Shown here: in pieces, positions 1-47,580 of the stretch
Position numbering within the stretch: position 1 is the first letter of the stretch
How the letters are laid out: each line of letters opens with the position of its first letter
Source: an uncultured Flavobacteriales bacterium
Lineage (GTDB): Bacteria; Bacteroidota; Bacteroidia; AKYH767-A; 2013-40CM-41-45
Direction: 5' to 3'
DNA length: 47,580 nucleotides
NCBI GenBank assembly: GCA_964355035.1
Contig: CAYHCU010000002.1
Span: 1 to 47,580, forward strand
Notes under the pieces: model-generated
Told to the model about the DNA's origin: nothing
The model's database searches: none
The model's input: only the letters and a program-made list of their open reading frames with translations
Translations under genes and position numbers: made by a program

Positions 1-1
1 A

Positions 2-832
2 AATATTATTAAGCCAATCGAAGAAGATTATATCCGAACATCTATTGAAAAAGCTTTTTATAAGTATACGAAAGATCTTGAGATGCAAAACAAAGGAAAT
101 CGTTTTGCTGCAGCTCTTGATAGTCTTGAAGTGGCAGTTATTATTACAGACTCCCATGAGAAAGTTATTTTCATGAATAAGATGGCTGAAACATTAACGG
201 GTTGTTTGAAGCAAGAAGCATTAGGAAAAGACATTTCAATTGCAATGAAAAATTGCAATCAGGATACAAGAAATATTTTCAAGACGTTAGCGCACTCTGT
301 TGTCGGTGATGCACAAAAGAAGGAAGGAGACACAGAGGTTCCTGTTTCGAATGGAGCGGCCGAGCAAAAAGTTGCCGTGAATACATTTCCGATTCTTACA
401 GTAAACAATAAAATAAACGGCTGTGCATTTGTGATGACCTCTCCGGGTCGACGAGATGCTGTTCAGGAAACGACAACAGACAAAAACCTGTTCAATTTTC
501 TAGAAAATATTTATGCGAACAATAGTTTTTTCGTAAAAAAGGATTCGCGTTTTGTGAAAGTAAATTTCCAAGACATCCTTTGGATAGAAGCACTTGATAA
601 CTATGTGATCATTAAAACAAGCTCGAAAGAACAATTCATTCTTCACAGCTCAATGAAAGACATTGAAACAAAACTTCCTCAGCTGAATTTTTCACGTGTT
701 CATCGTTCATACATCGTTCAGCTTGAAAAAATAAGCGCTTTAGAAGAGAATGCTTGTATTATTGATAGCAATAGAATTCCGATTGGGAAAAGCTATAAGG
801 AAAGTTTAATGAGCAGATTAAATCTGTTTTAA
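2..832 (+). CDS. PAS-sensor LytTR-family DNA-binding regulator. The 5' end runs off the window, and the tail of a receiver domain is visible.
   Basis: The frame is open from nt 2 (NIIKPIEEDYIRTSIEKAF resembles the end of a REC domain) into the ORF-track ATG at 83. There is a PAS-like segment (LEVAVIITDSHEKVIFMNKMAETLTG). The C-terminus has a LytTR pattern (FFVKKDSRFVKVNFQDILWIEALDNYVIIKT...RVHRSYIV). Confidence 0.75.
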   Translation, partial: NIIKPIEEDYIRTSIEKAFYKYTKDLEMQNKGNRFAAALDSLEVAVIITDSHEKVIFMNKMAETLTGCLKQEALGKDISIAMKNCNQDTRNIFKTLAHSVVGDAQKKEGDTEVPVSNGAAEQKVAVNTFPILTVNNKINGCAFVMTSPGRRDAVQETTTDKNLFNFLENIYANNSFFVKKDSRFVKVNFQDILWIEALDNYVIIKTSSKEQFILHSSMKDIETKLPQLNFSRVHRSYIVQLEKISALEENACIIDSNRIPIGKSYKESLMSRLNLF

Positions 833-892
833 TAAAAAAGAGCAAAAGGGCTAGACCTTCAAAAAAATAAGATAATTTCGCACAAAAATTAA

Positions 893-1660
893 TTGGTGAC
901 AAAAGCTGCGATTATAGAGGTTAAAGACCTGGTAAAGCACTATAAAGACATTAATGCCGTAAATGGCATTAGTTTTTCTGTTTTGGAAGGCGAAATTTTT
1001 GGTTTGTTAGGTCCTAATGGTGCCGGGAAGACCACTACCCTTGAAATTATTGAAACCCTACGCGATAAAACGTCGGGAACTGTAGTTGTGAATGGTTTGT
1101 CGTTGGATGAAAAGCCGAACGAGATTAAACAAATCATCGGAGTTCAGCTTCAAGCAGCAAATTACTACCCGAATCTGATGTTAAATGAGCTTTTAGATCT
1201 TTTTGCAGGCTTGTACAATACTGTTGTTAATAAGGCAGAAATGCTTGCTCTTGTTGGTTTAGAAACCAGAGGAAAATCGAAATATAAAGAATTATCCGGA
1301 GGTCAAAAGCAACGCTTTTCTATTGCAACAACCCTAATCAATAAACCCAAAATTGTTTTTCTGGATGAGCCGACAACCGGGCTGGATCCACATGCAAGAA
1401 GAAATTTATGGGAGTTAATCAAAGAGATTAGATCCCAAGGAACAACTGTTGTTATTACGACGCATTATATGGACGAAGCAGAGATTCTTTGCGACAGGGT
1501 GGCCATTATAGAAAAGGGTAAAATTATATCCATTGATTCACCGGCAAGGCTTATCGATAATTTAATTGCTTCTGGATTTGAAAAGAATAAAGAAGTTAAG
1601 AGTGCAAATTTGGAAGACGTATTTTTATCGTTGACCGGTTATGAATGGAGGGATCAATAA
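893..1660 (+). CDS. ABC transporter ATP-binding protein (ABC-2 exporter type)
   Basis: Walker A GPNGAGKTT, ABC signature LSGGQKQR, Walker B IVFLDEPTTGLD, H-loop region TTHYMDEA. The start is TTG at 893 or GTG at 896. Confidence 0.9.
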   Translation: MVTKAAIIEVKDLVKHYKDINAVNGISFSVLEGEIFGLLGPNGAGKTTTLEIIETLRDKTSGTVVVNGLSLDEKPNEIKQIIGVQLQAANYYPNLMLNELLDLFAGLYNTVVNKAEMLALVGLETRGKSKYKELSGGQKQRFSIATTLINKPKIVFLDEPTTGLDPHARRNLWELIKEIRSQGTTVVITTHYMDEAEILCDRVAIIEKGKIISIDSPARLIDNLIASGFEKNKEVKSANLEDVFLSLTGYEWRDQ

Positions 1661-2807
1661 GATGCAGGAGAAAAAACAATACAGTCAATTAAAAGCGATG
1701 AAAGCGATTTCGCTTGCAAGTTTTCGCTCAATCACCCGTAATCCTTCGGCGGTCATTTTTAGCCTGGCGTTTCCATTGGTTTTTATTATTGCTTTTGGTT
1801 TTATTGGCGGCAATAGAATTAAAATGGATGTCGGCATTGATCCCGACAGCGATACAACCGGTACTATTTATCGTTCATTTGTTGAAGCACCGAATGTTGA
1901 GCACAAAACAACATTTACCCATGAGGAATTAACCGATCGACTGAACAAGGGAAGAATTGATGCCATCTTAAAGTTTGATAAAAGTGTGGAGACGCAATTA
2001 GAAGTTGTTGAAATCACAACTTCACCTGCATCTAGAGAAAAAGGATCGTTTGTTCGTTCTTTGGTAACGAATCTTATTGATAAGCACAATATTTCATATT
2101 ACAAAAATTTAGCTTCACATATAGATAGCTCTACGATTACACATGCGCTGGAAACAACAAAGCCAACTGAATTACGTGAAACAAAAATTTCGGGACGAGA
2201 ATATAAAGTGATTGATTTTATTCTTCCCGGTCAATTAGGCTTTTCAATATTAAGTGCAGGTGTATTTGGAACTGCATTTGTGTTCTTTTCATTACGACAA
2301 ACGATGGTATTGAAAAGATTTTTTGCAACACCAATTCGTCGTCCATATATTATTTTGGGCGAAGCAATCAGCAGATTGGTGTTTCAACTTTTAGGCTCTT
2401 CTGTAATTTTAGTGATTGGACATTATGTTTTTGGTTTCACTTTAATTCATGGAGTTTGGACAGCAGTAGAAATGTTATTACTCTCTGCTCTAGGTTTAAT
2501 TGTGTTTATGGGTTTTGGTTTTGTAATTTCAGGAATTGCTAAATCAGAAAGTGTAATTCCGCCATTAGCAAACATAATAACGTTACCGCAGTTTTTATTG
2601 TGCGGGACTTTTTTCCCAATAGATGCTTTTCCCGGTTGGTTGCAAATTATTAGCAAAGCGCTTCCCTTGACTTATTTGAATGAAGCACTCAGAATGATTG
2701 CCTTTGAAGGAGCCGGGTTAATGGATATTTCATCTCAATTAATTGTTTTGATTATTTGGGGAGTAATTATTTATGCTGCCGCAATACGATTTTTTCGTTG
2801 GGAGTAA
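1641..2807 (+). CDS. ABC-2 family transporter permease
   Basis: Multi-pass membrane protein with a large first extracytoplasmic loop, directly coupled to the ATPase gene. ATG 1641 overlaps the ATPase gene by 20 nt. The alternative ATG 1662 lies 1 nt after its stop, so the start is uncertain. Confidence 0.8.
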   Translation: MNGGINKMQEKKQYSQLKAMKAISLASFRSITRNPSAVIFSLAFPLVFIIAFGFIGGNRIKMDVGIDPDSDTTGTIYRSFVEAPNVEHKTTFTHEELTDRLNKGRIDAILKFDKSVETQLEVVEITTSPASREKGSFVRSLVTNLIDKHNISYYKNLASHIDSSTITHALETTKPTELRETKISGREYKVIDFILPGQLGFSILSAGVFGTAFVFFSLRQTMVLKRFFATPIRRPYIILGEAISRLVFQLLGSSVILVIGHYVFGFTLIHGVWTAVEMLLLSALGLIVFMGFGFVISGIAKSESVIPPLANIITLPQFLLCGTFFPIDAFPGWLQIISKALPLTYLNEALRMIAFEGAGLMDISSQLIVLIIWGVIIYAAAIRFFRWE

Positions 2808-2891
2808 CGATTTTTGTCTTTTTATCGTAATAATTAACAGATAATGTATGGTAATTCAGTAAATTAACCCGTTAGCATGACGAGTTTTTTG

Positions 2892-2899
2892 TATTTTTG
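2892..2899 (+). promoter_or_regulatory. Candidate Bacteroidota -7 promoter box (TATTTTTG, consensus TAnnTTTG)
   Basis: Exact TAnnTTTG match 23 nt upstream of ATG 2923. No experimental support. Confidence 0.35.
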
Positions 2900-2922
2900 T
2901 TAGTCATACACAAAATACACAG

Positions 2923-5900
2923 ATGAATAGAACTTTATTTGGAAGGTCTTTTTTCCGAATTGTCTTTTTATTGATTTTTTCATTGAACTCTCTTTGCCTT
3001 TCAGCGCAGATGGGAAAAAATGGAGCATTGACCACAAGCACCAGTTTTATTTTTAATGATTATACTCCGCTTACAGTGGATGCTACAATCGGGGCAACTA
3101 CAATCAACGTGGTTTCAAGTTTATTGAATGCTCGAATTACAACTCCGTTAGCTGCCGGAGATTTGATATTTATAATTCAAATTCAAGGCGCAACAATGAC
3201 TGTTGCCGATGATACTACTTATGGTGGTTTAATTTCTTATAACAATTGTGGTAACTATGAGTTCGCCGAAGTTACAGCCGTGCCTTCAGCTACTCAAATA
3301 TCAATTTCTTGTCAGCTTAAAAATAATTACTCTGTTAGTGGTAAAACACAAATAGTGCGTGTTCCCAGGTTAACCACCCTAACAATTGGTTCGGGAGGTT
3401 CTATCACGTGTCCTGCGTGGAATGGCAGCACGGGTGGTGTTCTGATCTTAGAAGTAATGAATGGAATTACTATCAATAGTGGCGGACTAATTAATGCTTC
3501 CGGAAAAGGTTTTAGGGCAGGTCAAAACGCTTCAGACAATAACACAGCTTATGGAGTCTTAAACTATGTTCATCCAACAGACGATTATGGTGCTGAAAAA
3601 GGAGAAGGTATTGGAGGTTCGCAATCTGATTACGATTTGATATCAGGACGTTTTTGCAAAGGTGCCCCGCTTAATGGTGGTGGTGGTGCAAATGGTCATA
3701 ATGCCGGGGGTGGCGGCGGCGGTAATTGCGGTTTACTTGGTTGGACAGGAAGAGGAGTTCCTGATATATCGACTGCAAGTTGGGCAAATGCCTGGAATCT
3801 TGAATACAGCGGATTTGCTTCGTCCGTTTCATCAGGTGGTGGAAAGGGTGGTTATACTTTTTCGGGAAGTAATCAAAATGCTTTAACGGTTGGTACTTTA
3901 AATGCTGCATGGGGTGGAGATCAAAGAAGAGAGAATGGAGGAAGAGGTGGTCGACCATTGGACTATTCTACAGGAAGAATTTTCATGGGTGGTGGTGGCG
4001 GAGCCGGAGATCAAAATAATTCATACGGTGGCGCCGGAGGAAATGGCGGAGGAATTATTTATCTTTTATGTTACAATACAATTTCCGGAAGTGGTAGTGT
4101 TAACGCTAATGGTGACTATGGTGTCTCAACTGTAGGTGCAGGAACAGATGGCGCAGGTGGTGCAGGTGCAGGAGGTACAATTTTTTTAGATGCAACCGGA
4201 TTGATTTCCGGTATAACAGCAAATGCAAACGGAGGTAACGGAGGTAATCAAGTTGTAGGGGCGTTTATAAATGAAGCAGAAGGCCCCGGTGGCGGCGGTG
4301 GTGGTGGTTATATTGCATCTTCCAGTGGTGCATTTACAAGGAATGCAAACGGCGGATTGAACGGGACAACAAATTCATCAGGTTTGGCAGAGTTTCCATC
4401 TAATGGAGCAACAAAAGGTGGTGTGGGACTTCCGTCTCAACCGACAAACACTTTTCACATCGTTACATCGACTGTGTATATTTGTCCGGGAACGTCTACT
4501 ACTTTATCGTTTTCAACCACAGGAATCGTTCCACCCGGAACAACGTTTACTTGGTATGACCAAGCAGTTGGTGGAACTCAAATTGGAAGTGGTACAACAT
4601 TTAACTCGCCGGTACTCTCTTCGGGTCAAATTACATATTACGTTTCTTCGTGTCCTGGTGCTGCACGTTTTCCTGTTCAAGTACAAGTTTCACAAGTTAC
4701 AGCAACGGCTTCAGCAACTACCGTTTGTTCTGGTATTGCAACAGATTTTACAGGTACAGGAACATCATCTACAGGTACAATTTCGACGTGGAGTTGGAAT
4801 TTTGGGAATGGCTCAGGAACCTCTTTGTTACAAAACCCATCATATATTTATTCCACAGCCAATACGTATACGGTTACGCTTACTGTAACCGATAATTCAG
4901 GATGTACAGCAAGTACCACACAGTCTGTTATTGTTAATGCAACACCAACGATTAATTTTTCAACACCAACTACATCCGGCTGTTTGCCATTAAATGTTTC
5001 TTTCACCAATACAACAACAAGCGCAAGCACATACTCTTGGAATTTTGGTGATGGTAGTCCTCTTTCATCTTCTACAACGCCATCGCATAATTATACTACT
5101 GCAGGAATATATTCTGTAACCCTTACAGCATCCAATACCGGTTGTACAGCAACATCAACACAAACAAATTTAATTACTGTTCGTGCAGTACCCCACTCAT
5201 CTTTTTCTTCGCCGTCAACATTGTGTTTAGGAGACATTGCTTCATTTGCAAATTTATCGACGCCGAATGGTTCAACAATAACAGGTTATTCATGGAACTT
5301 TGGAGACGCTTCAGCACTTTCTACAGGAACAAATCCAACTCATACGTATTTGTCTGCCGGTACATTCAATATTGTGTTAACCACATCCTCGGCCTTTTGT
5401 TTTGATGACACCACAATTGCAATTACAATAAGTCCTGCCCCGACAGTAAATTTTTCTACAACCACTACATCCGGTTGTACACCAATGACGATTACCTTTA
5501 ACAATACAACATCGGGCACACCCGTCTACTCATGGAGTTTTGGAGATGGTAGTCCTCTTTCAACAACAACAACTCCAACACATATTTATTCAAATCCGGG
5601 GAATTATACAGTAACACTCATTGCTTCAATTGGGTCTTGCAGGGACACATTGATCAGGACGAATTATATTTCTGTTTATCCACAACCAACAAGTTCGTTT
5701 TCTACTGCTTCCGTTTGTTTGGGAGATTCTGTTCACTTTATAAATTTATCTATAGGAAACGGAGGAACATTGACAAGTTACACGTGGAACTATGGAGACG
5801 GAACTACTTCTACTGCAACATTACCACATTTATATTTTTCTCCGGGATCATACAATGTTCTGTTGACAGCATCAACAGCAAATTGTTCTGACGATACAAC

Positions 5901-8142
5901 CATCACGGTTACGGTTTCTCCTGCTCCTGTTGTGAATTTTAATACAGCAAACGGCTCAGGATGCGGATCGCTTACTACAACATTTGTAAATTCCACAACC
6001 GGTTCACCAAGTTATATTTGGAATTTTGGAGATGGCTCTGCTTTTTCTTCAGTATTAAATCCAACACACACCTACTCTACTTCCGGAATATATTCTGTAA
6101 CACTCATTGCAACTCAGGGAACATGTGCAGATACATTGGTTAAAACAAATTACATTACAGTTTATGATTCTCCGATAAGCTCATTTACAACCTCTGATGT
6201 TTGTATCGGAGACTCTGTTCACTTTACAAATTTGTCGAACGGTAATGGCGAGCCAATAACGAACTATACATGGAACTATGGGGACGGGAATTTTTCTTCT
6301 CAGACATCACCGGCACATTATTATACATCGGCCGGCACCTATAACGTTCTGCTTTCAATCATAACAACTCATTGTGTTGATGACACAACAATTAGTGTAA
6401 TGGTTTCAGCCGGACCAATTGTTTCCTTTACCCCAAGCGCAACAACAATTTGCGGTAATCAAAATGTTGTGTTTACTAATACTACAACAGGGTCACCGAT
6501 TTATAGTTGGGATTTTGGAGATGGTAGTGCGTCTTCAGCAATAGTAAATCCAACGCATTATTATGCAGCCACAGGAACATACAGCGTTTCATTAATAGCA
6601 ACTCAGGGAAGTTGTGCAGACACATTAATTCAAAATTCACTTATCACCGTTTACGCAAGTCCTCTTTCTTCTTTTAGTACAGATAATGTTTGCTTGTACG
6701 ATAGTGTTCATTTTTTAAATGAATCTGTAATTAGTGGCGGTGTAATTACTTCGTACAGCTGGAATTTTGGTGACGGAACAACTTCTTCCGCCGATTCTCC
6801 TGTGCATTATTATTCTTCAGCCGGGACTTATTCGGTTAATTTGATTGCGGCTTCAGCTAATTGCTCAGACGATACAACAATCACTGTAACAGTAAATCCA
6901 AACCCTGTAGTTAACTTTATCTCTACAACGATCAGGGCATGTGACAGCGCAACTGTCTTTTTTAACAATACCTCAACAGGAGCAACAGCGTATTCATGGA
7001 ATTTCGGAGATGGTGGTGTATCTACATCAATATCGCCAACTCATTTCTATTCTTCGGCAGGGGTATATAATGTTTTGCTAACAGCAAGTAGTGTAAACGG
7101 TTGCTCAAGTTCAAAGTACGTTTCATCAATGGTAATTATAAAAAGCACCCCTTTACCACTTATTTCTGCCTCTCGAACATCTGTTTGTCCCGGGGAATGT
7201 ATTTCTTATACAGATTTAACAACAGGAACAAACACATCATGGCAATGGCAATTTAGCGGAGGGAATCCGGCGTCATCGATTTCCAGAAACCCCTCTTCTG
7301 TATGTTACAATACAATTGGTAATTATTCGGTGACATTAACTGTTTCAAATGGTTCTTGTACCGCCAGCCACACAGAAACATCGTTAATACATGTTGTAAA
7401 TTGCAGTACAAAACCACGAGCAAATTTTGTGAGTAGCGATACAAATTTATGTGGAGGGAGTTGTATTTCATTTGTTGATCTATCGTTGAATGCAGTAAGC
7501 TGGCAATGGCAATTTCCGGGAGCTACACCGACTTCGTCTACACAAGAGTTTCCAAATTCTATTTGTTATTCAACTACCGGTGTTTATCCGGTAACCCTTA
7601 TTGCAGGAAACACTACGGGTTATGATACATTTACTGTGTCCACTTTTATTCATGTTACTTCGTTACCCTCACAGCCTACGTTTACCCAAAGCGGAAACCT
7701 CTTAATAGCAACTTCTGCCAATACATATCAATGGTTTTATAATAACATTCCGATTTCCGGTGCAACGAACCAACAATATACTGCAACACTATCGGGCCCT
7801 TATTCTGTTCAGATAACAGACGCAAATGGTTGTTCTTCTACTTCTTTAATTTCTCATGTTTCATTGGTAGGGATTGATGATTTCAGTAGTTCAATGAATT
7901 TTGAAATTTATCCTAACCCAACAACAGGAGAAGTTTTTATTAAATCTGACAAGACATCGATTGGCATCATCCACATTGATATAATTGATTTACTTGGAAG
8001 GACTTTATTAACCAAGAGCGAAAAGAACAATTTTGTGGGGTCAATTTGGAAAATTGACATTTCAAATCTTGCCCAAGGCATGTATTTCATTCGTTTTAGA
8101 AATCAATATCAGGAATGGAAGACTTCGATTATTAAGGAGTAA
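2923..8142 (+). CDS. Giant secreted cell-surface protein: Gly-rich N-terminal region, 12 PKD-like modules, T9SS type A C-terminal sorting domain
   Basis: Signal peptide (FFRIVFLLIFSLNSLCLSAQ). GGxGG-rich region at about aa 250-500. Twelve modules each carry a W-x-FGDG core. The C-terminal sorting domain reads IYPNPTTGEVFIKS...GMYFIRF. Confidence 0.85.
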   Translation: MNRTLFGRSFFRIVFLLIFSLNSLCLSAQMGKNGALTTSTSFIFNDYTPLTVDATIGATTINVVSSLLNARITTPLAAGDLIFIIQIQGATMTVADDTTYGGLISYNNCGNYEFAEVTAVPSATQISISCQLKNNYSVSGKTQIVRVPRLTTLTIGSGGSITCPAWNGSTGGVLILEVMNGITINSGGLINASGKGFRAGQNASDNNTAYGVLNYVHPTDDYGAEKGEGIGGSQSDYDLISGRFCKGAPLNGGGGANGHNAGGGGGGNCGLLGWTGRGVPDISTASWANAWNLEYSGFASSVSSGGGKGGYTFSGSNQNALTVGTLNAAWGGDQRRENGGRGGRPLDYSTGRIFMGGGGGAGDQNNSYGGAGGNGGGIIYLLCYNTISGSGSVNANGDYGVSTVGAGTDGAGGAGAGGTIFLDATGLISGITANANGGNGGNQVVGAFINEAEGPGGGGGGGYIASSSGAFTRNANGGLNGTTNSSGLAEFPSNGATKGGVGLPSQPTNTFHIVTSTVYICPGTSTTLSFSTTGIVPPGTTFTWYDQAVGGTQIGSGTTFNSPVLSSGQITYYVSSCPGAARFPVQVQVSQVTATASATTVCSGIATDFTGTGTSSTGTISTWSWNFGNGSGTSLLQNPSYIYSTANTYTVTLTVTDNSGCTASTTQSVIVNATPTINFSTPTTSGCLPLNVSFTNTTTSASTYSWNFGDGSPLSSSTTPSHNYTTAGIYSVTLTASNTGCTATSTQTNLITVRAVPHSSFSSPSTLCLGDIASFANLSTPNGSTITGYSWNFGDASALSTGTNPTHTYLSAGTFNIVLTTSSAFCFDDTTIAITISPAPTVNFSTTTTSGCTPMTITFNNTTSGTPVYSWSFGDGSPLSTTTTPTHIYSNPGNYTVTLIASIGSCRDTLIRTNYISVYPQPTSSFSTASVCLGDSVHFINLSIGNGGTLTSYTWNYGDGTTSTATLPHLYFSPGSYNVLLTASTANCSDDTTITVTVSPAPVVNFNTANGSGCGSLTTTFVNSTTGSPSYIWNFGDGSAFSSVLNPTHTYSTSGIYSVTLIATQGTCADTLVKTNYITVYDSPISSFTTSDVCIGDSVHFTNLSNGNGEPITNYTWNYGDGNFSSQTSPAHYYTSAGTYNVLLSIITTHCVDDTTISVMVSAGPIVSFTPSATTICGNQNVVFTNTTTGSPIYSWDFGDGSASSAIVNPTHYYAATGTYSVSLIATQGSCADTLIQNSLITVYASPLSSFSTDNVCLYDSVHFLNESVISGGVITSYSWNFGDGTTSSADSPVHYYSSAGTYSVNLIAASANCSDDTTITVTVNPNPVVNFISTTIRACDSATVFFNNTSTGATAYSWNFGDGGVSTSISPTHFYSSAGVYNVLLTASSVNGCSSSKYVSSMVIIKSTPLPLISASRTSVCPGECISYTDLTTGTNTSWQWQFSGGNPASSISRNPSSVCYNTIGNYSVTLTVSNGSCTASHTETSLIHVVNCSTKPRANFVSSDTNLCGGSCISFVDLSLNAVSWQWQFPGATPTSSTQEFPNSICYSTTGVYPVTLIAGNTTGYDTFTVSTFIHVTSLPSQPTFTQSGNLLIATSANTYQWFYNNIPISGATNQQYTATLSGPYSVQITDANGCSSTSLISHVSLVGIDDFSSSMNFEIYPNPTTGEVFIKSDKTSIGIIHIDIIDLLGRTLLTKSEKNNFVGSIWKIDISNLAQGMYFIRFRNQYQEWKTSIIKE
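4690..7660 (+). repeat. Intragenic array of 12 PKD-coding modules with a two-module super-repeat of ~488 bp
   Basis: Modules alternate between two subtypes (xPxxNF...TSGC versus SSF...VCLGDSVHF). Equivalent boundaries recur near 4938, 5434, 5921, 6409 and 6898. Confidence 0.8.
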
Positions 8143-8299
8143 TACCTTGAGGCAGCTTTCCTTTTTTAACCAATTTTAGCGAAAACCTTACAGTTGTAAG
8201 TTTAAGTCAGTTGTAGCTTTTAAGGGCTGTAAACATCAATACGCAAGAGAAGTATAATATTCGGGACAATGAGGACAATTAGGTCCTTCTCGAAATATC

Positions 8300-10270
8300 A
8301 TGCGAAAATTAATTTATTTCTTATTTCTGCTTTTTAGCGTCAATAGCGTAATAGCGAAATCAGAAAAGTCTTTAGAAGACTCCATTCCTTTTTATCAGAT
8401 GACATTAGAACAGCTCATGAATGTCACCGTTTCTGTAGTTTCGGACCTTCCGATGAATGGAAGGGAGTCTCCGGGAATTGTAACAGTATTAACCAGAGAA
8501 GAGATATTAGAGTCCGGGGCAAAGGATTTAATGCAAATACTTCAATTAATTCCCGGATTTGATTTTGGGGTAGATGTTGAAGGGGTGGTTGGAATTGGTG
8601 TTCGGGGAAACTGGGGGCACGAGGGCAAGGTATTGATGCTTTGGGATGGTATAGAGATGAACGAAGACCTTTATTCAACGCTTCAATTTGGAGGACATTA
8701 TCCATTGAGCCAGGTTAAAAGAATTGAAATTATTCGCGGTCCCGGTTCTGCAATTTATGGCGGGAATGCTGAGTATGCTGTTATCAACATTATTACAATT
8801 AATAGTGATCTGAACGGTGTTGCCGTTGACGCTCAATATTCTTCTTTTTCAAAAGACCCTGCTTCACAAGGAGTTTCTGTTACCTATGGAAAGAAATGGA
8901 AAAACTCATACGTATCGTTTTCAACGTTTCAAAACAAGACCATTCGAAGCAATAAAGAATATACAGACAATTTTGGTAATTCGTATTCATTAAAAAACCT
9001 GTCGTCAATGACTTCAGAGCAGTATAGGGTTAATTTTACCTATAGAAAATTTAATATCGTGGCTTTCAACGATCATTATACATTGCTTCAGAGGGATGGA
9101 TACACGGAAGTTTATTCACAAGCCTATCGCAGTCTTTTTTTAAATTCAACAGTGCAAGCGAAGGTGGATTATGCTATCGGGAAATTAAAATTAACTCCCG
9201 GTGTAAAAATTAAATTTGGGCATCCATGGTATTCCAATCAGGTTTCAATCGAAGACGACTTCCAACCCTATAGCGTTACAAGTCAAAAACAACATTATTA
9301 CATAAGCTATTTAATAGATCCCTCTAAAAAAATAAACATTACAGGAGGATTTATCTATGATTATTTGCAGGCAAATAATCGGATAGAGGGTTCAACTTTT
9401 ACCAATGGAAGCAAGAACTTTGTTTCATATGATTACGGGAGTTACATTCAAGCTATTTTAAAGACGAAGGTTGCAAATTTCACATTAGGAAGTCGCTATG
9501 TTTATAATAAATTTTATAAAGGTTCATTTGTTCCGCGATTAGGAATAACAAAAATTTGGGATAAGTTTCACGTGAAAGCATTGTATAGTGTAGGATATCG
9601 CGCCCCGGCGATAGAAAATATTAATTTAAATCAGGACATCAAACCGGAATACACTACTGTTTTAGAAATTGAAGGAGGAGTGAAGCTCGGTAGTTCATCC
9701 TATTTGACAGCAAATATTTATGACATCACCACAAAGAACGGAATTATTTTTTATTATGATTCTACAAATGGCGACAGGTATGAGAATGAAGGAGAATCAG
9801 GCACACGTGGCCTTGAAATAGATTATAAGTGGAAAAGCGAAAAATGGTACGCTATGATAAACTATTCTTATTATACAACAGCCGGCCATTCTGTAATTGA
9901 TGAATATCGAATTGACGAAATTCCAAACATAACACAAGCCTTTCCTACACACAAAGTTAATTTTAGTGGAAGCTGGCGTTTTGGAAAAACAGTATCGGTT
10001 GGACCATCTATTTCTTTTTATTCGAAACGATATACCATTATTACAAGTCAGAACAATGCTGTGAAAGCATATCCTGCGGTTGCTTATGAAAACATCAATT
10101 TTTCATTTGCTAATCTCTTTACAGAAGGTATGACAGTTCAGTTTTCGGTATTTAATATAATGGACGAAGATGTTTGGTATATACAGCCGTATAATGGCAA
10201 TCATGCGCCTTTGCCTGGTGGAGGAAGAGAGTTTCAGATACGTTTGAATTATAATTTATCAAGTCATTAA
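8300..10270 (+). CDS. TonB-dependent outer-membrane receptor (small, 656 aa)
   Basis: Signal peptide, followed by plug-domain motifs (ESPGIVTVLTREEILESGAKDLMQILQLIPGF; IEIIRGPGSAIYGGNAEYAVINI) and a long beta-rich region. Confidence 0.8.
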   Translation: MRKLIYFLFLLFSVNSVIAKSEKSLEDSIPFYQMTLEQLMNVTVSVVSDLPMNGRESPGIVTVLTREEILESGAKDLMQILQLIPGFDFGVDVEGVVGIGVRGNWGHEGKVLMLWDGIEMNEDLYSTLQFGGHYPLSQVKRIEIIRGPGSAIYGGNAEYAVINIITINSDLNGVAVDAQYSSFSKDPASQGVSVTYGKKWKNSYVSFSTFQNKTIRSNKEYTDNFGNSYSLKNLSSMTSEQYRVNFTYRKFNIVAFNDHYTLLQRDGYTEVYSQAYRSLFLNSTVQAKVDYAIGKLKLTPGVKIKFGHPWYSNQVSIEDDFQPYSVTSQKQHYYISYLIDPSKKINITGGFIYDYLQANNRIEGSTFTNGSKNFVSYDYGSYIQAILKTKVANFTLGSRYVYNKFYKGSFVPRLGITKIWDKFHVKALYSVGYRAPAIENINLNQDIKPEYTTVLEIEGGVKLGSSSYLTANIYDITTKNGIIFYYDSTNGDRYENEGESGTRGLEIDYKWKSEKWYAMINYSYYTTAGHSVIDEYRIDEIPNITQAFPTHKVNFSGSWRFGKTVSVGPSISFYSKRYTIITSQNNAVKAYPAVAYENINFSFANLFTEGMTVQFSVFNIMDEDVWYIQPYNGNHAPLPGGGREFQIRLNYNLSSH

Positions 10271-10289
10271 TTGTAAGAGAAGAAAATAG

Positions 10290-10835
10290 GTGAGATTTAA
10301 GAATAAAATATCGCGGTTTATAAAGCAAATACTAGTATGTGTTTTGCTTTTGCCATCGATTATTCGTGCCGGATCAACCTCAGACGGAAACGAGTATTCG
10401 ATTAAGGCGATGTTTTTGTTAAATTTCATGAAGTATATAGATTGGCCGGTTGGAAGTTCTTCTCAGGTATTTAAAATTGGTGTTGTTGGAGAATCAGAGA
10501 TGTACGACGCTTTGATTAATCTTGAGGCAAAACGTTCTTCGGAAGGGCAAAAAGTGGAGATTAAAAAAATAGATAGTAAGAATCTAGGTGACTTCCAGAT
10601 AGTTTTTATATCGAATAGTGAAAGGGGTAAAATTGATGAACTAATAAAACGATATTCAATGAAGGGGGTGCTTATTATTACCGAAGATGACAAAGGAAAG
10701 GTTAAGCAAGCCGGAATAAATTTATTTAATCAGGAAGATAAAATAAGATTTGAGATTAATCTCAACTCAACAAAAGGCAACGGATTGAAAGTATCTTCTA
10801 AACTCATAGAGCTGGCAGCAGCAGTTCACAATTAA
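10290..10835 (+). CDS. YfiR/DUF4154-family periplasmic protein
   Basis: GTG start, signal peptide, and the YSIKAMFLLNFMKYIDWP block that I associate with YfiR-like proteins. The size is right at about 180 aa. Confidence 0.7.
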   Translation: MRFKNKISRFIKQILVCVLLLPSIIRAGSTSDGNEYSIKAMFLLNFMKYIDWPVGSSSQVFKIGVVGESEMYDALINLEAKRSSEGQKVEIKKIDSKNLGDFQIVFISNSERGKIDELIKRYSMKGVLIITEDDKGKVKQAGINLFNQEDKIRFEINLNSTKGNGLKVSSKLIELAAAVHN

Positions 10836-10845
10836 TTATTTCGCC

Positions 10846-13800
10846 ATGAAACAAAAGAATCGCAAAATTGATTTTGAAATATATCTTGTATTTATTATTG
10901 TAATAGGCATTTCTGTTTTTAATGCTATTTACAGTTCCTTAAATATTTCTAAAAATCAAGATACCACCAGTAAAATAATGATGGTGGATATCCCGTCTCT
11001 TCAGTCTTTGGAGCGTATGAATTTGTTGATTACAAAATCAAAAATGTATTCGACGAATTGGGTTTACTTGCAGAGTAACAAGGATGATAAGGCAAAGCTT
11101 CAAATGATTCACGAAGTAGAGTACCCGGCGTTGAAAGCTGAAATAGTTAATTTAATGAGAAGCTGGAAAGATGTTAACGACATAGATTCAATGAAGTATA
11201 TTTTTTCGGATTTTGAAAAGTGCATGGTTTATCAAGACGAACTCATGCACACCTTGGTTAATTTTGACGATTACGAAGACGCGGTAAAGAAATTTCAAGC
11301 GGAGGGCGTTATTGAAAATCAAGTTCTACCTCAGAGCACAAAAATTATTAGTCAGCTAGACAGACTTATCCAAAAAATGAAAACAAACGCGGACTCATTA
11401 CACGCGGCTATGTTAGCGAGTTCTCGAATTTTGATGTGGAGTGTATTGGGGATTGCAATATTGATCGTGATGGTGGTTTTGTTCGCAGCGTTTTATATGT
11501 CAAATCACATCATTGTTCCTACAATGAAATTAAGAAACATTGTTGCTCAAATGGCAGAAGGCGAGATCCCTGATATGAATTTTAAGAAAAGAAGAAACGC
11601 CGTTGGTCAAATGATAGAAGCTGTTGGTATTTTGGCGACAAGTTTAAAGAAAACCGCATATTTTGCTCATGCAATTGGTGAGGGTAATTTAAGTATCGAG
11701 TATCAACCACTAAGCGATAATGACGAATTAGGTAATGCTTTGATTCAAATGCGGGACAGTCTTCGACATGCGGATGAAGAGAATCGTCAGCGTACATGGG
11801 TTTCTTCCCGAACAGAGAAGATTAACGAGGCTTTGCGTGAAAACACGGATGATATAGACAAGCTTTCGGAATCGATTATTAGTACAATGGTTAGATATTT
11901 AAACGCTTATCATGGTGGGTTATATTTACTCGATAATTCTGTAATTGATAAGGATTGCAAAATTGTTCTACATGGAAGTTATGGAATGCACAACAAGGTT
12001 AAAGCACAGCAGAGCGTAGAGTATGGTGAAGGATTAGTAGGACAGGCAATTAAGGATGGAGAGGTAATTTATTTGCAAGATGTTCCTAGTTCTTATACTA
12101 TTATCGGAAGCGGTCTTGGCAGCATGCCTGCATCGCATGTTTTGATTATTCCTTTGAAGCATCAAGAGAAGATTTATGGTGCCGTTGAATTGGCCGGGTT
12201 TAATTCATTTCAATCATTCGAAATTGGATTTATTAAAAGTATTGGAGAAACTATTGGGTCAACGATTGCTTCGGTAATTTCGAATACTCTAACTAAAAAA
12301 TTATTGGACGAGACTCAAAAGCAGGCTGAATTGTTAAGGTCGCAAGAGGAAGAGCTTTTAAGAACGAACGATGAGCTATCAAGTCAGTCGCAGCGCTTAC
12401 TTGCCTCAGAGGAAGGTTTGAGACAAGGAAATATTGAGATGAGAAAGAAAGCCAGGGAGCTTGGAGAAAAAAATGTAGTTTTAGAACAGGCTCGAGAAGC
12501 GATTGGGATTAAAGTAAAAGAGCTTGAATTAAACAACAGGTACAAGTCAGAGTTTCTTGCGAACATGTCTCATGAATTAAGAACACCATTAAACAGTGTT
12601 TTAATACTAGCAAAGTTATTATCAGACAATAAGGATAGAAATTTAACGGATAAGCAAGCAGAGTATGCAAGGGTTATTCATAAGTCCGGAAATGACTTAT
12701 TGTTATTGATTAATGATATACTTGATTTATCGAAGATAGAAGCTGGACGGATTGAATTAATTCCCGAACACGCAAGTATCGACCAAATTAAATCGGATGT
12801 GATTTCATTGTTTAGCGAAGTTGCGAATGATAAAGAAATTGATTTTGTAATTGAAAAGAATAGCGATTTACCGAACACTATTTTTACAGATAGAGTAAGA
12901 CTTGAGCAGATTCTTAAAAATTTATTAGCAAATGCTTTTAAGTTTACATCAGCGAAGGGAAAAATTGTTTTGAAGATAAAACGACCGGATCGTTCCACGC
13001 TTTTTTCGAACCATACATTAAGCAGAGAGAAGAATATTATAGAGTTTTCGGTAACAGACACGGGAATAGGTATTCCTAAAGATAAGCAAGCTTTAATTTT
13101 TGAAGCGTTTGCTCAAGCGGATGGAAGTACAAGTAGAAAGTATGGCGGTACAGGATTAGGCTTATCGATCAGCAAAATGTTAGTATCTATGTTGGGGGGA
13201 GAAATGCAGTTAATAAGTGAACAAGGAGTTGGAAGTACATTCTTTGTTTATTTACCGGAAATGTTGAAGTTGAATACCGAAATTGTTTCACATGAAACAG
13301 AAGTTTCCGTTGTAGATTTTAAAAAAGCAGTTCGTCCTATGGATGATAGAGATTCAATTCGTGAAACCGATAAATTATTGTTGATAATTGAGAATGATGT
13401 TAAGTACGCAACCGTGTTGTTGGATTTAGCTCATGAAAGAAAATTCAAAGCGATTTTAGCAGTTGAAGAGAATGAGATTCTGGTTTACGCAGAAAAATAT
13501 AAGCCGTCTGCAATTATTATAGATGAAATGATGGCGGGAGGAGCATCCCATACAATTGTAGAAAAAATCAGATCAATAAGCTCTTTTGCAACAATACCAA
13601 TGCATATACTTTCAGAATTTGATAGGATGCCAAGTTTTGAAGAAAACGTGACTACTGCTTATTTGCGAAAACCGCTTGATAAGCGAGATTTGGATGACGC
13701 TTTTACTTCATTAGATAAGAATTTAAGTAATGCAATTCGAAATGTATTAGTCGTGGAAGATATGAGTTTACATCAGGAGATAGTGAAGAACCTTTTGGGA

Positions 13801-14547
13801 ACACGGTACACCGACACAAAAGTTCATTTGGCTAAAAGTGTTAATGAGGCGAAAGAATTATTAAGCAGCGTTGTTTTTGATTGCATCATTTTAGATTTGG
13901 ATCTTGGTAATGGTTCTGAAGAAGGATGTGAATTTTTGAAATGGATAAAAGTTTCTCCCTCTACCAGATTAATTCCCGTTATAGTGTTTACGGGTACAGA
14001 TGTTAATACAATGACCGGGGAAACGTTGACTAGTTTATCAGATGCTATTGTGATGAAGGATGGTGATGCTATGGATAAGCTGATGAAAGAAACCGATGCT
14101 TTTTTAATAACAATTGAAAAGAAATCTGCGGAGGAAGTTCCTGCTACACCACAATATATGAAGGAGATTTTCGCAGGCAAGAAGGTTTTGTTAGTTGATG
14201 ATGATATGAGGAACATTTATGCTTTAACCAGTATTCTTGAAAACCAAAAGATGATTATTATTCCGGCAACGAATGGTAAAGACGCATTAAACAAATTGGA
14301 GAAATATGGGGATGTTGATATTATTTTAATGGATATCATGATGCCTGAGATGGATGGATTTGAAGCGATGCAAAAGATTAGAATGATAAAAAGGTATCAG
14401 ACCACTCCTATTCTTTCTTTAACAGCAAAAGCAATGGTCGGAGATAAAGAAAAGTGCATACAGTGTGGCGCTTCTGATTTTATTTCAAAACCCGTAAACA
14501 CAGAAGAGCTTTTTTCTATGATGCGCGTTTGGTTGTACAGGGACTAG
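10846..14547 (+). CDS. Hybrid sensor histidine kinase (periplasmic helical sensor, HAMP, GAF, coiled coil, HisKA, HATPase, three receiver-like domains)
   Basis: Two TM helices flank a ~170-aa periplasmic segment. H-box FLANMSHELRTPLN. G-boxes DTGIGI and GGTGLGLSI. Three REC-like regions follow, and the last is canonical (LLVDDD...ILMDIMMPEMDG...SLTAKA...SKPV). Confidence 0.9.
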   Translation: MKQKNRKIDFEIYLVFIIVIGISVFNAIYSSLNISKNQDTTSKIMMVDIPSLQSLERMNLLITKSKMYSTNWVYLQSNKDDKAKLQMIHEVEYPALKAEIVNLMRSWKDVNDIDSMKYIFSDFEKCMVYQDELMHTLVNFDDYEDAVKKFQAEGVIENQVLPQSTKIISQLDRLIQKMKTNADSLHAAMLASSRILMWSVLGIAILIVMVVLFAAFYMSNHIIVPTMKLRNIVAQMAEGEIPDMNFKKRRNAVGQMIEAVGILATSLKKTAYFAHAIGEGNLSIEYQPLSDNDELGNALIQMRDSLRHADEENRQRTWVSSRTEKINEALRENTDDIDKLSESIISTMVRYLNAYHGGLYLLDNSVIDKDCKIVLHGSYGMHNKVKAQQSVEYGEGLVGQAIKDGEVIYLQDVPSSYTIIGSGLGSMPASHVLIIPLKHQEKIYGAVELAGFNSFQSFEIGFIKSIGETIGSTIASVISNTLTKKLLDETQKQAELLRSQEEELLRTNDELSSQSQRLLASEEGLRQGNIEMRKKARELGEKNVVLEQAREAIGIKVKELELNNRYKSEFLANMSHELRTPLNSVLILAKLLSDNKDRNLTDKQAEYARVIHKSGNDLLLLINDILDLSKIEAGRIELIPEHASIDQIKSDVISLFSEVANDKEIDFVIEKNSDLPNTIFTDRVRLEQILKNLLANAFKFTSAKGKIVLKIKRPDRSTLFSNHTLSREKNIIEFSVTDTGIGIPKDKQALIFEAFAQADGSTSRKYGGTGLGLSISKMLVSMLGGEMQLISEQGVGSTFFVYLPEMLKLNTEIVSHETEVSVVDFKKAVRPMDDRDSIRETDKLLLIIENDVKYATVLLDLAHERKFKAILAVEENEILVYAEKYKPSAIIIDEMMAGGASHTIVEKIRSISSFATIPMHILSEFDRMPSFEENVTTAYLRKPLDKRDLDDAFTSLDKNLSNAIRNVLVVEDMSLHQEIVKNLLGTRYTDTKVHLAKSVNEAKELLSSVVFDCIILDLDLGNGSEEGCEFLKWIKVSPSTRLIPVIVFTGTDVNTMTGETLTSLSDAIVMKDGDAMDKLMKETDAFLITIEKKSAEEVPATPQYMKEIFAGKKVLLVDDDMRNIYALTSILENQKMIIIPATNGKDALNKLEKYGDVDIILMDIMMPEMDGFEAMQKIRMIKRYQTTPILSLTAKAMVGDKEKCIQCGASDFISKPVNTEELFSMMRVWLYRD

Positions 14548-14867
14548 TAGTTTGGTTATAGAGAGAATGTTTTGAGGAATTAGGATCCGGTTTTAAGTAT
14601 CAAAACACTGCGGAAACTGTAAGAAGTTGAATGGAATTTAGTTTCGCCAAAGTGGTATAATTTATCAGAAAGAAGAGTTATTGGAAAGAGTTTTTTTTTC
14701 ACCCGATTTAAACAGATATAAATGAAAATTAGTAAAGAGTTTTATTGTAAGGTTGAACCTAGAACAGGAGAATTCTTAAGCGTAAAAGAAGTATTATTGA
14801 TACATACACACATATACTCATGTTAACACCCACAATTGCATTGAACGAAGCCAAAGATGGTCTCACC

Positions 14868-15956
14868 ATGCAAGACAAAATAAAGATTTTATTGGTAGAT
14901 GATCGTCCGGAGAATTTAATTTCAATGGAGAGCATGTTGGAGAATAGTTCTCGTATTATAATAAAAGCGAATTCAGGAAACGAAGCTCTTAAGTTTGCTT
15001 TGGAGAACGAAATAGCTTTGATATTACTTGATGTCCAAATGCCGGATATGGATGGTTTTGAAGTTGCACGTTTGCTGAAAGAAAATTCGCGAACAAAAGA
15101 CATTTCAATAATTTTCGTAACGGCCCTTAGCAAGGATGAAAAGTTTACGATTCAAGGTTATGAAGAGGGTGCTGTAGATTATTTGCACAAGCCACTAGAT
15201 TACAACATTGTTTTGGCGAAGGTTAATGTTTTTCAAAGGCTGTACATTCAGCAGAGGGAATTGAAGGCGATTAACGATAAATTACAACAAACTAACAAAC
15301 AGCTTGACGAATTCGTTTATGTGGTCTCACATGACTTAAAAGCACCTTTGAGAGGCCTTTCCAGCTTGGCCACTTTCCTTGAAGAGGAACTAGGACCAAA
15401 CCCCAAGCAAGAGGCTATAGATATTGTGAATATGATGAAAAGTCGTACAGCTCGGTTGCAGGGTTTGATTGACGGAATTCTTCATTACAGTCGGATGGGG
15501 AACGTGTCCGGAGAAAAGGAAACGTTTTCAACTAAAGAATTGGTTAACAGTATAATAGACTTATTATGTCCCCCATCTAATTTTCGATTTGAGATTTCAG
15601 ATAATTTACCAATTGTAACAGCGGAGCAAATCAAGTTGCACGAAGTGTTTCAAAACTTGATTTCCAATAGTATTAAATATAATACGAAAGAGAATGCAGT
15701 AATTCGGATTGAACATCAGGAATATCCTACGTACAATGAATTTTCTGTAATAGATAACGGTATAGGAATCAAGGAAGAACATCTTGAAAAGATTTTTGGT
15801 ATCTTCCAAACATTGGTTGCAAAGGATAAGGTGGAGAGCACGGGAATCGGCTTAACAATTGTAAAAAAGATTGTTGAGCAACAAGGAGGTTCTGTTATTG
15901 TGACATCTAAGTTTGGAGAGGGATCCTGTTTTAAATTTCGTTGGATGAAAGCCTAA
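14868..15956 (+). CDS. Response-regulator receiver fused to histidine kinase (REC-HisKA-HATPase)
   Basis: REC (ILLVDDRPENL...LLDVQMPDMDGFEV...TALSKD), H-box FVYVVSHDLKAPLR, HATPase (DNGIGI, GIGLTIVKK). ATG 14868 sits right before the REC domain. ATG 14820 is the longer alternative. Confidence 0.85.
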   Translation: MQDKIKILLVDDRPENLISMESMLENSSRIIIKANSGNEALKFALENEIALILLDVQMPDMDGFEVARLLKENSRTKDISIIFVTALSKDEKFTIQGYEEGAVDYLHKPLDYNIVLAKVNVFQRLYIQQRELKAINDKLQQTNKQLDEFVYVVSHDLKAPLRGLSSLATFLEEELGPNPKQEAIDIVNMMKSRTARLQGLIDGILHYSRMGNVSGEKETFSTKELVNSIIDLLCPPSNFRFEISDNLPIVTAEQIKLHEVFQNLISNSIKYNTKENAVIRIEHQEYPTYNEFSVIDNGIGIKEEHLEKIFGIFQTLVAKDKVESTGIGLTIVKKIVEQQGGSVIVTSKFGEGSCFKFRWMKA

Positions 15957-15998
15957 AAAGTCTAAACTATTGATAATTAGTTATGTAATTAATAAATA

Positions 15999-16880
15999 CT
16001 ACTTAACAAACACGTAAATGACGCTGGAAAACTTCTCGGCGTCATTTTTTGCTTTTAGATTTGATGCAAGACCGGTTAAAAATGCAGATGTCAGCTTATT
16101 TGTTTTGTGAATATTTTTTTCAGTAAGCATGGATACATAGAAACCATCAAATTTCATAGGATATGCCTTTACAAAGGCTAACTTATGTTTACGAAATAGC
16201 GCCTTAATGGTTATGGGCGTAAAATGGTAGAGATGACGTGGAACATCGTAAGCCGCCCAATTATTTCCATAGTTTATAGCATCGTGTGAAATGCAATTTG
16301 GCACTGCGATTATAGCTTTCCCGCCTGGTTTTAAGAGATTGTAGATTTCTGTTACCCTTTCGTTTAGTGTATGCACGTGTTCTAAGACATGCCACATTGT
16401 TATTACATCGAAATATTCAGGCTGGAGCGTTACTATCCCCTCTTCAGGTAAAACATTTAGGTTATAGTTAGAAATTCCTTGGGATCTGGCTTTTTCACTT
16501 GGTTCAATGCCGAGGACCATCCAGTTGTCCTTTGTTGCTGTATTTAAAAATTCTCCTGTACCACAACCAATATCAAGTAAACGACCTTTGGTTGAGTGTT
16601 TATTAATTAATTCGACTTTTTGTTTAAGTGAATAGTTTCTAACCCACTGATATACTTTGTTTATTATCCCTTTTTTTGAATTACTATGACTGATATAGTC
16701 CGGACTTTCGTAATACCTCCCTATTTCGTCTTTATCGGGACGCGGATTTGTATATTTGAAGCCACAGGTTGTGCAGGCAACAATTGAAAATTTTTCATGA
16801 GAAACTGTGTAGTCTTCGCAATCAAATTCTTTTTTTGATGTATTTCCGCCACATATTGGGCAATTTGTTAATATTTGCAT
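15999..16880 (-). CDS. Class I SAM-dependent methyltransferase with N-terminal zinc ribbon
   Basis: CPICGG...CTTCGF zinc ribbon and SAM motif I (LLDIGCGTGEF). Confidence 0.8.
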   Translation of the reverse strand: MQILTNCPICGGNTSKKEFDCEDYTVSHEKFSIVACTTCGFKYTNPRPDKDEIGRYYESPDYISHSNSKKGIINKVYQWVRNYSLKQKVELINKHSTKGRLLDIGCGTGEFLNTATKDNWMVLGIEPSEKARSQGISNYNLNVLPEEGIVTLQPEYFDVITMWHVLEHVHTLNERVTEIYNLLKPGGKAIIAVPNCISHDAINYGNNWAAYDVPRHLYHFTPITIKALFRKHKLAFVKAYPMKFDGFYVSMLTEKNIHKTNKLTSAFLTGLASNLKAKNDAEKFSSVIYVFVK

Positions 16881-16924
16881 GTCAATATTTGCGAGTTATG
16901 ATTTGCGAGTTAATATTTGCAGGA
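16869..16924. repeat. Four tandem 14-bp units containing ATTTGC, spanning the methyltransferase start codon and its upstream region
   Basis: ATTTGC recurs at 16873, 16887, 16901 and 16915, an exact 14-bp spacing. Confidence 0.5.
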
Positions 16925-16983
16925 TAAATTGTTCCACGTGAAACATTTTAGGGCACAGGGTTTTGAAATTGGTTTATTCTGCT

Positions 16984-18858
16984 CTATTTAGTGAGAAAAA
17001 CCATTAGAACAGAAATATCTGAAGGGGAAATCCCACTTATTCTAGAGGCCTGCCCAAGCGTGCCGGGTTTTATAGCAGTAAGTTTTATTCTTGCTTCCAT
17101 TGAAAGAGAAGAAAGAGCATGATAATTAAAATCGTTTTTCAGGAAAATATCTTCCATTTTACTAAATTTATTGACTATTTCATTCTCTTTCCCAATATAC
17201 CCTTCGTATTTCATGGAAATTTCTGCTTGTTCAATTGCTTCTGAGCGAAAGCTTTCCGGAATTGTATTGATATAATCGCTTAATGGCTTTACTGCAGATG
17301 CAATTAGTTCCATGTTGAGTTGTGGCCTTAGTAGCACACCCGAAAGTTTCACTTTCTGACGAAGCTCGTCTGTTCCTGCTTCGGCCATCATTTCGTTGAC
17401 CTCCTCGGGAGCAACAGAATAGTTTTTTATGAAATCAACGAGTTCGTTGCAATACATCACTTTATTTTCAACCCGTGCTAAACGTTCATCAGAAGCAAGC
17501 CCTAAAGCATTACTCATTGGTGTTAAACGAACATCTGCATTGTCTTGCCTTAATAATGTGCGAAATTCGGCTCTTGAAGTAAACATACGATATGGTTCGT
17601 CTGTTCCTTTAGTAACAAGGTCGTCAATAAGAACACCTATATAAGCCTCTGAGCGCTTCAAAATGAAGGGTTCTTTATCATTAATGTTTAGGTGTGCATT
17701 TATTCCGGCCATTAAGCCTTGACAAGCTGCTTCCTCGTATCCGGTAGTACCATTAATTTGACCCGCAAAAAAGAGGTTTTTTACTAATTTGGTTTCAAGT
17801 GTAAGTCCTAGTTGTTGCGGAGGGAAGTAATCGTATTCGATTGCATAACCTGGACGAAACATTTTTGCCTTTTCAAATCCGGGGATCATTTTTAAGGCGC
17901 GATCCTGAACATCTTCAGGGAGAGAAGTTGAGAAACCGTTCAAATAGATTTCCACTGTATTCCAGCCTTCCGGTTCAACAAAAAGCTGATGCCTTTCTTT
18001 ATCTGCGAATCGATTTATTTTATCTTCAATCGAAGGACAATAACGGGGCCCAACACCTTGGATACGACCGGTAAACATTGGTGATTTTTCAAATCCTTCT
18101 TTAAGGATATTATGAACAGCATCGTTTGTGTAGGTGATCCAGCAGCAGCGTTGATTTTCAGGTATTGGCGTTTCTAAAAAAGAAAATCGTCCCGGTATAA
18201 CATCGCCATGTTGCTCTTCCATTTTAGAATAGTCGAGCGAACGGCCATCAATTCGAGGCGGAGTTCCGGTTTTCATTCTACCACTTTGAAAACCAATAGA
18301 TACCAGTTGTTCTGTGATACCTGTAGCTGCATTTTCACCAGTCCTTCCGCCGCCAAAGTTTTTTTCGCCGATATGAATTATTCCATTGAGAAAAGTTCCG
18401 TTTGTTAATATCACGGCTTTGGCACCAAATTCAAGTCCCATTCCGGTTATAACGCCAACTACTTGATTATCAGTAATAATCAAGGATTTAACCATGTCTT
18501 GCCAAAAGTCAACATTGGGTGTTTGCTCAAGCATATTGCGCCACTCGGAAGCAAAGACCATTCGATCATTTTGCGTACGTGGACTCCACATCGCTTGACC
18601 TTTTGAGCGATTCAACATACGAAACTGAATCATAGACTTATCGGAAACAATACCGCTGTAGCCTCCCATGGCATCTATCTCTCTAACAATCTGACCTTTA
18701 GCAATTCCGCCCATTGCCGGATTACACGACATTTGAGCAATTGTTTGCATGTTCATGGTTACCAAAAGAACTTTGGAACCCATGTTCGCAGCAGCAGCAG
18801 CAGCCTCGCAACCGGCATGACCGGCACCAACAACAATAACATCGTAAATCGCTTGCAT
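16984..18858 (-). CDS. mnmG: tRNA uridine-5-carboxymethylaminomethyl modification enzyme MnmG (GidA)
   Basis: FAD GxGxxG motif ([14 protein letters not shown]). Conserved MnmG blocks ([34 protein letters not shown]). The length is 624 aa. Confidence 0.95.
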
Positions 18859-19059
18859 AGCTGCAAAGCTAAAGAAATTTTATTGGTGGTTCGAGGTTCG
18901 TTTTTACGAAGCAAAAGATATAATCATATTGTGAATTTATAATACCCCCTCTTTTCAATCACCACTTACCATTCACTACTTACCGTAAAAGAATATTAAA
19001 TGTAAAACAATCGTTCCTGTGAAAATCTTTTTATTTTTGCTGGCCCAATATTTTTTTGT

Positions 19060-21003
19060 TTGAGTAAACATTATGATCATAAAGTAACAGGAGCCATGCT
19101 TCTTGTTACGCTTGGAATTATCTACGGGGACATTGGTACATCGCCACTCTACGTAATGAAAGCCATTGTAGGTAAACAACCAATCAATTCTGAAGTTGTC
19201 TTAGGTGGAATATCATGTATTTTTTGGACGCTTACCATTCAAACGACCTTCAAGTATGTCATGCTTACTTTAAGAGCAGATAACAAAGGAGAAGGAGGAA
19301 TCTTTTCACTCTATGCATTAATACGCCGAACGAAATTAAAGTGGTTGATATGGCCGGCAATTATTGGAGGGTCAGCTTTGTTAGCCGATGGAATAATTAC
19401 TCCGCCAATTTCTGTTTCCTCCGCCATTGAGGGATTGCGAATTTTCAATCCTGAAATCCCTACCGTACCAATAGTAATTGCAATTCTTACAGCATTATTT
19501 TTCATTCAGCAATTCGGAACAAAATTTGTCGGGCAATTTTTCGGTCCAATCATGTTGGTTTGGTTTTCCACAATAGCTGTATTGGGTGTTTCCAATATGC
19601 TTGTGAATCCATCTGTTTTAAAAGCGCTGAATCCGTATTACGCAATCCATCTGATCACACAATATCCCGGAGGGTTTTGGTTATTGGGAGCCGTTTTTCT
19701 GTGTACAACAGGAGCAGAAGCATTATATAGCGACTTGGGGCATTGCGGTAGAAGAAACATTCGGATTACCTGGGTGTTTGTAAAAATTTCTTTGGTTTTG
19801 AATTATCTTGGGCAAGCAGCATGGTTACTTGAACATGAAGGATCATTACTAAAGGATAAAAATCCGTTTTTCGAAATGATGCCGGCATGGTTTCTTATTC
19901 CGGGAATCGTCATTGCAACAGTAGCGGCAATTGTTGCCAGTCAGGCGTTGATCAGCGGTTCGTTTACTTTGATCAACGAAGCCATCCGGTTAAATTTCTG
20001 GCCGAAGGTAAGAGTGGTATATCCGACAGATATGCGTGGACAGCTTTATGTTCCTTCGGTAAATTGGGTTTTGCTCTTAGGTTGTATTGGCATTACATTG
20101 TTCTTCAAAGAATCGAGCGGGATGGAGGCAGCCTATGGTTTAGCGATTATCATTACGATGTTAAGTACAACAACGCTTCTTGCTTATTATCTTTATCTAC
20201 GTCGCGTTTCATTCATCTTTATCATCTTCGTTCTTGTTCTGTTCTTAACAGTTGAATTAACTTTTCTTATTGCCAATCTCGATAAATTCCCACATGGTGG
20301 TTGGTTAACAATATTAATTGCAAGTGCTTTGGTTTTCCAAATGTGGGGATGGTATGCAGCAAGAAAAATCCGCAATCGATTTGTGGAGTTTGTAAAGGCA
20401 AAAGACTATCTCAATTTGCTAAGAGATTTAAGTCACGATTTTTCTATTCCGAAATATGCAACCCATCTTGTTTATCTGACGAGTGCAAATATGTCTGACG
20501 AAATTGAAGCCAAAGTTATGTATTCTATTTTGCAGAAACAGCCGAAACGAGCCGACATGTACTGGTTTGTTCACGTGGATGTAATGGATGAGCCATACAC
20601 CATGGATTATAAAGTGATAGAATTAATTAAAGGGAATATTATCCGAATAGATTTCCGTTTAGGCTTCCGTGTCGAGCCAAGAATTAATCTGATGTTTAGA
20701 AAAGTAGTAGAAGACATGGTTAAAAATTTCGAAGTGGACATTACTTCACGTTATGAATCATTGGGAAGAAAAAATCTGATTGGAGATTTTCGTTTTGTTG
20801 TGATGGAAAAATTCCTGAGTTATGAAAACGAATTTCCATTCTACGAAAAGATCATTCTCGACTTTTACTTCTTCTTTAAAAAAGTTTCTCTTTCAGAGGA
20901 ACGCGCTTTCGGTTTAGATACAAGTAGTGTGACTATTGAAAAGGTACCATTAATTGTAAATCCGATTGGAGAAATTAATCTTAAACGAATCAAGCAACCT
21001 TAA
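19060..21003 (+). CDS. kup: Kup/HAK/KT potassium uptake transporter
   Basis: N-terminal signature LGIIYGDIGTSPLYV, a polytopic core and a cytosolic C-terminal domain. TTG start. Confidence 0.92.
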   Translation: MSKHYDHKVTGAMLLVTLGIIYGDIGTSPLYVMKAIVGKQPINSEVVLGGISCIFWTLTIQTTFKYVMLTLRADNKGEGGIFSLYALIRRTKLKWLIWPAIIGGSALLADGIITPPISVSSAIEGLRIFNPEIPTVPIVIAILTALFFIQQFGTKFVGQFFGPIMLVWFSTIAVLGVSNMLVNPSVLKALNPYYAIHLITQYPGGFWLLGAVFLCTTGAEALYSDLGHCGRRNIRITWVFVKISLVLNYLGQAAWLLEHEGSLLKDKNPFFEMMPAWFLIPGIVIATVAAIVASQALISGSFTLINEAIRLNFWPKVRVVYPTDMRGQLYVPSVNWVLLLGCIGITLFFKESSGMEAAYGLAIIITMLSTTTLLAYYLYLRRVSFIFIIFVLVLFLTVELTFLIANLDKFPHGGWLTILIASALVFQMWGWYAARKIRNRFVEFVKAKDYLNLLRDLSHDFSIPKYATHLVYLTSANMSDEIEAKVMYSILQKQPKRADMYWFVHVDVMDEPYTMDYKVIELIKGNIIRIDFRLGFRVEPRINLMFRKVVEDMVKNFEVDITSRYESLGRKNLIGDFRFVVMEKFLSYENEFPFYEKIILDFYFFFKKVSLSEERAFGLDTSSVTIEKVPLIVNPIGEINLKRIKQP

Positions 21004-21044
21004 AAATTCACTTTTCAGTTACCCATTTTTTTTAACAAAATAAC

Positions 21045-21560
21045 ATGTCTACAATCACTAAAAGTCCGCAAGACTCACTTACGATAAACACAGAGTTCGT
21101 GTTACCGAATGATACTAATACGCTTGGCAATTTGATGGGTGGGCGACTTTTGCATTGGATGGATATTGCAGCAGCGATTTCAGCTCACCGCCATTGTGGA
21201 AGAATTGTAGTAACAGCAAGTGTAAATAATGTAAGTTTTAATCAGCCGATAAAGTTGGGAGAGATTGTAACTCTTCATGCAAAAGTTTCACGTGCCTTTA
21301 CTTCATCAATGGAAGTATTTATTGATGTTTGGGTAGAGAACAATGCTTCAGGTCAGAAAAAAAAGTGCAATGAAGCGATTTATACTTTTGTAGCAGTAGA
21401 CCAGCTTGGCAATCCGATTAATGTACCGGTATTGGTTCCCGAAACCGATGAAGAGAAGCAACGTTATGAAAGTGCATTGCGTCGTCGACAGCTTTCGTTA
21501 ATACTTGCGGGTAAAATGAAACCCGAAGATGCGACGGAGTTGAAGAAGCTGTTTTTGTGA
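21045..21560 (+). CDS. Acyl-CoA thioesterase (hotdog fold)
   Basis: LPNDTNTLGNLMGGRLLHWMDIAAAI block typical of acyl-CoA hydrolases, in a 171-aa protein. Confidence 0.8.
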   Translation: MSTITKSPQDSLTINTEFVLPNDTNTLGNLMGGRLLHWMDIAAAISAHRHCGRIVVTASVNNVSFNQPIKLGEIVTLHAKVSRAFTSSMEVFIDVWVENNASGQKKKCNEAIYTFVAVDQLGNPINVPVLVPETDEEKQRYESALRRRQLSLILAGKMKPEDATELKKLFL

Positions 21561-21942
21561 TTTTTCGGAATGCGGATTTCAGAATTGGAGGTTGGGGAGG
21601 ACTTAATTTAAAGGTGACGCTATATATTAAATAATGTAAGGCAGGACTAAAGTAAAATTGTGATAAACAATCAGTCGTACAAAGAGACCTACAAGTTCCT
21701 TAAAGGATGACGGATAGATGGTTTGAGAGGGGATGGGGGAACGTAAACCACTACAAGAAGCTTGCAGCATTTTCATCTTTCAATTAAAGTGTAGTCATTA
21801 ATAATATAGTTTCAACGAAAACATTTTGCAAATGCAGACAGCAATTTTCTGAAAGAATCTTGTAGGTTTTTTCTACTCAACCCTCCCTAAAAAGTAACGC
21901 AATTGTCATTCCGGAAGAACCTTGTAGGTTTCTAAGTACGAC
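21561..21942 (+). repeat. Intergenic element copy A: a periodic cggaWtt block abutting the stop codon, followed by a conserved core shared with 26687-26972. Possibly a structured RNA or a MITE.
   Basis: TTTTTCGGAATGCGGATTTCAGAATT starts 1 nt after the TGA stop. Three core boxes have close counterparts in copy B: AGTTCCTTAAAGGATGAC (21694-21711), GGGGGAACGTAAAC and CTACAAGAAGCTTGCAGCATT. A long-range inverted repeat joins 21674-21698 to 21917-21942. Confidence 0.6.
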
Positions 21943-22053
21943 AGCTAATAGATTTCAAATTTTTCTACTGTCAACTAATAGTCGAGAGAATTTCTACCCT
22001 GCCCAGAAGCCATCTTTAAATGAATGCGCCCTATTTTTTCACAGTTATCATAT

Positions 22054-22098
22054 AAAAAAAACAACGGCCTGACACTGCCAGGCCGTTGTGAGACGTTT
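22054..22098 (-). terminator. Rho-independent terminator for the T9SS cargo gene ending at 22120
   Basis: An 11-bp GC-rich stem (ACAACGGCCTG 22061-22071 pairs with CAGGCCGTTGT 22079-22089) with a 7-nt loop. An A8 run on the + strand gives a U-run after the hairpin on the - strand. Confidence 0.7.
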
Positions 22099-22119
22099 TT
22101 ATTTTGTACTTAGATTAAA

Positions 22120-23880
22120 TTATCTTGAAATAAAAACTCTTGATGAACTAGTTTTTTCACCATTTAGAATAGTAAGGAAATAAGCTCCTTTAGATATTGT
22201 TGAAACATCCATTGTATTAATTCCGCTTTGTAATGTTTGTGTTAATACTACTCGGCCGGTTACATCAACTAAAGAAGAGCTTCCGTTTTCAGAAGATTTG
22301 TTAATCAGAAAAGAAAGTTGAGTAGAAGCCGGGTTAGGATAAGCTGCAATAGCAAGACCTTTTTCAGCATCGTTGATACCAGAAGCAATGTAGACGAAAT
22401 CAGGGGAAACGCTGAAGCAACCGGAAGCAAAATAAACTACAACAGCATACGTACCGTCAGCAGTTGGAGTGTAAGTAGGTGCATTTGATCCCGGAATATA
22501 ACTTCCATTAAAATACCATTCATAAGAATTACCAATAATCGTTTCTAATACAAGTCCGTTTAATGTAATTGTTGCAGGAGTTCCTACTCCAACCGTAACT
22601 AGAACGGATGCGCTGGTAGCAGAACAACCATTCGCATCAGTAACCAGAACAGTATAAGGAGTTGTTACACTTGCAGTACAAGCGGGGTTTGCTAATGTTG
22701 CATCATTTAATCCTGTTGAAGGACTCCACAAGTATGAATAACCAGAAGTTCCACCGGAAGCAGTTGGTGTTCCTCCCAGATTAACAGCTCCTCCTCCGCA
22801 AATTGATTGAGCAGGACCGGAAGAAGCAACTAAAGCAGTAGGTTCGTTAACGGTGATAGACGCCGTAGCAATACAGCCCGTGTTATCAGTAGTTGTTACA
22901 ATATAGATTCCTGCAGTTAGATTAGAAGCGGCTGCCGCAGAGCCTCCTGAAGGGGACCATGAATAGTTGAATGGGTTGGCGCCACCGGATGGCGTTGCTA
23001 AAGCAGAACCATTATTACCTCCATTACAAGTAACACTTGTAGCGCTAGTGATTATTGAGTAAGTGCTTCCGCTAACCGACAATGTTGCAGCAGGACTGGC
23101 ACCACAAGCATTATTTGCTGTAACTGTAACATTTCCTGAAGCGATGCTAGAAGTTACATTGATTGAATTTGTTGTTGAAGTACCTGACCATCCTGAAGGA
23201 AGCGTCCATGTGTAAGTAGTTGCGCCGGCAACAGCGGCAACAGAGTAAGTTGTAGTTCCTCCGCTACACAGAGCAGTAGCACCTGCAATTGCTCCCGGTT
23301 GAACCGGAGTGATACAGCTTATTTCAGTAAGCAATTGAGAACCGGAATAGCAATAATCTCCGCCTTCGTTACCGTTTCCATTACAAGCGGCACCACAGAA
23401 ATAAAATGTAACATTTCCTGTACCTGCTGCAGGAGCGGTCCAACTGAAGTTAAAAACTTTCGAAGCTGAAGTTGCACCTCCGTCTAGAGTATGTACAATA
23501 TTTCTTCGTGACACACCACCTGCAGTTGCACTTTTAATTTGTGTTGACGCGGCATCAGTGATGTTAAGCGTACCTGCATTTTGATTTGCAGATGTTAAAG
23601 CCTCAATACCCACTCCAAAAAGTGTACTTGCTGAACGAGAAATTGTAACGCTCATAGCATAGGTTTGTCCTGGAGTATATTGAAAACCGGACATTGTTGG
23701 AGCCTGAATCGTTGCCGATCCGCCACCGCTGTTCAAAGCAAAGTCGCCATGGCAATCTGTGCAGAAAACCTCACTTGGCGATCCTGTTTTTGCTGCTTTT
23801 CCGTTGTCGCTCATTTGCTCGCTCGTGAAAACGGCGAATAAAATTATCGGAAGCGTTGATAGTAGTAGTTTCTTAATCAT
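22120..23880 (-). CDS. T9SS type A cargo protein with SprB-type and Ig-like repeats
   Basis: A signal peptide follows internal ATG 23880 (MIKKLLLSTLPIILFAVF). SprB-like repeat CNGGNNGSA...GGANPFNYSWSP. C-terminal sorting domain AAYPNPASTQLSF...GAYFLTI. The ORF-track start at 23979 is probably too long. Confidence 0.8.
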   Translation of the reverse strand: MIKKLLLSTLPIILFAVFTSEQMSDNGKAAKTGSPSEVFCTDCHGDFALNSGGGSATIQAPTMSGFQYTPGQTYAMSVTISRSASTLFGVGIEALTSANQNAGTLNITDAASTQIKSATAGGVSRRNIVHTLDGGATSASKVFNFSWTAPAAGTGNVTFYFCGAACNGNGNEGGDYCYSGSQLLTEISCITPVQPGAIAGATALCSGGTTTYSVAAVAGATTYTWTLPSGWSGTSTTNSINVTSSIASGNVTVTANNACGASPAATLSVSGSTYSIITSATSVTCNGGNNGSALATPSGGANPFNYSWSPSGGSAAAASNLTAGIYIVTTTDNTGCIATASITVNEPTALVASSGPAQSICGGGAVNLGGTPTASGGTSGYSYLWSPSTGLNDATLANPACTASVTTPYTVLVTDANGCSATSASVLVTVGVGTPATITLNGLVLETIIGNSYEWYFNGSYIPGSNAPTYTPTADGTYAVVVYFASGCFSVSPDFVYIASGINDAEKGLAIAAYPNPASTQLSFLINKSSENGSSSLVDVTGRVVLTQTLQSGINTMDVSTISKGAYFLTILNGEKTSSSRVFISR

Positions 23881-24182
23881 GTTATTATTTGTTTGTGTAT
23901 TGAATTTTAAATTGTTTAAGGGCTTAAATTTGTATGACTGATTTCCTAAATCCCTTTGTTTTCGGCACTTTTGGAGCATTTGTGCAAAAAAAGAAATAAA
24001 TCCTGTATCTAAAATGATAATCTTTAAATAGTAGCAATCTATTTCCTAAACTCATTTTCAATACAAAATCCGAAACGAAAACTTGGGAGGCAAAGGTTCG
24101 AGAGAAATTTCCTAAACAGGAATGATGATGGTCACAAAAGGGTAATTTCTGCGTTATATCAGTCGAGATTCGACCTTTTCGC

Positions 24183-24190
24183 TATATTTG
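24183..24190 (+). promoter_or_regulatory. Candidate -7 promoter box (TATATTTG)
   Basis: Exact TAnnTTTG match 16 nt upstream of ATG 24207. Confidence 0.4.
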
Positions 24191-24206
24191 TACAAACGAC
24201 AGTTCT

Positions 24207-26588
24207 ATGAAAAAAATATTTCCGCTGCTTATTCTTCTCCTGATCTCCGGGATTTCGTACTCTCAACAAGCAAAGTACCAAAAAGTGAAAATTTGGTTTG
24301 ACGGCAAAAATACTTCACAGTTAGCTAAGCTGGGTGTGGATCTTTTAGAAGGAGAATACAAAAAAGGGGTTTGGTTTATTTCCGATTTCAGCGGAAAAGA
24401 GGTGGAGTCAATACAGCAAGCAGGCTTTCGGGTCGAGGTGTTAATTCCTGACGTACAGAAATTTTATCGCGAGCGGGCACAACAGTTAAACTCTTCTCCG
24501 GAACGAATTAATTCGGTTGCTTGTGGTGCAACAACCTTAAGTTATGCAACGCCATCGCATTTTTACCTTGGAGGAATGGGAGGTTATTTTACCTACACTC
24601 AAATGTTGAACATTTTAGATTCAATGGCATTGCTGTATCCTTCATTAGTAACAATTAAGCAACAGATAGATCCAACAACATCTATAGAAGGCCGACCCAT
24701 CTATTATGTAAAAATTTCTGACAATGCAACAATCGATGAGCAGGAGCCGGAAGTACTGTATACTGCTGTTCATCATGCACGGGAACCGGAATCGTTGTCG
24801 CAATTAATTTATTACATGTGGTATTTATTGGAGAATTATTCAACAGATACTACTGTGCAGTCATTGGTAAATAATACCGAAATGTTTTTTGTTCCTTGTT
24901 TGAATCCTGATGGGTATATTTATAATCATACAACAGATCCCAATGGTGGTGGAATGTGGCGCAAGAACAGACGGGACAATTTAGACGGGCAATTTGGTGT
25001 TGATTTGAACAGGAACTATGATTATTTCTGGGGCTTTGATGACGTTGGATCGGCACCTAATACCGATGGTGAAACATACCGCGGCACTGCACCATTTTCT
25101 GAACCTGAAACACAAGCACTGAAAAACTTTGTGGAGGGACACAATTTTAAGGATGCGCTTAATTATCATACCTACGGGAATCATTTAGTGCAACCATGGG
25201 GATATATCGCTAATATATATCCGGTTGATTCAGCGCAATATTATCTCTACGGCAATTCAGTTGCAGCAGAAAATCATTATCATGTAGGTACACCCAATCA
25301 AACAGTAAACTATATTGTAAATGGTAGTTCAGACGACTGGATGTATGGAGAGCAATCATCAAAACCGAAAATTTTTGCATGGACACCTGAAGTTGGTTCG
25401 GGCTCTGATGGTTTTTGGCCGGCGCCGAATAGAATCATTCCGCTTGCAAATGAAAACATTTATGCCAATGAAATGCTAGCGAAAATAGCAATGAAATATG
25501 CGAAAGTAACTCACCATGAAAATTTAAACATTGGTCAGTTAAGCAATGAGTTTGTGTATGACTTTTCAGTATTAGGCTTCGACACAAGTGGAAGTTTTAC
25601 GGTACAGATTGCTCCGATATCATCAAACATACTTAGCGTTGGTACAGCAAATGTTTATTCAGGATTAACATCACTTCAAGTGATTAACGATTCAATTTCT
25701 TTTAGTCTGAGTCCAGCGATTGAGAATGGCGACTTAGTTGTTTATGTAGTTGAATGCGACAATGGATATTTTATTGAGCGAGATACAATAACACAAACGG
25801 TCGGTATTCCACAACCTATGATTGTAGATGACTGTTCGAATATCGGCTTATGGAGTTCCTTTACAGCTTGGTATACAACAACAGAAGCTTATGTTTCTGC
25901 ATCAACATCAATTACAGATTCTCCGTTTAATAATTATCAGAGTAACGACTTTAATGAATTGTATTTGGCAAACAACATAGATTTGACCGGTGTTATTAAT
26001 GCAACATTATCTTTTGATGCAAAATGGGAAACAGAAAAGGGATTTGATTATGTTCAGTTAGCGGCTTCATCTGACAATGGAAGCACGTGGACGAATTTAT
26101 GCGGAAGATATACGCAACCATCTACAGAGGTTGGTATTTTTGGAGAGCCGTCGTACGAAGGAAATCAACCAACGTGGGTAAGAGAGACGATAAGCTTAAA
26201 CGATTACATTGGGCAAAATATTAAATTACGTTTCAGACTAGTGAGTGACGGTTTTGTTGAATATGATGGATTTTATTTTGACGACATCACGATAGAAACC
26301 TTGAGTTCAAGTGTAGGGCTTTCATCTACACAAGCAAGCATCTTTATTTCACAAGCCTATCCGAATCCTGCAACAGAAAAGGCAACGGTAAATTATGGTC
26401 TTGCAAATAAAGGAGATCGTTTTGTTGTTTACAATACGTTTGGCCAGTTAGTCTTTGAAAAAGAAATAATTACTGCAAGCGGCACAATTGAAATTCCAAC
26501 ATCGCAAATGAGTAGCGGAATGTACACGTATTGCATACAGCAGGCTACGGGAAGCAGAAGTAAAGCGTTGCGGATATTAGTGAGATAA
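24207..26588 (+). CDS. M14-family zinc carboxypeptidase with T9SS type A sorting domain
   Basis: Signal peptide. M14 zinc ligand block HHAREPES (HxxE). Extra beta-rich C-terminal domains. Sorting domain AYPNPATEKATV...GMYTYCI. Confidence 0.87.
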   Translation: MKKIFPLLILLLISGISYSQQAKYQKVKIWFDGKNTSQLAKLGVDLLEGEYKKGVWFISDFSGKEVESIQQAGFRVEVLIPDVQKFYRERAQQLNSSPERINSVACGATTLSYATPSHFYLGGMGGYFTYTQMLNILDSMALLYPSLVTIKQQIDPTTSIEGRPIYYVKISDNATIDEQEPEVLYTAVHHAREPESLSQLIYYMWYLLENYSTDTTVQSLVNNTEMFFVPCLNPDGYIYNHTTDPNGGGMWRKNRRDNLDGQFGVDLNRNYDYFWGFDDVGSAPNTDGETYRGTAPFSEPETQALKNFVEGHNFKDALNYHTYGNHLVQPWGYIANIYPVDSAQYYLYGNSVAAENHYHVGTPNQTVNYIVNGSSDDWMYGEQSSKPKIFAWTPEVGSGSDGFWPAPNRIIPLANENIYANEMLAKIAMKYAKVTHHENLNIGQLSNEFVYDFSVLGFDTSGSFTVQIAPISSNILSVGTANVYSGLTSLQVINDSISFSLSPAIENGDLVVYVVECDNGYFIERDTITQTVGIPQPMIVDDCSNIGLWSSFTAWYTTTEAYVSASTSITDSPFNNYQSNDFNELYLANNIDLTGVINATLSFDAKWETEKGFDYVQLAASSDNGSTWTNLCGRYTQPSTEVGIFGEPSYEGNQPTWVRETISLNDYIGQNIKLRFRLVSDGFVEYDGFYFDDITIETLSSSVGLSSTQASIFISQAYPNPATEKATVNYGLANKGDRFVVYNTFGQLVFEKEIITASGTIEIPTSQMSSGMYTYCIQQATGSRSKALRILVR

Positions 26589-26590
26589 AG

Positions 26591-27054
26591 AATTTCGGAT
26601 TTCGGAATGCGGATTTCGGATTGGGCGGGTTACTAAGCAGTAATTGTTTCCAATGAAGCAGTCACTTTAATGGGTCACAATTAAAAGTTGGAGAGAGATT
26701 TAATTTACGAGAGCGGTCAAATATTTTTTATTCGGTTTATTCGGTATTAAAGGTGAATCCAAATTGGTTTCAGCGAACTGCCGTTTTTAGAAAACGACGA
26801 GTTCCTTACAGGATGACACAGTGATCGCATTATTGGGAGGAGGAGTAACGTAAGGCGACGAGATGCCTACTGCATTAGCTATGAACGTAAAATCGCCTTT
26901 TCCCTTTGATGCAAGTGAATAAATGTGTAGTAAATTCCTTAGGAATCTCGTAGCCTTACCTTTCTGTCCCCCTTTAATCCAAAATTAAATTACTAAGCAG
27001 AGATTGTTTCCAATAAAAGTAGCTCCTCTAATCCGAAATCCGGAATCCGCAATT
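26591..27054 (+). repeat. Intergenic element copy B: terminal inverted repeats, nested direct repeats and the conserved core. It fills the whole spacer between convergent genes.
   Basis: The left end AATTTCGGATTTCGGAATGCGGATTTCGGATT (26591-26622) is inverted at the right end as AATCCGAAATCCGGAATCCGCAATT (27030-27054). The direct repeat TTACTAAGCAG-N-ATTGTTTCCAAT occurs at 26630 and 26990. The core runs about 26687-26972. Confidence 0.65.
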
Positions 27055-27055
27055 C

Positions 27056-28024
27056 TTAATAAGCAATCTCCTCATCACTCAACTCATTCATACATTTAAA
27101 GTGACCTTTCGGGCATTTATCAAAACCGATTTTAGAGCAAGGGCGGCAGGAGAGGTTTTTCACTTCGAGCATTTTATTGTTTTCGGAAAATGATTTTGGG
27201 AAATATGGGTACATTCCGAATTCAGGAATAGTATTTCCCCAGACAGAAATTATTTTTTTTCTGAAAGCAGCAGCGATGTGCATTAAACCGGTGTCGTGAG
27301 TGATGACGTGATGTGAATGTTTTACGATGGCAGCAGATTGATTGAGTGAAAAATTTCCGCAGCCATCATAAACCGGGACATTGAAATAAGATAGTAATTC
27401 TTTGCTCCTTTCGGAATCTTCTTTTCCTCCAAGAAGCACAACCGGCAATTTAAACTTTCCCGAAATGGAAATCATTTTACTTAGCGGCAATTGTTTGGTG
27501 GCGTGTTTAGCACCGATTACCCAGGCAATATAATTTTGTTGAAAAGCGGAGGGAAGTTGACCAATAATTTTTTCGTCTTCGGAAGTGATAAAATAATCTA
27601 ATCCTTCACCGTCATTTTTTACACCGAAGGAAGATACAGTATCAAGGTAACGATCGACAATATGTTTATCCGGAAGCGATTTCGTTTTAAAATTAACAGT
27701 GAGCCATTTTTCAAGATTCAGTTTATTGAAGGAATGTGATGGAGCATTTATAGAGCGTTTTACTTTCCATGAACGGAAGTTATGGTGCAAATCGATAATG
27801 GCATCGTACTTTTCAATCTTTAAGAATTCAAGAACCTCAGATGCATTTTTTTCAAAAAGAAACGTTTTGTCGAGATAGGGATTATTTTTTGTTACGGAGC
27901 TAAAACTTTTTTTGGTGAGAAAATGAACCTCTGCATTCGGGACTTGGTTTTTCAGGCAGCGGATCACCGGTGATGTAAGAACGATATCACCGATAGAAGA
28001 GAAACGAAGCAAGAGAAATTTCAT
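27056..28024 (-). CDS. Glycosyltransferase family 9 (heptosyltransferase-like)
   Basis: N-terminal RFSSIGDIVLTSPVIRCLK and C-terminal HDTGLMHIAAA patterns typical of GT9. Confidence 0.85.
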   Translation of the reverse strand: MKFLLLRFSSIGDIVLTSPVIRCLKNQVPNAEVHFLTKKSFSSVTKNNPYLDKTFLFEKNASEVLEFLKIEKYDAIIDLHHNFRSWKVKRSINAPSHSFNKLNLEKWLTVNFKTKSLPDKHIVDRYLDTVSSFGVKNDGEGLDYFITSEDEKIIGQLPSAFQQNYIAWVIGAKHATKQLPLSKMISISGKFKLPVVLLGGKEDSERSKELLSYFNVPVYDGCGNFSLNQSAAIVKHSHHVITHDTGLMHIAAAFRKKIISVWGNTIPEFGMYPYFPKSFSENNKMLEVKNLSCRPCSKIGFDKCPKGHFKCMNELSDEEIAY

Positions 28025-28113
28025 CTGAAAGCAGGCTAATTAATTGTTACTTTTGAGCGCCACCGGCGCACAACTAATTCTGCAAAGATAACCTTACAGC
28101 GACAATAAAAAAG

Positions 28114-28881
28114 ATGATAATTACAGATACACATACACACCTTTATGCTGAAGAATTCGATGCTGACAGAGATTATTTGATAGAGCAGGCCGGAATTCTA
28201 GGGGTACAACGATTTTTCCTTCCTAATATTGACAGCTCTTCGATTGAGCCAATGTTGGAACTGGAAAAGCGCTATCCCGGGAAAGTCTTTGCAATGATGG
28301 GATTACATCCATGTCATGTGAAAGAGAATTGGAAAGCAGAATTAGCAATAGTTGAGAAATGGCTCAACGAAAGAAGCTTTGTTGCTGTTGGAGAGATTGG
28401 TATCGATCTGTATTGGGACAAAACATTTTTGGAAATACAAAAAGAAGCGTTTCAAATTCAAGTGAGAATGGCAAATGAACGAAAGTTGCCGATTATAATT
28501 CACACCCGCGATTCGTTTGATGTGACTTATGAGTTATTGAAAGAAACAAAGAAAGAAGAACCACAAGGAATTTTCCATTGCTTTTCCGGAACAGCAGAGC
28601 AAGCTCAAAAAGCAGTTGACCTGGGATTTATGTTAGGCATTGGCGGCGTAGTGACATTTAAAAACAGCGGCGTTGATAAAGCGATTGAAAAAATTCCATT
28701 AGAGCATATCGTATTAGAGACAGACTCACCTTATCTTGCGCCTGTTCCATACAGAGGGAAAAGAAACGATCCTGCATATATTTTGAAAGTTGCAGAGAAG
28801 CTTTCGGAGATTTATGGATGCTCTTTACAGGAAGTTGCCAATGTTACGACAGCGAATTCGAAGAGGGTGTTTGGGATTTGA
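28114..28881 (+). CDS. TatD-family metal-dependent hydrolase
   Basis: DTHTHL start motif and a collinear TatD layout (GEIGIDLYW, IIHTRDS, LETDSPYL). Confidence 0.9.
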   Translation: MIITDTHTHLYAEEFDADRDYLIEQAGILGVQRFFLPNIDSSSIEPMLELEKRYPGKVFAMMGLHPCHVKENWKAELAIVEKWLNERSFVAVGEIGIDLYWDKTFLEIQKEAFQIQVRMANERKLPIIIHTRDSFDVTYELLKETKKEEPQGIFHCFSGTAEQAQKAVDLGFMLGIGGVVTFKNSGVDKAIEKIPLEHIVLETDSPYLAPVPYRGKRNDPAYILKVAEKLSEIYGCSLQEVANVTTANSKRVFGI

Positions 28882-28971
28882 TTTTAATTCAAAAGGTAAA
28901 ATTCAAAAGTCAAAAAAACAAGCCATCAGTTAATTCACTAAGAGAGGTTTCATTTTGAACCTTTAAGGCTC

Positions 28972-28979
28972 TAATTTTG
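28972..28979 (+). promoter_or_regulatory. Candidate -7 promoter box (TAATTTTG)
   Basis: Exact TAnnTTTG match 17 nt upstream of ATG 28997. Confidence 0.4.
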
Positions 28980-28996
28980 AAATTTAAATAAAGAAA

Positions 28997-30019
28997 ATGA
29001 AAAAGAAAGTATTGATCATTTACACCGGCGGAACGATAGGGATGATTCGTGATCATAAGACGCGAGCGTTGACACCTTTTAATTTCCGTACGATTACCGA
29101 TCAGATTCCTGAATTGAAGCATCTGAATTGTCATATTGCTTTTTACGCATCACATAAAGCCATAGATTCCTCGGATGTGCAACCGAATTTTTGGGAAGAG
29201 TTGGCAACGATTATTGAAAAGAAATATCATCAGTACGATGGTTTTGTGATACTGCACGGAACAGATACTATGGCATATACAGCTTCCGCATTGAGTTATA
29301 TGCTGGAGAATTTGTCGAAACCTGTAATTCTAACCGGCTCGCAATTACCGTTAGGAGTGATTCGAACTGATGCAAAAAGAAATTTGATCACAGCGATAGA
29401 AATTGCGGCATCGAAAAAAGTTGTTCCGGAAGTGTGTGTTTATTTTAACAGTCAGTTATTCAGAGGAAACAGAACGGAGAAATTTACATCGAGCAAGTTT
29501 GATGCTTTTCATTCCTTGAATTTTCCTGTGCTTGCAGAAGCCGGAGTAGAAATGGTTTTTGATGAACGTGTAATTCTTCCAAAGCCAAAGAAGAAATTGA
29601 AAGTGAATCGCGGGTTTAACGATCATGTGTTGGTACTAAAATTATTCCCCGGACTTTCTCCTATAGTAATAGATGCATTGGCAGAAATAAAAAATTTGCG
29701 CGGAATAGTTTTGGAAACATTTGGCAGCGGCAATGCTCCATCAACAAAAAAGTTCTTAGCAAGCATCGAACGTTTAATTAAAAGCGGAATTGTTGTTTTG
29801 AATATTTCACAATGCAGTGGCGGTACGGTGAATCAGAGCAAGTATGAAACCGGTATCGGTTTGAAAAATATCGGTGTGATATCCGGTGGTGATATGACGA
29901 CAGAGGCAGCGATTACGAAGATGATGTTTTTGTTGAATAGATATACAAAGCAGAAAGATGTTAAGAAATATTTGATGATGAATTTAGCAGGGGAAAAAAA
30001 TCCTTTGCACGGCCCTTAA
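28997..30019 (+). CDS. ansA: Type I L-asparaginase
   Basis: Active-site blocks IIYTGGTIGM and HGTDTMAYTA, in a 340-aa protein. Confidence 0.9.
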   Translation: MKKKVLIIYTGGTIGMIRDHKTRALTPFNFRTITDQIPELKHLNCHIAFYASHKAIDSSDVQPNFWEELATIIEKKYHQYDGFVILHGTDTMAYTASALSYMLENLSKPVILTGSQLPLGVIRTDAKRNLITAIEIAASKKVVPEVCVYFNSQLFRGNRTEKFTSSKFDAFHSLNFPVLAEAGVEMVFDERVILPKPKKKLKVNRGFNDHVLVLKLFPGLSPIVIDALAEIKNLRGIVLETFGSGNAPSTKKFLASIERLIKSGIVVLNISQCSGGTVNQSKYETGIGLKNIGVISGGDMTTEAAITKMMFLLNRYTKQKDVKKYLMMNLAGEKNPLHGP

Positions 30020-30034
30020 GGGCCGCGCAAAGGA
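30001..30034. repeat. REP-type palindrome (copy 1), overlapping the ansA stop codon
   Basis: TCCTTTGCACGGCCCTTAAGGGCCGCGCAAAGGA is palindromic with one mismatch. The ansA TAA (30017-30019) lies in the central TTAA. Confidence 0.7.
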
Positions 30035-30173
30035 TTTTTATTATATGCAGTATAATTAAATAGTGAAGTTGTTTCAATTTGTTTTTCAGATTCAATTATA
30101 AAATATGTTTGCAGCAGAATGATTCATTATGATCATTCATAAATAATCGCAAACAAATTTTAACTAGAGTCGT

Positions 30174-30605
30174 ATGCCATATGTAAGAATTTGGGTTCAC
30201 GCCGTGTTCTCAACAAAAAATAGAAATCCCTTTTTAAAACAAAATATCCGGAAGAAAGTTTGGGATCATATCCGGTTGAATTGCAAAGAAAAAAATATTT
30301 ACCTGCAGAATATAAATGGATCAACAGATCATGCACATTGTTTGTTTCAACTAGGAAGAACACAGACATTGTCAGAGGTTATGAATCTTATTAAAGGGGA
30401 ATCATCGCAATGGATCAACAAAAATAAGTTAACGGAAGAACATTTTAGCTGGCAGACAGAATATTGGGCTGCGTCAATAAGTGATTCGGATATTAAGAGA
30501 GTGGAAGCTTATATCAATAATCAGGAAAAGCATCATGCAGATAAAGACTTTGAAGTAGAGTTGCGGGAATTGATAAGGGAGTTTGGATTTGAAAAATGCA
30601 TATAA
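30174..30605 (+). CDS. IS200/IS605-family Y1 (HUH) transposase, REP-associated (RAYT-like)
   Basis: HUH motif (STDHAHCLF) and catalytic Tyr region (WQTEYWAAS) in a 143-aa protein. It is flanked on both sides by the same palindrome family. An upstream hairpin reads GAATGAT-N8-ATCATTC. Confidence 0.85.
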   Translation: MPYVRIWVHAVFSTKNRNPFLKQNIRKKVWDHIRLNCKEKNIYLQNINGSTDHAHCLFQLGRTQTLSEVMNLIKGESSQWINKNKLTEEHFSWQTEYWAASISDSDIKRVEAYINNQEKHHADKDFEVELRELIREFGFEKCI

Positions 30606-30610
30606 AATAT

Positions 30611-30662
30611 TTTCATTTATTTTTTGCACGGCCCTTAAGGGCCGTGCAAAAAATAAATGAAA
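30611..30662. repeat. REP-type palindrome (copy 2): a perfect 52-nt palindrome that probably also acts as a bidirectional terminator
   Basis: TTTCATTTATTTTTTGCACGGCCCTTAAGGGCCGTGCAAAAAATAAATGAAA. I checked every position for complementarity around the centre at 30636/30637. It sits between the convergent RAYT and dusB stop codons. Confidence 0.85.
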
Positions 30663-30671
30663 ATATTTTAT

Positions 30672-31661
30672 TTAAACAACAACGCTTTGATATTTTTCAA
30701 GCACCTCATCCAGAATAGCATTCACATCATTCTCCGTAGGAGCAGTCACCATACGCATGCGATATTCTTTGAAGTGATCCATGCCTTTGAAATAGTTGGC
30801 ATAGTGTCTACGCATTTCGAAGATGCCGAGATGCGGGCCTTTCCATTCGATGGATTTAGTGAGATGTGTACGACATACTTCGACACGTTGTGAGATTGTT
30901 GGCTGCGCAAGCATTTCGCCCGTCTGCATAAAATGTTTGATCTCGTTAAATATCCAAGGGTAACCGATGCTTGCGCGACCGATCATTACACCATCGACAC
31001 CGTAGCGATTTTTCATATCGAGAGCTTTTTGTGGAGAGTCGACATCGCCATTTCCAAAAATCGGGATGTGCATACGCGGATTATTTTTCACTGCGCCGAT
31101 GAGATCCCAGTCTGCCGGACCTTTATACATTTGTTTCCGTGTGCGACCGTGAATAGAAAGCGCTTTGATACCGATGTCTTGCAGACGTTCCGCAACATCA
31201 ACAATGTTGAGAGTTTTTTCATCCCAACCCAAACGTGTTTTTACGGTGACGGGAAGGTTTACAGCTTTCACAATTTCCTCCGTCATCTTCACCATTTTGG
31301 GAATATCTTGAAGGAGAGCAGCACCGGCACCTCGGCAGGCTACAGCTTTTACCGGACAGCCGTAATTGATATCGATGAGATTTGGTTTTGCAGCTTCAGC
31401 GATAATTGCAGCTTCGCGCATCGAGCCGATTTCGCCACCGAAAAGTTGGATACCGATTGGACGTTCATATTCGAAGATGTCGAGCTTGACACGGCTTTTT
31501 GCTGCATCGCGGATAAGACCTTCGCTGGAAATAAATTCCGTGTACATTAAATCGGCGCCATACAATTTGCAGACAAACCGGAACGGCGGATCAGACACGT
31601 CCTCCATGGGGGCGAGGAGCAAAGGGAAGTTGCCTAATTCTATGTCGGCTATCTTGGTCAT
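30672..31661 (-). CDS. dusB: tRNA-dihydrouridine synthase
   Basis: Dus blocks LAPMEDVSDPPFR, INYGCP and SIHGRT, in a 329-aa protein. Confidence 0.9.
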   Translation of the reverse strand: MTKIADIELGNFPLLLAPMEDVSDPPFRFVCKLYGADLMYTEFISSEGLIRDAAKSRVKLDIFEYERPIGIQLFGGEIGSMREAAIIAEAAKPNLIDINYGCPVKAVACRGAGAALLQDIPKMVKMTEEIVKAVNLPVTVKTRLGWDEKTLNIVDVAERLQDIGIKALSIHGRTRKQMYKGPADWDLIGAVKNNPRMHIPIFGNGDVDSPQKALDMKNRYGVDGVMIGRASIGYPWIFNEIKHFMQTGEMLAQPTISQRVEVCRTHLTKSIEWKGPHLGIFEMRRHYANYFKGMDHFKEYRMRMVTAPTENDVNAILDEVLEKYQSVVV

Positions 31662-31668
31662 TTTTTTT

Positions 31669-31817
31669 GTTCAAAGTTCAAGGTTCAAAGTTCGAAGTTG
31701 GGCTTCGAAAACAACCAATTGATATTTTATTTGTTTCTTATTATTTCAAAAATTAAATTTTATATAACCACTTTTAATTTATACAATCATTATTTGAACT
31801 TTGAACTTTGAACTTTG
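31669..31817. repeat. Inverted arrays of a 9-mer (GTTCAAAGT) bracketing the dusB/CPBP divergent promoter region
   Basis: GTTCAAAGTTCAAGGTTCAAAGTTCGAAGTT (31669-31699) faces its reverse complement TTTGAACTTTGAACTTTGAACTTTG (31793-31817). A 93-bp AT-rich segment separates them. A further GAACTTTGAAC lies at 31830-31840. Confidence 0.6.
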
Positions 31818-31894
31818 TCCCGATGGGATGAACTTTGAACCCAGTCCTTCAAAGGAAAGCGCTACCTTTGCGGCGACAAAAATAGGTCAAAGCA

Positions 31895-32848
31895 ATGATA
31901 AAGGCAATCTGGTCGAAAAATACTCCATATTCTCAGTTTTTGATCTCCGTTGGGGTCATTTTGTTGTCGGCAGTGGCGTTTACGCTGATAAGTATGGTAG
32001 TAGGGACGTCATTTTACGGCTTGAGGATGTCAGAATTACAAACAGTATTGAATGATCCGAATTCCGAGCAGTCGTTACCGATATTCCGGATGATCCAGAC
32101 CTTTTCCGCAATCGGGACATTTTTGGTGCCGCCATTTGTGATAGCGTATTTGTTCAGCATGCAGCCGATGGAGTATTTGTCGTTGGATAGACGTTCGCAT
32201 GCAACCACCTATTTATTGATAGCAGTAGCTATGATTACGATCACGCCACTAATTAATTTTTTAGGAGAAGTAAATTCACACATGCACTTACCGGGCTTTT
32301 TAAAAAGCGTAGAAGACTGGATGAAAGATTCCGAGGAGCGTGCAGCGGTATTAACGAAATTATTTTTGAAGATGGACACACCGATTGATTTAATTTTCAA
32401 TTTAGTGATGATAGGATTGCTACCGGCCATAGGAGAAGAGTTAGTTTTTCGTGGCGTAGTACAAAAAATATTTTCTTCGTGGTCTAAGAATGCACACGTA
32501 GGTGTGTGGGTAGCCGCTTTTTTATTCAGCGCCATGCACATGCAGTTTTACGGTTTCATTCCTCGTTTTTTATTAGGAGGAATATTGGGTTACCTTTTGG
32601 TATGGAGCGGAAATCTATGGTTACCAATTACAGCACACTTCATCAACAATGCCGGTGCTGTGATCTTTACCTATTTGTTTCAGCATGGCATCATCAGTAT
32701 GGATCCGGATAAGATTGGAGCGGAGAGTGATTTTGGGAGTGTGGTGGTAAGCCTCTTACTTGGAGTGGGTCTTTTGTGGATGATTTATAAGCGGGAAGCC
32801 GGAAAGCCGGTGGTGGAGAATTATAGTATTAGCGAGGATTTTAAATAA
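31895..32848 (+). CDS. CPBP-family intramembrane glutamic endopeptidase (CAAX protease-like)
   Basis: Motifs EELVFRG, FSAMH and HFINN in a polytopic protein. Confidence 0.85.
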   Translation: MIKAIWSKNTPYSQFLISVGVILLSAVAFTLISMVVGTSFYGLRMSELQTVLNDPNSEQSLPIFRMIQTFSAIGTFLVPPFVIAYLFSMQPMEYLSLDRRSHATTYLLIAVAMITITPLINFLGEVNSHMHLPGFLKSVEDWMKDSEERAAVLTKLFLKMDTPIDLIFNLVMIGLLPAIGEELVFRGVVQKIFSSWSKNAHVGVWVAAFLFSAMHMQFYGFIPRFLLGGILGYLLVWSGNLWLPITAHFINNAGAVIFTYLFQHGIISMDPDKIGAESDFGSVVVSLLLGVGLLWMIYKREAGKPVVENYSISEDFK

Positions 32849-33061
32849 TTTCGGATTTCGGAATGCGGATTTCGGATTGGGCTGTTCACTAGAGGGTGAT
32901 TGCTTCCACTGAAAGAGGTAGAAGAATTTCGGATTGGGGTGCTTGCTAAAAGGCGATTGCTACCAATAAAGGAATATTACGAATTTCGAATTTCGGAATG
33001 GGCGGGTTACTAATAGGTAATTGCTTCCAATAAACGCAGGCCCTTGATCCGAAATCCAATT
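32847..33061 (+). repeat. Intergenic element copy C: a periodic cggaWtt block, three tandem 57-63-bp units and a terminal inverted repeat
   Basis: AATTTCGGATTTCGGAATGCGGATTTCGGATT overlaps the TAA stop. Units starting at 32879, 32936 and 33000 each contain GGG..TTAC-TAnnnn-GTAA-TTGCTTCCAAT. The right end GATCCGAAATCCAATT (33046-33061) is an inverted copy of the left motif. Confidence 0.65.
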
Positions 33062-33150
33062 AAAATCCCTTTATTTGCATCCCGAAAATAGTGAGAAGTA
33101 ATTGGCAAGTAGTAAGTAGTTTTACTCACCACTTACCACTCACCAACAAA

Positions 33151-33237
33151 GGAGAGATGTCCGAGTGGCTGAAGGAGCACGCTTGGAAAGCGTGTGTATC
33201 TGAAAAGGTACCGTGGGTTCGAATCCCACTCTCTCCG
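33151..33237 (+). tRNA. tRNA-Ser (anticodon GGA)
   Basis: Acceptor stem GGAGAGA/TCTCTCC. Anticodon stem CACGC/GCGTG with loop TTGGAAA. Long variable arm. T-arm GTGGG-TTCGAAT-CCCAC. Discriminator G. No encoded CCA. Confidence 0.95.
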
Positions 33238-33551
33238 CAAATTTTTCGAGGATCGTGATTCGTCATTCATGAATCATATCGATTTAATATGTTTTAAAAT
33301 TTCTATAGTACTATAAATTCCCGCTGCACTCAGTAGGATACTTTTGAGAGACATTGTCGTTATGATGGGGTTGAATGATGCTTGAATATGAAAGTGTTTA
33401 AACTGCGTGGAAAATTCCGTTTAACATTTCGTCCGTCGTATATATAAAGCAGGCACTATATATATTTTGCCTGGTCACTGAGGACCTGGCAAAATTGTTT
33501 GAGTAGGTCAGAAAAACAGAATTCCGTACTATTGCCGCCAAATCAAGAATA

Positions 33552-34133
33552 ATGACAATTGAAGAACAATTAAAAGACCGAAGCAATAATACCTGCGAAT
33601 TATGTGGTTCGGCGAATTCACTTTCTGTTTATACGGTTCCGCCTGATCGTGGTCCGGGTGCTGAGAGTAGTTTATATGTCTGCGAAAAATGTATGAATCA
33701 GTTGGAGAAGAAGGAAGATATCGATTCGGCGCATTGGTCATGTTTACGTGATAGTATGTGGAGTGAAATTCCGGCAGTGCAAGTTGTGGCTTGGCGGATG
33801 TTGAACAGATTGAAAAATGAATCGTGGGCATCCGATGCAATTGATATGCTTTATCTCGACGATGAAAAACTGGAGTGGGCTAAATCTTCCGGTGATCATC
33901 ATGAGACTGAAGTTGCCGATGTACATTGTGATTGCAACGGAGCTGTTCTCAAGACAGGAGATTCCGTTACACTCATTAAATCACTTGATGTAAAAGGATC
34001 GCAGATCAATGCCAAGATCGGTACGTTAGTGAAGAACATCAAAATTGTTGTCGACAACACTGCGCAGATCGAAGGAAAGATCGAAGGGCAGCAGATCGTT
34101 ATACTTACGAAGTTTGTGAGGAAATCGGCTTGA
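33552..34133 (+). CDS. phnA: PhnA-family zinc-ribbon protein
   Basis: CELCGS...CEKC zinc ribbon and a C-terminal PhnA domain (DCNGAVLKTGDSV...KGS...IEGKIEGQQIV). Confidence 0.85.
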   Translation: MTIEEQLKDRSNNTCELCGSANSLSVYTVPPDRGPGAESSLYVCEKCMNQLEKKEDIDSAHWSCLRDSMWSEIPAVQVVAWRMLNRLKNESWASDAIDMLYLDDEKLEWAKSSGDHHETEVADVHCDCNGAVLKTGDSVTLIKSLDVKGSQINAKIGTLVKNIKIVVDNTAQIEGKIEGQQIVILTKFVRKSA

Positions 34134-34305
34134 GGATTCAGTATTTTTATTTGAAGTCAATAGACGCTTCGGTTTGAAATTATTTCGACGTCTTCAAAGC
34201 AAAAAAATCGTTGGCATTTAGGTAGAGCAGAATAACACTAGAATGCAAAATGGTTTAAGTAACTGCGAATGTCCAGGAAACATTTTACAACCCCTTTGTT
34301 CGGCC

Positions 34306-34335
34306 CTTTGCTCGACCCTTAAAGGCCGAGCAAAG
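34306..34335. repeat. Degenerate REP-type palindrome (copy 3)
   Basis: CTTTGCTCGACCCTTAAAGGCCGAGCAAAG compared with the canonical CTTTGCACGGCCCTTAAGGGCCGTGCAAAG. The A>T change in the left arm is matched by T>A in the right arm. Confidence 0.5.
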
Positions 34336-34341
34336 ATTTTG

Positions 34342-34349
34342 TACATTTG
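34342..34349 (+). promoter_or_regulatory. Candidate -7 promoter box (TACATTTG)
   Basis: Exact TAnnTTTG match 41 nt upstream of ATG 34391. Confidence 0.35.
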
Positions 34350-34390
34350 CTTCCCGGCCAATAGTGCAGAACACCGCATCCTCCAACAAA

Positions 34391-36655
34391 ATGAGAAAAC
34401 ACCTCCTTTTTGTGCTTTGCTTTGTCTTTCCATTATTTGGGTATTCTCAGCTAGTAATTACTAATAACGGATCAGCAATTGCATTAGCACAAGCTATTGT
34501 TGGGAATGGAATCACTGTCAGCAATGCGACGATTGACGGCGGTGTTAATTCGACAGCAACATTTACTTATTCAGGCGGTAGTCTCGGAATACCGAATGGT
34601 GTTTTGCTGACGAGCGGACTTGCTTCTGTTGTTGCCAATCCAGGAACATATTTCAGCAGTATTCAGAATGGAAATAATTTAAGTGATCCCGATGTAGTGG
34701 CTATTAGTTCTCAGGCACGTTATGATGTATGTTTGTTGGAGTTTGATTTTATTCCCGTTTGTGATACATTACACATTACTTATGTTTTCGGTTCAGAAGA
34801 ATATCCGCAATACATCAATCAATACAATGATGTTTTTGCAATGTTTCTCACCGGACCTGATCCTGCGGGAGGGAGTTATATTTCGCACAACATAGCGACC
34901 TTAGCGAATGGAATAACACCCGTTTCTATTTTTACGGTGAATGGTGGCTGGCCAATTGGTAATGGTGCTTCTAACCCGGCTTATTATGTAGACAACTACA
35001 CAAATCCAAATGCTGACATTGCTTATGATGGTTATACTATTCCAATAACTTCTGTCGTTGCTGTTACACCTTGTGTAATGTATCACATGAAAATTGCAGT
35101 AGTAGATGCCGGAAATGGAAGATATGATTCCGGTGTTTTTATACAGGGAAATACTTTCACATGCAATGTTGCACCGAGTTCGACAATCGTAGCAACGAAT
35201 GCATGTATTAATGACGGGACGGCTGCTGTTGTAGTAAGTGGTTATGCAGGCACACCAAATTTTTCATGGTTACCGGGCGGACAAACTACATCTTCAATTA
35301 CAAATTTAATTCCCGGAAATTATTCCTGTTTGATTACCTATCCAGGTGTATGCACGACAGACAGCTTAACAATCACTATCGATGATGCGCAACCAACAGC
35401 TGTTGCCATGACAGGAACAACGATTTGCATTGGACAAACAGTTGCGTTAACAGCAAACGCTTCAGGCGGCGTATCCGGTTATAATTATTCATGGACGACA
35501 GGTGGAACGCTAGTTAGTGCAAATGTGAATCCAACTGTAAACACTATTTACACAGTAGTTGCAATCGATGCTAATGGATGCAGTTCTCCTCCTGATACTG
35601 TTTTAATCAATGTGAATCCACCGTTGACGATACAGACTACAAATGCAGTGACACTTTGCTCGCCTTCATCTTTACCGCTTTCAGTAATTGCCTCTGGTGG
35701 CAATGGCACATTTAGTTACATGTGGTCGCCGGTAATCGGCCTGAGTGATCCGACAATTTCCAATCCCGTTGCCACTCCGGCAGCAACAACTTCATACACA
35801 GTTACTGTTACAGATAATTGCGGAACACCGGCAACGACATCAGCTGTTACTGTAACCGTCGAACAACAACCGGCTCCATTGATATCTGCAAATGTATTAT
35901 CAGGATGTGAACCGCTTTGTGTAGCATTTATTGATACATCCTTGTCAAATTGTTCGACAGCCACATGGATGTTTGGTGATGGCACCAATGCAACATCATG
36001 CGGGATTACAGTACATTGTTTTAATACACCGGGAACATTTACAATTACCAATACAGTGACAAGCACAGGAGGTTGTATCGGTTCGGGTACGCAGAGTAGT
36101 TACATCACTGTTTTTCCAAAACCCAAATCGTTATTTTCTTACTGGCCTAATCCGGTATTGATTATTGATCCTGCGGTTAGCTTTACAAATAATTCAACCG
36201 ATGCAATTTCCTGGCAGTGGTCTTTTAGCAATGACGTTAACGACACATCAACACTGAAAAATCCGAAGTATGTTTATCAGGATACGGGATGTTTTCCACT
36301 TCGGCTGATTGCAAAAAGTCAGTTTGGTTGCACAGATACATTGAATTCAGAAATATGTGTGGAGATGGAATTTGAATTCTACACACCAAATACTTTTACG
36401 CCAAACGGTGATGGAATAAATGAAATCTTTTTCCCGCAAGGCACAGGCATAAGTGAAAGCGATTACGAGTTTTTAATTTTTGATCGCTGGGGAAGAGAAA
36501 TTTTCAAGACCACAAAATGGGGTGAAGGCTGGAACGGAAAAGTGAAAGACGGATCAAAGATAGCGCAGCAGGACACTTATGTTTGGTTGGTAAAGGTGTA
36601 TGATGTACAAAAGAATTTTCATCAGGTTGTGGGGAGGGTGAGTTTGGTGAGGTGA
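34391..36655 (+). CDS. Secreted protein with a choice-of-anchor-L-like N-domain, Ig/PKD-like repeats and a T9SS type B (gliding-motility-associated) C-terminal domain
   Basis: A signal peptide follows ATG 34391 (MRKHLLFVLCFVFPLFGYSQ). N-domain blocks EEYPQYINQYNDVFAMFLTGP and YDGYT. The C-terminus reads FTPNGDGINEIFFPQG...FDRWG. Confidence 0.85.
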   Translation: MRKHLLFVLCFVFPLFGYSQLVITNNGSAIALAQAIVGNGITVSNATIDGGVNSTATFTYSGGSLGIPNGVLLTSGLASVVANPGTYFSSIQNGNNLSDPDVVAISSQARYDVCLLEFDFIPVCDTLHITYVFGSEEYPQYINQYNDVFAMFLTGPDPAGGSYISHNIATLANGITPVSIFTVNGGWPIGNGASNPAYYVDNYTNPNADIAYDGYTIPITSVVAVTPCVMYHMKIAVVDAGNGRYDSGVFIQGNTFTCNVAPSSTIVATNACINDGTAAVVVSGYAGTPNFSWLPGGQTTSSITNLIPGNYSCLITYPGVCTTDSLTITIDDAQPTAVAMTGTTICIGQTVALTANASGGVSGYNYSWTTGGTLVSANVNPTVNTIYTVVAIDANGCSSPPDTVLINVNPPLTIQTTNAVTLCSPSSLPLSVIASGGNGTFSYMWSPVIGLSDPTISNPVATPAATTSYTVTVTDNCGTPATTSAVTVTVEQQPAPLISANVLSGCEPLCVAFIDTSLSNCSTATWMFGDGTNATSCGITVHCFNTPGTFTITNTVTSTGGCIGSGTQSSYITVFPKPKSLFSYWPNPVLIIDPAVSFTNNSTDAISWQWSFSNDVNDTSTLKNPKYVYQDTGCFPLRLIAKSQFGCTDTLNSEICVEMEFEFYTPNTFTPNGDGINEIFFPQGTGISESDYEFLIFDRWGREIFKTTKWGEGWNGKVKDGSKIAQQDTYVWLVKVYDVQKNFHQVVGRVSLVR

Positions 36656-36791
36656 TAATGAAATTCGTTGCATTTATAATTTTGAGATAATATATATTAC
36701 TAAAAATCAACGGTTTGCGTAGGTTTAGGAATATGAACCGGGTTTTCTCAAAAATTTTTGCAAACACATACATTTACTTAACACTATAATA

Positions 36792-36841
36792 GTAAACACA
36801 TATGTTAACATTTTGTTTGTATTGTAAATATATATGTTTAC
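36792..36841. promoter_or_regulatory. Two related imperfect palindromes that are candidate operators for the HTH gene
   Basis: GTAAACACATATGTTAAC (36792-36809) and GTAAATATATATGTTTAC (36824-36841) both fit GTAAA-N8-TT(T/A)AC. Their starts are 32 bp apart, and the second ends 30 nt upstream of ATG 36872. Confidence 0.35.
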
Positions 36842-36871
36842 GTTTGTTGTAAATTGTAAAATTCAAATGCC

Positions 36872-37333
36872 ATGCGGAATCAAAAAAAGTTACTAATAGA
36901 GCAACTTGATAAAAAATTAAAACCTTTCCAGGGAACAGAGAAAGTTATTATTCCGGACAAGGGTTGGATATACAATATTAGAGCTGCATTGAATATGAGT
37001 CTTGATCAACTAGGCAAAAAATTAAATATGACAAGACAAGGAATAAAAAAAATTGAAGAGAGAGAATTATCGGAATCAATATCATTAAAATCTTTAAAAG
37101 AAATTGCAAAAGCATTGGATATGCAATTCGTATATGGTTTTGTTCCAAAGCACAATTCTTTAGAAAATCTGGTAAATTTTAAAGCAGAAGAGCTAGCTCG
37201 GAAAATAGTATTAAGAACAAATCAAAATATGAAATTGGAAAATCAAGGAAATAGTGAGGAACAAATTAAGCGTGCAATTTTAGACCTTGCCAATGAAATA
37301 AAAAGAGAAATGAACAAATCATTATGGGATTAG
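36872..37333 (+). CDS. HTH protein of the 'mobile mystery protein A' type (putative antitoxin/regulator)
   Basis: GWIYNIRAALNMSLDQLGKKLNMTRQGIKKIEE helix-turn-helix region and a layout that matches my memory of the TIGR02612 family. It overlaps the downstream Fic gene by 10 nt. Confidence 0.8.
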   Translation: MRNQKKLLIEQLDKKLKPFQGTEKVIIPDKGWIYNIRAALNMSLDQLGKKLNMTRQGIKKIEERELSESISLKSLKEIAKALDMQFVYGFVPKHNSLENLVNFKAEELARKIVLRTNQNMKLENQGNSEEQIKRAILDLANEIKREMNKSLWD

Positions 37334-37920
37334 ATTTGGAATATGAGGAAGGTCAAACGCCTCTAAGTGAAGAAGAAAAAGAAGGTCTTTTAATTAGTTC
37401 AATTACTACGCATGGTGATTTGGATGAGCATGAACAATTGAATATAGAGGAGGCAATTAAGTGGCTACTTAATAAAAAAATAAAAAAGGACAAAATATTA
37501 ACCGAAAGTTTCATTAAAATGGTACACAAAAAAATGTTTAATAATGTTTGGTCATGGGCAGGTGAGTTTAGAAAATCAGAAAAAAATATTGGAGTTAGAT
37601 GGATAAATATCGGAGTTGATTTAAAAACATTACTCGATGACACTAATTATTGGATTGAAAATAAAACATACGCCCCTGATGAAATAGCAATAAGATTTAA
37701 GCATAGATTGGTAAACATACATTGCTTTCCAAATGGAAATGGAAGACATTCTAGAATAATGGCAGATATTATAATCGAATCCGTTTTTGGCGAAAAAATA
37801 TTTTCTTGGAATCAGTCAAACATGGTCAAAGCAGATGATACAAGAAAAGAATATATAAGGTCAATAAGAGAGGGAGACAAAGGTGACATTAAACCATTAA
37901 TCAAATTTGCCAGAAATTAA
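37324..37920 (+). CDS. Fic-domain protein of the 'mobile mystery protein B' type (putative AMPylating toxin)
   Basis: Fic motif HCFPNGNGRHSR at 37720-37755. The N-terminal YEEGQTPLSEEEKEGL block is typical of this family. Confidence 0.88.
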   Translation: MGLDLEYEEGQTPLSEEEKEGLLISSITTHGDLDEHEQLNIEEAIKWLLNKKIKKDKILTESFIKMVHKKMFNNVWSWAGEFRKSEKNIGVRWINIGVDLKTLLDDTNYWIENKTYAPDEIAIRFKHRLVNIHCFPNGNGRHSRIMADIIIESVFGEKIFSWNQSNMVKADDTRKEYIRSIREGDKGDIKPLIKFARN

Positions 37921-38030
37921 GATCGCAGCTTTAACACATCGATTGCTTTTACACCAAACAGCAATGGAATAAACGAAATTTTTCTTCTGCAAGTTACAGG
38001 CATAAGTGAAAGCGATTACGAGTTTTTATC
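37921..38030 (+). pseudogene. Remnant of a T9SS type B C-terminal domain gene (about 35 codons)
   Basis: It translates as DRSFNTSIAFTPNSNGINEIFLLQVTGISESDYEFL. Nucleotides 37996-38028 are identical over 33 nt to 36443-36475 in the intact gene upstream. Homology begins immediately after the Fic stop codon, in the same frame, and ends abruptly at about 38029. Confidence 0.7.
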
Positions 38031-38493
38031 TGTCTTTTTAAAAACGAAAACGTTTACCCAAAGCGGAATGAGACATTAATAAGAGAGAGTTTTGCGAGTT
38101 TGTACTATTCCGGTTGACATTCCACCCGGCGGGAAGTTGATCAGATGGAGAGTTTGTAAGACAATTTATATGATTTATGATTGAAATGGCAAAATTGCTG
38201 GATTTTTCGTTATACTTGTGAAAGCAAAGGGATATATACGGGTTTAGTTTTTAGAAGGGAGTGGTAAGTGAAGTGATATTAGAAACAAACAGTGGTTAAT
38301 TGCCAAGTACAATTCAGGGAATTGTTGTTCTACACGAAGGATGATCGGGAAGAAGCCGGTAAAAGTATTGATGGAATAAATGTGATGGGGTGTGATTATG
38401 TCGGAATAGAGAGAGTAAATGTAGGGTATAGGAGATATGTAAAGCAAATCGAAATACTAGGTAGCGCTATAAACTAACAATTTCACTTTATTT

Positions 38494-39159
38494 ATGAAAG
38501 ATTCAGAATTTATATTAAAACTCTTGGACATCAACCAACCCATGGCTGAAAATCCAACACGCTTTTCTACATTAGCGTTGCTTTTAACAAGTGGACGGAA
38601 ACTTTTTGGTTGCAATTTGGAAACCGGAAAATATGAATTGAATGAGGTAAACGATGAAAACTTTATTGATAAAACATATCATTCATTTCAATTTACCGCA
38701 TTAATAAATTACTTGATTTTATTAGAGCAAATTGGAAGCATTTTTATTAAAAAAAACGGCAGTAAAATAAAAGAAACTAATGGAATATTTTGCGCACTAA
38801 CATATTTTTCAAGTTTAACGGATACTGACAAAATAGAAGCTATTCAAGCTTTACGTAATTCTCTAGTTCATAAATTCGGATTAGCTACTGAAAAAAAACC
38901 TCATAAGATGCCTCCGAGGAAATTCATACTAAGTATTGCACGAAATAGTGAAATTGTAGAGCAACCTAAATCTGACTGGGACGGAACGTTTTCTGACAAA
39001 TCTGACGAGACCTCAACAACAATATTTATTGTAGATCTCATAATACTAATTGAAACTGTTTACCAAAATGTAATTCAGGAAAATAAAAACGGTAATGTAG
39101 AAATGATCTTGAAGGATGGAATGAGCGAATTAGAAAGCAGATATACTTTCATATATTAA
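38494..39159 (+). CDS. Hypothetical protein, possibly a HEPN-like RNase (RNxxxH motif)
   Basis: 221-aa ORF with ALRNSLVH (R121-x4-H126, nt 38854-38871). This fits the Rx4-6H HEPN motif with the usual polar residue after the Arg. I recognise no other motif. Confidence 0.45.
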   Translation: MKDSEFILKLLDINQPMAENPTRFSTLALLLTSGRKLFGCNLETGKYELNEVNDENFIDKTYHSFQFTALINYLILLEQIGSIFIKKNGSKIKETNGIFCALTYFSSLTDTDKIEAIQALRNSLVHKFGLATEKKPHKMPPRKFILSIARNSEIVEQPKSDWDGTFSDKSDETSTTIFIVDLIILIETVYQNVIQENKNGNVEMILKDGMSELESRYTFIY

Positions 39160-39269
39160 GATAATCAAAGCCTTTCATGCTATTCGCGTAACTTCTGCCA
39201 TAGAAGCTCGGTAAACGCATGAAATATAGATTATAAAAGAAATTGCGAATTTAACATATAAATTAAGAT

Positions 39270-39515
39270 ATGATTAAAATCAACTTTCAATTTGCCAATA
39301 ATGAAAAGCCAACAATAGCGGCAACGATTCAACAAAATATTCGTCAGCGAATACAGGATGAAAAATTGCATGAAACTACAGATGCAACTGTTAACTTGGA
39401 GTATACTGGAAACGGAACAATACTTATGGAAATGCCGATAAGTATTCCTATCAATTCAAATACGCGAATTATTGAAATATCATTTGAGGAAATAAAGGCA
39501 TTAATATCAAACTGA
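39270..39515 (+). CDS. Hypothetical small protein (81 aa)
   Basis: The ORF lies 6 nt upstream of the TPR gene on the same strand. I recognise no motif. Confidence 0.45.
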   Translation: MIKINFQFANNEKPTIAATIQQNIRQRIQDEKLHETTDATVNLEYTGNGTILMEMPISIPINSNTRIIEISFEEIKALISN

Positions 39516-39521
39516 CTCATT

Positions 39522-40508
39522 ATGGAGAATATTGACCAAAACAATACCGCAATAATTCCTGTTGGTTCAACGGACTTAGTTAGGGTTGGTAATACGCTTT
39601 CAATTACAAATAAAATATTAATTGGAGACATTGAGAAGGATTTTAACCTAGCCTTTTATTTATTGAATAACAGAGATCTACTATTAAATACTGACGACTA
39701 TTGCTTTAAGTTGGAAAATGATTCCCAATACAGGAAGTCAAACAAATTTAAATACATTTCTTCCAACGTCGATAATTATTCTAAGGCAATTACATTATTT
39801 AATTCAATACTTCAAACTAAACCCTATCATTGCCTTTCTTATGAAATGAGGGCAGTCGCTAAAATTAAATTAAAGAATTATTTAGGAGCAATCGAGGATT
39901 ATTCTAAGGCAATTGAAATTAATTCAAAATACGCTTTTGCTTTTAATGGTAGAGGAAACGCTAAGTTGCAATTAAAGGATTACTTAGGGGCAATCGAGGA
40001 TTATGACAAGGCAATTGAAATTGATTCAAAATACGCTTTTGCTTTTAATGGTAGAGGAAACGCTAAGTTGCAATTAAAGGATTACTTAGGGGCAATCGAG
40101 GATTATGACAAGGCAATTGAAATTGATTCAAATATTGCAACGGTGTTTAATAATCGAGGGAAGAGCAAGTATAATTTAAAAGATTACGCAGGGGCAATCG
40201 AGGATTATGACAAGGCAATTGAAATTTATCCAAATTTTGCCAATGCATTTTATTGTCGAGGCGTCGCCAAGGTTTACGTAAAGAATTACACTGGAGCAAT
40301 AGATGATTTTTCTAAGGTAATTGAAATTAGTCCTAAAAACGCCTTTGCATTTAATGCTCGAGGCATGACCAATGAACAACTAAAAAATTATGTTGGAGCA
40401 ATTGAGGATTATTCCAAGGCAATTGCAATTGATCCAAATTACATCACTGCGCGTAATTTTCGAGAAAATGCATTAAAGAAATTGGCGGATTTGACTGGCC
40501 ATGAATAA
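39522..40508 (+). CDS. TPR-repeat protein (about 7 TPRs) with a distinctive N-terminal module
   Basis: Seven 34-aa units of the form Y.GAIEDY.KAIEI.P....AF..RG.AK. N-terminal MENIDQNNTAIIPVGSTDLVRVGNTLSITNKIL is shared with the protein starting at 41954. Confidence 0.85.
   Translation: MENIDQNNTAIIPVGSTDLVRVGNTLSITNKILIGDIEKDFNLAFYLLNNRDLLLNTDDYCFKLENDSQYRKSNKFKYISSNVDNYSKAITLFNSILQTKPYHCLSYEMRAVAKIKLKNYLGAIEDYSKAIEINSKYAFAFNGRGNAKLQLKDYLGAIEDYDKAIEIDSKYAFAFNGRGNAKLQLKDYLGAIEDYDKAIEIDSNIATVFNNRGKSKYNLKDYAGAIEDYDKAIEIYPNFANAFYCRGVAKVYVKNYTGAIDDFSKVIEISPKNAFAFNARGMTNEQLKNYVGAIEDYSKAIAIDPNYITARNFRENALKKLADLTGHE
39888..40229 (+). repeat. 102-bp (one TPR unit) tandem repeats with a perfect 109-nt duplicated stretch
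   Basis: GCAATCGAGGATT recurs at 39888, 39990, 40092 and 40194. Nucleotides 39922-40030 are identical to 40024-40132. Confidence 0.9.
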
Positions 40509-40539
40509 GTGATAAAACAACATTCAACAATATTTGAAT

Positions 40540-41913
40540 ATGCAAACCGAAGCTGTTTTTGAAAATATAGCAGAACGAATACAACAAGAAATCAGTAAGG
40601 CACAAAAGTCAATATTTATTGCATTGGCGTGGTTTACTAATAAAAACCTTTACAATGAATTGTTGAAAAAAGCAAGAAATGGTTGCACTGTTTCTCTCAT
40701 TATTTCCAACGACAATATTAATCTTAATTCATTAATTGATTTTGAACAGTTGATTGCCGCCAAATCAAAAGTTTATAAAATAGGGAACGGCGAAACGGAA
40801 TTAATGCACAATAAATTTTGTGTTATCGATTATAGCACAGTCATTACAGGTTCTTATAACTGGAGTTACAAAGCAGAAAGTAATTTTGAGAATGTAATCA
40901 TTACAAATAATGATACAACACTAGCGGAACAATTTATTTCAGAATTTAATAATATTCGAAAACAATATTATCCAGATGATAAAAAAGAAGAAGTAATTTT
41001 TCCGTTAAACAAAATCATTAAACGTTTGGAAATTCTCAAAAATTACATTCTGCTTGAAGACGTTGATGAATTAGGCAAGGAAACAGCAAAACTTAAGGAA
41101 TACGAATTTAACTCTGACTTACTTGAAATAATTTATGATGTAAGGGAAGAAGAATTCGCGTCAGCAATAAATAAAATTCAAAAATTTATTTCTAAAAATC
41201 AACAACTTTCAATTTGGACTGACCCCGAAATAGCGGCACTTAAACTTGAGATTAAAAATCTTGAGAATCAACTCAATGCATATGGAAATGAAAAGATAGA
41301 GCTGGAGAAACTACTTTTGGAGTTTCATCATCGACATACAATCGAACTTGGAGAAGTTATTCTTGATATTCTGAAATTAAGAAAACGCAAATTCAAAGCT
41401 GATAAAATAAAATTTGAAGAAGCGGAAAATGATGAAAGACAATATCGTGAGCAAGTCAATAAAGAAAAAGATATAAAAATATTTGAATTAACAGATGATC
41501 AAAAAAAAGAGTTAAAAATAAAATTTCGGAAAGCAACTGTCTTGTGCCACCCGGACAAATTTACAAACGAGTCAATTGAAATTCAAAAGTTAGCAGAAGA
41601 AATATTCAAAGAATTAAACGAGGCGAATTCAAAAAATGATTTGTCTAGGGTTATCGAAATTTTAGCTAATCTTGAAAAGGGTATTCTCTCAACTAACAAA
41701 GGAGACATATTAGCAGACAAAGAAAAATTAAGAGCAACAATAAATAGATTGCGAATAAAGGTTGAAGTATTAGAAACCGAAATTATAGACATTAAGCAAA
41801 ATGACACTTTCAAAATAATTATTGAAATTCAGGACTGGGATCAATATTTTAAAAACACAAAGGAGAAACTGAAAAGGGAACTTGAAGAATTACGACTTGA
41901 AATTAAAATTTAA
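40540..41913 (+). CDS. Single-HKD phospholipase-D/Nuc-like domain fused to coiled coils and a J domain
   Basis: Complete HxK(x)4D(x)6GSxN motif (MHNKFCVIDYSTVITGSYN, nt 40807-40860). J-domain helix II, HPD and helix III (ELKIKFRKATVLCHPDKF...AEEIFKELNEA; HPD at 41548-41556). Heptad-rich linkers. ATG 40540 is preferred over TTG 40534. Confidence 0.8.
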   Translation: MQTEAVFENIAERIQQEISKAQKSIFIALAWFTNKNLYNELLKKARNGCTVSLIISNDNINLNSLIDFEQLIAAKSKVYKIGNGETELMHNKFCVIDYSTVITGSYNWSYKAESNFENVIITNNDTTLAEQFISEFNNIRKQYYPDDKKEEVIFPLNKIIKRLEILKNYILLEDVDELGKETAKLKEYEFNSDLLEIIYDVREEEFASAINKIQKFISKNQQLSIWTDPEIAALKLEIKNLENQLNAYGNEKIELEKLLLEFHHRHTIELGEVILDILKLRKRKFKADKIKFEEAENDERQYREQVNKEKDIKIFELTDDQKKELKIKFRKATVLCHPDKFTNESIEIQKLAEEIFKELNEANSKNDLSRVIEILANLEKGILSTNKGDILADKEKLRATINRLRIKVEVLETEIIDIKQNDTFKIIIEIQDWDQYFKNTKEKLKRELEELRLEIKI

Positions 41914-41953
41914 AGTTGCACTAAAAATAATTAAAACTGATAACAGGAACAAA

Positions 41954-42613
41954 TTGTCGGAAGATATAAAACAAAATTCAATAATACCCATTTGCTCATC
42001 TGACCTTGTTAGAGTAGGAAATTCCATTGCCTTAACTAATAAAATACTCAAAGAACATGATGAAAGGTTTATTGAGAAAACTTTTGAAACGATAGGTAAT
42101 CAAAAGTGGTGTATAAAAAATCTTTATGTTAGTAGGTACAGGAATGGCGATATAATACCACAAGTACAAGACGAGGTTCAGTGGGCATCATTAACAACTG
42201 GCGCTTGGTGTTATTACCAAAATGATCCGGATAATGGCTTTAACTATGGTAAGTTGTATAATTGGTTTGCAGTTGATGATGTTCGTGGACTTGCGCCTTT
42301 AGGTTTTCATATTCCAACAGATTTGGAATGGAAAATGTTCTATGATTATTTAGGCACCTTTGGAGGTGAATCATGGCGCTGGTTGATCCTTGATTTTTTA
42401 GGAAAGTACGGAAAAATTGCATTTCTTCCCGGAGGCTGCAGGGACAATAATGGGATGTTCTTCGAGCGGCTTAGCTTTGGTTACTGGTGGAGTTCTAAAG
42501 AAGTAAATATCTCGTTTGCTTGGAACCTAAGGCTCTCTTGTATAATTAACTCTGAAAACATGAACAGCAAAAATAAGCGTCATGGTTTTTCGGTTCGTTG
42601 CATCAAAGATTGA
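41954..42613 (+). CDS. FISUMP (Fibrobacter succinogenes major paralogous) domain protein with no signal peptide, carrying the N-terminal module shared with the TPR protein
   Basis: C-terminal blocks GKLYNWFAV, GFHIPTDLEW and GFSVRCIKD. I propose the TTG start at 41954, which gives MSEDIKQNSIIPICSSDLVRVGNSIALTNKIL and aligns with the N-terminus of the TPR protein. The ORF-track start at 41882 would overlap the upstream gene. Confidence 0.72.
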   Translation: MSEDIKQNSIIPICSSDLVRVGNSIALTNKILKEHDERFIEKTFETIGNQKWCIKNLYVSRYRNGDIIPQVQDEVQWASLTTGAWCYYQNDPDNGFNYGKLYNWFAVDDVRGLAPLGFHIPTDLEWKMFYDYLGTFGGESWRWLILDFLGKYGKIAFLPGGCRDNNGMFFERLSFGYWWSSKEVNISFAWNLRLSCIINSENMNSKNKRHGFSVRCIKD

Positions 42614-42781
42614 AAATTTCCTGTTTGATAATTACTAACTTCCATGTTTAAACAAGATGAGTTATGAATTCTATGGGACATGCTTTATGAAAGAGAATTT
42701 TACATGCGATTCTGTGAGAACTTGGTAGAGAAACTCGTTTTTATAATCCGATTAAAAATGCGAACAGAAAGATAAATTTTG

Positions 42782-43366
42782 ATGAAACTCATATATTCAA
42801 CATATACAGAACTTTTACTTAAATACAGTAATCGATCAGGGATTCCATATTTCGAATTACTTCTAACTAAGGAATGGGAGGGAAAAAGAAATCAAATCTT
42901 AAATAGAGATAACCAAACATGTTGCTATTGTGGGAAAAAATCTACAGAATACATTGAAGGCTTAGGTAATATTTGGATTTACATACAAGAGAGAATTGAA
43001 AGGGGGTATAGTTCCGATGGTGATGGGGTTGAGGAATTTGAATATGTTAATGAAGTTACTTACCACGAAGTTTCAGACAAACCCTATTATTTACATGTCC
43101 ATCACAAGTATTATATTTTAAGTTGTTTACCATGGGAATATTCTGATGATGCGCTTATGTCATTGTGTAGCTGGTGTCATTGGAAATTTCATGCTGAGAA
43201 TACCGTACCGGTTTTTGAAAATCAACAGAAAATTATTAATCTTAACTACCACCCTTGCCATAGATGTAATGGTGCCGGGTGGTTTCCACAATATAACCAT
43301 GTTCAAAGCGGAATTTGTTTCCGTTGTAGTGGCGAAAAATATGAGGAGTTAATTAAAGAAACATGA
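42782..43366 (+). CDS. HNH endonuclease with a C-terminal DnaJ-type CxxCxGxG zinc finger
   Basis: CCYCGKK...LHVHHKYY...LCSWCHWKFH forms the HNH beta-beta-alpha metal finger. The C-terminus reads CHRCNGAGW...GICFRCSGEKY. Confidence 0.72.
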   Translation: MKLIYSTYTELLLKYSNRSGIPYFELLLTKEWEGKRNQILNRDNQTCCYCGKKSTEYIEGLGNIWIYIQERIERGYSSDGDGVEEFEYVNEVTYHEVSDKPYYLHVHHKYYILSCLPWEYSDDALMSLCSWCHWKFHAENTVPVFENQQKIINLNYHPCHRCNGAGWFPQYNHVQSGICFRCSGEKYEELIKET

Positions 43367-43464
43367 ATTATATTCGAAAAAACCACCATCTAGAAAGCAA
43401 GGAAAATAATTTGAATCAAATTCTTTTTTAAATATTGAGCTGCGAAAAGAAAAATAATAGCATT

Positions 43465-44148
43465 ATGAATTTAGACAAACTCTTCGAATTATATGAACAA
43501 GAAGAAGAACGACGTTATCAAGAAGAACTTTCAGGACCAGAGCCGATGAGCGCATTGAAAAGGGAGAATATATATAAGTTAGCATACGACAATTTCAAAT
43601 TCGTGCTCGGAAAACATGTTTTTGGTAAAACAACTTTAACAGGAGAAAACCTTGATGCAATGCAAAAGTATGATATCTCAGTAGAAGAAGCATCAATAAT
43701 TTATATGTACACTAGTCATGGAATTTTTGACGATGTGAATAGTCAACTTAGATGCCGGCCGGAATATTTAGATGAAGATATTAAAGAGTATTGCAGATTA
43801 TTGGATGATGCATTAGAAAAAATGCCATCGCATAATAAATGTACAGTTTACAGAGACATTTCATGCTCAGAAGAGGAGTCGGCTTCAATTATAAATAATT
43901 ATCGATTAAGCATAGAGAAGGAAATAATAGAAAGTGCGTTTGTTTCAACACATATTGAAAATGAAAGATGGTCAGAAGCATCGGGGGTGCATATAATCAT
44001 TAAAACTAAAGAAAAAAGCAATGGAAAGGGTTTAATGGAGTTGAGTTTTAATGCAACTGAGGGAGAGGTGTTATTTAAAAAGGGAACGCCTTTTAAAGTA
44101 GATGGTGTCGATGTGGAAAACAATATGGTATATTTAACTGAAATATAA
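43465..44148 (+). CDS. ADP-ribosyltransferase of the R-S-E (C3/VIP2-like) class
   Basis: IIYMYTSHGIFDDVNSQLR (the Y-T...N..LR block), TVYRDIS (catalytic Arg), FVSTH (S-T motif), ATEGEVLF (ExE, nt 44059-44067). No signal peptide. Confidence 0.72.
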   Translation: MNLDKLFELYEQEEERRYQEELSGPEPMSALKRENIYKLAYDNFKFVLGKHVFGKTTLTGENLDAMQKYDISVEEASIIYMYTSHGIFDDVNSQLRCRPEYLDEDIKEYCRLLDDALEKMPSHNKCTVYRDISCSEEESASIINNYRLSIEKEIIESAFVSTHIENERWSEASGVHIIIKTKEKSNGKGLMELSFNATEGEVLFKKGTPFKVDGVDVENNMVYLTEI

Positions 44149-44494
44149 GTAGCCTAATCAAAATTTAGTGAGAATTGTTCCTTAGATTAGAATTCAAATG
44201 CGGCGGCTTTTTTGCCTCCGAATCGTGAGCGGTCACCTGTTTCAATTTCCAAAGCTTAATAAGCATTAGAAAACTTCATTTCAATCCGCCCCCATCAACC
44301 ATTATTCCATAATCCCCCAAAAAAACTAACTGCTTGAAATTTACCGTTATTAAATATGAACACCCCATGTTTTGAGCGGAGGGGTGGTACGTTGAAAACT
44401 ATTTCAGGGTTTTTTGATATCGATTTGTGTTTGCTCGTGTATCTTCGTTTTAGAGATTGAGAAAAATTATTCATCAATTAAAACCGGTAATAAA

Positions 44495-44818
44495 ATGGGA
44501 GAATTACTCAAAGCATATTGTGAAAAATGCGGATTTACTAAAAAGACTTGTTTGGGTTCAGGGGAAGCTGACTTTGACTACAACTGTAATTTCCCTGCGA
44601 TAGATTTAGAATACAATAAGTTTACGGTAGGAAATATTTTAAAGGAAGAAGAATCAAAAGGGAGATATAAATTTTATAATGATCCAACGATGTTCCTGGA
44701 AAAACCTGAAGGTAGGGTGCATAAGTGTAGAGATTATTCTTTGCAACGGGAAAATAATTATTGTCCGATATGCGAAAGATTTACAATGAAATTTGAAAGT
44801 GACGGGAATTATGACTAG
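44495..44818 (+). CDS. Small zinc-ribbon protein (107 aa)
   Basis: CEKCGF near the N-terminus and CPICERF near the C-terminus. The internal ATG at 44495 is preferred because the upstream part of the ORF is a low-complexity leader. Confidence 0.5.
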   Translation: MGELLKAYCEKCGFTKKTCLGSGEADFDYNCNFPAIDLEYNKFTVGNILKEEESKGRYKFYNDPTMFLEKPEGRVHKCRDYSLQRENNYCPICERFTMKFESDGNYD

Positions 44819-45011
44819 ACAGTGTCGATTTAATTGCCGGGAGGAAAGGGATTAGAGGGATTTAAAGGTTTAAGGTGTTTAATTATTTAAATGGTTTAAC
44901 GAGTTTAAAAAAGGTAATCGAAGAAGTTTAATTTTTATAAGCCGGAAAAGGGTCTATAAAATTATTGGATCATGAGTGACTTTTAGAAGTGTAATTATAA
45001 CAATAAATAGA

Positions 45012-45422
45012 ATGGAAAAGGAAAAAAAATATAGGTATTTAATTATTGCAGAAATTAGGAACAAGGGGTATCTCCTTAAATTTATGTCTGATTTAAAAGA
45101 AGCAGACAAATATGCCAAAGAAATATTTGAATTGTCCAATGAGTATTCAATTTATGAGCAGTATAAAATTGAAACTAAACTAACTTATTTCGCCTCCTAC
45201 CATGTAAATGGTACTGAAGTTTATATTGGAAACGGTTGTTGCGGGCAATCCAATGGAGTTTACACGGTTGGTACAATGAAAGTAGACATAAATAATTTTC
45301 GGTTAAATTCATTTATCAGAGAGCGGGAAAATCACTCAACAGTTTTTCCCCGTGAAGATCAATGGGATCAGGTTGACAAATTTTTAAAATTATTCCCATC
45401 GCCGAATTGGATTGCTAATTGA
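45012..45422 (+). CDS. Hypothetical protein (137 aa)
   Basis: ORF on the island strand. I recognise no motif. Confidence 0.45.
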   Translation: MEKEKKYRYLIIAEIRNKGYLLKFMSDLKEADKYAKEIFELSNEYSIYEQYKIETKLTYFASYHVNGTEVYIGNGCCGQSNGVYTVGTMKVDINNFRLNSFIRERENHSTVFPREDQWDQVDKFLKLFPSPNWIAN

Positions 45423-45454
45423 AAGATATTTAAATAAAACAAAAATATATTAAC

Positions 45455-46015
45455 ATGAACTTAAATTCTTTACATAAGCGCTTTCTTTTTTCAATTCTTT
45501 TTTCATTAATTTTCTCAAATATTTCCTTTGCTCAATTGAGCAATAAAAGTATTTGTACAGACAGAGACAAATTTTGTTTTCAATTATCATTCGAACAGAT
45601 AGATTTACCGGAGTTATTCGATAAACTTTACGTCATCAACAAGAATTTAATTTATCTCACGGGACTTAACGTTGCTTCAAATAAAACTTTATTTTCGGTT
45701 AGCAAATATGTTAATCAAAAAGATATAAGTTTTGATAGCGCTTTTTCAATGACCGTCAATTATGTGCCCAAAGTAGGAAGCTTTAATAATAGCGACTATC
45801 ATCTATTGGATTTTGGAAAATATAAAGTTAATGGAAAAGAATTACGGTATAAAATTTCGAATCCATTAGAAAATGAAATATCCATCATGTACTATTTTAT
45901 GAAAGGCAATTCATCTAAAGAGATGTACGAAATAAAAGCAACTTGTAATAGAGAAACGCAAAAGCAATGCAAACAGTTTATGGAAAATGTTGCGCTCTCG
46001 GTTGTACTGCATTGA
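45455..46015 (+). CDS. Hypothetical secreted protein
   Basis: Clear signal peptide (FLFSILFSLIFSNISFAQ). I recognise no motif. Confidence 0.55.
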   Translation: MNLNSLHKRFLFSILFSLIFSNISFAQLSNKSICTDRDKFCFQLSFEQIDLPELFDKLYVINKNLIYLTGLNVASNKTLFSVSKYVNQKDISFDSAFSMTVNYVPKVGSFNNSDYHLLDFGKYKVNGKELRYKISNPLENEISIMYYFMKGNSSKEMYEIKATCNRETQKQCKQFMENVALSVVLH

Positions 46016-46087
46016 AGCACCTTTACAGTTTGCATCTCATTGTATTCTAAAAATGTCAGCGTTAAAAAGAAACAAGGGAAATTGAAT

Positions 46088-46127
46088 AAAAACTTTGCAC
46101 GGCCCTTAAGGGCCGTGCAAAGTTTTT
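46088..46127. repeat. REP-type palindrome (copy 4) between convergent genes
   Basis: AAAAACTTTGCACGGCCCTTAAGGGCCGTGCAAAGTTTTT is a perfect 40-nt palindrome. Its core is identical to the core of the 30611-30662 copy. Confidence 0.85.
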
Positions 46128-47580
46128 TATTCTACAACAAGCTTCTTAACTTCACTTGTTTTCCCATTGGTCACTCTCACATTATAAATTCCTTTTGCAA
46201 GAGAAGTAAGATCAATCGCTTTACGGTCACCCGACCAGTCGAAATGTTTTTCTAATTCGCCGATCATATTATAAATAGAAAGTGTATAATGTTGATTTGA
46301 TTTCCCGTTGGTGTTGATGGTGACAAATCCTGCTGTTGGATTTGGGTAGATGGCAAATCCAATATAATCGATTTCTTTCACGCTTAATGTAACGGCTGAA
46401 TCATAGTAGATGATAAGATTACTGTTTACATCGAGGACAGGATTAAATCCATCACTGCAATCGGTGCAAGTTGTACCGGTTACGCAGCCCGGATTGTTTG
46501 GGTGACATTGATCAACGTATCCTGTAAAAAATTCGTAGCCAAGACTGATATTTTGATTTGCAACAAAAGATGTCATGTCGTAATCAAAATAAGGAGCAAT
46601 AGAACCGGGGCACCATCCAGAGCGGGCATAAGTCCATGTGCCACTTTGTGGTGAGCAACCGTCAGGGTTAGGATTACATGCTTGCCAATTGTGTTGTGAA
46701 AATGTATTGACCCCATTTACAAAAATTGCATGAGTTGCATCATAAAATTCTGCGGCATTGCCGGTGTTTAAAGATCCCCATCCATGACCGGTGCTCACCA
46801 ATTTTAATTTGGAAGCAATTGCATGGTCAGGAAAAGTATAATTAAAATCAGGCACAGGCTGAAGATTAGCATAGTCGCCAAAAGGATAAACATCTTTCCA
46901 AACTCTTTGCACGCTACTGTATTTATATTGAGGAGCGCCTTCTTTGAAATCAAATTTCAATTGGAAGACAAAGCCGTTATCCAACGTAGTGCAATTCGCT
47001 CTGAACGTCACCTTGCCCTGTAAGAGTGCCCTGTAATCAGCGACATTTATTTGATGAGAACATGCTACACCGAAAGGCGTAATATATCGGATAATCTCGA
47101 ACCATTGTCCATCGTGTCCTTTTGCATCGATACTTGCAACTCTGTCATAAGGACCGCAACCACCGGAAGGACAAGTAACAACCAAGGTAGCAATGATGGT
47201 ATCAAAAGCACCTACATACGAAGGAAGTATTCCCTCGCGTGTTGTCGAACTTGTATCTGTGTTCAACCAAATTCCACTGAAGGCAGAAAGATTGTTAATG
47301 TCGCTGACTGTTTGAACAACATTGATGTTCACGTTTACAACATTTGTTGCACCGAAATTGCTTACGGAAGTAATTTGAATGGTGTAAGGTCCGTAAGAAG
47401 GAGGAGTCCACAAAGCTGTGTAGTGACCGTTTCCATAAGTATCCATTGTTAAATTCTGTCCGCTGATTGAAATAGCAACACTTTGTACACTGAACAATCC
47501 GGCATAATCAATATCTACTAAAGCAGCAATTTGCATAGTAGAAAGAGTCGGCATATATACATTAGCGCCATCAACAGGAT
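46127..47580 (-). CDS. PNGase-F-like protein with a T9SS type A sorting domain. The 5' end lies beyond the window.
   Basis: The frame stays open upstream of the ORF-track Met at 47554 out to the window edge. Blocks CPSGGCGPYDR, GHGWG and W.YARSGWCPG resemble PNGase-F-type domains. The C-terminus reads IYPNPTAGFVTI...GIYNVRV. Confidence 0.75.
   Translation of the reverse strand, partial: PVDGANVYMPTLSTMQIAALVDIDYAGLFSVQSVAISISGQNLTMDTYGNGHYTALWTPPSYGPYTIQITSVSNFGATNVVNVNINVVQTVSDINNLSAFSGIWLNTDTSSTTREGILPSYVGAFDTIIATLVVTCPSGGCGPYDRVASIDAKGHDGQWFEIIRYITPFGVACSHQINVADYRALLQGKVTFRANCTTLDNGFVFQLKFDFKEGAPQYKYSSVQRVWKDVYPFGDYANLQPVPDFNYTFPDHAIASKLKLVSTGHGWGSLNTGNAAEFYDATHAIFVNGVNTFSQHNWQACNPNPDGCSPQSGTWTYARSGWCPGSIAPYFDYDMTSFVANQNISLGYEFFTGYVDQCHPNNPGCVTGTTCTDCSDGFNPVLDVNSNLIIYYDSAVTLSVKEIDYIGFAIYPNPTAGFVTINTNGKSNQHYTLSIYNMIGELEKHFDWSGDRKAIDLTSLAKGIYNVRVTNGKTSEVKKLVVE

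Follow-up and report, generated by a model that had tools for sequence, protein, structure and literature searches.

The closest described counterparts of the sequences studied here are the REP-type repeats of bacteria. REPINs are inverted doublets of REPs that form hairpins in single-stranded DNA or mRNA, and compensatory changes across the hairpin are common among them (Bertels and Rainey, PMC3116915). REPs have been sorted into GTAG- and CGTC-tagged superfamilies, whose members are found chiefly 3' of genes, between convergent ORFs, often as head-to-head dimers (Di Nocera et al. 2013, PMC3733652). The CGTC families have stems of 8-9 bp and loops of 4-5 nt, and repeats of this type are present in Bacteroidetes without a linked transposase (PMC3733652).

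The window analyzed here is a stretch of 47,580 nucleotides from an uncultured Flavobacteriales bacterium, which lies within a lake-metagenome contig of 110.7 kb. Another contig, L232, is identical to window positions 11045-31560. The original prediction, made from the letters of the window, was a conserved intergenic core present twice (copies A and B) with compensatory changes, possibly a structured RNA. Our analysis leads to a different reading: A and B are likely to represent two subfamilies of a palindromic DNA repeat that is non-autonomous and high in copy number, of the kind to which REP/BIME/REPIN elements or MITEs belong, from uncultivated freshwater Bacteroidota. This kind of element is well known; in the searchable literature, no description of the family itself and no paper containing the motif as a string was found. 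The features of both copies and of their immediate surroundings are as follows.

Copy A, high-copy part: 21651..21948, no strand; extended imperfect palindrome in which a two-hairpin unit is dimerized in inverted orientation.
A left arm: 21674..21711, + strand; outer stem GTCGTAC..., tag CTACAAG at 21689-21695, then the box 1 mini-hairpin TCCT-TAA-AGGA followed by TGAC at 21697-21711.
A purine run and AACGTAA: 21725..21746, + strand; pairs with the C-rich run at 21876-21888.
A second unit: 21751..21771, + strand; tag CTACAAG, then mini-hairpin 2, AAGCT-TGC-AGCAT.
A inner right unit: 21847..21869, + strand; mini-hairpin TTCT-GAA-AGAA, then TCTTGTAGG.
A right arm: 21905..21942, - strand; box 1-like GTCATTCCGGAAGAAC, CTTGTAG, outer stem ...GTACGAC; inverted partner of 21674-21711.
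Copy B, high-copy part: 26772..26976, no strand; truncated on the right side, without the right-hand inverted box 1.
B first unit: 26795..26817, + strand; tag CGACGAG, box 1 mini-hairpin TCCT-TAC-AGGA, TGAC.
B purine run and AACGTAA: 26835-26853.
B second unit: 26856..26876, + strand; tag CGACGAG, then mini-hairpin 2, ATGC-CTACT-GCAT.
B third unit, inverted: 26934..26953, + strand; mini-hairpin ATTCC-TTA-GGAAT, then CTCGTAG; pairs with 26852-26864.
Non-palindromic 5' module AATTGGAGGTTGGGGAGGACTTAATTTAAAGGTGA: 21580..21620, + strand; common to A and B by alignment, the B counterpart being 26675-26715.
Non-palindromic 5' module upstream of B: 26675..26715, + strand; by alignment with A.
Simple-repeat (cggatttcgg) hairpin around B, left arm: 26592..26634, + strand; inverted repeat I1, direct repeat D2; depth 1177.
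Simple-repeat hairpin around B, right arm: 27018..27060, - strand; inverted repeat I1.

The ordered boxes that the original prediction had ascribed to both copies are all in their places. Box 1, AGTTCCTTAMAGGATGAC, lies at 21694-21711 and 26800-26817, and no third site was found in the window even when three mismatches were allowed; it is followed by CTACAAGAAGCTTGCAGCATT at 21751-21771 in A and CGACGAGATGCCTACTGCATT at 26856-26876 in B, and then by GAATCTTGTAG at 21855-21865 in A and GAATCTCGTAG at 26943-26953 in B, each with a C-rich run after it. Each arm of A has the same order of parts, namely the outer stem, CTACAAG, a mini-hairpin with TGAC, a G-rich spacer, AAACC, CTACAAG again and a second mini-hairpin, and the left arm agrees with the reverse-complemented right arm at 29 of 38 positions. 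The four mini-hairpins of A are TCCT-TAA-AGGA (21697-21707), AAGCT-TGC-AGCAT (21758-21770), TTCT-GAA-AGAA (21847-21857) and TTCCGGAA (21909-21916), and the inner right unit duplicates part of the right arm (direct repeat D6, 21847-21869 and 21909-21931). Where A has CTACAAG, B has CGACGAG, at 26795 ahead of box 1 and at 26856 ahead of the second hairpin, and the inverted third unit of B has CTCGTAG (26947). Spelled out, the A-type unit of tag and mini-hairpin reads CCTACAAGTTCCTTACAGGATGAC, and GCACGGCCCTTAAGGGCCGTGC is a separate palindrome. When each copy was compared by nhmmer with its own reverse complement, E values of 4.5e-13 (A) and 4.6e-6 (B) were obtained, and the complementarity spans the whole element, not the ends alone.

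The element is modular. Its building block is a mini-hairpin of 4-5 bp placed after a tag of 7 nt, which is CTACAAG for the A type and CGACGAG for the B type; the complements of the tags contain GTAG and CGTC. Two such units and a G-rich spacer make up an arm, and two inverted arms an element, which therefore folds into one long hairpin as single-stranded DNA or RNA. Such a design resembles the REPIN/RAYT systems of Pseudomonas fluorescens and E. coli (Bertels & Rainey 2011, PMC3116915; Nunvar et al. 2010) in its high-copy extragenic palindromic units, in the non-autonomous inverted doublet that folds into a long hairpin with compensatory changes, in the occurrence of singlets, tandem clusters and truncated copies, and in the presence in the genome of a Y1 (IS200-like) transposase gene flanked by palindromes. 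However, here there are two mini-hairpin units per arm instead of one REP, the stems have only 4-5 bp, the length is ~270-370 nt compared with ~70-110 nt, and a conserved non-palindromic 5' module is present. Another palindrome stands on either side of the window's Y1 gene, and neither the window nor the 108 listed box 1 loci yielded a cognate RAYT. Furthermore, REPs are usually species-specific, whereas several phyla share an identical box 1 unit.

The likeness to the GTAG and CGTC superfamilies (PMC3733652), of which the family may be a member, consists in a GTAG (CTTGTAG in A) or CGTC/CGTA (CTCGTCG and CTCGTAG in B) beside a small stem-loop, in the predominance of head-to-head dimers and in the location downstream of genes between convergent ORFs. 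In contrast to those superfamilies, the tag lies 3-4 nt off the stem and, when read as GTAG or CGTC, 3' of the hairpin, which is the side opposite to that of canonical REPs; the stems of 4-5 bp and loops of 3 nt are shorter than in the CGTC families, there is no CCA tail, and both tag types occur in one family. The BIMEs of E. coli are comparable as mosaics of short modules, in which REP-like units of alternating orientation are set apart by two kinds of spacer, as they are at locus L092, and the window also interleaves unrelated modules (the simple repeat, TTACTAAGCAG..ATTGTTTCCAAT and the 5' module). The sequences are nevertheless unrelated, and BIMEs are likened to the family by layout alone, not by gyrase, IHF or Pol I binding. 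ERIC/IRU of enterobacteria, Correia elements of Neisseria and RPEs of Rickettsia are also imperfect palindromes of 100-300 nt that occur in many copies in transcribed intergenic regions and can be mistaken for structured RNAs, but they have no sequence relation to A and B; no TA or other target duplication was seen here, and the mini-hairpin-plus-tag build is more REP-like.

A key question is whether A and B are a pair, as the original prediction had it, or members of a larger family. To count copies, assembled contigs (not reads) of four lake metagenomes were mapped on the A and B regions. The depth was ~10 over the flanking genes, 50-620 over core A and 170-1050 over core B, that is, 5-60 times (A) and 17-100 times (B) the depth of the unique flanks, and a count of two is therefore wrong. 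The deepest part of A is its right arm (21905..21942, 370-620), and the 5' module of B reaches a depth of 322 at 26679-26709. The distinct contigs numbered 57-80 for A and 171 for B, with identities of 85-99% (90-99% for B). The unique contigs of this genome end inside the cores, at 21663-21691 and 21919 in A and at 26616 and 26948 in B. The extra 8.4 kb on each side of the window contained no further A or B copy, leaving two copies in ~64 kb. Together with the community depth ratios, this density suggests ~50-100 copies per genome, a value which is only approximate because other organisms carry B-type copies. The presence of the B type in other organisms of the same lakes was observed in X26.

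The other copies also reveal the limits of the complete elements. A-type copies leave the window sequence sharply at 21945-21948 and continue into unrelated flanks, and in some of them the simple repeat comes next after the right end. On the left, family homology runs on from the 5' module to the left arm, and L110 and the loose ends of other copies are still homologous left of 21653. B-type copies run past 26974-26977 with AAAAGTGCGC..GTGTCATCCTGTAAGG, of which GTGTCATCCTGTAAGG is the reverse complement of box 1, and protein P0001, found by searching with the 65-aa open frame across B, spans another B copy and translates the inverted CGACGAGTTCCTTACAGGATGAC. Since the other B-type copies continue to the inverted box 1, the B copy of the window lacks its right end, and inverted box 1 arms delimit the complete elements of both types. 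In most other copies, the mini-hairpins are better than in those of the window: the variant 21759 A>T, which restores ATGCT-TGC-AGCAT, was present in 327 of 339 depth units, and 26867 C>A, which gives ATGCA-TAC-TGCAT, in 40% of B-type copies.

The search for additional copies, which the original prediction had proposed, thus yielded many in the lake metagenomes, and two more genomes can be added. L110, a Flavobacteriales MAG, has an A-type copy at a contig end (E 1.5e-27), and L109 has head-to-tail tandem units of 104 nt with box 1 and the second hairpin, without the long helix. Among genome contigs, L110 was the sole real match to the A-type pattern, and zero matches were obtained for box 1 plus AACGTAA and for the B-type consensus GGCGACGAGATGCNTACTGCATT. 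Viral contigs gave zero matches to the A-type and B-type patterns, the plasmid collection contained no match to the element, and the degenerate pattern ACRAGATGCNTNCNGCATT, being too loose, produced chance matches only in the metagenomes.

Box 1 itself is widely distributed. A scan for GTTCCTTANAGGATGAC with one genome per species revealed at least 108 loci, and among the matches listed C occupies the variable position in 85 of 112 cases, 84 of 112 are outside long ORFs, and orientation relative to the neighboring genes is unbiased (36 co-directional, 33 opposed). Box 1 is multi-copy, often at contig ends, in MAGs of Saprospiraceae, Microscillaceae, Cytophagia, Calditrichota and KSB1, several of which have at least 4-9 loci each. 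In Saprospiraceae, the box 1 17-mer forms the loop of long perfect simple-repeat hairpins, and 24 of 105 listed cases are in such loops; other lineages have inverted box 1 pairs 50-170 nt apart, and alternating-orientation arrays with two spacer classes were found at L092 (~128 and 33 nt), L071 and L034. Around the 17-nt mini-hairpin, GTTCCTTACAGGATGAC, all other sequence varies between lineages. An ECF-type promoter (GGAAC...CGAC, minus strand) was also considered for this site and rejected, as its flank is not conserved in other lineages.

The genomic setting of both copies agrees with the original description, according to which each lies between convergent genes, directly 3' of a + strand gene. 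For A, these genes encode a thioesterase and a PKD/SprB protein that carries a T9SS sorting domain; for B, they encode an M14 peptidase, also with a T9SS sorting domain, and a family-9 glycosyltransferase (GT9). Such neighbors are typical of Bacteroidota, and the nearest named homologs of the thioesterase come from MAGs of Bacteroidia and Bacteroidota. B lies within the loop of a simple-repeat hairpin, and the same cggatttcgg repeat follows stop codons at 21563-21591 and 32849-32882. In the sister strain L233 (~97% identical overall), both elements are at the same sites and the intergenic regions are 99% identical, which says nothing on selection because identity is mosaic and the neighboring gene blocks match equally well (~99%). 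The syntenic relative L242, with a thioesterase 91% identical and the same gene order over 20 kb, has neither element: its intergenic regions are 107 and 137 nt long, compared with 559 and 467 nt in the window, and contain only long hairpins of simple 7-8-nt repeats. A is also absent from L247, and nhmmer detected no A- or B-like sequence in ~45 kb of relatives. There was no excision joint among the metagenome contigs, and L242 gives no exact empty site, the whole intergenic region being different.

Another important question is whether the fold shared by A and B reflects a structured RNA family, that is, multi-copy small RNAs or cis-acting 3' UTR elements (mRNA stabilizers, terminators) in which selection acts on the fold at the RNA level and the DNA repeat character is secondary. 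We regard this as unlikely. The pairings on which the idea was based are correct: in A, CTACAAGA (21751-21758) pairs with TCTTGTAG (21858-21865) and the ~25-nt outer helix joins 21674-21695 with 21921-21942, and in B, ACGAGAT (26858-26864) pairs with ATCTCGT (26945-26951). All 38 pairs of the A and B consensus fold are formed in both copies, and 12 of them are changed on both sides, compared with 0-1 two-sided changes when the partners are slid by 1-3 columns, although this comparison is generous because the consensus structure was derived from A and B themselves. The + strand folds slightly better than the - strand (z-scores of -5.2 and -4.1 for A, -2.9 and -1.65 for B), which also favors an RNA.

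The two-sided changes are therefore real, but their interpretation as RNA covariation does not hold. The tag is CTACAAG at both 21689 and 21751 and CGACGAG at both 26795 and 26856, so that copies of the tag which are not pairing partners carry the same A/G difference. The A-to-G change "compensated" by T-to-C is a subfamily signature borne by every unit, and complementarity together with "compensatory" changes follows from an inverted-repeat design in which every unit has the same tag. Within our preferred reading, the complementarity would reflect this design and a requirement for hairpin formation, rather than selection on a free-standing RNA gene. In addition, both strands fold, and the mismatch classes (18 of the G.T type on the + strand compared with 12 on the - strand) have no significant strand bias, so the G.U versus A.C asymmetry of an RNA is missing.

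At the transcript level, the traces are weak. A scan for promoters and terminators, in which the sigma-70 consensus is uninformative for Bacteroidota, revealed only a bidirectional terminator at 22061-22089. A lies between the thioesterase stop codon and this terminator and is, for this reason, probably part of the 3' UTR of the thioesterase mRNA, in accordance with an RNA-level role. The same can be said of orientation, since A, B and the L110 copy, the three for which the upstream gene is known, each lie directly 3' of a co-directional gene (3/3), and of the fact that REPs of other bacteria act on mRNA (PMC3733652). Short B-type contigs were detected in three metatranscriptomes, X25 (depth 2.9), X30 (depth 4-4.7) and X33 (a 43-nt piece, depth 40.8). 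However, the RNA depth of 2.9-4.7 is very low, the contigs could be read-through transcripts or DNA carry-over, and nothing was found on the A region in the same-sample metatranscriptomes X18 and X19 or on the B region in X27 and X28. Rfam 15, scanned at gathering and permissive thresholds (E up to 10), gave nothing meaningful over either core, the sole window match at threshold being a tRNA; the original prediction, too, could match the core to no ncRNA family. The tens of copies with unrelated flanks, the lack of the elements at the orthologous sites of relatives, the tandem units of L109 and the unbiased orientation of box 1 also speak against an RNA family.

Thus, because of the copy number, the folding of both strands, the tags shared by non-partners, the absence from the relative and the unbiased orientation of box 1, we read A and B as a DNA repeat and not as an RNA gene. 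What stands of the structured-RNA proposal is the shared core, its hairpin fold and the two-sided changes. For these, the evidence points to a palindromic DNA repeat with dispersed copies and does not support a free-standing structured-RNA gene. The inserted elements are probably read through as parts of 3' UTRs, and an RNA-level effect there is possible.

Whether A and B could instead be classical MITEs, internally deleted IS derivatives with ~38-bp terminal inverted repeats that are mobilized by a DDE transposase binding the double-stranded ends, depends on their termini and on a parental element. The 38-nt terminal inverted repeats of A, the size of ~270-370 bp, the inverted CGACGAGTTCCTTACAGGATGAC at the end of full B-type copies, and a high-copy, intergenic and assembly-breaking character are all in line with this explanation, which we nonetheless hold to be improbable. 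No target-site duplication was seen beside A, as no direct repeat adjoins its arms, the left boundary being blurred by the family homology that runs upstream. Complementarity extends through the whole element and not just its ends, and the unit can also be found as a single copy in hairpin loops, as part of alternating arrays and as tandem copies, like REP/BIME units; the plasmid collection is without a match. No transposase gene bounded by the repeats was found among the 108 listed box 1 loci, and neither these loci nor the window contain a full-length parent IS with the same ends. The original prediction had named the internal part of a known IS or MITE as an alternative to its RNA, and in kind the repeat answers to this alternative, though as a family it is undescribed.

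The window does encode a single Y1 (IS200-like) transposase, of 143 aa, at 30174-30605 (Pfam Y1_Tnp, 3.4e-27). Its score with the NCBIfam IS200 model, 66 bits, exceeds the cut-off of that model, but it remains under the cut-off of the REP-transposase model. A perfect palindrome, TTGCACGGCCCTTAAGGGCCGTGCAA, is present on both sides of the gene and recurs at 46097 and, in degenerate form, at 34310. As a mobilizer of A and B, this enzyme was rejected, since it has its own, different palindrome and no box 1 units flank it. Within 8 kb of the 108 listed box 1 loci, there was no Y1 homolog or HUH/Y-motif ORF, and the intervals between distant box 1 pairs (the 8-kb L100 pair, the L029 pair with a glycosyltransferase inside, and L083) contain ordinary host genes and no transposase.

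The idea that two AT-rich intergenic regions resemble each other by chance, for which nothing but the low overall identity of A and B (67% of aligned columns) can be cited, is already refuted by the two box 1 matches compared with 0.02 expected from shuffles, by the detection of B with A as an nhmmer query (E 1.6e-5) and by the hundreds of metagenome contigs that match each core.

If A and B belong to a palindromic DNA repeat of the REP/BIME/REPIN or MITE kind, as we prefer, analogy with known systems and the architecture of the elements make it possible to suggest how they spread. They may move as single-stranded hairpin DNA that is cut and joined in trans by a tyrosine HUH transposase (Y1, IS200/RAYT-type) encoded elsewhere in the genome, and their preferred insertion sites may be the loops of those simple-repeat hairpins with which convergent intergenic regions are filled. 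Several observations count against the preferred reading: no cognate transposase was found in the window or near the listed box 1 loci, A, B and the L110 copy have the same orientation relative to the upstream gene, the + strand folds slightly better, and B-type RNA contigs exist at low depth. To these can be added a 5' module that is unusual for REPINs, a tag offset and side unlike those of canonical REPs, and stems of 4-5 bp.

Two items are left over by the preferred reading, the conserved non-palindromic 5' module and the identity of box 1 across phyla. A possible though doubtful idea is that GTTCCTTACAGGATGAC, letter-identical across several FCB-group phyla, could be the recognition site of a conserved enzyme or host factor acting on single-strand nucleic acid, for example, a new HUH-type mobilizer or an RNA-processing protein; the A and B composites, which have a conserved non-palindromic 5' module and always the same orientation behind genes, would then be a domesticated transcribed 3' UTR element constructed from this site and not purely selfish DNA.

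The results remove a false lead, as the apparent covariation stems from a palindromic repeat and not from a new riboswitch-like RNA. For genome scans, this means that, before "compensatory" helices seen in two copies are put forward as an RNA, they should be checked for copy number and for an inverted-repeat architecture. At the same time, an undescribed REP/BIME-like repeat system is documented in uncultivated freshwater Bacteroidota, one which breaks short-read assemblies and inflates intergenic regions, and a 17-nt hairpin motif common to FCB-group phyla is flagged.

The 17-mer GTTCCTTACAGGATGAC of box 1, the mini-hairpin motif shared by copies A and B, shows no sequence difference between MAGs of several FCB-group phyla, and its flanks are lineage-specific. 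It was found at genome loci L003-L102 (Saprospiraceae MAGs) and at L092, L071, L034 and L109, either within the loop of a perfect 30-bp simple-repeat hairpin, within an array of alternating orientation or inside 104-nt units repeated in tandem. In the window and in the more distant syntenic relative L242, tandem 7-8-nt simple repeats (types cggatttcgg, gttcaaag and cactaag) form long hairpins that fill the intergenic space directly 3' of stop codons:

21563-21591, hairpin sequence
26592-26634 and 27018-27060, hairpin arms
31669-31700 and 31793-31840, hairpin arms
32849-33060, hairpin sequence
10519-10626 and 15102-15239 of L242, hairpins

The simple-repeat type is not the same at equivalent sites in relatives. 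The depth of the cggatttcgg repeat exceeds 1000 in metagenomes and reaches ~660 in one metatranscriptome. One hairpin arm carries a box 1-like mini-hairpin, GTCCCGATGGGATGAAC, at 31817-31833.

A further short repeat module, TTACTAAGCAGnnATTGTTTCCAAT, stands as a direct repeat on either side of copy B (26630-26657 and 26990-27017) and occurs three times, interspersed with the simple repeat, at 32880-33040, upstream of the tRNA-Ser gene. A further copy of TTACTAAGCAGnnATTGTTTCCAAT is possibly present at 21978-22005. Beyond copy A lies a strong terminator, which adjoins the stop codon of a minus-strand PKD/T9SS gene; copy A is situated between it and the + strand thioesterase gene, whose transcript would need to traverse the copy before arriving at the terminator.

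33151-33238, tRNA-Ser(GGA), immediately 3' of the repeat mosaic 32849-33060
22061-22089, bidirectional intrinsic terminator, 13-bp stem with an A-run and a T-run

A Y1 transposase gene, not present in L242, and the perfect palindromes TTGCACGGCCCTTAAGGGCCGTGCAA on both sides of it (locus 30000-30667) appear to make up another REP-RAYT-like system, independent of copies A and B.

30174-30605, + strand, Y1/IS200-like transposase, 143 aa

The downstream TTGCACGGCCCTTAAGGGCCGTGCAA copy is contained in a 62-nt perfect palindrome, and TTGCACGGCCCTTAAGGGCCGTGCAA is also found behind other genes (46089-46126 and 34306-34335 in the window; 18555-18581 in the genome locus L250). The HUH motif (DHAH) and Y motif (YINNQEKHH) of the transposase are similar to those of subclass 1.2 (Quentin et al. 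2018), a subclass without listed REPs in that paper.

A + strand gene run at 36872-46015 encodes an HTH_3-Fic pair, a PLD-like protein, a Fib_succ_major protein, an ADP-ribosyltransferase exotoxin-domain protein and also several ORFs that match no Pfam family. ORF 39522-40508 of the run has an internal repeat with an offset of ~100 nt at 39868-40430. Possibly the run is a variable island with toxin or defence functions. Across 18988-29995 the window matches sister strain L233 in a strongly mosaic pattern: single 250-nt blocks are between 85.6% and 100% identical, which suggests that recombination within the population is frequent.

Follow-up and report, generated by a model that had tools for sequence, protein, structure and literature searches.

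Specialised J-protein/client systems, such as HscB-HscA-IscU and DjlC-HscC, combine a J domain, whose invariant HPD motif implies the recruitment of an Hsp70, with a recognition motif in the client. Chaperone machinery can also join immune sensing, as occurs in the DnaJ-mediated phage sensing by bNACHT25 (PMC12169576). In turn, STAND, Avs and NLR-like systems and the ternary conflict systems (Kaur et al. 2020, PMC7159879; PMC13581612) join sensors containing TPR, LRR, WD40 or C-type-lectin-like FGS/FISUMP domains to nuclease effectors, and use effector-associated domains as short common N-terminal modules linking separate polypeptides. The CoCoNuT type IV restriction systems (PMC11090510) contain coiled coils, Hsp70-like domains and nucleases, including PLD.

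The window analysed here, the whole stretch of 47,580 nt, carries a group of three genes (g05-g06-g07) with features of all of them. Its PLD nuclease-J domain protein (g06) has the invariant HPD motif, and its partners (g05 and g07) carry a short conserved N-terminal peptide, or tag, resembling a client recognition motif or an effector-associated domain, followed by sensor-type domains. The module departs from the HscB, DjlC and bNACHT25 systems in that one protein joins the J domain and a nuclease, there is no linked Hsp70 gene, the binding repeats of the partners are hyper-variable and a NACHT or STAND NTPase is missing. With respect to the STAND, Avs and ternary systems, the NTPase core is absent, sensor and effector are encoded by separate genes, and the predicted energy source would be the host Hsp70, engaged via the J domain. 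The resemblance to CoCoNuT is thematic only, the module lacking McrB/McrC homologues and having a J domain instead of an Hsp70-like domain.

In PADLOC, the PLD domain of g06 gives weak matches to DISARM DrmC (36.5 bits) and Mokosh MkoB (14.9 bits), and the module differs from both systems in the absence of accompanying helicase or methylase genes. The genes DrmA, DrmB, DrmD, DrmE and MkoA are all absent, and the NCBIfam DrmC score of g06 is 18.6 against a cut-off of 133.

The island and its flanks

The module belongs to an island of twelve consecutive plus-strand ORFs (g01 to g12, 36872-46015) located between two T9SS cargo genes:

34364-36655: CHU_C-type T9SS protein gene, left flank
46127-47554, minus strand: Por_Secre_tail PNGase-like protein gene, right flank

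The initial annotation had described this arrangement, which is confirmed here, and had judged by eye that the island is more AT-rich than its flanks. The computed values agree, with a GC content of 0.319 in the island versus 0.386 in the remaining window, a per-gene GC of 0.321+/-0.022 versus 0.390+/-0.029 outside (Mann-Whitney p=6e-6) and a GC3 of 0.275 for island genes versus 0.345. Since values of 0.33-0.37 are also reached at 9-16.5 kb of the window, the contrast is sharpest against the immediate flanks. As previously noted, there is no integrase, transposase or recombinase within the island, and profile matches bear out the HTH+Fic, TPR, PLD+J, FISUMP, HNH and ADP-ribosyltransferase domains. 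Close relatives without the island were sought and none was found.

The island is probably a mosaic of AT-rich accessory units, at least five in number and each acquired independently, lying between native T9SS cargo genes, with g05-g07 as a predicted conflict module. The units are g01-g02; g03; g05-g06-g07, with g04 attached provisionally; g08; and g09; g10-g12 are left without assignment. The third unit is the sole multi-gene system of the island.

The g01-g02 pair

36872-37333, plus strand: g01, HTH protein, mobile mystery protein A (TIGR02612, HTH_3)
37324-37920, plus strand: g02, Fic protein, mobile mystery protein B (TIGR02613, Pfam Fic, PADLOC PDC-S04)
36381-36475, plus strand: 95-nt direct repeat, copy 1, within the CHU_C-domain part of the left-flank T9SS gene, whose 3' end is intact
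37934-38028, plus strand: 95-nt direct repeat, copy 2, in a degraded, out-of-context CHU_C fragment just past the g02 Fic stop

This pair had been included in a gene order said to match no recognised defence or toxin system, an opinion that has to be revised for g01-g02, because both proteins score above the curated NCBIfam cut-offs for mobile mystery proteins A (g01, 142.1 bits; cut-off 122.6) and B (g02, 252.2 bits; cut-off 124.4). PADLOC candidate PDC-S04 also matches g02, at 70 bits. As in the described family, the genes are adjacent, overlap (by 10 nt), follow the A-then-B order and encode an HTH plus a Fic protein, and no feature sets them apart from it. A Bacteroidetes-type -7 box, TACGTTTG, is located 33 nt upstream of g01. 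The Fic motif of g02 reads HCFPNGNGRHSR, in which Asn occupies the position of the Asp or Glu found in canonical AMPylating Fic proteins.

It had also been stated that the island has no att duplication, which is inaccurate, as the 95-nt repeat copies (84% identical, blastn E=1e-24; repeat family D11) bracket g01-g02. The second copy encodes a CHU_C fragment of 33 aa, 73% identical to the CHU_C of the neighbouring gene. The pair probably arrived, or was rearranged, through recombination at the 3' end of the left-flank gene, where CHU_C is encoded.

The nuclease-J protein and its tagged partners

39270-39515, plus strand: g04, 81-aa ORF, 6 nt upstream of g05
39522-40508, plus strand: g05, tagged partner 1, with TPR repeats after the tag (tag residues 7-35, nt 39540-39626)
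40540-41913, plus strand: g06, PLD(HKD) nuclease, helical/coiled-coil region, J domain and coiled coil
41954-42613, plus strand: g07, tagged partner 2, with a FISUMP (C-type-lectin-like) domain after the tag (tag nt 41972-42055)

In g06, nt 40807 marks the HKD His, and nt 41548-41556 encode HPD. The Pfam scores of the protein are 86.8 bits for PLDc_2 and 24.3 bits for DnaJ, the latter below the gathering cut-off of 27.8; the J domain is nevertheless assigned because the HPD motif is invariant, the AF2 model (pLDDT 90) shows the corresponding helices and family members pass the DnaJ cut-off (32.1 bits). Among 149 family members, each of the two motifs, HxK..D..GSxNW and HPD, is retained in at least 95%. 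PDB matches of the PLD domain are Zucchini, Nuc and NucT, with a best sequence E=4e-9 and Foldseek TM scores of 0.68-0.78, normalised to the target. Like these single-HKD nucleases (Zucchini being MitoPLD), g06 carries the HxK(x)4D...GSxNW motif, in its N-terminal 145 residues, and it differs from the solved enzymes in an extension of 310 residues, comprising helical, J-domain and coiled-coil parts, and in having a dedicated tagged partner gene.

The family comprises 316 clusters (50% identity) at E<1e-30, mainly full length. Among the variants, an ExoI-like nuclease takes the place of the PLD before the same J module (P0247), an RNase_T is added to PLD-J (P0246), the PLD is fused straight to WG repeats (P0215), or PLD-J continues into a partner whose tag has diverged (P0181). 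Moreover, the J module appears alone, without PLD or tagged partner, in Salmonella and Enterobacter records annotated as 'DnaJ family chaperone', so the ancestry of the J part may lie outside defence.

The initial annotation had listed g05, g06 and g07 among the members of the island; its domains stand, although the common tag of g05 and g07 and their adjacency to PLD-J were missed. The N-termini of both partners are alike (blastp E=1e-8) and contain a tag of about 30 residues, with the consensus NNxSLIPIGSTxLVRVGNSIxITNKIL, which is probably beta-strand rich and has no Pfam family match. The tag HMM recognises g05 at E=2.7e-24 and g07 at E=1.5e-23, whereas the rest of each protein corresponds to TPR_1 (E=1e-48) and Fib_succ_major (110 bits), respectively. 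The likely start of g07 is the TTG at 41954, because the gene call in the sister sample L002 agrees and the tag then begins at residue 7, like in all the other members. The g05 and g07 tags differ at synonymous sites, which indicates that selection acts on the peptide.

The adjacency of tag and PLD-J is strict in both directions. Starting from g06, a tagged gene adjoins PLD-J in 43 of 57 homologue loci from Bacteroidota genomes, with a gap of at most 60 nt in 37 of these 43 and frequent overlap with the stop or start codon of the neighbour. At four further PLD-J loci, the neighbouring TPR gene bears a tag that has diverged, and at three loci with adequate flanks (L049, L064 and L065) the tag HMM found no tagged neighbour. 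Reciprocally, a strict tag pattern scanned against all GTDB representative genomes gave 12 sites, nine beside an intact PLD-J, one beside a PLD-J remnant and two, unreadable, at a locus edge; none of the sites was a counter-example to the adjacency. No homologue of g04 is present at other PLD-J module loci.

In the 50 tagged ORFs recovered with the HMM, the tag is always near residue 7, and what follows is exchanged like a cassette. The partner C-termini are TPR (17), LRR (12), WD40 (5), FISUMP (4), PQQ (2), WG (1) or without assigned domain (7), and this diversity persists when PLD-J is at least 75% identical to g06 (LRR 5, WD40 4, TPR 3, PQQ 2, FISUMP 1, unassigned 2). In two Riemerella genomes, PLD-J and both sides of the locus are 95-97% identical, but one genome has a TPR partner and the other an LRR partner, and homology is lost about 27 nt into the tag. 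In one case, the partner gene is disrupted by an IS.

Proposed function of the module

The genes g05-g06-g07 represent a widespread and apparently undescribed Bacteroidota module of two or three genes, no description having been found in PADLOC 2.0 or in the literature searched. We infer a sensor plus nuclease conflict system using the host Hsp70, with tag docking, Hsp70 dependence, a nucleic-acid target and a defence role as predicted traits. In this reading, g05 and g07 are alternative partners, each consisting of the tag and a ligand-binding domain (TPR or FISUMP here; LRR, WD40, PQQ propeller or WG repeats at other loci). The tag would dock the partner to the non-catalytic part of g06, and the binding domain would then recognise a foreign molecule, probably from a phage or mobile element. 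The J domain would bring in host DnaK/Hsp70, and the remodelling of the complex would turn the g06 nuclease on or off.

It could be argued instead that the module has a specialised role in proteostasis or housekeeping and is not an immune system. In that case, g06 would be a dedicated J protein passing its clients, the tagged repeat proteins, on to DnaK to be folded or assembled, in the way that IscU reaches HscA through HscB, and the PLD domain would process RNA or DNA or bind membrane lipids. In favour of this view, Hsp70s bind short hydrophobic peptides like the tag, the lone J module of enterobacteria is annotated as a chaperone, many of the genes around the module have housekeeping functions (enolase, peptidase M3, tRNA synthetase) and the solved structure closest to the PLD, Zucchini, belongs to a nuclease that processes RNA. 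However, the distribution is patchy, with identities of up to 85% across different Bacteroidota families, while a native flank gene reaches at most 75% in the closest relatives; module GC is low relative to the host; binding domains are exchanged between near-identical loci; the nuclease domain is swappable; a partner gene is IS-disrupted; and two copies lie on IMG/VR contigs, one of them beside an integrase. These are traits of accessory or conflict genes, and we consider the proteostasis role rather unlikely. The neighbours of the module vary, and TIR, PIN, R-M, MADS, PDC and retron-RT genes are among them.

The tag could also be an export or trafficking signal, with g05 and g07 as secreted or surface proteins and g06 as their pilot or chaperone. 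In Bacteroidota, proteins with FISUMP or LRR domains usually lie outside the cytoplasm, and secreted proteins often contain FISUMP, LRR or PQQ domains; moreover, the tag is fixed at the extreme N-terminus and the island lies between T9SS cargo genes. This reading is nonetheless very improbable, taking into account that the tag has, by eye, no hydrophobic h-region or lipobox, that a T9SS C-terminal domain is absent from the listed Pfam matches of the scanned tagged proteins, that the nuclease active site is intact in the g06 family, and that cytoplasmic TPR and WD40 partners are frequent.

The remaining genes and the composition of the island

38494-39159, plus strand: g03, 221-aa orphan with an invariant RxxxxH motif
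42782-43366, plus strand: g08, stand-alone HNH nuclease with zinc-finger motifs CxxC and CxxCxGxG (PHROG HNH families)
43465-44148, plus strand: g09, stand-alone ADP-ribosyltransferase of the C3/VIP2 exoenzyme type (ADPrib_exo_Tox)
44495-44818, plus strand: g10, 107-aa protein with CxxC...CxxC
44976-45422, plus strand: g11, 136-148-aa protein without assigned family
45455-46015, plus strand: g12, 186-aa protein without assigned family, with a signal-peptide-like N-terminus by eye
46088-46127, no strand: REP palindrome, perfect (20+20 nt), between g12 and the convergent PNGase gene

The first of these genes, g03, had been called HEPN-like. Its R121 and H126 are invariant across 56 clusters of homologues and its AF2 model reaches a pLDDT of 94, yet the family has no match in Pfam, PADLOC, NCBIfam, PHROGs or a PDB sequence search, and Foldseek gives no significant match, HepT HEPN toxins ranking top at E about 2. 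A HEPN fold is possible and is not established. The nuclease g08 matches PHROG HNH families at E=8.6e-8 and has about 100 clusters of homologues in diverse contexts, and g09 scores 56 bits against ADPrib_exo_Tox (cut-off 23.4), with only 17 clusters and varying genes downstream. No family match was found for g10 in Pfam, PADLOC, NCBIfam or PHROGs.

The initial annotation had left two options for the whole island, a novel multi-gene system or an accumulation of independent cassettes. The second is favoured, since the relatives of g03, g08 and g09 are scattered in unrelated contexts, none of them beside a homologue of any other island gene, and g01-g02 is already named; the first survives only for the compact g05-g06-g07 module. 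A single conflict system in which all twelve genes work together is hardly credible. The genes share a strand and a uniformly AT-rich composition, convincing terminators are not seen inside the island, where all twelve may be co-transcribed, and at an unrelated locus (L077) HNH, PLDc_2 and ART genes are consecutive beside Eco57I and GmrSD. Against this, no homologues of g01-g04 or g08-g12 occur near the 57 g06 homologues, the loci of g03, g06, g08 and g09 homologues having no other island gene in common; g01-g02 is separately bracketed; the HNH of L077 does not belong to the g08 homologues, and the J module is missing from the PLD of that locus; and g08 is polymorphic and inactivated in sister samples (H109Y in L001, C116* in L002), where the other island genes have no disabling change.

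As a separate observation, the related PLD of L077 shows a marginal match to an Hsp70 substrate-binding domain.

Finally, the REP palindrome had been taken as a marker of the right edge of the island, which is wrong. A repeat search of the window located the same REP on both sides of a Y1_Tnp/RAYT-like gene (29996-30039 and 30614-30657), with a degenerate copy at 34298-34341, and the palindrome at 46088-46127 is a member of this window-wide family linked to the Y1_Tnp gene.

Gene content and composition of the island

The island at 36656-46030 contains twelve consecutive + strand genes, g01 to g12, lying between two T9SS cargo genes, as the initial annotation had described. Its AT-richness, until now a judgement by eye, is borne out by calculation: GC content is 0.319 in the island and 0.386 in the remainder of the window, the corresponding per-gene values are 0.321 and 0.390 (Mann-Whitney p=6e-6), and GC3 is 0.275 against 0.345. 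The domains proposed at that stage were recovered by profile searches in the case of HTH, Fic, TPR, PLDc_2 with J, FISUMP, ADPrib_exo_Tox and HNH, but not in that of HEPN for g03.

Genes of the island and its flanks (libraries or searches giving the match in brackets)

34364-36655, +, left flank, PKD/CHU_C T9SS cargo protein
36872-37333, +, g01, HTH protein, mobile mystery protein A (Pfam, NCBIfam)
37324-37920, +, g02, Fic protein, mobile mystery protein B (Pfam, NCBIfam, PADLOC)
38494-39159, +, g03, protein with R121 and H126 invariant in homologues
39270-39515, +, g04, ORF without family match
39522-40508, +, g05, tag and TPR (profile search)
40540-41913, +, g06, PLDc_2 and J domain (profile search)
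41954-42613, +, g07, tag and FISUMP (profile search)
42782-43366, +, g08, HNH protein (PHROG HNH families)
43465-44148, +, g09, ADPrib_exo_Tox (Pfam)
44495-44818, +, g10, no family match
44976-45422, +, g11, no family match
45455-46015, +, g12, no family match
46127-47554, minus, right flank, PNGase-F-like T9SS cargo protein with Por_Secre_tail (832 aa in the longer contig)

Searches of Pfam, NCBIfam, PADLOC and PHROGs returned no match for g03, g04 and g10, nor did Pfam, PADLOC and PHROGs for g11 and g12. The same 20 kb is present in two further metagenomic assemblies, ERZ4201063 and ERZ4201064, with 99.95% identity. It had been stated that the region holds neither an integrase or recombinase nor an att duplication; the first part stands, no recombinase gene being found at 36656-46030, but a direct repeat of 95 nt does exist, and this sole repeat brackets g01-g02 alone, leaving the island as a whole without these hallmarks of an integrative element. 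The nearest Y1_Tnp gene is 6 kb away and REP-associated. Scans for sigma-70 promoters and terminators gave the same counts as shuffled sequence, and Rfam and tRNA scans detected only a tRNA-Ser (33151-33238), outside the island. An empty site, that is, a relative devoid of the island, was not found through the relatives of the flanking genes in GTDB and metagenomes. Orthologues of the left-flank CHU_C gene in GTDB (60-75% identity) have lost synteny, the contig carrying the best relative of the right-flank PNGase gene (metagenomes, 86% identity) stops 100 nt beyond the stop codon, and the second-best relative (63% identity) has unrelated neighbours.

A mosaic of independent cassettes

Two readings had been offered for these genes, a single novel 12-gene conflict system or an accumulation of independent toxin cassettes. 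Co-occurrence was tested from four entry points, the homologue loci of g06, g09, g08 and g03. GTDB representative genomes contain 57 g06 homologues (48-85% identity), and when all the island proteins were compared with these loci by tblastn, the neighbours matched g05 and g07 only; g01-g04 and g08-g12 have no counterpart beside any of them. The g09 family is rare (17 clusters) and is found in settings as different as a fatty-acid operon and an Eco57I-GmrSD-HNH-PLDc_2 island, with non-homologous genes downstream. Members of the g08 family (about 100 clusters, proteins of roughly 190 aa) are located after infB in one lineage and within a restriction-rich variable region in another, and the g03 family (56 clusters) adds three more unrelated contexts. 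No second island gene was found at the g09, g08 or g03 homologue loci, and GTDB genomes yielded no close relatives of g09 and g03. Since no homologue locus has co-occurring island genes beyond those resembling g05 and g07, the single 12-gene system is unsupported, and the unrelated contexts of the g03, g08 and g09 homologues speak for the accumulation of cassettes. The island is a mosaic and, taken as a whole, nothing out of the ordinary: a small hotspot of accessory or defence type, filled with AT-rich cassettes unrelated to one another.

The HTH-Fic pair

The product of g01 scores 142.1 bits against NCBIfam TIGR02612 (mobile mystery protein A, curated cut-off 122.6) and that of g02 252.2 bits against TIGR02613 (mobile mystery protein B, cut-off 124.4); the two genes are adjacent in A-then-B order with a 10-nt overlap, and g02 also matches the PADLOC candidate PDC-S04. 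The canonical motif of Fic AMP-transferases is HxFx(D/E)GNGRxxR, while that of g02 reads HCFPNGNGRHSR, with Asn in the Asp/Glu position (Pfam Fic, 41 bits). The pair belongs to this already named HTH-Fic family and is plausibly toxin-antitoxin-like.

The two copies of the 95-nt repeat (36381-36475 and 37934-38028) are 84% identical. The second is a degraded 33-codon duplicate of the 3' end of the CHU_C gene, located straight after the Fic stop codon, and therefore the g01-g02 cassette is bracketed on its own. Such an arrangement points to an insertion or recombination of its own within the conserved CHU_C-coding segment. A Logan contig (L003, 36446-38025) was considered as an excised g01-g02 circle and discarded, because its ends fall on the 30 nt over which the repeat is exact; it is most simply explained as a k-mer graph break. 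An exact 19-nt match (38050-38068 and 7678-7696, E=5e-4 in that search) joins the pseudogene-like gap after g02 to the gene of a 1739-aa PKD-repeat protein, and could represent a further small remnant of a T9SS cargo gene.

The PLD-J protein

The product of g06, named PLD-J together with its homologues, begins with a single-HKD PLD domain (residues 1-145), followed by a helical region, a long coiled coil, a J domain of the type found in Hsp70 co-chaperones (residues ~319-379) and a C-terminal coiled coil (AF2 pLDDT 90). Its catalytic motif, MHNKFCVID...GSYNW, fits HxK(x)4D(x)6GSxN. In the J domain, the sequence CHPDK (residues 336-340) places HPD between helices II and III (AF2 helices 319-336, 346-364 and 368-379); the Pfam DnaJ score is 24.3 bits, with a gathering threshold of 27.8, and family members P0148 and P0139 reach 32.1 and 27.2. 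Both HxK...D...GSxNW and the HPD tripeptide are kept in at least 95% of 149 family members, and therefore the two predicted activities are under selection. The closest solved relatives of the PLD domain are Zucchini/MitoPLD, Nuc and NucT (phmmer E=4e-9), and Foldseek gives TMt values of 0.78 (1byr), 0.71 (6ehi) and 0.68 (4ggj) with E ~1e-6; by analogy with them, g06 is predicted to be a nuclease rather than a lipase.

The family comprises at least 316 clusters (50% identity) at E<1e-30, mostly of 445-475 aa, and includes natural variants that reinforce the logic of the module. Thus, P0247 carries an RNase_T/ExoI-like nuclease in place of the PLD domain before the same helical, J and coiled-coil module, P0246 has an RNase_T domain in front of PLD-J, P0215 is a PLD domain fused straight to WG repeats, and in P0181 PLD-J continues into a protein with a diverged tag.

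Two more distant arrangements were also observed. In a Salmonella plasmid record (NZ_CP149222, L120 6001-7176) and an Enterobacter locus (L121 6001-7170), a 391-aa protein annotated as 'DnaJ family molecular chaperone' shares homology with g06 over residues 156-457 only (30-35% identity); it has a near-identical opening helix, MNKIIKRLEIIK, but neither a PLD domain nor a tagged neighbour. With regard to a link to DjlB/DjlC, the Salmonella homologue had no DNA-level match in E. coli genomes. In a Logan contig (SRR27674710, L077 5938-6918), a PLD domain 42% identical to that of g06 is fused not to the J module but to a marginal match to the Hsp70 substrate-binding domain (20.6 bits), the gene being flanked by an HNH gene and by one for a g09-type ADP-ribosyltransferase in an Eco57I/GmrSD defence island.

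Tagged partners of PLD-J

An all-against-all comparison of the island proteins revealed that g05 and g07, otherwise a TPR and a FISUMP protein, are alike over their first ~33 residues (E=1e-8). The HMM of this tag, with the consensus NNxSLIPIGSTxLVRVGNSIxITNKILxE, picks out 50 ORFs across the window and the 57 loci, and in every one of them the motif starts at about residue 7. A tagged gene directly adjoins PLD-J in 43 of the 57 loci, mostly upstream and sometimes downstream, and six loci have two tagged genes, as occurs in the window. In 37 loci no more than 60 nt separate the two genes, and overlap with the neighbour's stop or start codon is frequent. In four more loci the adjacent genes encode TPR proteins whose tag has diverged further; of the other ten, four have truncated PLD-J copies and three offer too little flanking sequence for a decision, so that the apparent true exceptions are only L049, L064 and L065.

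The reciprocal scan was carried out on 185,579 GTDB representative genomes with a strict degenerate DNA pattern for the tag, chosen because the tag alignment is too variable for an alignment-based locus search. It gave 12 sites, nine beside an intact PLD-J gene, one beside a PLD-J remnant and two at the edge of the retrieved DNA, and no counter-example, a tag away from PLD-J, among them. The DNA encoding the tags of g05 and g07 shows many synonymous differences, which argues for selection on the peptide and not for recent gene conversion.

The C-termini of the tagged partners correspond to TPR (17), LRR (12), WD40 (5), FISUMP (4), PQQ propeller (2) and WG (1) proteins, with seven unidentified; all those recognised are ligand- or protein-binding scaffolds. 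Even PLD-J proteins at least 75% identical to g06 are accompanied by LRR (5), WD40 (4), TPR (3), PQQ (2), FISUMP (1) or unidentified (2) partners, and the partner class is uncoupled from the PLD-J phylogeny. In two Riemerella anatipestifer-type genomes, with 95-97% identity over both flanks and PLD-J, the partner is tag-TPR in one and tag-LRR in the other, homology ending ~27 nt into the tag; this difference is a cassette exchange. In R. anatipestifer RCAD0997 (CP081184, L039 8077-9991) the tag-LRR gene is interrupted by an IS, whose transposase gene (8461-9141) runs in the opposite orientation, and in the related strain NJ-1 (L027) this position is occupied by an intact tag-TPR partner.

Within g05, five tandem units of 102 nt (34 codons) with 71-85% nucleotide identity were observed at 39764-40464, and this TPR array looks to have been expanded recently by unit duplication. 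FISUMP is a known DGR target; as for a DGR acting on g07, no reverse transcriptase was found among the island genes scanned.

Distribution and comparison with known systems

The module is present in dozens of genera of Bacteroidota, and its carriers include the fish pathogen Flavobacterium psychrophilum and the poultry pathogen Riemerella anatipestifer. PLD-J reaches up to 85% identity across families (Chitinophagaceae, Weeksellaceae, Cyclobacteriaceae, Marinifilaceae and others), whereas the native CHU_C flank gene does not exceed 75% in the closest relatives, which implies horizontal transfer. Genes outside the module are not conserved across PLD-J loci. The two nearest on each side are mixed, some being housekeeping genes (enolase, peptidase M3), and conflict genes among the neighbours include TIR, PIN, R-M methylases and nucleases, MADS, PDC-S01/S32 and retron-type RTs. 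Two full-length PLD-J copies were located on IMG/VR contigs, one with an LRR partner and the other, adjoining a tyrosine-integrase-like gene, with a WG partner.

Full-text literature searches turned up no account of a fused PLD-J protein accompanied by tagged partners, nor do the PADLOC 2.0 libraries at hand hold a model for it. DISARM requires DrmC together with DrmA and DrmB (helicase, DUF1998) and DrmD/E or a methylase; the PLD domain of the module gives weak matches to DrmC models, and other Drm genes are absent from the island and the 57 loci. The match of this domain to Mokosh is also weak; with the helicase and methylase partners missing, the module is neither DISARM nor Mokosh. Polymorphic toxins combine a conserved N-terminal trafficking region, a variable toxin C-terminus and an adjacent immunity gene, whereas the variable C-termini of the module are binding repeats (TPR, LRR, WD40, PQQ, WG, FISUMP) instead of toxins, so that it is no locus of this kind, and no Rhs, T6SS or secretion domain was detected in the tagged partners scanned. 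Unlike STAND/NLR-like (Avs) sensors, built around a central STAND NTPase, the module lacks an NTPase, none being found in g05, g06, g07 or 48 tagged partners. Its sensor-domain repertoire resembles that of NLR-like and ternary conflict systems (PMC7159879), its combination of coiled coils, nucleases and Hsp70-related parts that of CoCoNuTs (PMC11090510), and the idea that chaperone machinery takes part in sensing is one that it has in common with bNACHT25 (PMC12169576).

Possible function of the module

The existence of a module formed by putative tagged sensors and the predicted PLD-J nuclease is well supported: the fusion has its catalytic and HPD motifs intact and is obligately adjoined by one or more proteins with the common N-terminal peptide and exchangeable binding domains. 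For its function we rely wholly on inference. The tag would dock the partner onto a non-catalytic part of g06, the best candidate being the highly conserved helix NKIIKRLEILK (residues ~156-175), which is also kept in the PLD-less enterobacterial homologues. The repeat domain of the partner could then bind a trigger molecule, and the J domain would recruit the housekeeping DnaK, whose ATP-driven remodelling of the complex might license or restrain the nuclease.

A role in conflict or defence is slightly favoured, because the module is distributed as an accessory element, its sensor-like partners diversify and its nuclease can be swapped. Its chief competitor is a housekeeping role as a specialised J-protein/client circuit like that of HscB and IscU. 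A more specific proposal within the defence reading, which we advance only tentatively and consider less likely than not, is that the module represents an unrecognised immune class of Bacteroidota, in which interchangeable tag-docked recognition proteins (TPR, LRR, WD40, lectin-like) would act on a nuclease gated by J-recruited host Hsp70; it would then be an NTPase-free counterpart of NLR/STAND sensors, with a housekeeping chaperone borrowed as ATPase switch. The module is the valuable part of the island, its architecture being clean and testable. If it serves in defence, it would provide a new immunity logic, with a J domain coupling sensing to a nuclease via host Hsp70, and a natural plug-and-play docking tag for sensor-domain swaps; if it is not immune, a nuclease-J fusion with dedicated tagged clients would still be a new specialised Hsp70 circuit.

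Other genes of the island

With regard to its HEPN-like label, g03 is at most a candidate: R121 and H126 are invariant in 45 homologue sequences and fit the Rx4-6H motif of HEPN proteins, but Pfam, PADLOC, NCBIfam, PHROG and PDB sequences gave no match, and two Foldseek libraries nothing significant. With the AF2 model (pLDDT 94), HepT toxins rank first and non-significantly (E=2-3, probability 0.15), and BFVD was likewise without a significant hit. In a Hanamia-like MAG (L087/L088, 800-6291), a g03 homologue lies within seven same-strand unknown genes (195-272 aa), including that of an AbiJ_NTD4 protein, with a group II intron RT nearby, an orphan islet built like the island.

The product of g08, a solitary HNH nuclease, matches phrog_119 across residues 103-147 (E=8.6e-8) and four more HNH PHROGs; its core, HVHHK...LCSWCHWKFH, fits the H-H...CxxC-H motif, and DnaJ-type CxxCxGxG zinc knuckles are also present. 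Over the shared 20 kb, the sister-sample contigs L001 and L002 differ from the window at 8 and 11 positions, with one SNP of each within g08 (window 43103, 43126), H109Y in the HVHH catalytic motif in L001 and C116-to-stop in L002. These changes suggest that g08, a gene with the potential to do harm, is under relaxed or negative selection and is being inactivated in the population. As for g09 (Pfam ADPrib_exo_Tox, 56 bits, cut-off 23.4), with the triad R / STH / EGE read by eye, it is a solitary exoenzyme-type ADP-ribosyltransferase with no conserved neighbour.

Repeats and variable sites in the window

A REP-like perfect palindrome, TTTGCACGGCCCTTAAGGGCCGTGCAAA, occurs at 29996-30039, 30614-30657, 34298-34341 and 46088-46127. 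The last copy had been taken as the marker of the right edge of the island, but the same REP at the Y1_Tnp gene and at 34298-34341 identifies it as a generic intergenic element. Copies flank both sides of this gene (30174-30605, 143 aa, IS200/RAYT-like), an arrangement that resembles a REP/RAYT system, here within a genome of the Bacteroidota.

A second intergenic repeat family, ATTTCGGATTTCGGAATGCGGATTTCGG... followed by a ~57-nt unit, was observed at 21563-21593, 26586-26669, 26990-27060 and 32842-33046. The repeats stand in tandem immediately upstream of tRNA-Ser (33151-33238) as well as at three further intergenic locations, and both orientations are represented. Between a Dus gene and a Rce1-like gene, the stretch 31665-31858 is densely filled with GTTCAAAG units in inverted and direct repetition. 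Finally, in the PNGase/T9SS gene, seven SNPs common to both sister assemblies against the window are grouped within 70 nt (46427-46496). This cluster is either a short tract of recombination or a hypervariable patch, the rest of the 20 kb being almost identical.

Follow-up and report, generated by a model that had tools for sequence, protein, structure and literature searches.

Why should two proteins with unrelated C-terminal domains begin with the same short peptide? This question was raised by a locus in the window, the whole stretch of 47,580 nt of Flavobacteriales DNA analysed here, in which a TPR protein and a FISUMP protein are encoded close together. The features of the two genes, termed carriers below, and of the preceding ORF are as follows.

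39270 to 39515, plus strand: 81-aa ORF with no family match, whose end lies 7 nt upstream of the TPR gene
39522 to 40508, plus strand: putative sensor subunit 1, 328 aa, the module followed by a TPR array (TPR_1, E = 1e-48)
39546 to 39620, plus strand: module core of the TPR protein, residues 9-33, TAIIPVGSTDLVRVGNTLSITNKIL
39868 to 40442, plus strand: 102-bp tandem repeats in the TPR gene (Tandem Repeats Finder; 5.6 copies)
41954 to 42613, plus strand: putative sensor subunit 2, 219 aa from a TTG, with the module ahead of a FISUMP domain
41975 to 42049, plus strand: module core of the FISUMP protein, residues 8-32, NSIIPICSSDLVRVGNSIALTNKIL

The N-terminus encoded by the TPR ORF (39522-40508) is MENIDQNNTAIIPVGSTDLVRVGNTLSITNKIL, and that of the FISUMP ORF read from TTG 41954 is (L/M)SEDIKQNSIIPICSSDLVRVGNSIALTNKIL. 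Identical residues occupied 22 of the 40 aligned positions and 16 of the 24 positions of the module core, confirming the initial annotation, which had reported a common N-terminal module. The DNA of the core was 68% identical (49/72 nt); eight of the 24 codons were identical, eight differed synonymously and eight non-synonymously, and the identities at the first, second and third codon positions were 14/24, 24/24 and 11/24, respectively. The third positions (46%) are near saturation, and the module is conserved at the protein level, not the DNA level, as had been claimed when a recent duplication was set aside. The local alignment score of the pair was 94, against a mean of 20, a standard deviation of 4 and a maximum of 42 in 5000 shuffles; the observed score thus lay 18 standard deviations above the shuffles. 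No copies other than these two were found in a six-frame translation of the window.

An HMM of the module, which matched residues 1-40 of the TPR protein at E = 5e-23, was used for an exhaustive HMMER search of 1.84 billion proteins. A word-indexed homologue search with the 40-aa alignment returned nothing, a query of this length being too short for the index, and does not count as evidence of absence. The HMMER search yielded 86 representative clusters at E <= 1e-3, of which 84 were true, and placed the module in other genomes on unrelated C-terminal domains, a matter that the initial annotation had left to a profile search. In all 84 the match lay at the extreme N-terminus, starting at residues 1-6 in 80 of them, and the 25-column core showed a mean pairwise identity of 55% even though the representatives were overall less than 50% identical. 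The consensus of the core in the 84 representatives was S-[ILV]-[ILV]-P-[IV]-x-S-x-x-L-[IV]-[KR]-V-x-N-[ST]-[ILV]-x-[ILV]-T-N-K-[ILV]-[ILV], and that of the full module (ca. 30 residues) was M-x3-N-x2-N-x-S-[ILV][ILV]-P-[IV]-x-S-x2-L-[IV]-[KR]-V-x-N-[ST]-[ILV]-x-[ILV]-T-N-K-[ILV][ILV]. Pfam, NCBIfam, PADLOC and PDB gave no match covering the module: no Pfam family lay over residues 1-45 of the window carriers, and a PDB sequence search with the module returned nothing. A short module in an AT-rich genome might recur without being a functional unit, through chance similarity, through recent duplication or gene conversion, or as a nucleotide-level element such as a 5' regulatory RNA or a recombination site. 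This reading, to which we attach almost no probability, was refuted by the shuffles, by the codon-position pattern, in which all second positions were conserved, and by the recurrence of one motif, at one N-terminal offset, in 84 independent clusters.

Public gene calls of the FISUMP gene differ between TTG 41954 (219 aa, P0121) and TTG 41882 (243 aa). Homologues begin M-[ST]-[ED]-D with an ATG, at an offset matching TTG 41954, which agrees with the start originally proposed. Since no in-frame ATG, GTG or TTG is present between 41954 and 42200, any production of the FISUMP domain entails translation of the motif. Ordinary FISUMP relatives have signal peptides or lipoboxes (MKK, a hydrophobic stretch and then C), whereas the module-bearing ones do not, and the module, when checked for Sec and lipoprotein signal features, contained no hydrophobic stretch. 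The module is thus neither a signal peptide nor a lipobox, as the absence of a signal peptide had already indicated.

The C-terminal domains of the carriers were then compared. Each 102-bp repeat of the TPR gene encodes one TPR unit, with two copies encoding the same 34 residues. Fib_succ_major matched residues 47-218 of the FISUMP carrier at E = 2e-31, and the curated cut-offs were exceeded (PF09603, 110 bits against 33.9; TIGR02145, 68 against 41.65); Foldseek of its model gave C-type-lectin-like matches only, all non-significant. Among the module representatives, the C-terminal domains were TPR in 20, FISUMP in 17 and WD40/PQQ propellers in about nine, with LRR, WG-like plus KWDW repeats and other repeats of no recognised type in addition, and one class ended in an Hsp70 substrate-binding domain (E = 1e-12 to 1e-20). 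A PDB sequence search with a 145-aa carrier domain of no recognised family found no match. No enzymatic fusions to the module were seen among the carriers, and, as judged from their sequences, the C-termini are all non-enzymatic ligand-binding scaffolds. In the AlphaFold monomer of the FISUMP carrier, module residues 1-19 had a pLDDT below 50, and residues 17-43 formed a helix with a pLDDT of 43-74. The monomer model thus predicts no autonomous fold for the module and fits a peptide that folds on binding; a helix of such low confidence says little about the bound state.

Between the two carrier genes lies a third gene, hereafter the hub, with the following features.

40540 to 41913, plus strand: hub, 457 aa (P0001), with a PLD-family nuclease, a helical domain, a long coiled coil, a J-like domain and C-terminal helices
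40540 to 40974, plus strand: PLD/Nuc-like nuclease domain, hub residues 1-145 (PLDc_2, E = 1e-24)
41005 to 41472, plus strand: helical domain at residues 156-224, then a long coiled-coil helix at 229-311, from the AlphaFold model
41494 to 41676, plus strand: J-like domain, hub residues 319-379, with HPD at 41548-41556 (LCHPDK)

The initial annotation overlooked this middle gene, the key partner, which accompanies the module throughout. The hub starts at ATG 40540; a mechanical ORF list has TTG 40534, and homologues begin MQTEAVF. All three genes of the operon read along the plus strand; they are separated by 31 and 40 nt, no terminator-like sites lie in between, and a sigma-70 promoter scan was uninformative (47 sites against 42 expected). 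A carrier adjoined a hub in about 25 independent loci. The distance between the two was 4-37 nt in every locus with enough sequence (the window, L002-L004, L006-L016, L020-L027, L031-L034 and the P0180 contig), and all five carriers picked from the exhaustive search adjoined a hub. In L017, the carrier gene is interrupted by an IS element. In L002 and L003, a 193-aa protein is encoded downstream of the hub; it looked module-like by eye, and at E > 1 it was not counted as a member.

The nuclease domain of the hub contains the HKD motif HNKFCVID (40807-40830) followed by GSYNWS, in agreement with HxKx4D and GSxN. Among 51 hub homologues, N91 and D97 were invariant, and H90 and K92 nearly so. The top Foldseek matches of the hub model were Zucchini, NucT, Nuc and FAM83, and the nuclease domain matched 4ggj, 6ehi and 1byr at a probability of 1.0 with target TM scores of 0.65-0.72. 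Both sequence and model place the N-domain, a putative nuclease, among the single-HKD PLD proteins of the Nuc/Zucchini type. Single-HKD PLD nucleases must dimerise to form one active site. The J-like domain scored E = 3.5e-5 against Pfam DnaJ (24.3 bits, under the cut-off of 27.8) and weakly matched the J domains of auxilin and Sis1; H337 and D339 of its HPD motif were invariant, and many homologues have precomputed PF00226 matches. The best 120 hub homologues were 74-83% identical and carried Flavobacteriales, Cytophagales and Bacteroidales names.

Which part of the hub the module might contact was suggested by a PLD-less hub (L029) of 304 aa, aligned from residue 156 and 42% identical over hub residues 156-451. 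The carrier beside it is still canonical, so the peptide tracks the coiled-coil/J part and not the nuclease. The helical/coiled-coil region (41005-41472), in which the majority-residue conservation was 0.89-0.90, is kept in the PLD-less hub and is a candidate docking region. A Mantel (mirror-tree) test of module against hub distances gave a weak correlation (r = 0.23, p about 0.08).

The surroundings of the cassette point to a role in conflict. Locus neighbours included GmrSD, type I R-M, TIR, SLATT, RES, SMEK, Fic, ADP-ribosyltransferase and AbiJ, so the conflict-type context that had been suspected was found in the form of defence genes. The GC content of the cassette island in the window was 0.30-0.34, compared with 0.41 in the flanks. 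The cassette would appear to be a small, horizontally mobile unit found in the defence islands of Bacteroidota. No region was common to the variable genes that precede the carriers in the different loci. The 81-aa ORF (39270-39515) occupies the same position as variable toxin-like genes in other loci; such genes, which differ between loci, could be true effectors or unrelated neighbours. In PADLOC-DB v2, the hub PLD domain matched only generic DrmC/MkoB-like profiles, the carriers matched none, and no system was satisfied. No description of the carrier/hub cassette was found in the literature searched.

It had also been proposed that the module is a cargo tag for contractile injection systems. 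More broadly, it might be a signal for export or packaging, whether by contractile injection, by type VI or type IX secretion, or into a phage particle, as a conserved non-enzymatic N-terminal peptide on unrelated proteins and the usually extracytoplasmic location of FISUMP domains would allow. However, about 25 neighbourhoods contained no sheath, tube, baseplate or other secretion or injection genes, a hydrophobic signal region is lacking in the module, and the type IX system employs C-terminal domains, which are seen elsewhere in the window. A scan of IMG/VR viral contigs gave no confirmed match to the module, and neither the phage nor the plasmid collection contained a full-length hub: nearly all phage matches fell on the PLD domain, with one further, partial match to hub residues 293-437, and the plasmid matches were to the PLD domain and to stand-alone coiled-coil/J homologues in Enterobacteria. 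Moreover, the protein that constantly accompanies the module is a nuclease/J protein of cytoplasmic type. The cargo-tag proposal was therefore not supported, and any export or packaging role is very unlikely.

Another suggestion was a homotypic adaptor of the EAD or Death-like kind, whereby modules would bind each other, carriers would homo- or hetero-oligomerise, and the link to the hub would be indirect or absent. EAD1-EAD11 and bDLD of NTP-dependent ternary conflict systems provide the precedent (Kaur, Burroughs, Iyer and Aravind 2020, PMC7159879), being small non-enzymatic terminal modules common to unrelated proteins of adjacent genes and proposed to act homotypically, and in both cases swappable parts would be coupled to a core in a conflict locus. 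In keeping with this, some operons encode several carriers with differing C-terminal domains (three in L001 and L032; two in L013, L016 and the window). Most loci, however, have a single carrier and yet keep the module. In the EAD model, the core component bears a copy, and further copies are borne by effector or signalling enzymes (PMC7159879), whereas the hub, the invariant core protein here, has none (HMM matches on hub ORFs, E > 5; hhalign of module against hub, probability 0.6%), so that the defining EAD pattern fails, and the carriers are apparently binding scaffolds and not enzymes. The cassette also has no STAND, vWA-MoxR or GTPase core, and the Pfam EAD families matched neither the window proteins nor the 86 representatives. 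Of the original suggestion, the defence context and the unrelated fusions stood, and homotypic binding itself appears improbable.

A third reading takes the module as a chaperone-client tag, an Hsp70-binding or J-protein client motif which the hub J domain would hand to host DnaK, stable docking on the hub being unneeded; infection-perturbed DnaK availability would in that case control the sensors. A J-domain protein is always beside the module, even at the PLD-less hub, the module has hydrophobic patches with basic flanks (LVRV, ITNKIL) and is either disordered or poorly predicted as a monomer, and the Hsp70 substrate-binding domain is itself one carrier class. Known DnaK-binding motifs are short and degenerate, whereas about 25 conserved positions, including G, N, T and P, argue for a specific structured partner. 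Besides, an Hsp70 nucleotide-binding domain is encoded in no locus. We give this reading little credence, despite the precedent of bNACHT25, which needs host DnaJ to sense a phage coat protein (PMC12169576). The two cases share a tie between the Hsp70/J-protein network and infection detection; bNACHT25 uses the host's DnaJ and has no J domain of its own, whereas the J domain of the cassette lies within the effector hub.

The explanation that we favour, with somewhat more belief than doubt, is that the module is a docking peptide which would tether one to three interchangeable ligand-binding subunits to the adjacent nuclease/J-domain hub. The variable carrier domains would recognise a protein ligand derived from an invader or from stress, and the peptide, which probably consists of an extended stretch and an amphipathic helix, would link them with the helical and coiled-coil part of the hub. 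Ligand binding may alter hub oligomerisation and so bring two HKD half-sites together as an active nuclease, and the hub J domain may recruit host DnaK for loading, resetting or licensing of the complex. It is possible, if doubtful, that the whole represents an undescribed NTPase-free innate-immune architecture, with plug-in receptors on a J-domain/nuclease hub and the host Hsp70 cycle as the nuclease switch.

Such a cassette would resemble several known systems in part. STAND/NLR-like proteins (Avs, bNACHT) have the same sensor repertoire (TPR, WD40, LRR, C-type-lectin-like), a nuclease effector and a location in defence islands; the cassette, however, lacks their NTPase switch, in place of which the J domain would be the likely regulatory element, and its sensor and effector are separate polypeptides, presumably joined by the peptide. 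The hub N-domain has HxKx4D, GSxN and the Nuc/Zucchini fold in common with Nuc, NucT, Zucchini and DISARM DrmC; to it the hub adds a helical/coiled-coil/J region of roughly 300 residues and module-bearing partners. The cassette does not belong to DISARM, whose genes for DrmA, DrmB and the methylase are absent nearby. Phage receptor-binding proteins and tail fibres follow the same logic of a conserved N-terminal anchor, docked on an invariant structure, with C-terminal recognition domains exchanged by recombination, but the cassette has no phage structural genes, its module was not found in viral contig and phage collections, and it is a nuclease/J protein that the module accompanies. The defence superoperons of type III CoCoNuT (PMC11090510) likewise bring together coiled coils, Hsp70-like domains and PLD nucleases; the system differs in having McrBC GTPase homologues and a helicase, an Hsp70 NBD/SBD instead of a J domain, and no common N-terminal peptide (PMC11090510).

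If the NTPase-free architecture is real, the stand-alone coiled-coil/J homologues of Enterobacteria would be relics or relatives of a chaperone-coupled unit. A portable docking peptide would provide a second, independent case of the Hsp70/J-protein network in bacterial immunity, here built into the effector, and cytoplasmic roles for FISUMP and for the isolated Hsp70 substrate-binding domain would follow. The tag/hub pair may offer an engineering handle. More than 1,000 proteins, some of them from Riemerella anatipestifer, a pathogen of poultry, have no annotation beyond 'PLD-like' or 'DUF1669' and would gain a context. A peptide that serves as a portable docking tag would set a simple rule for multi-specificity immune complexes, in which one effector hub serves many plug-in sensors.

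The module, a peptide of about 30 residues at the N-terminus of both a TPR protein and a FISUMP (Fib_succ_major domain) protein, was encoded in the window by the outer genes of a cassette of three co-directional genes. The middle gene, which was not discussed in the initial annotation and proved to encode the key partner, specifies a 457-aa protein (hereafter the hub) located between the two module-bearing proteins (carriers).

Genes of the cassette in the window
39522-40508, + strand: ORF of the TPR protein, putative sensor and carrier upstream of the hub
40540-41913, + strand: ORF of the 457-aa hub protein, between both carriers
41954-42613 (if the TTG start is used), + strand: ORF of the FISUMP protein, carrier downstream of the hub

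The intergenic gaps were 31 and 40 nt, and a scan of the window found no terminator-like site between the three genes. Both N-terminal sequences quoted in the initial annotation were present as given; 22 of the 40 aligned residues were identical. The local alignment score of the two modules was 94, as compared to 20 ± 4 (maximum, 42) for 5000 shuffles, indicating a likeness far beyond chance. As had been proposed, this likeness is kept at the protein level (16 of 24 core residues) and not at the DNA level (11 of 24 third codon positions); the core DNA was 68% identical with all second codon positions conserved, and the similarity, judged from these sequences, is old. A motif and HMM search of the six-frame translation found no third copy in the window. 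Within the TPR gene, a 102-bp unit encoding one TPR was repeated 5.6 times in tandem at positions 39868-40442. Two copies of the unit encoded identical 34-residue repeats, which suggests a recent repeat expansion in the putative sensor.

Public gene calls differed for the start of the FISUMP gene, giving 219 aa from TTG 41954 (protein record P0121) or 243 aa from TTG 41882. The longer call overlapped the last 32 nt of the hub gene, and its extra residues had no counterpart in the homologues, which began with ATG at the same offset as TTG 41954 and with the pattern M-[ST]-[ED]-D-x-N-K-E-N-S-I-I-P. This comparison favours TTG 41954, the start adopted initially. Since in-frame ATG, GTG and TTG codons were absent downstream of it in 41954-42200 and the FISUMP domain begins at residue 47, the module must be translated if the FISUMP protein is made.

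Genomes and metagenomes were scanned for the module, and 1.84 billion representative proteins were searched exhaustively with HMMER, using a profile derived from both copies in the window (E<=1e-3). The two scans yielded 16 loci with the module, and the HMMER search yielded 86 representative clusters, 84 of which were confirmed by an independent HMM. The remaining two were multi-stretch false positives. The match began at residues 1-6 in 80 of the 84 confirmed clusters, and at residue 1 in 61. The consensus was M-x3-N-x2-N-x-S-[ILV][ILV]-P-[IV]-x-S-x2-L-[IV]-[KR]-V-x-N-[ST]-[ILV]-x-[ILV]-T-N-K-[ILV][ILV], and the core had a mean pairwise identity of 55% among proteins less than 50% identical overall. 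No known family covering the module was found in the Pfam (2025), NCBIfam (2026) or PADLOC (2023) models or in PDB sequences, and neither the module in viral contigs nor a full-length hub in phage genomes was found. A 193-aa protein encoded just 3' of the hub in two of the compared loci (L002 5798-6379, L003 2529-3110), starting MDGNKIIKVNNLPSVQRLEVSLKLTDKIL, was module-like by eye and was rejected with E>1 in the module HMMs.

The profile search, which had been recommended in the initial annotation, placed the module in other genomes and on varied C-terminal domains. TPR (20 of 86 representatives), FISUMP (17) and beta-propellers of the WD40 or PQQ type (about nine) were found as partners, and so was the substrate-binding domain of Hsp70 (E=1e-12 to 1e-20 over HSP70 profile positions ~370-516). 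LRR, FISUMP plus TPR, WG-like and 'KWDW' repeats, and a ~145-aa domain without an assigned family were seen in individual carriers. None of the partners was an enzyme; all were ligand-binding scaffolds. Ordinary FISUMP proteins had a signal peptide or lipobox, whereas module-bearing ones had neither, which bears out the earlier remark on the missing signal peptide and implies a cytoplasmic role. In L001, the module and WD40 body of one carrier were in two adjacent ORFs with a stop between them (4884-5027 and 5031-5927), which reflects a pseudogene or else a mistake in the assembly.

The hub was predicted to contain the following parts.

Predicted domains of the hub
Residues 1-145: PLD-family domain (PLDc_2, E=1e-24); the HxKx4D motif is intact (HNKFCVID), and GSYNWS is present
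Residues 156-224: helical domain (predicted model)
Residues 229-311: very long helix (predicted model)
Residues 319-379, followed by C-terminal helices: J-like domain (HPD motif, profile match)

Foldseek matched the AlphaFold model of the PLD domain to Zucchini, NucT, Nuc and FAM83, and the HKD motif was conserved among hub homologues. The J-domain assignment in the window hub is borderline, with 24.3 bits against the Pfam DnaJ cut-off of 27.8; it is backed by the HPD residues H337 and D339, which were invariant in homologues, by precomputed PF00226 matches in most hub homologues, and by the J domains of auxilin and Sis1, which matched weakly. Hub homologues numbered 1321 at E<=1e-5. The best 120 of these 1321 were 74-83% identical, were annotated only as PLD-like or DUF1669, and came, for those with a named source, from Riemerella anatipestifer, Lunatimonas salinarum, a Porphyromonadaceae isolate and various Bacteroidota MAGs. 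A PLD-less homologue, the 391-aa enterobacterial 'DnaJ family molecular chaperone' WP_001033457 (L028 5001-6176, Salmonella plasmid record NZ_CP149222), was 30-35% identical to the hub and stood alone, with no adjoining carrier.

The initial annotation had mentioned homotypic adaptors as a precedent for the module, namely the effector-associated domains (EADs) of conflict systems (PMC7159879). No module copy was detected inside the hub by the module HMM or hhalign. With no copy of the domain on the core protein and only non-enzymatic carriers, the defining EAD pattern fails, and such an adaptor is unlikely; the carriers may still self-associate.

The hub gene lay 4-37 nt from a module gene in every locus with enough sequence (the window, L002-L004, L006-L016, L020-L027, L031-L034 and the P0180 contig); most compared loci were short metagenomic contigs with no taxonomy assigned. 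Only L001 and L005 showed no hub, and both run into a contig edge. Five carriers were picked from the exhaustive search because of their unusual domains, and each of the five adjoined a hub. More than one carrier can accompany a hub: three occurred in tandem in L001 and L032, two were present in L013 and L016, and one stood on each side of the hub in the window. Distances among modules and distances among hubs correlated weakly (Mantel r=0.23, p about 0.08). That the module is an artefact is contradicted by these adjacency data and by the family and alignment data, leaving this explanation a negligible probability. In L029 (4986-5900; also L030), a 304-aa hub without the PLD domain, 42% identical to hub residues 156-451, preceded a FISUMP carrier whose module was canonical; the module therefore tracks the helical/coiled-coil/J part and not the nuclease. 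In Riemerella anatipestifer CP081184 (L017 6065-6376, 6461-7126, 7148-7855), a module-LRR carrier is split by an IS1595-family transposase gene; the hub downstream of it is intact, and the cassette of this strain is probably disabled.

The cassette loci neighboured genes for GmrSD, type I R-M, SMEK, ADP-ribosylglycohydrolase, integrases and IS elements, and this neighbourhood is typical of defence islands. The gene directly 5' of the carrier often abutted or overlapped it (L002 2599-3432, L005 1306-2142, L006 115-948, L009 1007-1846, L012 156-1064, L020 5583-6962, L025 3863-4963, window 39270-39515), and its toxin-like type (TIR, SLATT, RES, DUF6602, Fic or Ser/Thr kinase) differed by locus. 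Compared with one another, these genes had no region in common, and they may either form a variable third component or simply lie nearby. The window cassette lay in a low-GC island (~36.5-46 kb; GC 0.30-0.34 vs 0.41-0.43 in the flanks) bounded by two T9SS-cargo genes (34364-36655, 46127-47554), with all island genes on the + strand.

Other genes of the low-GC island
36872-37333, + strand: HTH_3 protein, at the start of the island
37324-37920, + strand: Fic/DOC protein, overlapping the HTH_3 gene
42779-43366, + strand: Cys-rich 195-aa HNH-endonuclease-like protein (PHROGs E=9e-8), 166 nt 3' of the FISUMP gene
43435-44148, + strand: ADP-ribosyltransferase exoenzyme-like protein (PF03496 E=4e-15)

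The first two form a putative toxin-antitoxin-like pair. The Cys-rich protein had no Pfam match and, by eye, two CxxCxG motifs as in the DnaJ zinc finger; no obvious partner gene for the ADP-ribosyltransferase-like protein was found in the island. An export tag, or the contractile-injection cargo tag mentioned in the initial annotation, is contradicted by the fusions and family data, hub adjacency and context, and is highly improbable.

Could the module instead be an element handled by Hsp70, marking carriers as DnaK clients? The J domain of the hub, the carriers with an Hsp70 substrate-binding domain and the bNACHT25 precedent (PMC12169576) speak for this, but the length of the module and its specific conservation go beyond what a generic Hsp70 site would need; we consider it doubtful. 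The Hsp70-type carriers (L032 4961-5491; P0143, P0153, P0160) had the isolated substrate-binding domain without a nucleotide-binding domain and adjoined the J-domain hub.

No description of the cassette was found in the literature searched, Pfam (2025), NCBIfam (2026) or PADLOC (2023), and an account outside that literature is possible. EAD-type coupling in Aravind's conflict systems was closest in logic, and NLR-like sensors, in which a nuclease effector is likewise combined with lectin-like and TPR/WD40/LRR domains, were closest in parts. The cassette belongs to neither, as it has no NTPase, its tag appears to be heterotypic, and its effector carries a J domain.

On balance, we lean towards the module being a docking peptide by which exchangeable recognition subunits are attached to a J-domain nuclease hub. 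When the FISUMP carrier was modelled as a monomer, module residues 1-19 were disordered and residues 17-43 formed a low-confidence helix, which would suit a peptide folding on binding; in our own reading, the hydrophobic positions L18, V21, I25 and L32 have helix-like spacing. The module would dock interchangeable recognition subunits onto the helical/coiled-coil region of the hub, and host DnaK would be recruited through the J domain. Since single-HKD nucleases such as Nuc and Zucchini act as dimers, a ligand-driven change in hub pairing would be a plausible nuclease switch.

Follow-up and report, generated by a model that had tools for sequence, protein, structure and literature searches.

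A PLD-type nuclease joined to a J domain and coupled to interchangeable motif-tagged partners, a putative mobile conflict system

What is the purpose of a bacterial protein in which a nuclease domain and a J domain are joined, and does such a protein act alone? This question is raised by an open reading frame on the plus strand of a 47,580-nucleotide stretch of DNA, the whole of which is here called the window. The reading frame runs from TTG 40534 or ATG 40540 to 41913, and its product of 457 aa as counted from the ATG (40540..41913), here named PLD-J, is resolved by profile searches, alignment and structure prediction into a PLD domain, a helical scaffold and a J domain. An earlier note on this DNA had described it as a stand-alone fusion of a single-HKD Nuc/PLD-type domain to a J domain through long coiled coils, an architecture for which it was aware of no characterised protein. 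In this last point it was right. Neither PADLOC nor NCBIfam holds a matching family, and no description was found in the literature, where the J-domain survey of Barriot et al. 2020 (J Mol Biol) could list it; the architecture, named “PLD-like domain-containing” or “DUF1669” in the sources, is uncharacterised. Scans of the sequence for sigma-70 promoters and terminators gave counts at the level of shuffled sequence.

The identity of the nuclease domain (aa 1-145, 40540..40974), which had been proposed from its complete HxK(x)4D(x)6GSxN motif, is well established by profile and structure comparison. Pfam PLDc_2 matches aa 15-139 with 86.8 bits against a cut-off of 27, and the translated motif, HNKFCVIDYSTVITGSYN (H90-N107, 40807..40860), contains the residues H90, K92, D97, G104, S105 and N107, each at least 90% conserved among 100 diverse relatives. 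The catalytic histidine had been called H92, which is its number from the TTG start, and it becomes H90 when counted from the start coordinate that the earlier note itself used. Searched against the PDB, the family profile finds MitoPLD/Zucchini (5e-20), Nuc 1byr (2e-18) and also NucT, with E-values ranging from 5e-20 to 1e-15. Foldseek aligns the AF2 model of PLD-J with Nuc 1byr at a TM-score of 0.79 and an rmsd of 2.7; the match concerns the PLD part alone, and the whole architecture has no Foldseek match in the PDB or among viral models. This AF2 model was built from 100 sequences (pLDDT 91, pTM 0.82) and replaced a poor earlier one from 18 close homologues (pLDDT 72, pTM 0.37). Nuc (Salmonella pKM101), H. 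pylori NucT and Zucchini/MitoPLD thus have the fold and the full motif in common with PLD-J, but they are stand-alone proteins of about 150-200 aa that are periplasmic or membrane-anchored, whereas PLD-J adds a helical-J module of 310 aa and, unlike them, is genetically coupled to tagged repeat proteins. Nuc and Zucchini act as dimers, and by analogy two copies of the single-HKD domain of PLD-J would have to come together for one active site.

The helical-J part, here termed the CC-J module, begins with a conserved helical scaffold (aa 156-316, 41005..41487; delimited by AF2 helices and stand-alone homologues), which is followed by the J domain (aa 317-380, 41488..41679) and by conserved C-terminal helices as the second part of the module (aa 381-457, 41680..41910; from alignment and AF2). 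The “long coiled coils” of the earlier note are indeed helical, but they are not merely an extended coiled coil, as a compact all-helical assembly is predicted by the same model, with high confidence for the helices 156-311. The scaffold is also found without any nuclease, in the protein P0133 and in Salmonella Q8ZR54, both of which begin at that point, and the C-terminal helices are kept in a variant, P0250, that carries an ExoI-like exonuclease in front of the CC-J module. The family as a whole comprises at least 316 clusters at 50% identity with E<1e-30, so that the architecture is not rare.

While the two domains of the described fusion stand, the protein does not stand alone, and what the earlier note missed is a class of adjacent genes with a common N-terminal motif. 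Upstream, with 32 nt from its end to the start of PLD-J, lies the plus-strand partner gene 1 (39522..40508, 328 aa), in which the N-motif AIIPVGSTDLVRVGNTLSITNKILIG (39546..39623; HMM E=2.7e-15) precedes TPR repeats (Pfam TPR_1, 161 bits) that are encoded by a tandem array of 5.6 copies of a 102 bp unit. Downstream on the same strand is partner gene 2 (41954..42613), with the N-motif NSIIPICSSDLVRVGNSIALTNKILK (41975..42052; HMM E=6.9e-15, the sequence being absent from the HMM seed) ahead of a Fib_succ_major (FISUMP) domain (Pfam, 110 bits; TIGR02145 match). Its start is likely the TTG at 41954, 40 nt past the PLD-J stop, a choice based partly on the L029 homologue MSEDETNNNSLVPI. NCBIfam matched only the TPR and Fib_succ_major domains of the partners and has no model for the N-motif. 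The motif HMM has no match elsewhere in the window apart from these adjacent ORFs.

The common motif spans about 35 residues (..SLIPIGSTxLVRVxNSIxITNKIL..) and stands ahead of unrelated repeat domains. Among the fetched loci, to which all motif counts refer, a same-strand ORF with the motif (HMM, E<1e-3) adjoins the PLD-J gene in 46 of 58, upstream in 34, downstream in nine and on both sides in three; the gaps are mostly 0-30 nt, and the genes often abut or overlap. Four further loci (L025, L048, L049 and L050) have a divergent motif as judged by eye or by a weak E-value, and most of the remaining loci without a hit are truncated; in L033, a full-length locus, no partner could be detected. One PLD-J gene can have several partners, and behind the motif these carry TPR repeats, an ACSF4/PQQ propeller, WD40, three kinds of LRR, Fib_succ_major, WG_beta_rep or a NosD-type beta-helix. 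A search of 5.8 billion indexed proteins with the motif profile yielded no more than 10 short fragments. In the distant member P0257, on a contig of 1.8 kb, the start of the downstream ORF, MSERRDLVVVASTLPTVVRQRLEV, was considered as a further instance and rejected, as it resembles the motif loosely at best.

Which part of PLD-J does the motif belong to? The ExoI-CC-J variant P0250 is followed by a gene that starts with the motif, MNLIPKSTGHLERVGKSIELTNKLL, a motif-LRR gene lies 18 nt upstream of the gene for P0133, a CC-J protein that lacks a nuclease, and P0185 has a motif gene downstream. As the motif persists where the PLD domain is exchanged for an ExoI-like exonuclease or is absent, it tracks the helical-J module and not the nuclease, and the nuclease domain is an exchangeable add-on to a pair of CC-J and motif gene. 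The motif and the module are also inherited together, with a Spearman correlation of 0.50 between PLD-J identity and motif identity, compared to 0.00 with the similarity of the partner C-termini; the partner bodies are unrelated in 74% of the locus pairs whose PLD-J proteins are at least 70% identical. An exact swap is seen in the DNA of the loci L014 and L015, which is 97% identical through a kinase gene and the motif and 91% identical through PLD-J, whereas the DNA between motif and PLD-J is non-homologous and encodes Fib_succ_major in one case and WD40 in the other. In other cases the parts have been joined. P0184, found on 16 contigs, is a PLD-CC-J protein fused end to end with a partner from partner residue 2 on (E 4e-48), and in P0188, which lacks both the J domain and the motif, the PLD domain is joined to a repeat partner's body, as inspection of the sequence indicates also for P0244 and P0218. 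A 3.87-kb cassette of kinase, partner and PLD-J occurs both in a Paludibacter MAG and in Lunatimonas salinarum with 98.3% identity, and near-identical cassettes of this kind occur in different orders with unrelated flanks, which reflects recent horizontal transfer. Taken together, the fusions, the exact exchange of partners and a cassette that is 98% identical in different orders characterise a modular mobile unit.

Based on this we propose that PLD-J is the effector and scaffold subunit of a modular, mobile conflict system of two or more genes, most likely directed against phages or mobile elements, a reading to which we assign a probability of roughly 0.5. The adjacent genes would then provide interchangeable recognition subunits, in each of which the constant 35-residue motif is followed by a repeat or binding domain that varies (TPR and Fib_succ_major in the window); the motif would, as we infer on genomic grounds, bind physically to the scaffold.

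The same tight coupling of often overlapping genes, together with the mobility of the cassette and with toxin-antitoxin genes in the neighbourhood (PemK, MNT/HepT, PIN and RelE), could also be read as an addiction module, in which PLD-J is the toxin and the motif-repeat protein an antitoxin that depends on chaperones through its N-terminal segment, comparable to the chaperone-addiction segment of TAC systems. We think that this is unlikely, as the partners are large, mutually unrelated scaffolds, several of which can belong to a single PLD-J gene, and do not resemble a dedicated antitoxin. The covalent PLD-partner fusions (P0188, P0244, P0218 and P0184) fit poorly with a removable inhibitor, and pairs of a partner with a nuclease-less CC-J protein exist as well.

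The genomic surroundings are in line with a conflict system. Immediate neighbours of PLD-J loci include TIR_2, SIR2_2, MNT/HepT, PemK and KilA-N genes, and further ones are RelE and a DUF4258 protein, a reverse transcriptase with PDDEXK and an AAA_15/AAA_21 ATPase; a trio of VWA, phosphatase-like and kinase-like genes looks TerY-P-like by eye. This association with defence islands was judged on a sample of neighbours, of which 10 were verified individually. In the window itself, the PLD-J gene lies in a low-GC island with Fic, ART and HNH-like genes, and an HTH-Fic pair matches PADLOC PDC-S04/SoFic.

A role of PLD-J in ordinary or accessory nucleic-acid processing, such as repair, competence or RNA turnover, would have the adaptors target substrates and the J domain aid only in folding or assembly. 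Both NucT, a nuclease associated with competence, and Zucchini, a nuclease that processes RNA, are among the closest structures. Moreover, stand-alone CC-J proteins of Salmonella (Q8ZR54/WP_001033457.1) and Enterobacter (WP_023307022.1), which are homologous to aa 156-437 of PLD-J with 29-33% identity including LCHPD, are encoded by a monocistronic core chromosomal gene of unassigned function, so the module is not intrinsically a part of defence. Their labels, “DNA repair protein” and “DnaJ family molecular chaperone”, are automatic annotations, and NCBIfam has no family for them. Unlike PLD-J, they have neither a nuclease domain nor an adjacent tagged partner, and no annotated same-strand gene abuts theirs; with the Salmonella gene as DNA query, no match was found in 5,426 E. 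coli genomes. Against such a role of PLD-J, its close relatives are sporadic, with 57 loci in 185,579 species genomes by a pattern-limited scan, near-identical cassettes sit between unrelated flanks in different orders, partner domains are swapped between close relatives, and the gene of the window lies in the low-GC island described above, so we give this explanation little credence. In phage and plasmid collections, relatives with only the PLD domain or only the CC-J module were found and never the full PLD-CC-J architecture.

Whether the J-like segment really is a J domain bears on the part that a chaperone may have in the system. It reads FRKATVLCHPDKF in translation, with helices II, III and IV, and the AF2 model places helices at 319-336, 346-364 and 368-379, so that the HPD tripeptide (H337 P338 D339, 41548..41556, within CHPDK at aa 336-340) lies in the loop between helices II and III. 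It could be argued that this is a structural helical hairpin without contact to Hsp70, and that PLD-J simply combines a nuclease with a helical domain for oligomerisation or partner binding. Taken alone, PLD-J scores 24.3 bits with Pfam DnaJ PF00226, below the cut-off of 27.8 and over model positions 12-50 only, 16 of 100 relatives have no match at E<1e-3, and the tripeptide is HTD in one close relative and NLD in one fusion. However, PF00226 matches the other 84 of these relatives, a set that reaches down to 27% identity, with a best E of 1e-8, and the family profile matches more than 40 solved, bona fide J domains. All three HPD residues are at least 90% conserved among the 100 relatives, even at overall identities of 27-30%, along with the F/Y-R-K signature with its basic and aromatic residues in helix II and AxxxFxxLxxAY in helix III. 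The only clear loss of HPD, to NLD in P0184, coincides with the covalent fusion of the partner, suggesting that HPD matters for a partner in trans. A mere hairpin is thus quite improbable. The profile check that the earlier note had proposed for both domains supports HKD and J at the family level, and from its conserved sequence the J domain looks functional. The idea of a chaperone-gated nuclease, also put forward in that note, is compatible with the conserved HPD.

For the proposed conflict system, this suggests that the J domain recruits host DnaK via HPD, and that DnaK loads, exchanges or releases the tagged partners. The coupling would time the delivery of the single-HKD nuclease to the target of the repeat domain, or its activation there; DnaK may act by activation or by restraint, the substrate is presumably a nucleic acid, and the role is probably in defence. 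On reading the neighbourhoods no dedicated Hsp70 gene was noticed, and judged by clusters no large conserved neighbour family fit to be an Hsp70 recurs among the 58 neighbourhoods, so that it is the J domain alone that points to DnaK. A comparable division of labour is known from HscB-IscU-HscA and auxilin-clathrin-Hsc70, in which a class C J protein combines its J domain with a client-binding domain. The clients there possess short conserved hydrophobic Hsp70-binding segments, LPPVK in IscU and QLMLT in clathrin, and by analogy ..LIPIGSTxLVRV..ITNKIL.. is a candidate for such a segment, and the N-motif would be a dedicated docking element for the helical-J module and probably an Hsp70 client segment. 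HscB and auxilin have no sequence relation to PLD-J beyond the J domain, and each has one dedicated client, whereas PLD-J has as its “client” a whole family of interchangeable proteins and carries a nuclease besides. More tentatively, the system may represent a new class of immune module, in which the J domain draws on the Hsp70 cycle of the host so that interchangeable receptors (TPR, WD40, LRR, beta-helix or lectin-like), all with one 35-residue tag, are loaded onto, exchanged on or released from a common nuclease (PLD or ExoI); such a “plug-and-play” set of receptors and effector would be chaperone-powered, and it may read out DnaK availability during infection. If this is true, it would be the first among defence-type systems whose effector contains a J domain of its own, tying a nuclease to the central Hsp70 chaperone, and a compact two-gene system for phage-defence biology. 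It would also present a new dedicated pair of J protein and client with a defined client peptide, a simple way to diversify recognition by a constant docking tag on freely swappable binding domains, of which exact replacements have been caught, and an approach to the stand-alone CC-J core gene that Salmonella and Enterobacter carry. Even without a role in defence, tag and scaffold would constitute a putative new and widespread protein-protein coupling module.

Instead, the N-motif could serve to sort proteins for secretion, for packaging or for loading into a compartment, so that tagged effectors would be delivered as in polymorphic toxins, with PLD-J as chaperone or adaptor. This would agree with a constant short tag on unrelated proteins, with an Enterobacter plasmid on which a stand-alone CC-J gene adjoins Hcp and a polymorphic-toxin gene, and with an ADP-ribosyltransferase exoenzyme-like gene near PLD-J in the window, but it is very unlikely. 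Among the genes of the 58 neighbourhoods none for a secretion system, a shell or a transporter recurs, the proteins that bear the tag are binding scaffolds and not toxins, and the only enzyme domains (PLD and ExoI) are on the untagged J protein.

Among known defence systems, DISARM (DrmC) and Mokosh (MkoB) have effectors with a PLD domain. The PLD domain matches DrmC models weakly (36.5 bits) and MkoB too, and it is the only part of PLD-J that PADLOC matched, again weakly and as DrmC. An identity with DrmC was rejected (NF038319, 18.6 bits against a cut-off of 133), and the window contains no gene for DrmA/B/E, a methylase or a Mokosh helicase, nor does any of these recur among the neighbour clusters of the loci. 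STAND/NLR-like sensors (Avs, bNACHT) couple TPR, WD40 or LRR recognition domains to a death effector, as is proposed here, and a short shared N-terminal module that links separately encoded components follows the logic of effector-associated domains (Kaur et al. 2020, PMC7159879). That study names DnaJ only in the GAP1-N2 GTPase/HSP70/GrpE systems of actinobacteria and firmicutes, and the DnaJ-dependent phage sensing by bNACHT25 is a precedent for a role of Hsp70 and J proteins (PMC12169576). Membership in this group was dismissed, as neither PLD-J nor 12 scanned partners contain an NTPase domain, whereas these sensors have a central P-loop NTPase (NACHT or NB-ARC) that separates effector and repeats. 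In addition, only the sensors of the PLD-J system bear the tag, whose counterpart is a helical-J scaffold, and the J domain is built into the effector, whereas bNACHT25 borrows the host DnaJ.

A similar gene arrangement is seen in the hscC locus of E. coli, which comprises the Sel1-repeat genes ybeQ and ybeT, the DUF1266 genes ybeR and ybeU, djlB and djlC for J proteins and hscC for an Hsp70. Unlike the PLD-J cassette, it has an Hsp70 of its own and no nuclease. DjlB and DjlC are membrane-anchored (PMC8215388), and a kinship with PLD-J was rejected on BLASTP E-values of 0.71 and 0.83; DjlC has its HPD-like site (LCHPE) close to the N-terminus, at about residue 29, in contrast to PLD-J. The likeness lies in the layout, a J-protein gene overlapping the end of the partner gene upstream, with TPR-like repeat proteins alongside.

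Profile searches back both domains that an earlier note had assigned to the product of the forward-strand ORF running from TTG 40534 or ATG 40540 to 41913 (457 aa counted from the ATG), here termed PLD-J. For the N-terminal ~145 residues the note had claimed a complete single-HKD motif, and this holds well: residues 1-145 match PLDc_2 with 86.8 bits (Pfam; cut-off 27), the translation of 40807-40860 on the forward strand gives HNKFCVIDYSTVITGSYN, and the predicted structure superposes on Nuc with a TM of 0.79. A profile of 100 PLD-J relatives matched MitoPLD/Zucchini (5e-20), Nuc (1byr, 2e-18) and also NucT. Judged by sequence, profile and predicted fold, these 145 residues are a bona fide single-HKD PLD domain that belongs to the single-HKD nuclease group.

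The J domain (translation LTDDQKKELKIKFRKATVLCHPDKF..., forward strand, 41488-41679) is weaker on the single sequence and secure at the family level. With Pfam DnaJ, the window protein alone scored 24.3 bits (cut-off 27.8), the match covering model positions 12-50 only, but PF00226 is matched at E<1e-3 by 84 of 100 relatives (identity down to 27%), and the family profile matched over 40 J domains of solved structure, among them auxilin, mL77, DnaJ, Sis1 and Sec63. The HPD residues H337, P338 and D339 are conserved to at least 90% among 100 relatives, likewise the catalytic residues H90, K92, D97, G104, S105 and N107. By motif and profile, the C-terminal part is best described as a class C J-domain protein, with the window sequence itself under the Pfam cut-off; a rival reading takes this region for a non-functional J-like hairpin. 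The long coiled coils described in the note are predicted to form a compact all-helical assembly (pLDDT 91, pTM 0.82) in a model based on a 100-sequence alignment, which was used in place of a poor earlier model built on 18 close homologues.

ORFs were called and clustered in the window and in 57 related genome loci. The genes adjacent to PLD-J almost always fall into a few clusters, and the sole feature common to these is an N-terminal tag of 35 residues with the consensus ..NxSLIPIGSTxLVRVxNSIxITNKILxE... When the complete window and every locus were searched in six frames with a tag HMM, a same-strand tagged ORF, the partner, was found to adjoin PLD-J in 46 of 58 loci (E<1e-3), mostly with a spacing of 0-30 nt or an overlap; 34 of these loci have it upstream, 9 downstream and 3 on both sides. 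In the same six-frame search of all 58 loci, the HMM had zero matches away from PLD-J-adjacent ORFs. Four loci (L025, L048, L049, L050) have a divergent tag seen by eye or at weak E, other loci lacking a match are mostly truncated or PLD-only matches, and L033 is the sole full-length PLD-J gene with both flanks present for which the tag HMM found no partner. The window holds two partners on the forward strand, a TPR protein (39522-40508; tag MENIDQNNTAIIPVGSTDLVRVGNTLSITNKIL, E 2.7e-15) and a Fib_succ_major protein (tag MSEDIKQNSIIPICSSDLVRVGNSIALTNKIL, E 6.9e-15), the latter absent from the HMM seed; TTG 41954 is probably its real start.

Behind the tag, partner bodies consist of TPR, ACSF4/PQQ propeller, WD40, several LRR types, Fib_succ_major or WG repeats; an unnamed WxW/LPW repeat also occurs, as does a NosD-type beta-helix in one distant clade. 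These bodies are mutually unrelated binding scaffolds. The TPR region of the window partner (39868-40442) is a tandem array of 102 bp with 5.6 copies and 78-87% matches, two units of which are almost identical, suggesting that the repeat domain has recently expanded or contracted. In a clade that is 47-48% identical (L048:7374-8795, L049:4023-5504), the tagged partner encoded downstream does not belong to the repeat proteins: behind the divergent tag LSNLGNLLKLTDKII it carries a DnaQ-like exonuclease motif, IVDIETDG. A HEPN-like (RNNLYH) gene follows. In Riemerella anatipestifer RCAD0997 (L023:4065-5126), the partner gene is shortened to about 100 aa and a putative IS1595-type transposase (by eye) lies between it and PLD-J, whereas the partner of strain NJ-1 (L011) is intact with 244 aa.

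The tag travels with the scaffold, J domain and C-terminal helices (the CC-J module, aa 156 onward) and not with the PLD domain. In the relative P0250, an ExoI-like exonuclease replaces the PLD domain, and the next gene begins with MNLIPKSTGHLERVGKSIELTNKLL. P0133 is a nuclease-less CC-J protein of 303 aa, 59% identical to the C-terminal part of the window PLD-J, and its gene starts 18 nt behind the end of a tag-LRR gene. For P0185 the tag gene is on the downstream side, and P0249 has a DnaQ-like exonuclease added ahead of the PLD domain. Over 820 locus pairs, the Spearman correlation of PLD-J identity is 0.50 with tag identity and 0.00 with partner-body similarity; as shared ancestry inflates the p-values, it is the contrast between the two that counts. 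Even where PLD-J is at least 70% identical, partner bodies are unrelated in 74% of locus pairs. A swap of the partner domain was caught directly: the DNA of L014 and L015 is 97% identical across the upstream Ser/Thr kinase gene and the tag and 91% identical across PLD-J, and is non-homologous in between (Fib_succ_major vs WD40); in L014 the partner body of the kinase-partner-PLD-J cassette is replaced exactly behind the tag. Fusions also occur. In P0184 (16 contigs), PLD-CC-J is fused end to end with a partner from the partner's residue 2 (E 4e-48), and the HPD has decayed to NLD; in P0188, the PLD domain is joined directly to a repeat-partner body, J domain and tag both being absent, an arrangement also seen by sequence inspection in P0244 and P0218. 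Taken together, the tag-CC-J linkage, correlations, swap and fusions say that nuclease and binding domain would form the functional unit, with CC-J and tag as its non-covalent, exchangeable connector.

Most plausibly, the repeat domain of the partner would recognise a target, for example an invader protein or structure, while its N-terminal tag would dock onto the helical scaffold of PLD-J. The tag has Leu/Ile/Val-rich cores flanked by basic residues, the type of segment bound by Hsp70, and may thus be a ready client of the DnaK that the neighbouring J domain would recruit; a rival reading sees the tag as a sorting signal. Partners could be loaded, swapped or removed through an Hsp70 cycle, which would explain why one nuclease can serve several partners, why the HPD is kept in trans systems but not in the cis fusion, and why fusions that join PLD and repeats directly have neither J domain nor tag. 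Nuc and Zucchini, the closest solved relatives, act as dimers, and by analogy the single-HKD domain would need a second copy to become active, so that partner-driven clustering could be the activity switch. DnaK might activate the system or restrain it until titrated during infection; either direction is conceivable. Rival readings of the whole are a housekeeping nuclease with adaptors and a TA-like addiction module.

Such a tag-addressed module would resemble most closely a dedicated J-protein/client pair (HscB-IscU, auxilin-clathrin) that has been built into a conflict system of the sensor-effector type. A similar theme occurs twice at the hscC locus of E. coli K-12 (L072, 676-682 kb), where a Sel1-repeat gene precedes a DUF1266 gene that runs at its end into the beginning of a J-protein gene (djlB, djlC), with the Hsp70 gene hscC adjacent; DjlB and DjlC themselves have no sequence similarity to the window PLD-J. 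DISARM DrmC was rejected, its score being far under the cut-off and its companion genes absent, as was a STAND/NLR sensor, since no NTPase domain is present in PLD-J or the partners scanned. Host DnaJ has been implicated in phage sensing by bNACHT25 (PMC12169576), and Kaur et al. (PMC7159879) described other conflict systems containing Hsp70 and DnaJ, the PLD-J system not being among them.

Salmonella (Q8ZR54; L067:6001-7176, 391 aa) and Enterobacter (L068:6001-7170, 389 aa) also have the CC-J module on its own, encoded by a monocistronic core gene, which argues that the module is older and broader than any defence role. Both proteins have LCHPD, and their homology to the window PLD-J spans aa 156-437 of the latter; no annotated same-strand gene abuts either gene. 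Such genes are found on more than 1000 contigs and are auto-annotated as 'DNA repair protein/ATPase' (Q8ZR54_SALTY). A Salmonella 'plasmid' record with the gene looks chromosomal (pheP, rclABC).

When 1.84 billion representatives were scanned exhaustively with HMMER, 316 clusters (50% identity) scored E<1e-30; the best 150 of these are mostly full length (about 450-470 aa), with identity down to 30%. Close relatives occur sporadically in all Bacteroidota classes, among others in Riemerella, Flavobacterium psychrophilum, Lunatimonas, Paludibacter, Chitinophagaceae, Saprospiraceae and Aureispira. The architecture is common yet unnamed, the databases offering only 'PLD-like domain-containing' or 'DUF1669'. 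The note's author knew of no characterised protein of this kind, and likewise no description was found in PADLOC v2, NCBIfam, the CoCoNuT paper, the Hsp70 review or the full-text literature searched; in the main text of the J-domain survey by Malinverni et al., 'PLD' occurs solely within 'pLDDT'. Functionally, a conflict module that pairs a sensor with a PLD-nuclease effector would be of a known kind, and the built-in J domain with a tag-addressed, swappable receptor set would be new.

A Paludibacter MAG (Bacteroidales) and Lunatimonas salinarum (Cytophagales) share the kinase-partner-PLD-J segment of 3.87 kb at 98.3% DNA identity (L009:3529-7398 and L015:3529-7397), whereas its flanks are unrelated. 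A second cassette type has an uncharacterised 243-aa gene where the kinase otherwise sits. Immediate neighbours in various loci include TIR_2, SIR2_2, MNT/HepT, PemK/MazF, KilA-N, Pkinase, RelE, a DUF4258 protein, RVT_1 with PDDEXK_3, a DnaB_C-type ATPase and an AAA_15/AAA_21 ATPase; one neighbourhood, with a weak VWA protein followed by a putative PP2C-type phosphatase and kinase (by eye), resembles the TerY-P trio. Next to the cassette, small proteins with HEPN-like RNxxxH are found repeatedly, unrelated ones in L010, L020, L029, L031, L035, L037 and L069, and may be a variable third component.

In the window, the cassette lies in a low-GC island (36800-46100; 29-36% GC vs about 33-44% elsewhere), bounded by type IX secretion cargo genes (PKD/CHU_C, 34364-36655; PNGase-like with Por_Secre_tail, 46127-47554). 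The island contains overlapping HTH_3 (153 aa) and Fic/DOC (198 aa) genes (36872-37917), the Fic protein matching the PADLOC candidate PDC-S04 (70 bits) and SoFic and the HTH protein weakly matching HTH_VI, RmrA and capH. A 221-aa ORF (38494-39159) with HEPN-like ALRNSLVH (Rx4H) and no Pfam or PADLOC match is followed by an 81-aa ORF (39270-39515) that ends 6 nt ahead of the TPR partner gene. Downstream of the cassette, a Cys-rich protein of 195 aa (42779-43366; CCYCGKKS..HVHHKYY..CSWCHWKFH, HNH-like by eye, no Pfam match) has a homologue in L028 (cluster 38) that directly precedes the partner gene there. An ADP-ribosyltransferase exoenzyme domain (PF03496, 56 bits) is present in the 237-aa product of 43435-44148, behind which lie several small ORFs that match no family. 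The window also encodes an IS200-like Y1 transposase at 30174-30605.
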